NCBI GenBank assembly: GCA_051439505.1
Contig: JBFRWI010000037.1
Span: 1 to 19,637, forward strand
Direction: 5' to 3'
DNA from: Hormoscilla sp.
Lineage (GTDB): Bacteria > Cyanobacteriota > Cyanobacteriia > Cyanobacteriales > Desertifilaceae
DNA: 19,637 nt
Below the pieces are notes generated by a model that was not told the DNA's origin, made no database searches, and was given only the letters and a program-made list of their open reading frames with translations. The position numbers and the translations under genes were made by a program. Below are positions 1 through 19,637 of this stretch, one piece after another (position 1 is the stretch's first letter; the number at the start of each line of letters is the position of its first letter).

Positions 1-1502
1 GTGAGTTTGTCCAATGTGCTTTGAGAAATCACGATTTCTCCAGCTTCAGCGACGCTACATATCCGACTGGTAACATTAGTCGTGTCGCCAATGTGAGCGT
101 ACTGAATCAGTTTTTGAGAGCCGATGTTTCCCGATGCTACTTTGCCCGTGTTCAGTCCAATGTGGATAGAAATCTGTCGCTTACCCTGCTGCTGCCACTT
201 GCGGTTCAGATCAGTTAAAGCCCGCTGCATTTCGCAGGCGGCATTGAGGGCCCGATCGGCATCATCTGGCTGGCGATAGGGCGCACCCCAAACAGCAAGC
301 AAGGCGTCCCCAATATATTTCTCTAAAGTGCCTTCGTACTTAAACACGATTTCCTCGACCATGATCGTAAAATACTCGTTGAGCATCTCTATTATCTGGC
401 GCGGTTCCATAGTCGATGACATTTGGGTAAAGCTGCTAATGTCGGCAAACATGGCCGTTACCTCCGTATCGACAATCTTTAACTCCCCTTCTTCTCTTAT
501 TTTTCTGGTTACTGCTTTGGGAAAGAAATGTTCCAGTCGATCGCGCATCACTGCTTCTGCTTGGTTCTTTTGATAGAGTTGGGAATTTTCAATGGCGATC
601 GCGACAGTGTTGGCCATTCCCGTCAGGAACTCCAAATCTTCTTGGGAGTAAATATTGGACATGGATAAATTATCAACATATAATACCCCGATCGTCTTTT
701 CTCGCGGTTTCAGGGGGACGCACATCGAGGCATGGATATTTTGTTGAAGAATCGATTGAGCATCTCCTAACTGACTGTCTTGGCAAGCATCGGAAATTAA
801 GATCGCCTCTCCCCGATCCAGTACCCCATTAGCGATCCGTTTGCTGTAGAACTGAGTATTTGCTGTAATTCCCGATCGGACCTTGACTTTTTTCAGTTCC
901 AATTGCCCTGTTTTTTCGTTTACCATCAAGATCGACCCTCGGTCCACATTCATAATCTCGAACAGCAAGTCGAGTATTTTCTCTAGCAGTCGGTCGGGTT
1001 CTTCCGGAGAAGACAGCTGTTTGCTCACTTCGAGCAGAATTTTCAATTTATTCTCGGCCCGCACCGCCGGATCTTGGTCCCGCAGCATCAGGACGGACTT
1101 GTCTGCCTGCTTGGGATATAATAATTCCTCAAGTGCCGTGCTAGTCTTCTCCGGCGCTAATCGGGTGACAATTATCCCATCGGATTGGTCTTTATCCTCG
1201 TCAACAAATTTGAAAGCCACGTTGCCACAACGAACCAGATCGCCATCCTTCAGGGGGCTACTTTTAATTGGTACCTCATTGACAAAGGTACGATTCTTGC
1301 TATCTAGATCCTTGATGCTTGCCACTCCATCTGCCGCGATCGCAATCTCGGCATGATAACGGGACATACTGCTATCCTTGACAACTATATTATTGTCAGG
1401 TACACGTCCGATCCTGTTAGTCTCTTCTGACTGCAATTGATAAATTTTTTGCTCTGATGTTTCCGGAACGGTATTATCGGGATTTGATATTAAATACTTC
1501 AT
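1..1502 (-). CDS. FHA-GAF-class III adenylate/guanylate cyclase (CyaD-like architecture), 3' end outside the window
   Basis: Hand translation from ATG at 1502 (AAGGAG 8 nt upstream). MKYLISNPD...RIGRVPDNNIVVKDSSMSRYHAEI...DLDSKNRTFVN gives FHA motifs. KLKILLEVSKQL...SMCVPLKPREKTIGVLYVDN...EDLEFL gives GAF. TAMFADISSFT, EKYIGDA, IHIGLNTG and GDTTNVTSRI give the cyclase. No stop was seen before the window edge. Confidence 0.93.
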   Translation of the reverse strand, partial: MKYLISNPDNTVPETSEQKIYQLQSEETNRIGRVPDNNIVVKDSSMSRYHAEIAIAADGVASIKDLDSKNRTFVNEVPIKSSPLKDGDLVRCGNVAFKFVDEDKDQSDGIIVTRLAPEKTSTALEELLYPKQADKSVLMLRDQDPAVRAENKLKILLEVSKQLSSPEEPDRLLEKILDLLFEIMNVDRGSILMVNEKTGQLELKKVKVRSGITANTQFYSKRIANGVLDRGEAILISDACQDSQLGDAQSILQQNIHASMCVPLKPREKTIGVLYVDNLSMSNIYSQEDLEFLTGMANTVAIAIENSQLYQKNQAEAVMRDRLEHFFPKAVTRKIREEGELKIVDTEVTAMFADISSFTQMSSTMEPRQIIEMLNEYFTIMVEEIVFKYEGTLEKYIGDALLAVWGAPYRQPDDADRALNAACEMQRALTDLNRKWQQQGKRQISIHIGLNTGKVASGNIGSQKLIQYAHIGDTTNVTSRICSVAEAGEIVISQSTLDKL

Positions 1503-1527
1503 GGCTCTGGCTCCTTGTATGATAATT

Positions 1528-1563
1528 GCTAATTGTCAATTACCATGGCAATTAACAATTAGC
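1528..1563 (-). terminator. Stem-loop between pnp and the cyclase gene (terminator or mRNA-stabilising hairpin built from CAATTA(A/G)-type heptamers)
   Basis: The minus strand reads GCTAATTGTTAATTGCC-AT-GGTAATTGACAATTAGC. Both imperfect positions are G-U pairs on this strand only. It lies about 18 nt after the pnp stop and has no clear U-tract. Confidence 0.5.
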
Positions 1564-1581
1564 GACTCGTGACAGGACAAT

Positions 1582-3729
1582 TTAGTTAACGGTTTCGCGA
1601 GCAGCCGCAGCTTCGTCGGGGTGAATTCCCAGACGAGTGAGATTAATCCGGCCCTTTTCGTCGATCCCGCGCACCTTCACGATCACCTCATCACCAACAT
1701 TTACCTCGTCCTCTACTTTGGGAACGCGGTAATCAGCTAGCTGGGAGATGTGAATCATCCCTTCCTTTCCGGGCAGAAACTCCACAAAGGCACCAATACC
1801 AATAATCCGGGTAACGCGACCCACAAAGACATCACCCTGATTGATTTTTTTGGTCATGCCCACGATGATGTTGCGTGCCTCCCGGGCTTTATCGCCATTG
1901 ATGGATGAGATAATCACCGTGCCATCGTCTTCAATGTCTACCTTAGCACCTGTTTGTTCGGTAATGCCCTTGATGGTCTTACCGCCCGGGCCGATAATCA
2001 GACCGATCAGTTCTGGAGCGATCTTCATCATTAACAAGCGCGGTGCATAGGGCGACATCTCCTCACGCGGTGCGGAAATCGTTGAAAGCATTTTCTCTAG
2101 GATATGCATCCGCGCTGGTTTGGCCTCATTAATCGCTTGGGCAATCACCGACAGGGGCAAACCGGTGAGTTTCATGTCCAGTTGCAGGGCCGTGATTCCC
2201 GTGTCCGTCCCTGCTACCTTGAAGTCCATATCTCCCAGGAAATCTTCAATTCCCTGAATATCGGTGAGAATGCGAATTTCTTCTCCTTCCTTGATCAAAC
2301 CCATCGCTGCACCGCTGACTGGTTTAATCAGGGGGACTCCCGCATCCATCAGGGACAGGGTGGAACCGCAGACCGAACCCATTGATGTGGAACCATTGGA
2401 AGATAGCACTTCCGATACTACCCGGATCACGTAGGGAAAATCTTCTTTCGCTGGTATTACCGGCGCTAAGGCCCGTTCCGCCAGGGCGCCATGACCTATT
2501 TCCCGCCGTCCGGGCGATCGCATGGGTTTGGTTTCCCCCACGGAGTAGGGCGGGAAGTTATAGTGGTGGAGATAGCGCTTCTCAAAGTCGGGATGGAGGT
2601 CATCCATTTCTTGAGCATCTCCCGAGGTTCCCAAGGTGACTATAGACATCACCTGAGTTAGACCCCGGTTAAACAAGGCGCTACCATGTACCCGCGTCGG
2701 CAAAACTCCTACCTGGCAAGAGATGGGACGCACTTCATCTAGTTTGCGACCGTCAACCCGGACACCCTCTTGCACGATTTGCGCCCGCATCAATTCCTTG
2801 GTAACCTGCTTGAAGGTATTGCCTACTGCTGCTGAGTTAGCTTCCGCAGCAATGCGGATCTCCTCGTCCTCGCCCAGTTCTCCTATGGGAACGACTACTT
2901 CGGTTTCCTTAATCTCATCTAATGCTGTATCCCGCTGATGCTTGTCCAACTCGTACTGAGACAGCACTGCTTTGATCTTGGTGGTGGCGCGATCGCGGAT
3001 AAAATTCTCTAGAGTCGGGTCTACTGTCGGGGGTTCGGCCACAACCTTTTCTATACCCAGTTCCTCCATCAGCTCAAGCTGTGCTTTAATCAGGTCGCAG
3101 ACTGCCTCATAGCCGAAGTCGATCGCTTCTATGATATCCCGTTCTGGTAGCTGGGATGCTCCCGCCTCTACCATAATTACGCCATCGGGAGAACCGGCGA
3201 CCACCAGGTCTAAATCCCCATTTTCCAGTTCGCTATAGGTGGGGTTGATCACGAAGTCATCCCCCATTAACCCCACCCGCACAGCTGCCATTGGTCCGTT
3301 AAAGGGGATCTTCGCTAGCAATACCGCGATCGAAGCACCCGTCACCGCCAGTACATCTGGAGGCACCCGATCGTCCATCGACAGGGTCGTCGCCACTATC
3401 TGGATTTCATCCCGCAACCATTGTGGAAACAATGGACGCAGGGGACGGTCGATTAACCGGCTCGCCAGAATGGCCTTTTCCGCAGGACGGCCCTCGCGGC
3501 GCAAGAAACCTCCTGGTATCCGCCCCGCTGCGTACAGTCTTTCTTCGTAATCTACCAGCAGGGGCAGAAAATCAATCCCCTCTCTTCCCGGTGCCCTGGT
3601 TGCCGTCACTAAAACGGCTGTATCTCCCGATTGAATCAGTACCGAACCATTCGCCTGTGGCGCAAATACTCCTACTTTGAGTCGAATATCCCGTCCGTCA
3701 AAGGATATTGACTTGTCTATCTCTCCCAT
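1582..3729 (-). CDS. pnp: Polyribonucleotide nucleotidyltransferase (PNPase)
   Basis: 715 aa with [55 protein letters not shown] and [13 protein letters not shown]. The KH ([10 protein letters not shown]) and S1 (EGMIHISQL) domains are present. Confidence 0.99.
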
Positions 3730-4115
3730 GCAACACTATGCCCTTTAGTTTTCTCTTGTTTATTTCCTAATAGTCGCAATCCTAGCATTGATATCCCCAG
3801 TTGGTCCCTGTCATATCTGCTTGTACCCCACTGCAAGTCAACATCTACTGTAAGTATTTGACTATATTTATCATCGTTTGGCGCTTGTCAAGCATCATTG
3901 GGCGGATGATAGCCAAAAACCGGGTTTGGTGAGTCTTTCAGGATCCAGGCTGTATTAGCATATATACTATAATTGTCTATGAGTAAAAAGATTAATTTTG
4001 CGAGGCTGTTGCTGGATGCATTTTTCGCCATGGGTTGTATAATACCGCTGTGAGCGATCGGCGAGCGGTGATCGGAAAATATCACCATAAACAATTGGCA
4101 ATTAAAAATTAAAAT

Positions 4116-7100
4116 ATGGGAATTTTACACGGGAGTTGGTTAAGTCAGGGTGAGTTGTTGATTTGGGGAGAAACCTGGCGCTTCGATATGGCGGTGAAAG
4201 TTACTCAATTGGATGGGAAATATCGCCATCCTTTGGGGATGACATCAGCCGATCTGCAATCTTTTTGGGAAACTATACAACAGCAGCATCAAATTAGTTG
4301 GTCAATACCGCAGCAAGAGGTGAAATGGCAATCTCAGGTGATTTCACTGCCAACTAAGATCGCCCTCTTAACTACAAGCCGCAGAAAAGGCTTGCGTTCC
4401 CAGGCGGTAGCCAGGAAACGAGAAGAAGAAGGTTTATTTTCAGCTGCACCTCAGCATTCATCTGCACTACCAGAGGATGGAGAGTTGTTTTTGTTTCCCT
4501 GGGAAGTGGAAGGACTCTGCTTAAATACTAAGGCGACAATCGAGTTTTTGCAAGCTTTGCCCCTGTCCGGGCGAGAGGATGCTTGGTTAGGGTCAGATCT
4601 GCGCTTTTGGTCTCACCTCTATCGCTGGAGTCTGGATTTATTGGCCAGAGGTAAGTTTTTGCCCACCCTCAAGGGGAATGTCGCTTGCTGGCAACCTCTG
4701 TTAGATAGCAGTATAGACCAATCCCGTCTGGCTCATTTTGCTCGGACTATGCCAGATATTTGTCGCAGCTATATGGTTCCTAGGGTAAACACTAAAGTGT
4801 TTACTACGAACAGAAACGATTTGCCGATCGCACCTCAAGATTTGATTGGGGAATTCTTGAATAGGGCGATCGATTCCCAAGTTCGCCTTGTCGCGAATGC
4901 CAATACCCTGCCAAGGACTGCATCCCCAGTACGAGACTGGTTACAAGCTTTAACTTCCGCAAATGGTACCATGGCAGCAACCGGGATAGAAAGCATTTCG
5001 GGGGCGATCGATAATTGGACGGCACCGGTACAACAGCTGCTACAAGGACGGCAAGGTTTCTTGACTTGCTTTAAGCTACATCCTCCTCGTCACGAAGATT
5101 GGATGTTGGAGTATTGCTTGCAAGCAGCCGATGACCCCGAATTTATTGTAGATGCAACTACTATATGGAATAATCCTGTCGAACGCTTGGTGGTGCGCGA
5201 TCGCGCGATCGAACAACCCCAAGAAACTTTCCTGAGTAGTTTGGGTTTAGCTTCCCGGTTATTCCCACCAATTGAAGCCAGTTTAGAAACCCCACGTCCC
5301 CTGTTCTGTCGCCTAACACCGGTGCAAGCCTATGAGTTTATTAAGTCGGCGGCCTGGCGTTTCCAAGATAGCGGTTTAGCAGTAATTTTACCCCCATCTC
5401 TGGCCAATAGAGAAGGGCTTGCTAGTCGCTTGGGGTTAAGTATTCGGGCCACCAATCCTAAGTTGAAAAAGACGGAAAAAATTGGGTTGCAGAGTCTGCT
5501 CAATTTTAAGTGGGAATTGACGATCGGGCAACAGCGTTTGTCGGAAGCTGAATTTAACGAACTGATCTCTCGGGGTTCTCCCTTAGTGCAAATAAATGGG
5601 GAATGGGTGGAGTTGCGACCTCAGGATGTCCGCGCTGCTGAAGAGTTCTTTGCCAGTCGCCAAGACAAGGTGAATCTTTCTTTAGAAGATGCCTTGCGGA
5701 TCGCTACGGGGGATACCCAGACAATCGAAAAGCTGCCAGTTGTCAGTTTTGAGACGTCAGGCGTACTGCAAGAGTTACTTGCTAACTTAACAGATAATAA
5801 ATCTATAGAGGCGATCGCGACTCCGGCCAATTTCCGAGGCGAGTTGCGTCCTTACCAGGCCCGGGGCGCTGGTTGGCTGGCATTTTTGCAGCGCTGGGGT
5901 TTGGGTGCTTGTCTGGCAGATGATATGGGGTTGGGAAAGACGATCGAACTGATTGCTTTTCTGCTACACCTTCAAGGACAAGATGCCCTCATAGCACCGA
6001 CCCTGCTAGTTTGTCCTACTTCAGTATTAGGGAATTGGGAGCGAGAAGTCAAGCGATTTGGCCCCAGCCTGAAAACTCTGGTGCATCACGGGGATAAAAG
6101 GGCTAAGGGTAAGGCTTTTGCTCGGACTATTAAGGAACGGAATTTGATCCTTACCAGTTATAGTCTCGCTTTCCGAGATGAAAAGGAACTCTCAAGTGTG
6201 GAATGGCAAGCTGTGGTTTTGGATGAGGCCCAGAATATTAAAAATCCCGGCAGCAAGCAGTCCCAAGCGGTGCGTCAGTTACAGACAGAGTGGCGCATTG
6301 CCCTCACGGGAACGCCAGTAGAAAATAAGCTGCAAGAGTTGTGGTCGATTATGGATTTTCTCAATCCCGGCTATTTGGGTACGCGGCAATTTTTCCAGCG
6401 CCGGTTTGCCATGCCCATAGAGAAGTATGGAGACCCCAATTCTTTGCAGACCTTGCGATCGCTTGTTGGACCCTTTATCCTCCGCCGCCTGAAGACCGAT
6501 CGGGATATCATCCAAGATTTGCCCGAGAAACAGGAGATGACGGTATTCTGCGGACTATCCTCAGCACAAGCGGAACTATATCAAGAGGTTGTAGATAAGT
6601 CCTTAAGCAAGATCGATTCATCTGATGGCATCATGCGTCACGGATTAATTCTAGCTTTGCTGACTAAACTCAAGCAAATCTGCAATCATCCCGCCCAATT
6701 CCGCAAGCAAAAAACCTTGACAAATCCCACCGAATCTAGTAAACTGATGCGGTTAGAGTCAATGCTGTCAGAGGCGATGTCAGAGGGAGATCGGGCTTTA
6801 ATCTTCACCCAATTTGCGGAATGGGGTAAACTGCTAAAACCCTATCTGGAACTGCAACTGGGCAGCGAAGTGTTGTTGCTCTACGGTAACACGCGGAGGA
6901 GCGATCGCGAAAAGATGGTCGATCGCTTCCAGCAGGATCCTCAAGGACCGAAAATCATGATTATGACTCTGAAAGCGGGGGGCGTGGGACTGAACCTCAC
7001 TCGGGCAAATCACGTATTTCACTTCGACCGTTGGTGGAACCCAGCGGTGGAAAATCAAGCAACCGATCGGGCCTTCAGAATTGGTCAAACCCGCAACGTG

Positions 7101-7283
7101 CAGGTACATAAGTTTGTTTGTAGTGGTACTTTGGAGGATAAAATTCACGAAATGATTGAAAGTAAAAAACTGCTAGCAGAACAAGTAGTAGGTACGGGAG
7201 AAGAGTGGTTAACAGAACTGGATAGCGAGCGGTTGCGGGATCTGTTATTACTCGATCGCAGTACCATAATAGATGAAGAATAG
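4116..7283 (+). CDS. SNF2-family (SWI2/SNF2) helicase/ATPase with a long N-terminal extension
   Basis: 1055 aa with LRPYQ, Walker A LADDMGLGKT, Walker B DEAQ, ALTGTPVEN, FILRRLK, LKAGGVGLNLTRANHVFHFDRWWNPAVENQATDRAFRIGQ. Confidence 0.96.
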   Translation: MGILHGSWLSQGELLIWGETWRFDMAVKVTQLDGKYRHPLGMTSADLQSFWETIQQQHQISWSIPQQEVKWQSQVISLPTKIALLTTSRRKGLRSQAVARKREEEGLFSAAPQHSSALPEDGELFLFPWEVEGLCLNTKATIEFLQALPLSGREDAWLGSDLRFWSHLYRWSLDLLARGKFLPTLKGNVACWQPLLDSSIDQSRLAHFARTMPDICRSYMVPRVNTKVFTTNRNDLPIAPQDLIGEFLNRAIDSQVRLVANANTLPRTASPVRDWLQALTSANGTMAATGIESISGAIDNWTAPVQQLLQGRQGFLTCFKLHPPRHEDWMLEYCLQAADDPEFIVDATTIWNNPVERLVVRDRAIEQPQETFLSSLGLASRLFPPIEASLETPRPLFCRLTPVQAYEFIKSAAWRFQDSGLAVILPPSLANREGLASRLGLSIRATNPKLKKTEKIGLQSLLNFKWELTIGQQRLSEAEFNELISRGSPLVQINGEWVELRPQDVRAAEEFFASRQDKVNLSLEDALRIATGDTQTIEKLPVVSFETSGVLQELLANLTDNKSIEAIATPANFRGELRPYQARGAGWLAFLQRWGLGACLADDMGLGKTIELIAFLLHLQGQDALIAPTLLVCPTSVLGNWEREVKRFGPSLKTLVHHGDKRAKGKAFARTIKERNLILTSYSLAFRDEKELSSVEWQAVVLDEAQNIKNPGSKQSQAVRQLQTEWRIALTGTPVENKLQELWSIMDFLNPGYLGTRQFFQRRFAMPIEKYGDPNSLQTLRSLVGPFILRRLKTDRDIIQDLPEKQEMTVFCGLSSAQAELYQEVVDKSLSKIDSSDGIMRHGLILALLTKLKQICNHPAQFRKQKTLTNPTESSKLMRLESMLSEAMSEGDRALIFTQFAEWGKLLKPYLELQLGSEVLLLYGNTRRSDREKMVDRFQQDPQGPKIMIMTLKAGGVGLNLTRANHVFHFDRWWNPAVENQATDRAFRIGQTRNVQVHKFVCSGTLEDKIHEMIESKKLLAEQVVGTGEEWLTELDSERLRDLLLLDRSTIIDEE

Positions 7284-7309
7284 GTTTGTAGTAAGCGCAA
7301 AGCGCGCTT
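7283..7309 (+). repeat. GTAG-type short palindromic dispersed repeat (REP/SDR-like), copy 1
   Basis: GGTTTGTAGTAAGCGC (7283-7298) is the exact reverse complement of 17104-17119. It is followed by an imperfect AAGCGC...GCGCTT stem. Confidence 0.6.
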
Positions 7310-7350
7310 CTTCGATCGAAAAAATTTGCAATTAACCGGAGGATGAGATA

Positions 7351-8166
7351 ATGAATTCGACAATAGCACGGGAATGGTGGACCGAAAGATGGTTAGAACT
7401 GTTAGATAAATATCGTTTCAAGAAGCGTTTAGAAAGGGCGCGGAACTATGCGCGAGAGGGAAATGTTCTCAGCATTGAGTTTCGAGACCAGAAGGTAGTG
7501 GCGAAAGTCCAGGGTTCAGAAGCAGAACCCTACCAACTGTCAATCTGGATGGATACTTTCACGGATGAAGAATGGAATTATGTAATTGAAACCATGTCCC
7601 AGCGGGCAATATTTGCCGCCAAGTTGCTGGCGGGGGAAATGCCCGATAATATAGAAGAGGTGTTTACGGCCAATGGGTTGAGTCTTTTTCCCTTTACCCT
7701 GCAAGAAGTCGGATCGCAATGCAGCTGTCCGGATAAAGCTAATCCTTGCAAGCATATAGGGGCGGTTTACTATTTGCTGGCCGATCGCTTCAGCGAGGAT
7801 CCCTTTGTGCTATTCCAGTTACGGGGACGTAAAAAAGAGCAAATCATCGGCCAACTCCGCCAGCTAAGAAGTGCCGAACCAGAGGAGTCTAATAATAATA
7901 AATCTGAGAACGAACCGGAAAGTACCAACTTTCAACCTCCCCAAATTGACCAATTCTGGAAATACGAGGCCCAACTGGATCCCGCCCTAGTGGTAATAGC
8001 GCCACCACCAAGTAATGAAACAATTATCGACGTCTTAGGAACGATACCTTTACCAGGGTCAGCAGGAAAAGCGGAAAATGCCGAAGCAGTAATGCAGTAT
8101 TTGCAGACAGTTTATCAGCAGGTAAGTCAGCAGGCAATTATGGCCGCGTTGCATCTAGATAATTAA
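7351..8166 (+). CDS. SWIM zinc-finger protein (SNF2-associated)
   Basis: CSCPDKANPCKH (CxC...CxH) SWIM motif, RLERARNYAREG and DPFVLFQLRG. GGAGG RBS upstream; directly downstream of the SNF2 gene. Confidence 0.92.
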   Translation: MNSTIAREWWTERWLELLDKYRFKKRLERARNYAREGNVLSIEFRDQKVVAKVQGSEAEPYQLSIWMDTFTDEEWNYVIETMSQRAIFAAKLLAGEMPDNIEEVFTANGLSLFPFTLQEVGSQCSCPDKANPCKHIGAVYYLLADRFSEDPFVLFQLRGRKKEQIIGQLRQLRSAEPEESNNNKSENEPESTNFQPPQIDQFWKYEAQLDPALVVIAPPPSNETIIDVLGTIPLPGSAGKAENAEAVMQYLQTVYQQVSQQAIMAALHLDN

Positions 8167-8305
8167 ACGGAGGGAAAATGCGAATTATCAATCTTAAATT
8201 GGTTGAGAATTCGCCGACTACTAAAAACCAGGTTTCGCAGCGCAGCCCCCAGAGGCGAGCAGTTACCTGGTTGATAAGATACCACAATTTTTTGAGATTG
8301 CTAAA

Positions 8306-8545
8306 TCACTGCAAAAGACTTTCTATTTCTTCATCAGTAAATCCAAATTGTCTCAAAATTCGCAGCACATAATGTGGTGAAAATTCCCTATATCCCATAT
8401 CGATGGGAACAACTCTTCTGCTCTTGTCCAACTCACGGCTATACAATCGATGGTCACCTTTCCCCTCTCGGTAGAAAATGCAGCCGCCAAGCCTTAAAAT
8501 ACGAATCAGCTCTCTTGGTTTGAGAGAAGGAATGTTCTTAGGCAT
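8306..8545 (-). CDS. hicA: HicA-family toxin (mRNA interferase)
   Basis: 79 aa, basic: IPSLKPRELIRIL...REGKGDH (G-x-H catalytic His)...VLRILRQFG. It overlaps the 3' end of the upstream antitoxin gene by 8 nt. Confidence 0.85.
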   Translation of the reverse strand: MPKNIPSLKPRELIRILRLGGCIFYREGKGDHRLYSRELDKSRRVVPIDMGYREFSPHYVLRILRQFGFTDEEIESLLQ

Positions 8546-8804
8546 GTATCGCCCTCAATTCATAGGTTTGCTGAGTAGGTTCTTGTTGTTCCAGAGTCAA
8601 AAATTCATGCAGTTCCTTAATAGGCACCGGTGCTAGATAAATGTTATCTTCTGATTCATAAACTTCTTGAAAGGACTCGATCGCCTCTTGAAGCTTGCTA
8701 ATAGCATCAGCTTGGGTGATTCCTTGACCGACTATACCATTCTCCAAACACAAAGCAACCCAGTAACTTGCGCTTTGACTCAATACCACCGTGTAAAAAT
8801 CCAT
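8538..8804 (-). CDS. hicB: HicB-family antitoxin, short form (88 aa, no obvious C-terminal DNA-binding domain)
   Basis: MDFYTVVLSQSASYWVALCLENGIVGQGITQADAISKLQEAI fits the HicB N-terminal pattern and the protein is acidic. The start was moved from 8900 to ATG 8804 because GAGGA lies just upstream of it. Confidence 0.8.
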   Translation of the reverse strand: MDFYTVVLSQSASYWVALCLENGIVGQGITQADAISKLQEAIESFQEVYESEDNIYLAPVPIKELHEFLTLEQQEPTQQTYELRAIHA

Positions 8805-8893
8805 GACTATTCCTCTATGAGAGAACTGCACTATCATATTAGCAAGGATCGCCAATGCCCAGGTTCGATCGTGGCGGACTTTAGTCCTTGCAC

Positions 8894-8923
8894 TTGACAT
8901 GGCCAGATAAAACAGCTTATAAT
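8894..8923 (+). promoter_or_regulatory. Consensus sigma70-type promoter upstream of tlyA
   Basis: TTGACA (8894-8899), 18-nt spacer, TATAAT (8918-8923). Both hexamers are perfect matches. Confidence 0.65.
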
Positions 8924-9044
8924 TTATGTTACCATAAAAGCTAGATGTTTGACATAAATATTAGGCTCATTGACAGATATAATAAATAGAGAATGGATGT
9001 CAAACTCCTCCTGGGGAGATAATTAGACCAGAAGAGAAAAACCC

Positions 9045-9857
9045 TTGGCGAAACAACGAATCGACAGTTTATTGGTAGAATTGAAATTATGCGAGTCGCG
9101 CCAGCTGGCCCAGCGGCTAATTCTGGCTGGAGAAGTAATGGTAAATCAGCAGGTGATTGACAAACCTGGCACGACCGTAGATACTAACTCCCAGATTAAG
9201 GTAAAGGCCCGATCGCCCTTCGTCTCCAGAGGCGGGGAAAAGCTACGAGGGGCCCTAGAGGAGTTTGCCATACCGGTGCAAGACCGGGTATGCTTAGATG
9301 GTGGCATTTCCACAGGTGGTTTTACTGACTGTTTGCTGCAAGCGGGGGCGGCACTGGTTTATGCTATTGATGTGGGCTACGGACAAGTTGACTGGCGCTT
9401 GCGTCAAGACCCCAGGGTGATATTGCTCGAACGTACCAATTTGCGATATCTTACTCCCGATCGCCTGTACGATGGCGCCGAACCAGCAGATTTAGGAGTG
9501 GTGGATGTCTCGTTTATCTCCCTGACCAAAATTATGCCTGCACTTTGGCAGCTACTTTCGCCTCCCAAAGAGGTAATATTGTTGGTGAAGCCGCAGTTTG
9601 AAGTCGGACGCGGGCGCGTCGGCAAAAAAGGAGTGGTCCGAGACCCCCAAGACCGGGCTAATGCAATACTACAAGTGTTGCAAACAGCATTACAGCTGGG
9701 GTGGCGCGATCGGGGCTTAATCCGATCGCCCTTAACCGGTCCAGCGGGTAATAGAGAATATCTCCTCTGGCTAGCAAAGTCCAGCGAGATGCCAGGGCTG
9801 ACACCCGAGGAGATATCGGCGATCGCCCAAGCTGGCCCAAAAGGCGATATCAACTAA
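9045..9857 (+). CDS. tlyA: TlyA-family rRNA (cytidine-2'-O)-methyltransferase (S4 + FtsJ-like domains)
   Basis: KQRIDSLLV (S4), FVSRGGEKL, LDGGISTGGFTDCLLQ, DVSFISL, LVKPQFEVG, GPAGNREYL. TTG start. Confidence 0.95.
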   Translation: MAKQRIDSLLVELKLCESRQLAQRLILAGEVMVNQQVIDKPGTTVDTNSQIKVKARSPFVSRGGEKLRGALEEFAIPVQDRVCLDGGISTGGFTDCLLQAGAALVYAIDVGYGQVDWRLRQDPRVILLERTNLRYLTPDRLYDGAEPADLGVVDVSFISLTKIMPALWQLLSPPKEVILLVKPQFEVGRGRVGKKGVVRDPQDRANAILQVLQTALQLGWRDRGLIRSPLTGPAGNREYLLWLAKSSEMPGLTPEEISAIAQAGPKGDIN

Positions 9858-9889
9858 CAAGTAAGTTCTTTGGGATCTAGCAAGATTAA

Positions 9890-10645
9890 ATGAACAGCAA
9901 AAACCAGCAGCAAATCATCTATATATTATTGACGCGGATAATCATTTATCTCGGGGTGATATCTATTGTTCTAGCTGTGGTGAGGTGGCTGAAAATATTA
10001 TCAATTTGGTTCGCAGATAAATACTTATACAGTATTTCCTTGATCGGCGATATATTGCGAAGTGTAGAAATAATCGATATGGCAAATATCTTATTATTTG
10101 CCATACTAGGAATGGCATTTGGCTTGGCAAGCATCCTCTTGCCCAGGAAGCTGAGGGGGAAAATCAGCGCTATACTTTTAATTCCGATAGTGCCCATAAT
10201 ATTTAATATCACTAGCATCATCAGATACAGGCAATGGGTAGAAGCAGTGGGATATCAAGAGAAACTTTCTCCGGCTGAAGCTAAAGGTCTAACTAATGCA
10301 TTTTTGACCAGTCAAGTGGGAAAGAAAGGCTTCTGGGGTTTCTATTTATATACGGCAGCATATCCCATGATCCCTAAAAATAAAATCGAAATGCGGGAAA
10401 TGAAAAAAATCGATGATAAACTGAAATTAGGATTGATTAAAATTGTCGGTGAAAAATTCTCTTTGCCGGTCAAATTAATGTTTGCACTGGCAGGCTGGTT
10501 GATAAAATTGTTTTATTTTACCATCTCACTCATAGCAACAATTTCCCATTTTAAGTATGGGATGAGCGCATCGGAAATGCTGCACTTGCAAGCAGACAAA
10601 ATTATCGAAAAACTTAATCAATCTGATAGAAAATATGGCTCGTAA
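9890..10645 (+). CDS. Hypothetical integral membrane protein (about 4-5 hydrophobic helices)
   Basis: 251-aa ORF with hydrophobic stretches (IIIYLGVISIVLAVV, ILLFAILGMAFGLASILL, ISAILLIPIVPIIF, LMFALAGWLIKLFYFTISLIATI). It starts 32 nt after tlyA. Confidence 0.8.
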   Translation: MNSKNQQQIIYILLTRIIIYLGVISIVLAVVRWLKILSIWFADKYLYSISLIGDILRSVEIIDMANILLFAILGMAFGLASILLPRKLRGKISAILLIPIVPIIFNITSIIRYRQWVEAVGYQEKLSPAEAKGLTNAFLTSQVGKKGFWGFYLYTAAYPMIPKNKIEMREMKKIDDKLKLGLIKIVGEKFSLPVKLMFALAGWLIKLFYFTISLIATISHFKYGMSASEMLHLQADKIIEKLNQSDRKYGS

Positions 10646-10724
10646 GTGACCACTTTTAAAATTTGAGCGATCGGCAACGCCGCATAATTCAGCAGTGTTA
10701 TGTTGAGGCCCAAGTATAATAGGG

Positions 10725-10754
10725 GCAATTAACCATTAGCAATTAACCATTAGC
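10725..10754. repeat. Short tandem repeat (GCAATTAACCATTA x2, heptamer-based, STRR-like) between convergent genes
   Basis: Two exact 14-mers at 10725 and 10739, related to the CAATTAACAATTAGCG arm at about 1549-1564. Confidence 0.7.
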
Positions 10755-10765
10755 GATTCGCAAGT

Positions 10766-12085
10766 TTAAGGGAAAAGTTCCTGGCGTAGACGATAGATAA
10801 TTGTGTGAGAGTCTGCCCGATCGAGAATGGATCGAATCACGGTATTAGCACCATTAGGTCCCCAGGTACAACCTTGTTCGAGATAAACTTGGGCGGCGGT
10901 TCCTACCTTGTAAGCACCATATCCAGCTAAACAAGCTTGGGCGATCGCGGCCCCGCCAAAACCGGTAATTGCAGAAGCACCGGTAACAGCAGCAGTAGTT
11001 TTGCCCAACCCAAAGAGCAAACTACTGCCCACTTCACCCAAAACCAAGCCCCCAGAACTAAACACAATCGTCTTCCACAGCTTACTAGCAGTATAGTTGG
11101 TCATGGGTAAATTATAGAGCTTTCCTAACTCCCGAATCAAAGCTAAATCAGTCACCGCCCCTCCCATAATATCTAATAGGGCGATCGGGTTTACGCCCAC
11201 AGCTATGGCCTTATATCTAGTAAATTGCCAAATCAACTCTTCCGCTTGTTCGCTGCGGTATTCAACAGTTTTGCTCGCAATGCTAGTTTCCGCTTCTCGG
11301 GCCTGGACCAGGGCATTCAGCGCTAAAAGCGATCGCCCTTCCCGGTTGAGCAAATCTATGATTTTCTGCCGTAACTCATCCAGCTGGGGTGGGGGAGTTT
11401 CCCACTCATAACTAATGCTACCATCAGGCAACTCCACCCGCACCTTTCTGGACATGGGTGCCGCCGCCACCCGAACAATTTCATTGCGAGTCAGTAAGTT
11501 GCCACCAGTGCCTCCTAGTTGTTGTAGCTTCTGGTAAATTGCCTCTAAGTCCTGTTCGGGATAGAGGTCGATCTTGTTAAATACCAAAATTAAGGGTTTT
11601 TGAGCTTGCTGAAGGTACAGCAGTGCATCATACTCAGTACGGGTAATATCTCCAGCGACCACAAATAAAATTAAGTCTGACTGCTGCGCCACCTGCTGGG
11701 CCATCTGCGATCGCACTTGACCTGCTATTTCATCTAATCCCGGCGTGTCAATTAACTCCACCTGCACCTTTCCACCATTCGTCCACCGAACAGATCTGGG
11801 CCATTGAGTCACTCCATGAATGGGACCAGTTTGCAGGATATTTTCCCCCAGTAAAGCATTCAAAACCGCTGACTTACCGCGACTGACTAGACCAAAAACC
11901 GCGATTTTGATTACAGTATTATCCAGTTTATCCAGTACCGACTTCAACTTCTCCAGTTCCGGTTGCACCGGCAGCGATCGCATGCGACCATGTCCGTATT
12001 GAGACAGGGCTTGCCTGATACTAGCACGAGCTTGATTTAGGTGAACTTCTTGGCCTAACCCATCATCCGATTTATTCTTTCCCAT
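10766..12085 (-). CDS. Era/MMR1-like GTP-binding protein with a C-terminal DUF697/YcjF-like region
   Basis: G1 GLVSRGKS, G3 DTPG, G4 NKID. The C-terminal NPIALLD...DLALIRELGKLY and Gly/Ala-rich hydrophobic segment are typical of this cyanobacterial family. GAGG RBS upstream. Confidence 0.88.
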   Translation of the reverse strand: MGKNKSDDGLGQEVHLNQARASIRQALSQYGHGRMRSLPVQPELEKLKSVLDKLDNTVIKIAVFGLVSRGKSAVLNALLGENILQTGPIHGVTQWPRSVRWTNGGKVQVELIDTPGLDEIAGQVRSQMAQQVAQQSDLILFVVAGDITRTEYDALLYLQQAQKPLILVFNKIDLYPEQDLEAIYQKLQQLGGTGGNLLTRNEIVRVAAAPMSRKVRVELPDGSISYEWETPPPQLDELRQKIIDLLNREGRSLLALNALVQAREAETSIASKTVEYRSEQAEELIWQFTRYKAIAVGVNPIALLDIMGGAVTDLALIRELGKLYNLPMTNYTASKLWKTIVFSSGGLVLGEVGSSLLFGLGKTTAAVTGASAITGFGGAAIAQACLAGYGAYKVGTAAQVYLEQGCTWGPNGANTVIRSILDRADSHTIIYRLRQELFP

Positions 12086-12256
12086 ATTATCCTCTTGCAG
12101 GCCCCCTATAATAATTCGGCGTTGTACCCAATCGGGGGATGATAATTGTCAGTGTTGGTAAATCCTCGATTCAAAATTACTTCATCATCAAGTCGCTGAG
12201 AACGAGGAGCGCGTATACTCCGCTGCCTATGCAATTTAACTGCACGACACTTATAG

Positions 12257-12290
12257 TGTTATGATAAACAAATAATCATTATCTTGTCAA
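12257..12290. promoter_or_regulatory. Overlapping divergent promoters (GTPase / cheA) with a Fur-box-like sequence
   Basis: Minus strand: TTGACA (12290-12285), 18 nt, TATCAT (12266-12261). Plus strand: extended -10 TGnTATGAT (12257-12265). 12265-12283 TAAACAAATAATCATTATC matches 14/19 of GATAATGATAATCATTATC. Confidence 0.45.
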
Positions 12291-12369
12291 GTTATTCTTG
12301 GTGAGAATTCCGCACTTAATAGTCAATCACGATCGGGCCCGTCACGTCAAGGAGGAGCAGAGCAGCAAA

Positions 12370-14577
12370 ATGGAAATAGATGAAGATGTCAAGGCATTCC
12401 TAGTGGAAAGCAACGAAAACCTGAATCAGCTAGAGGGGGACTTGGTAGCCTTGGAGCAAAATCCCGCTGACCAAGAACTGCTCAACCGCATTTACCGCGC
12501 CCTTCACACCCTGAAAGGCAACTGCGGCTTCCTGGGTTTGGAAAAACTGCAATCAGTTGCCCATGCTGCCGAAAACCTCCTCAGTTTCCTGCGCGATCGG
12601 GCCTTAACAGTCAACCCGGAAATCGCTAGCGCCCTGCTACAAGTAATAGACGCAGTGCGGCAAATTCTCACCACTCTGGAGGGGACCGGTTCGGAAGGCG
12701 ATCGGGACGACACGGCATTGGTAGAGACATTGCAGCAACTGCAAGGGGGCAACCCTCCAGTTGCTGAGACAGAAAGTACCACAGAAATTTTACCTCATGC
12801 TCCATCGCCGCTCCCGGAAGTCCACACTGCCACGGTGGCTGACAGTTCCATCCGAGTGGATGTTAACTTGCTAGATAAATTAATGAATCTGGTGGGGGAA
12901 CTGGTTTTATGCCGCAACCAGTTGGTAGAATTTGCGGCCCAACAACAGGCAGCTTCCAGACAGACAGACAGCAAATTTGTGGCGACGTCCCAGCGCTTAA
13001 ATCAGGTGACGGCAGAGTTGCAGGAAGGGGTGATGAAAACCCGGATGCAACCCATCCGCACCATCTGGAGTAAATTCCCCCGCCTGGTGCGGGACTTATC
13101 GGTCAACCTGGGTAAGCAGATACAGCTGGAGATGGAGGGGGAAGACACGGAACTGGATAAGACCTTGATCGAGGCGATCGCGGATCCGTTGATCCACTTA
13201 GTACGCAACTGTGTTGACCACGGCATCGAACAGCCCGAGGTCCGTACTGCCCTGGGGAAACTAGCTACTGGACGGCTGTTTCTGCGAGCATTTCACGAAA
13301 GCGGTCACGTCAATATTGAGATTTCCGATGACGGGGCGGGCATCGACTCGAACCGCATTAAGGAAAAGGCCCTAGAACGGGGTCTGATCGGTGCCGAAAA
13401 GGCCAATCAGATGGGGGACCAGGAGGCTCAAAACCTGATTTTCCTACCGGGCCTTTCCACGGCCACCCGAGTCAGCAACCTCTCAGGGCGGGGCGTGGGC
13501 ATGGATGTGGTGCGGACGAATATTGAGAAAATCAACGGCACCGTTGATGTCTACAGTCCGGCACCATCCCGGGGCACTACCTTTAAGCTGAAGATTCCCC
13601 TGACTCTGGCAATTATCCCCACCCTCATTGTCACTAGCAAAAGCAATGGCCCAGGGGGTATACAGTACGATCGCTACGCTATTCCCCAGGTCAACCTGTT
13701 AGAACTGGTGCGTCTGGAAGGATCTCAGGCCCGCCGAGGTATAGAAATGGTGCATCGGGCACCAGTGTATCGCTTGCGGGGACGTCTGTTGCCCTTGGTT
13801 GATTTAAACCGGGAACTGAACTTAGAGGTCTCCCCCCAAGAAGAGGACAGGGATACTTTGAATATCGTCGTTCTCCAAGCTACGGACAAACCCTTCGGCC
13901 TCGTAGTAGATGCCATCAATGACACCCAAGAAATAGTGGTTAAACCCCTCGGTAAACAACTCAAAGGCATTCCCTGTTTTGCTGGTGCTACTATTATGGG
14001 AGACGGCAAGGTAGCATTAATATTAGATGTGCAAGGACTTGCTGCCAGGGCCCATGTACTATCCGAAGCGATCGGACCCACTGTAGCTGAGTCCAAGAGT
14101 CAGTCCCAGCAAGAGTCCGGCGGTGTTGCCAGTCAGCAGCATCGCGATCGGCTCATGTTGTTGCTGTTTGCTGGACCGGACAATCGACGGATGGCAATTA
14201 GCCTGTCCCGGGTGGCCCGCTTAGAAGATTTTCCCGGTCGGGCCATCGAACGCACCGGTCTAATGGATGTCATCCAATATCGCAATCAAATTCTGCCCCT
14301 GATTTATCTGTCCGCCTGCTTTTCCTCTGGTAGTTACTTGCCGATGGAGGCTACCGCAGATGATAAAATCCAGGTAGTCGTGGTGCATGTGAATGGAGAG
14401 CATATGGTAGGACTGGTGGTCGATCGCATCCTGGACATTGTCGAACAAGAGATCGAAGTCAAAGGCGCAGCTACCCAAGAGGAAGTGCTTTATTCGGCAG
14501 TCATTCAGGGTCGGGTCACTGAACTTATAGATGTCGAAGCCGTAATCAGAAATAATTTAGTTGGTGCCATGCCATGA
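12370..14577 (+). CDS. cheA: CheA histidine kinase: HPt - dimerisation - HATPase - CheW - second CheW; no P2, no receiver
   Basis: HPt [31 protein letters not shown]-box [31 protein letters not shown]. CheW-like 1 is RYAIPQ...[15 protein letters not shown] and CheW-like 2 is [12 protein letters not shown]...[11 protein letters not shown]...ELIDV. ATG 12370 (MEIDED) is preferred over TTG 12298 because AGGAGG lies upstream of it. Confidence 0.95.
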
Positions 14578-15017
14578 GTACTAACCGAATGGGGAGACCC
14601 ATAGAAATTCTCTTGGTTGAAGACAACCCCGGTGATGTGTTTTTGACCCAAGCTGCCCTGGAAGATGCCAAGATTAACAATAATCTGCACCTAGCAGTAG
14701 ACGGCGAAGAAGCGATCGCCTTTCTCTTCCGACAGGGAGAGTATGGTGATGCGCCTCGTCCCGACGTTATCCTCCTGGACTTAAACCTGCCGAAAAAAAA
14801 TGGTCGGGAAGTCTTGGCGGAAATTAAGAATGACGATCGTCTCAGGCGGATCCCAGTAGTTATTCTCACTACCTCAAGTTCTGACCAAGACATCCTGAAA
14901 AGCTACAACCTGCACGCCAACTGCTACATCACTAAACCCATTGACCTAGAACAGTTCGGTCATGTGGTTAGGTCGATTGAAAATTTTTGGTTCACGATCG
15001 TCACTCTACCACCTTGA
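14574..15017 (+). CDS. Single-domain response regulator of the Rcp1/RcpA (phytochrome-associated) type
   Basis: [48 protein letters not shown] and C-terminal IENFWF match the Rcp1-type pattern. ATGA overlap with the cheA stop. Confidence 0.92.
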
Positions 15018-15079
15018 TGATAATTGACAGGGGTTATTGTTAAAGGAACAACGGAAAATTAAGAACAGAAAATTAATAA

Positions 15080-15520
15080 ATGACAGAAGAACGACAATTA
15101 TGTACTTTTTTTCTTGGCGAACTCTTCTTTGGCATCGAGGTGTCCAATGTGCAAGAGATTATTCGCTATCAGGAGATGACGCGAGTGCCCCTAGCGCCAA
15201 CAGAAGTGGGGGGGTTGATTAATCTTCGGGGTCAGATCGTGACGGCGATCGACTTGCGGCGGCGCTTGGAATTGGGCGATCGCCCCAGCGATCGACTGCC
15301 CCTGAATGTGATCGTCCGCACCAGCGAGGAAACTGTCAGCCTACTGGTAGACGAGATTGGGGACGTGCTAGAAGTAGGGGGTGACAACTTTGAAACTCCT
15401 CCGGAAACTCTCAGAGGCAGGATACGAGAATTGATCCGGGGAGCCTATAAACTGAAAGAGAGGTTACTGCTGCTCCTAGATGTGGAGAAAGTTGTCGATT
15501 TGGCGGAAGTGTCTGCTTGA
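15080..15520 (+). CDS. cheW: CheW coupling protein
   Basis: QLCTFFL...FGIEVSNVQEII...TRVPLAP...GLINLRGQIVTAIDLRRRL...LLVDEIGDV...LLLLLDVEKV. Confidence 0.95.
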   Translation: MTEERQLCTFFLGELFFGIEVSNVQEIIRYQEMTRVPLAPTEVGGLINLRGQIVTAIDLRRRLELGDRPSDRLPLNVIVRTSEETVSLLVDEIGDVLEVGGDNFETPPETLRGRIRELIRGAYKLKERLLLLLDVEKVVDLAEVSA

Positions 15521-15524
15521 CATG

Positions 15525-15566
15525 GTAGGTGGTAAGTTGTAAGTTGTAAGTTTTCGGTTGTAAGTT
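15525..15566 (+). repeat. Heptamer tandem repeat (GTAAGTT)n, STRR-like
   Basis: GTAGGTG-GTAAGTT-GTAAGTT-GTAAGTT-TTCGGTT-GTAAGTT in 7-nt register, directly after the cheW stop. Confidence 0.75.
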
Positions 15567-15674
15567 GTCCACTAACTACTGACCATTGAGCAATAATACC
15601 ATGCAGTCAAAATCCCAAATTTGATTAATCGGTTTTAACTCACATCTTGCACCATTCTCAATTGCTCTCCTGGC

Positions 15675-15775
15675 CCGCCGGGGCCCCGGCGGTATGACTT
15701 TCTCGACAATGCTAGAGAGTGGGTTTTAACCCACTTTAGCTATTAGCCGGGGGTTTGAACCCCCGGCGGGATGAC
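15675..15775. repeat. Cluster of palindromic REP/SDR-like hairpins upstream of parA
   Basis: Perfect 18-bp palindrome CCGCCGGGGCCCCGGCGG (15675-15692); AGTGGGTT-TT-AACCCACT (15718-15735); GCCGGGGG-TTTGAA-CCCCCGGC (15746-15767). The first and last both end in CCCCGGCGGnATGAC. Confidence 0.7.
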
Positions 15776-15796
15776 AGCGTAGTTACTGTAATTATA

Positions 15797-16615
15797 GTGT
15801 TAAAAACAGCAGCATCTATTGCCTTCGTAAATATCAAGGGGGGGACGGGTAAAACTACTACCTGCATCAATGTTGCTGGCTATCTTGCCAAAAGCAGCAG
15901 TGAGAAGAAAGTATTAGTAGTAGATTTCGATCCCCAAGCTAATGCCACATCCGGTTTGGGTATTGACGGCTCTAGTCTAGAATACTCGATCTATGATGCC
16001 CTCTTAGATCGGTGTGAAGGCTACAGTGGCGTTCCTATTACCCAGATTATTCTGGAAACGGATGTAGAAAACCTCCATTTAGCCCCATCGGAATTGCATT
16101 TGGGAACTTTACCAATGGTGATGCAGCAGGTTAAAGATCGCGTCGGTCTCTTGCGCCGGATCCTGGAACCCGTGCTAGGGTTTTATGACTATATTTTGAT
16201 TGATGCTCCCTCAGATGCAGGTTTGTTTATGTTGAACAGCTTGCGGGCCGCCGATCGCCTAGTCGTCCCCCTTGACTCTAGCATCTTCTCTCTGGAAGCC
16301 CTGGAAAACTTGAAGATCTATTGCGCCGACCTAGAGGAAATGACCGGTCACCCGATCGGGCAATTCACAATAGTTTTGAATCGCTATAGCAAATCTAAGC
16401 ATACATCAAATAAGTCCAGCAAGTCCAGCCCATCGGAGGAAGTTGAAGCTACTCTCAAACAAATGCACGAGCATATTTTTACGATCCCCGAATCTCTCTT
16501 AATATATAGATCGCAGCAAGAAGGTATTCCCTTATCACACTTGGCTCCCACTAGCAAGATCGCTAAGGATTATCAGGCGATCGCCAATCATTTGGCCTTG
16601 GTTCGTGGTAAATAG
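15797..16615 (+). CDS. ParA/Soj/MinD-family ATPase
   Basis: Deviant Walker A NIKGGTGKTT, VVDFDPQANAT, YDYILIDAP, AADRLVVP. GTG 15797 is preferred because the track's TTG 15755 lies inside a repeat hairpin. Confidence 0.92.
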   Translation: MLKTAASIAFVNIKGGTGKTTTCINVAGYLAKSSSEKKVLVVDFDPQANATSGLGIDGSSLEYSIYDALLDRCEGYSGVPITQIILETDVENLHLAPSELHLGTLPMVMQQVKDRVGLLRRILEPVLGFYDYILIDAPSDAGLFMLNSLRAADRLVVPLDSSIFSLEALENLKIYCADLEEMTGHPIGQFTIVLNRYSKSKHTSNKSSKSSPSEEVEATLKQMHEHIFTIPESLLIYRSQQEGIPLSHLAPTSKIAKDYQAIANHLALVRGK

Positions 16616-16672
16616 TAGGGTGGGCACCGCCCACCAGAATGTGTTTTTTACCAGCTGGTGCAAGACCACACC

Positions 16673-16796
16673 ACGTGAGTTCGACGGCGACGATAACCAT
16701 TATTTTTCGTCGGGTTATGGATCGCGCTCAACCCCCATGATTGCGTTGGAGAGCTCCCTAACTACGAACTACGAACTACGAACTACGAACTCACGT
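16673..16796. mobile_element. 124-bp MITE-like element
   Basis: 11-bp terminal inverted repeats ACGTGAGTTCG (16673-16683) / CGAACTCACGT (16786-16796). CACACC direct repeats flank it immediately (16667-16672, 16797-16802). No transposase. Confidence 0.75.
16760..16791 (+). repeat. Heptamer tandem repeat (AACTACG)x4.5
   Basis: Exact units at 16760, 16767, 16774 and 16781, plus a partial unit merging into the right TIR of the MITE-like element. Confidence 0.9.
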
Positions 16797-17093
16797 CACA
16801 CCCGTTCCTATCGGGCAATGTGCCATTTTCTATTCCCATTGGTAATTGGTAATCTCAGGATATATGCTCTCCGGCACTTGACACAGATAAGTAGGCGGAC
16901 AAAAATATTTACACATTCGGAAAGTTGGCTTAACTGCGATGGTGGTGGGCGGTGCCCACCCTACTATGCAAAATGACCTGATGGGCCGATGTTCTCGTGT
17001 AAATCAGGAAAAATACTCATAAATAATTGCGGGACTGCTGTTAAAGTGTGAAATTGGCAAGCAAATGCAACGGTGAAAAAAGTAATACCCACC

Positions 17094-17119
17094 AAGCGCT
17101 AAAGCGCTTACTACAAACC
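17094..17119 (-). repeat. GTAG-type short palindromic dispersed repeat, copy 2
   Basis: AAGCGCT-AA-AGCGCTT-ACTACAAACC. It shares 16 bp with 7283-7298 in inverted orientation and ends 2 nt before the AGGAG RBS. Confidence 0.65.
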
Positions 17120-17134
17120 CTAGGAGAAGTATAA

Positions 17135-19637
17135 ATGGTCGAGCAGAAAAAGCGCAAGCCCGGTCGTGCCGTATTTTTTCAAGACATAGAAGTAGTTGAA
17201 GCTAATTCAGAAGAAGAGGAAATGGAAGAACAATCAGCGAGTAATTCTGTAGAAACAAGAGTAAATGACCGGGATAGCAAATTGATTTTATCTGCCTTGA
17301 AAGCCGCCAGAGACGGTGATTTTACCAGGCGCCTTTCAGCAGATAACGGTCTCGGAGAAATTGCTACCGTCTTTAATGAAATGATGATCGCTAACCAAAA
17401 TTTTAGCAAGGAATTGGTTCGCGTCAGCCAGACCGTCGGTGAAGCAGGCAATTTGACCGATCGGGCAGCGATCGCCACTGGTCCCTGGTCAACGACTATC
17501 GATGCAGTTAATGGGCTGATCGATAACTTGACCCAACCGACAACGGAAATCTCCCGAGTATTAACCGCAGTAGCAACTGGCGATCTCTCCCAGAAAATGG
17601 CCCTAGAAGTTGCTGGCAAACCCTTGCAGGGGGAATTTGCACGCATAGGCGCGATCGTCAACAGCATGGTAGACCAATTGAATGCTTTTGCTTCAGAAGT
17701 TACCCGGGTAGCGCGAGAGGTAGGTACCGAAGGGAAGCTGGGAGGACAAGCCCAAGTTGCGGGGGTAGAAGGCACCTGGAAGGATCTAACTGAAAACGTG
17801 AACTTGATGGCAGCTAATCTTACCAATCAAGTGCGCAATATTGCCACAGTGACCACCGCCGTAGCGAAGGGAGATCTGTCCCAGAAAATCACCGTCGAAG
17901 CCCAAGGAGAAATTCTCCAACTGAAGAATACTGTCAATATAATGGTCGATCGCCTGAACACCTTTGCCTCGGAAGTAACCCGAGTAGCAAAGGAAGTGGG
18001 CAGTGATGGGAAGCTAGGGGGTCAAGCCCAAGTCCAAGGGGTCGAAGGAACCTGGAAGGATCTGACCGAAAACGTCAATGCCATGGCAGACAACCTCACC
18101 AACCAGGTACGTAACGTGGCGAAAGTGGCCACGGCCATTAGTGTCGGAGATTTGAGTCAAAAGATTACCGTGAACGCCCAAGGGGAAATCCTGCAACTGA
18201 AAGACACCATCAACCAAATGGTCGATAGCCTGAACAGCTTCGCCTCGGAAGTGACGCGGGTAGCCATAGAAGTGGGTACCGAGGGCAAGCTGGGTGGTAA
18301 AGCAACAGTCAAAGGGGTCGCCGGCACATGGAAAGACCTGACCGATAATGTGAATCTGATGACCACCTATATAACCAATCAGGTGCGCAGCATCGCCCAG
18401 GTAACTACCGGCGTTGCCCAAGGAGATTTGTCCCAGAAAATTACCACCGACGCGAAAGGAGAATTCCTGGAACTGAAAAGTACCGTCAACCAGATGGTCG
18501 ATCGGCTGAATGACTTTTCGAGTGAAGTGACGCGGGTGGCGCGGGAAGTCGGAATAGAAGGGCAACTGGGCGGTCAAGCCAAAGTAGAGGGCGTAGCTGG
18601 CACTTGGAAGGAACTGACGGATAATGTAAATTTCATGGCTGCTAACCTGACGGACCAAGTGCGGAATATCGCGGAAGTATCCACAGCAGTAGCCCAAGGA
18701 GATTTATCGCAGAAAATCACGGTAGAGGCCCAAGGGGAAATTCTGGAGTTGAAGAATACCCTGAACACCATGGTGGATCAACTAAATGCCTTTTCCAGTG
18801 AAGTCACCCGCGTGGCCCGTGAAGTAGGTACCCAAGGGCAACTGGGCGGTCAAGCCAAAGTAGAGGGCGTGGCAGGCACCTGGAAGGAATTGACGGATAA
18901 TGTTAACCAAATGGCTAGTAACCTTACTAGCCAAGTGCGGAACATCGCGTCAGTTTCCACAGCAGTGGCCCAAGGAGATTTATCAAAGAAAATTACTGTG
19001 GAAGCCCAAGGGGAAATTCTCGAACTCAAGAATACCCTGAACACAATGGTCGATCGACTAAATGGCTTTTCTAGTGAAGTGACGCGGGTGGCCCGTGAAG
19101 TAGGTACCCAAGGGCAACTAGGCGGTCAAGCCAAAGTGGAAGGGGTAGCTGGCACCTGGAAGGAATTGACGGATAATGTGAATTTCATGGCTGCTAACCT
19201 GACAGACCAAGTGCGGAACATCGCGGAAGTGTCCACTGCTGTAGCCCAAGGAGATTTATCGAAGAAAATAACTGTCGAGGCCCAAGGGGAAATTCTGGAA
19301 CTGAAGAATACCCTCAACACCATGGTGGATCAACTCAATGGCTTTTCCAGTGAAGTCACTCGTGTAGCCCGTGAAGTAGGTACCCAAGGACAGTTGGGCG
19401 GTCAAGCCAAAGTAGAGGGAGTTGCCGGTACTTGGAAGGAATTGACGGATAATGTCAATTTAATGGCTACTAACCTGACAGACCAAGTGCGGAACATTGC
19501 GTCAGTTTCCACAGCAGTGGCCCAAGGAGATTTATCGAAGAAAATCACTGTCGAGGCCCAAGGGGAAATTCTGGAACTGAAGAATACCCTCAACACCATG
19601 GTGGATCAACTCAATGGCTTTTCCAGTGAAGTCACTC
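17135..19637 (+). CDS. Soluble poly-HAMP protein (92-aa repeats of the Nik1/Os-1/OsaA type); chemoreceptor or hybrid kinase, C-terminus outside the window
   Basis: ATG 17135 with AGGAG at 17122. [15 protein letters not shown]...[14 protein letters not shown] is followed by repeats of [67 protein letters not shown]. No stop seen over 834 codons and no transmembrane segment. Confidence 0.93.
17690..19637 (+). repeat. 276-bp intragenic tandem repeat (about 7 units)
   Basis: Codons for TWK recur at 17774, 18050, 18326, 18602, 18878, 19154 and 19430, an exact 276-nt period. Confidence 0.95.

What the first reader, a model, noticed from the sequence alone, without database searches (positions are those of the whole stretch)
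12370..19637. Atypical cyanobacterial chemosensory-like cluster: cheA(2xCheW) - Rcp1-type receiver - cheW - parA - soluble poly-HAMP
Seen: five co-oriented genes with this content, with HIP1 sites in all five (13174, 14712, 15276, 16577, 17468), so the cluster is not obviously a recent import. Established: cyanobacteria have no flagella, and their characterised tax systems (Pix/Pil type) use patA-cheY-cheW-MCP-cheA(receiver hybrid) operons. ParA-like ATPases position chemosensory arrays in other bacteria (PpfA in Rhodobacter sphaeroides, ParC in Vibrio). Inference: this could be a cytoplasmic, ATPase-positioned chemosensory array with a HAMP-repeat sensor and a non-motility output. It is the best candidate for an undescribed system in this window.
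Basis: partly seen in the sequence, partly recalled or inferred. Interest (0 to 1): 0.85.

Follow-up and report, generated by a model that had tools for sequence, protein, structure and literature searches.

The report
Flagella-type sensing cluster with positioning ATPase
A cyanobacterium in which no flagellar motor gene was found carries a chemical-sensing gene cluster of a known flagellar class, plus an added ATPase that is predicted to grip a short peptide at the start of the soluble receptor and likely spaces the sensing complex out inside the cell.

Summary
The five genes are real, and the contig ends inside the HAMP gene. CheA (Hpt, dimerisation, ATPase, two CheW) belongs to the known F5 class. 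F5 CheAs are already listed for at least 18 cyanobacteria (PMC10782961, Table S2), and this scan noted one in Trichodesmium (e1-3132073). The missing half (cheB, cheR, cheY, two cheC, PAS kinase) lies on contig C149, and a congener keeps broken pieces of both halves in that order. In relatives the HAMP gene ends in a 38H chemoreceptor domain (32 of 39 clusters; 7 cut by contig ends).

What appears new: this ParA occurs in 6 of 401 genomes of the order, always beside F5 cheA. The receptor starts with a K-x-R-K-P-G-x-x-V-F-F peptide in 7 of 7 parA clusters. The peptide is complete in 0 of 32 parA-less clusters and partial in 7. A model docks it on the ParA dimer (0.70, best control 0.08) at the known ParB site, so recall of solved structures is possible. 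The likely output is kinases and cyclases, not a motor. Nothing is tested experimentally. Verdict: a new variant of a known kind.

The parts
12370..14577 (+). cheA, F5 class: Hpt (His46), dimerisation, HATPase, two CheW domains; no P2 or receiver detected
   Evidence: Pfam; motifs; trees
14574..15017 (+). Rcp1-type single receiver, start overlaps the cheA stop; 58% identical to a second copy on C149
   Evidence: same position in congener G002
15080..15520 (+). cheW
   Evidence: Pfam
15797..16615 (+). ParA/Soj-type ATPase with deviant Walker A and a basic loop near residues 196-210; subfamily found only beside F5 cheA in the cyanobacterial genomes searched
17135..19637 (+). Soluble poly-HAMP protein, cut by the contig end: at least 8 di-HAMP units of the kinase (AskA-like, Trp-bearing) type; orthologues end in a 38H chemoreceptor domain
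17147..17182 (+). Receptor residues 5-16, K-x-R-K-P-G-x-x-V-F-F peptide, predicted ParA-docking and activating site
15718..15783 (.). Dispersed repeat with about 300 genomic BLAST hits, between cheW and parA
16616..17134 (.). 519-bp gap between parA and the receptor, holding several dispersed repeats; the gap is 16-72 bp in three relatives and 337 bp in G284
10766..12085 (-). Flanking DUF697 GTPase gene, not part of the system; marks the locus in congeners

Best explanation
The window holds the first half of an F5-class chemosensory gene cluster whose soluble poly-HAMP protein likely ends in a chemoreceptor domain, is predicted to dock on the neighbouring ParA through its first 15 residues, and likely signals to kinases rather than to a motor. 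Shown: the genes, the F5 placement, the second half on C149 (cheB, REC-CheC, cheR, PAS kinase, second Rcp1-type receiver, REC kinase, cheY, cheC) and the co-occurrence of ParA with the peptide. Inferred, with my odds: (1) C37 and C149 are one locus (0.92). (2) The receptor ends in a 38H domain and builds a cytoplasmic CheA/CheW array adapted by CheR and CheB (0.88). (3) ATP-bound ParA dimers coat the nucleoid; the peptide's Arg7 binds the ParB site and triggers hydrolysis, which spaces the arrays and shares them out at division, as PpfA and TlpT do (0.7). (4) CheA phosphorylates CheY, and CheY with CheC acts on the conserved PAS-headed enzyme; here that is a kinase feeding Rcp1-type receivers, and in relatives also GGDEF-EAL proteins, so the output is regulatory, such as adhesion or aggregation (0.6). 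(5) The input is an internal physical state, such as osmotic or crowding stress, read by the long HAMP rod, since no ligand domain precedes it (0.3).
For: F5 class: the architecture matches (99% of F5 CheAs have two CheW domains). The CheA sits in a 99% SH-aLRT clade with Azospirillum two-CheW CheAs, while the genome's six other CheA rows and the F1 reference fall outside. The order cheA-cheW-receptor-(cheY)-cheB-cheR recurs in 80 loci from other genomes: cheW in 75, receptor in 56, cheB and cheR in 52 each.
Receptor: a signalling domain is seen in 32 of 39 clusters from oxygenic cyanobacteria, and the other 7 are cut by contig ends. Pfam confirms it for the poly-HAMP orthologues of G284, G080 and G619. 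The arm after the hairpin tip is exactly 133 residues (19 heptads, 38H) in all 13 complete cognate-receptor rows.
One locus: the C149 genes are the best hits of the Microcoleus cluster genes. Congener G002 holds cheA tail, Rcp1, a HAMP piece, a cheB piece, a cheC piece and the C149 flank in that order, mostly at 82-93% identity. G600 has cheA, a parA remnant, poly-HAMP, signalling domain and cheB on one scaffold.
ParA: in the order sample F5 cheA is in 32 of 401 genomes and this ParA in 6 of 401, all six next to F5 cheA.
Peptide: 7 of 7 parA clusters with a visible receptor start have it; it is complete in 0 of 32 parA-less clusters; background is 1 of 20316 own ORFs. G080 and G302, sister to the parA-bearing G619a and G665a, lack both ParA and peptide.
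Complex model: score 0.70 against best control 0.08; the mark was reached by 116 of 157 solved complexes and 2 of 215 mismatched pairs; runs agree in at least 78% of contacts; partner pLDDT 50-52; contacts are on receptor residues 4-15. Arg7 touches G55 and I56, which align to HpParA G51 and F52, the site that binds ParB Arg9.
Output: cheY, cheC and the PAS-headed gene are each in 37 of 39 clusters; the PAS domain is fused to kinases or GGDEF-EAL, with receiver-cyclases nearby. FliG was not found in G000, G284 or G619.
Against: The receptor's own C-terminus is absent from the assembly. Its repeats are of the kinase type (E 6e-82 to the AskA construct 9trk), and the N-terminal HAMPs match repeat proteins from other bacteria about as well as the MA-ending orthologues (59-62% against 59-60%).
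The complex score may reflect memory of solved ParA-ParB peptide structures (8jmj series). Its calibration holds only roughly, because my own alignments and ligands were used.
All parA clusters placed on the tree belong to one CheA subclade, so they are one gain and a few losses, not independent cases. The rule for a 'complete' peptide was set after seeing the data; five of the six sequences that built the profile, and the window itself, match by construction.
Four parA-less clusters of one genus keep the distal half with Arg7 changed to Ser and score as high as G284 (36.7 against 36.8); two of them are in genomes without this ParA. G671, G556 and G606 keep partial forms.
Most cyanobacterial F5 clusters work without this ParA. 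Repeats sit on both sides of parA, and co-transcription is not shown. No output step was tested.
Confidence: 0.62

Rival explanations
1. The HAMP gene is an AskA/Nik1-type hybrid histidine kinase that sits beside the che genes, not the array's chemoreceptor.
For: The repeats are of the Trp-bearing kinase type. None of the 120 best repeat-protein hits carries MCPsignal in its precomputed domains, and several carry GAF, though many are partial. The C-terminus is unseen.
Against: Every syntenic orthologue whose end is visible ends in a signalling domain: G284, G080, G302, G619a, G671, G495, and G600 across a 100-N gap. No other receptor in G000 is close to the cognate 38H domain (35-50% identity, against 60-97% for the cognate receptors of relatives).
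Confidence: 0.08
2. The N-terminal peptide binds DNA directly, as the basic tail of Myxococcus FrzCD does, or has another partner; ParA is an accessory with a different cargo.
For: FrzCD binds the nucleoid through a basic N-terminal tail (passage in PMC13446029; listing of PMC5716589). Partial peptides persist without ParA in 7 of 32 clusters.
Against: The peptide is followed by a strongly acidic stretch. Its complete form tracks ParA, and the model places it on the ParB site with controls near zero.
Confidence: 0.15
3. The array steers type IV pilus gliding through CheY, so it is a motility system after all.
For: F5 is a motility class elsewhere (PMC10746217). The genome has other che clusters and 13 receptor domains over the Pfam cut-off.
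Against: No PATAN-type receiver family was hit among the eight C149 cluster proteins or the five window proteins. The conserved neighbours are CheC and PAS-headed kinases or cyclases. The alternate Caulobacter operon shows that such systems can act on adhesion without chemotaxis.
Confidence: 0.2
4. The cluster is a relic on its way out and no longer does useful work.
For: It is broken or lost in congeners: no full cheA in 4 of 4, with remnants in G002 and G004. cheA is broken in G302 and G495, and G600 shows internal deletions.
Against: The four complete window genes and eight C149 genes have open frames, with the Hpt His, kinase boxes, Walker A and CheC E-x-x-N motifs present.
Confidence: 0.1

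Closest known systems
F5 chemosensory class (Wuichet and Zhulin 2010, not read; definition taken from PMC10746217 and PMC10782961)
   Same: CheA with two CheW domains, gene order AW...BR, 38H receptor, tree placement with the Azospirillum two-CheW CheAs.
   Different: No flagellar motor gene found; no receiver on CheA; added cheY-cheC-PAS enzyme module, Rcp1-type receivers and a ParA.
Cyanobacterial cheaF5 entries (PMC10782961, Table S2) and the Calothrix PCC 7507 / Nostoc PCC 7107 clusters related to Corallococcus Cc-5 (PMC6194562)
   Same: Same CheA architecture and core genes, listed or noted in silico.
   Different: The parts I read do not mention ParA, the peptide, the poly-HAMP receptor or the output module; no experiment.
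PpfA-TlpT of Rhodobacter sphaeroides (PMC3964821, PMC7993993, PMC11407121)
   Same: A ParA-like ATPase encoded next to a soluble receptor with a basic N-terminal extension; works like it by inference.
   Different: Different host and receptor, no flagellum to control. Homology to PpfA itself was not tested; the best solved matches are Soj/ParA proteins.
HpParA-ParB N10 complex (PMC11229316)
   Same: The predicted peptide site matches the L23 and L34 loops, with an Arg anchor.
   Different: The cargo is a receptor array, not a ParB-parS complex.
Kinase-type poly-HAMP arrays, AskA and fungal group III kinases (PMC13446029)
   Same: 92-residue Trp-bearing di-HAMP repeat; E 6e-82 to 9trk.
   Different: In orthologues it is fused to a chemoreceptor domain, whereas that paper assigns this repeat type to kinases and a separate type to chemoreceptors.

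Membership tests
F5 chemosensory class | CheA with a second CheW domain | tested here: met
   Pfam, two CheW stretches
F5 chemosensory class | CheA core groups with F5 members | tested here: met
   99% SH-aLRT clade of 68 rows with the Azospirillum and Rhodovastum two-CheW CheAs; quick tree, no bootstrap. The F5 label of the references rests on architecture, gene order and PMC10782961.
F5 chemosensory class | Gene order cheA-cheW ... cheB-cheR | tested here: met
   cheA-(receiver)-cheW on C37 and cheB-(REC-CheC)-cheR on C149; the join is inferred from G002 and G600
F5 chemosensory class | 38H chemoreceptor | tested here: inconclusive
   Met in orthologues (133-residue arm); the window's own tail is not assembled
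F5 chemosensory class | Best score to the MiST class HMM | not testable with these tools
   The class HMMs are not among the libraries
Tfp class (Pix/Pil) | CheA with a C-terminal receiver and often several Hpt domains | tested here: not met
   One Hpt and no receiver; outside the clades of the genome's other CheAs
PpfA-like array positioning | ParA-type ATPase with deviant Walker A encoded beside a soluble receptor | tested here: met
PpfA-like array positioning | Basic N-terminal peptide on the partner that binds the ATPase dimer | tested here: inconclusive
   Conserved peptide and supportive model; binding not measured
PpfA-like array positioning | Non-specific DNA binding and partner-stimulated ATPase | not testable with these tools
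   Only a conserved Arg196 (106 of 112 rows) and a basic loop (median net charge +5) are seen
Kinase-type poly-HAMP (AskA/Nik1) | Trp-bearing di-HAMP repeat | tested here: met
Kinase-type poly-HAMP (AskA/Nik1) | Downstream GAF-kinase-receiver module | tested here: inconclusive
   Not visible in the window; replaced by a signalling domain in all 7 close orthologues whose end is visible

The most novel reading that the evidence does not exclude
Oxygenic cyanobacteria kept the F5 chemotaxis machine of a flagellated ancestor and rewired it to a CheY-CheC-PAS enzyme output. One lineage of filamentous forms then grafted a kinase-type poly-HAMP rod onto the receptor and added a dedicated ParA with its own short activating peptide. 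That would give a nucleoid-positioned cytoplasmic chemosensory array in a cyanobacterium, with ParA and peptide gained and lost together.
Probability: 0.4. Interest if true: 0.75.

Novelty: new variant of a known kind. Interest (0 to 1): 0.55.

Why it matters
It offers a small, testable ParA-activator pair (a 12-residue peptide with a predicted key Arg) with natural loss controls. It would add a chemosensory array to the cargos that cyanobacteria position on the nucleoid, beside carboxysomes. It gives a candidate answer to what a flagellar-class system does in cells without flagella. It also appears to be an exception to the recent split of poly-HAMP arrays into a kinase type and a chemoreceptor type.

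Tried and rejected
- Finding the receptor's 3' end: it is not on another contig or contig end of G000, no contig of four sequencing runs was seen to extend it, and the G002 remnant stops inside the repeats.
- RNA run X5 has contigs of a related strain over cheA, the cheA-receiver junction, cheW, part of parA, the HAMP gene and several C149 genes. It also covers a flanking gene, may contain DNA and cannot show expression level or co-transcription, so it was not used as support.
- HIP1 as evidence of age was rejected as uninformative.
- The two flanking DUF697 genes were tested as adjacent in congeners: they are not, lying 156 kb apart in G002 in the same order and strand. The remnants next to them gave the answer instead.
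- This ParA was sought in 50 of the 79 non-cyanobacterial F5 loci's genomes: 0 of 50 at E 1e-48, many incomplete, with no positive control in that call.
- The metagenome scan with ParA gave 16 loci, of which only L156 is of this subfamily.
- The homologue search with the receptor's first 200 residues was swamped by repeats. The strict peptide pattern matched 0 of those 120 proteins, and P0122 matches by eye.
- The atlas look-ups for ParA and for the PAS domain gave only generic clusters.
- Both careful trees did not finish, so support values are SH-aLRT only. The two G105 clusters group with the Azospirillum type and were left out of the cyanobacterial counts, as were the three flagellated-lineage genomes G033, G040 and G064 from the count of 39.
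- Names and accessions for the ParA hits could not be looked up, so the taxonomy of most ParA relatives stays open.
- Paper search used whole-word matching, so its 'cyanobacteri' term matched nothing and that search is weak.
Full report
Observation. The window is the whole 19,637-base contig C37 of a 6.47 Mb, 93%-complete assembly. CheA has Hpt, dimerisation, HATPase and two CheW domains, with no P2 or receiver hit; His46 and the kinase boxes are present. The receiver matches Rcp1 and RcpA structures at E 1e-43 to 1e-45. The HAMP gene runs off the contig. It has a 92-residue period and no membrane helix. HIP1 sites are at the five stated positions, at 0.69/kb against 1.0/kb genome-wide. In DNA runs X1 and X2 depth is similar over the cluster and its flanks, which fits one organism.

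The other half. The genome has four cheB and four cheR hits. One set, on contig C149, reads cheB, REC-CheC, cheR, PAS kinase, Rcp1-type receiver, REC kinase, cheY, cheC. These are the best hits of the genes that surround the orthologous cheA in Microcoleus locus L021. Two relatives link the halves. Congener G002 has a cheA 5' piece beside the same flanking GTPase gene. About 140 kb further on it has the cheA tail, an intact Rcp1 gene, a HAMP piece, a cheB piece, a cheC piece and the C149 flank, in the order predicted by joining C37 to reversed C149. G004 keeps a cheC piece beside the same flank. G600 has cheA, a parA remnant, poly-HAMP, the start of a signalling domain and cheB on one scaffold, across a 100-N gap and with internal deletions that may be assembly faults. 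So the cluster was at this locus in the ancestor of the genus and has decayed in congeners, where no full cheA was found in 4 of 4.

Class. Berry et al. (PMC10782961; I read parts 1-3 of 5 and parts of Table S2) report that 99% of F5 CheAs have two CheW domains. They list at least 18 cyanobacterial cheaF5 proteins with this exact architecture, including Trichodesmium, Calothrix, Nostoc and Leptolyngbya. PMC10746217 (passages) defines F5 by the order AW...BR, the extra CheW domain and 38H receptors. The window CheA falls in a 68-row clade (SH-aLRT 99) with the Azospirillum two-CheW CheAs, and the genome's other CheAs fall outside. Sharma et al. (PMC6194562; parts 1-3 of 6) already noted such clusters in Calothrix PCC 7507 and Nostoc PCC 7107.

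Spread and history. The CheA was found in 16 of 401 genomes of the phylum and 32 of 401 of the order, and once on a Nostoc plasmid. In a 51-row tree the 18 rows from oxygenic cyanobacteria form one clade (98), sister to three genomes of another lineage of the phylum (96). Two of those were tested for FliG and have it, while G000, G284 and G619 do not. This fits inheritance from a flagellated ancestor with many losses. It does not prove it: only 28 of the 80 named loci were used, from a scan of 4 of 64 parts of the collection, and no bootstrap finished. The plasmid copy, the double clusters in G441, G619 and G665 and G284 not grouping with its own family show that transfer or paralogy also occurs.

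Receptor. A cognate signalling domain is visible in 32 of 39 clusters, and the other 7 are cut by contig ends. The arm after the hairpin tip is 133 residues, or 19 heptads, which is the 38H class. The close orthologues carry 3 to 8 Trp-bearing repeats before it. The repeat matches the AskA kinase construct 9trk at E 6e-82. Coles et al. (PMC13446029; section 2.1 and passages) assign that repeat type to kinases and a different type to chemoreceptors, so these receptors look like chimeras. I did not see that paper's supplementary tables, which may list such cases. The window's own tail is unseen.

ParA and the peptide. This ParA subfamily was found in 2 of 401 phylum genomes and 6 of 401 order genomes. 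All six have it in an F5 cluster, and G454 has the window's order cheA-cheW-parA-receptor without the receiver. The receptors of these clusters begin with a peptide in which K5, R7, G10, V13 and F14 are invariant across six sequences. G600, seen later, also has K-x-R and the aromatic pair. Of 32 parA-less clusters with a visible start, 25 have nothing similar, 7 have partial forms and none has both K-x-R and the aromatic pair at the same spacing. Four of the partial forms, all from one genus, change Arg7 to Ser yet score as high as G284, and two of those genomes lack this ParA. G080 and G302 lack both ParA and peptide, although their CheA is sister to parA-bearing G619a and G665a. These are kin, so the count reflects about one gain and a few losses.

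Model of the complex. Two ParA, two ATP, two Mg and two copies of receptor residues 1-40 scored 0.70 against a best control of 0.08. The mark was reached by 116 of 157 solved complexes and 2 of 215 mismatched pairs, runs agreed in at least 78% of contacts, and partner pLDDT was 50-52. The contacts are on residues 4-15, the conserved peptide. Arg7 touches G55, I56 and G243; G55, I56 and D89 align with HpParA G51, F52 and Q79, which bind ParB Arg9 in the solved complex (PMC11229316, passages). The likeness makes mechanistic sense but also means the pass may be recall. Basic N-terminal activators are a shared theme of ParA/MinD systems, including TlpT and McdB (PMC7993993, passages), and PpfA positions cytoplasmic arrays through the TlpT N-terminus (PMC3964821, PMC11407121, passages).

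Output. cheY, cheC and a gene headed by one conserved PAS domain are each present in 37 of 39 clusters. The PAS domain is fused to kinases, hybrid kinases or GGDEF-EAL, with receiver-cyclase or receiver-GGDEF genes nearby in several. In G000 it heads a kinase followed by an Rcp1-type receiver and a receiver kinase. I infer a relay from CheA through CheY and CheC to these enzymes. The alternate Caulobacter operon, which affects holdfast but not chemotaxis (bioRxiv 10.1101/528224, passages), is a precedent by function; I did not test its homology to this CheA. The input is the weakest step. No ligand domain precedes the repeats, and osmotic sensing is an analogy to fungal group III kinases.

Verdict. 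The class is known and already listed for cyanobacteria. Searches of a library limited to open-licence papers and preprints returned no experimental study of a cyanobacterial F5 system and no mention of this ParA-peptide pair, judged from listings and the passages read. The added ParA with a co-varying receptor peptide, the kinase-type rod and the conserved non-motor output make it a new variant of a known kind. Interest 0.55.

Noticed in passing
G000 contigs C26, C176, C226, C28, C149: The genome has four cheB and four cheR hits and 13 receptor domains over the Pfam cut-off; C26 holds another full cheY-cheA-cheW-receptor-cheR-cheB-cheC cluster. This is a large adaptation-type set for a cyanobacterium (own knowledge).
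   Followed up: partly
L218:3341-15130 (G002): In the decayed congener cluster the Rcp1-type receiver stays intact (88%) while cheA, the receptor, cheB and cheC are broken.
   Followed up: partly
L134:14685-15752 (G284): cheY and cheC are fused into one open frame, as note e1-3132073 also describes for its window.
   Followed up: no
L191, L192, L195, L196 (G665, G619, G548, G488): The cheA match in this genus shows one in-frame TAA after about residue 726, and cheW follows closely; probably just the gene boundary.
   Followed up: no
L201 (G600:C105): Three in-frame internal deletions fuse PAS kinase to CheY and CheA to the ParA tail and truncate the receptor; either decay or an assembly fault.
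   Followed up: partly
L132, L137, L142 (G064, G040, G033): The flagellated-lineage F5 clusters carry a PAS receptor and a receiver-DUF4388 protein instead of the cheC-PAS module.
   Followed up: no
L156:1094-2395: A short metagenome contig has a receiver, a 55%-identical ParA and a poly-HAMP start with the same peptide, a possible view of the donor system; many ParA relatives at 53-57% are named as Chloroflexota or Wunengus.
   Followed up: partly
window 15718-15783 and 16616-16970: Dispersed repeats, one with about 300 genomic hits, flank parA.
   Followed up: no
window 3-10645: Ordinary-looking neighbours: an FHA/GAF cyclase-like gene cut by the contig start, polynucleotide phosphorylase, a SNF2 helicase with a SWIM-like partner (named from recalled motifs, no call), a TlyA methyltransferase, and a 251-aa membrane protein at 9890-10645 with no Pfam or NCBIfam hit.
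   Followed up: no
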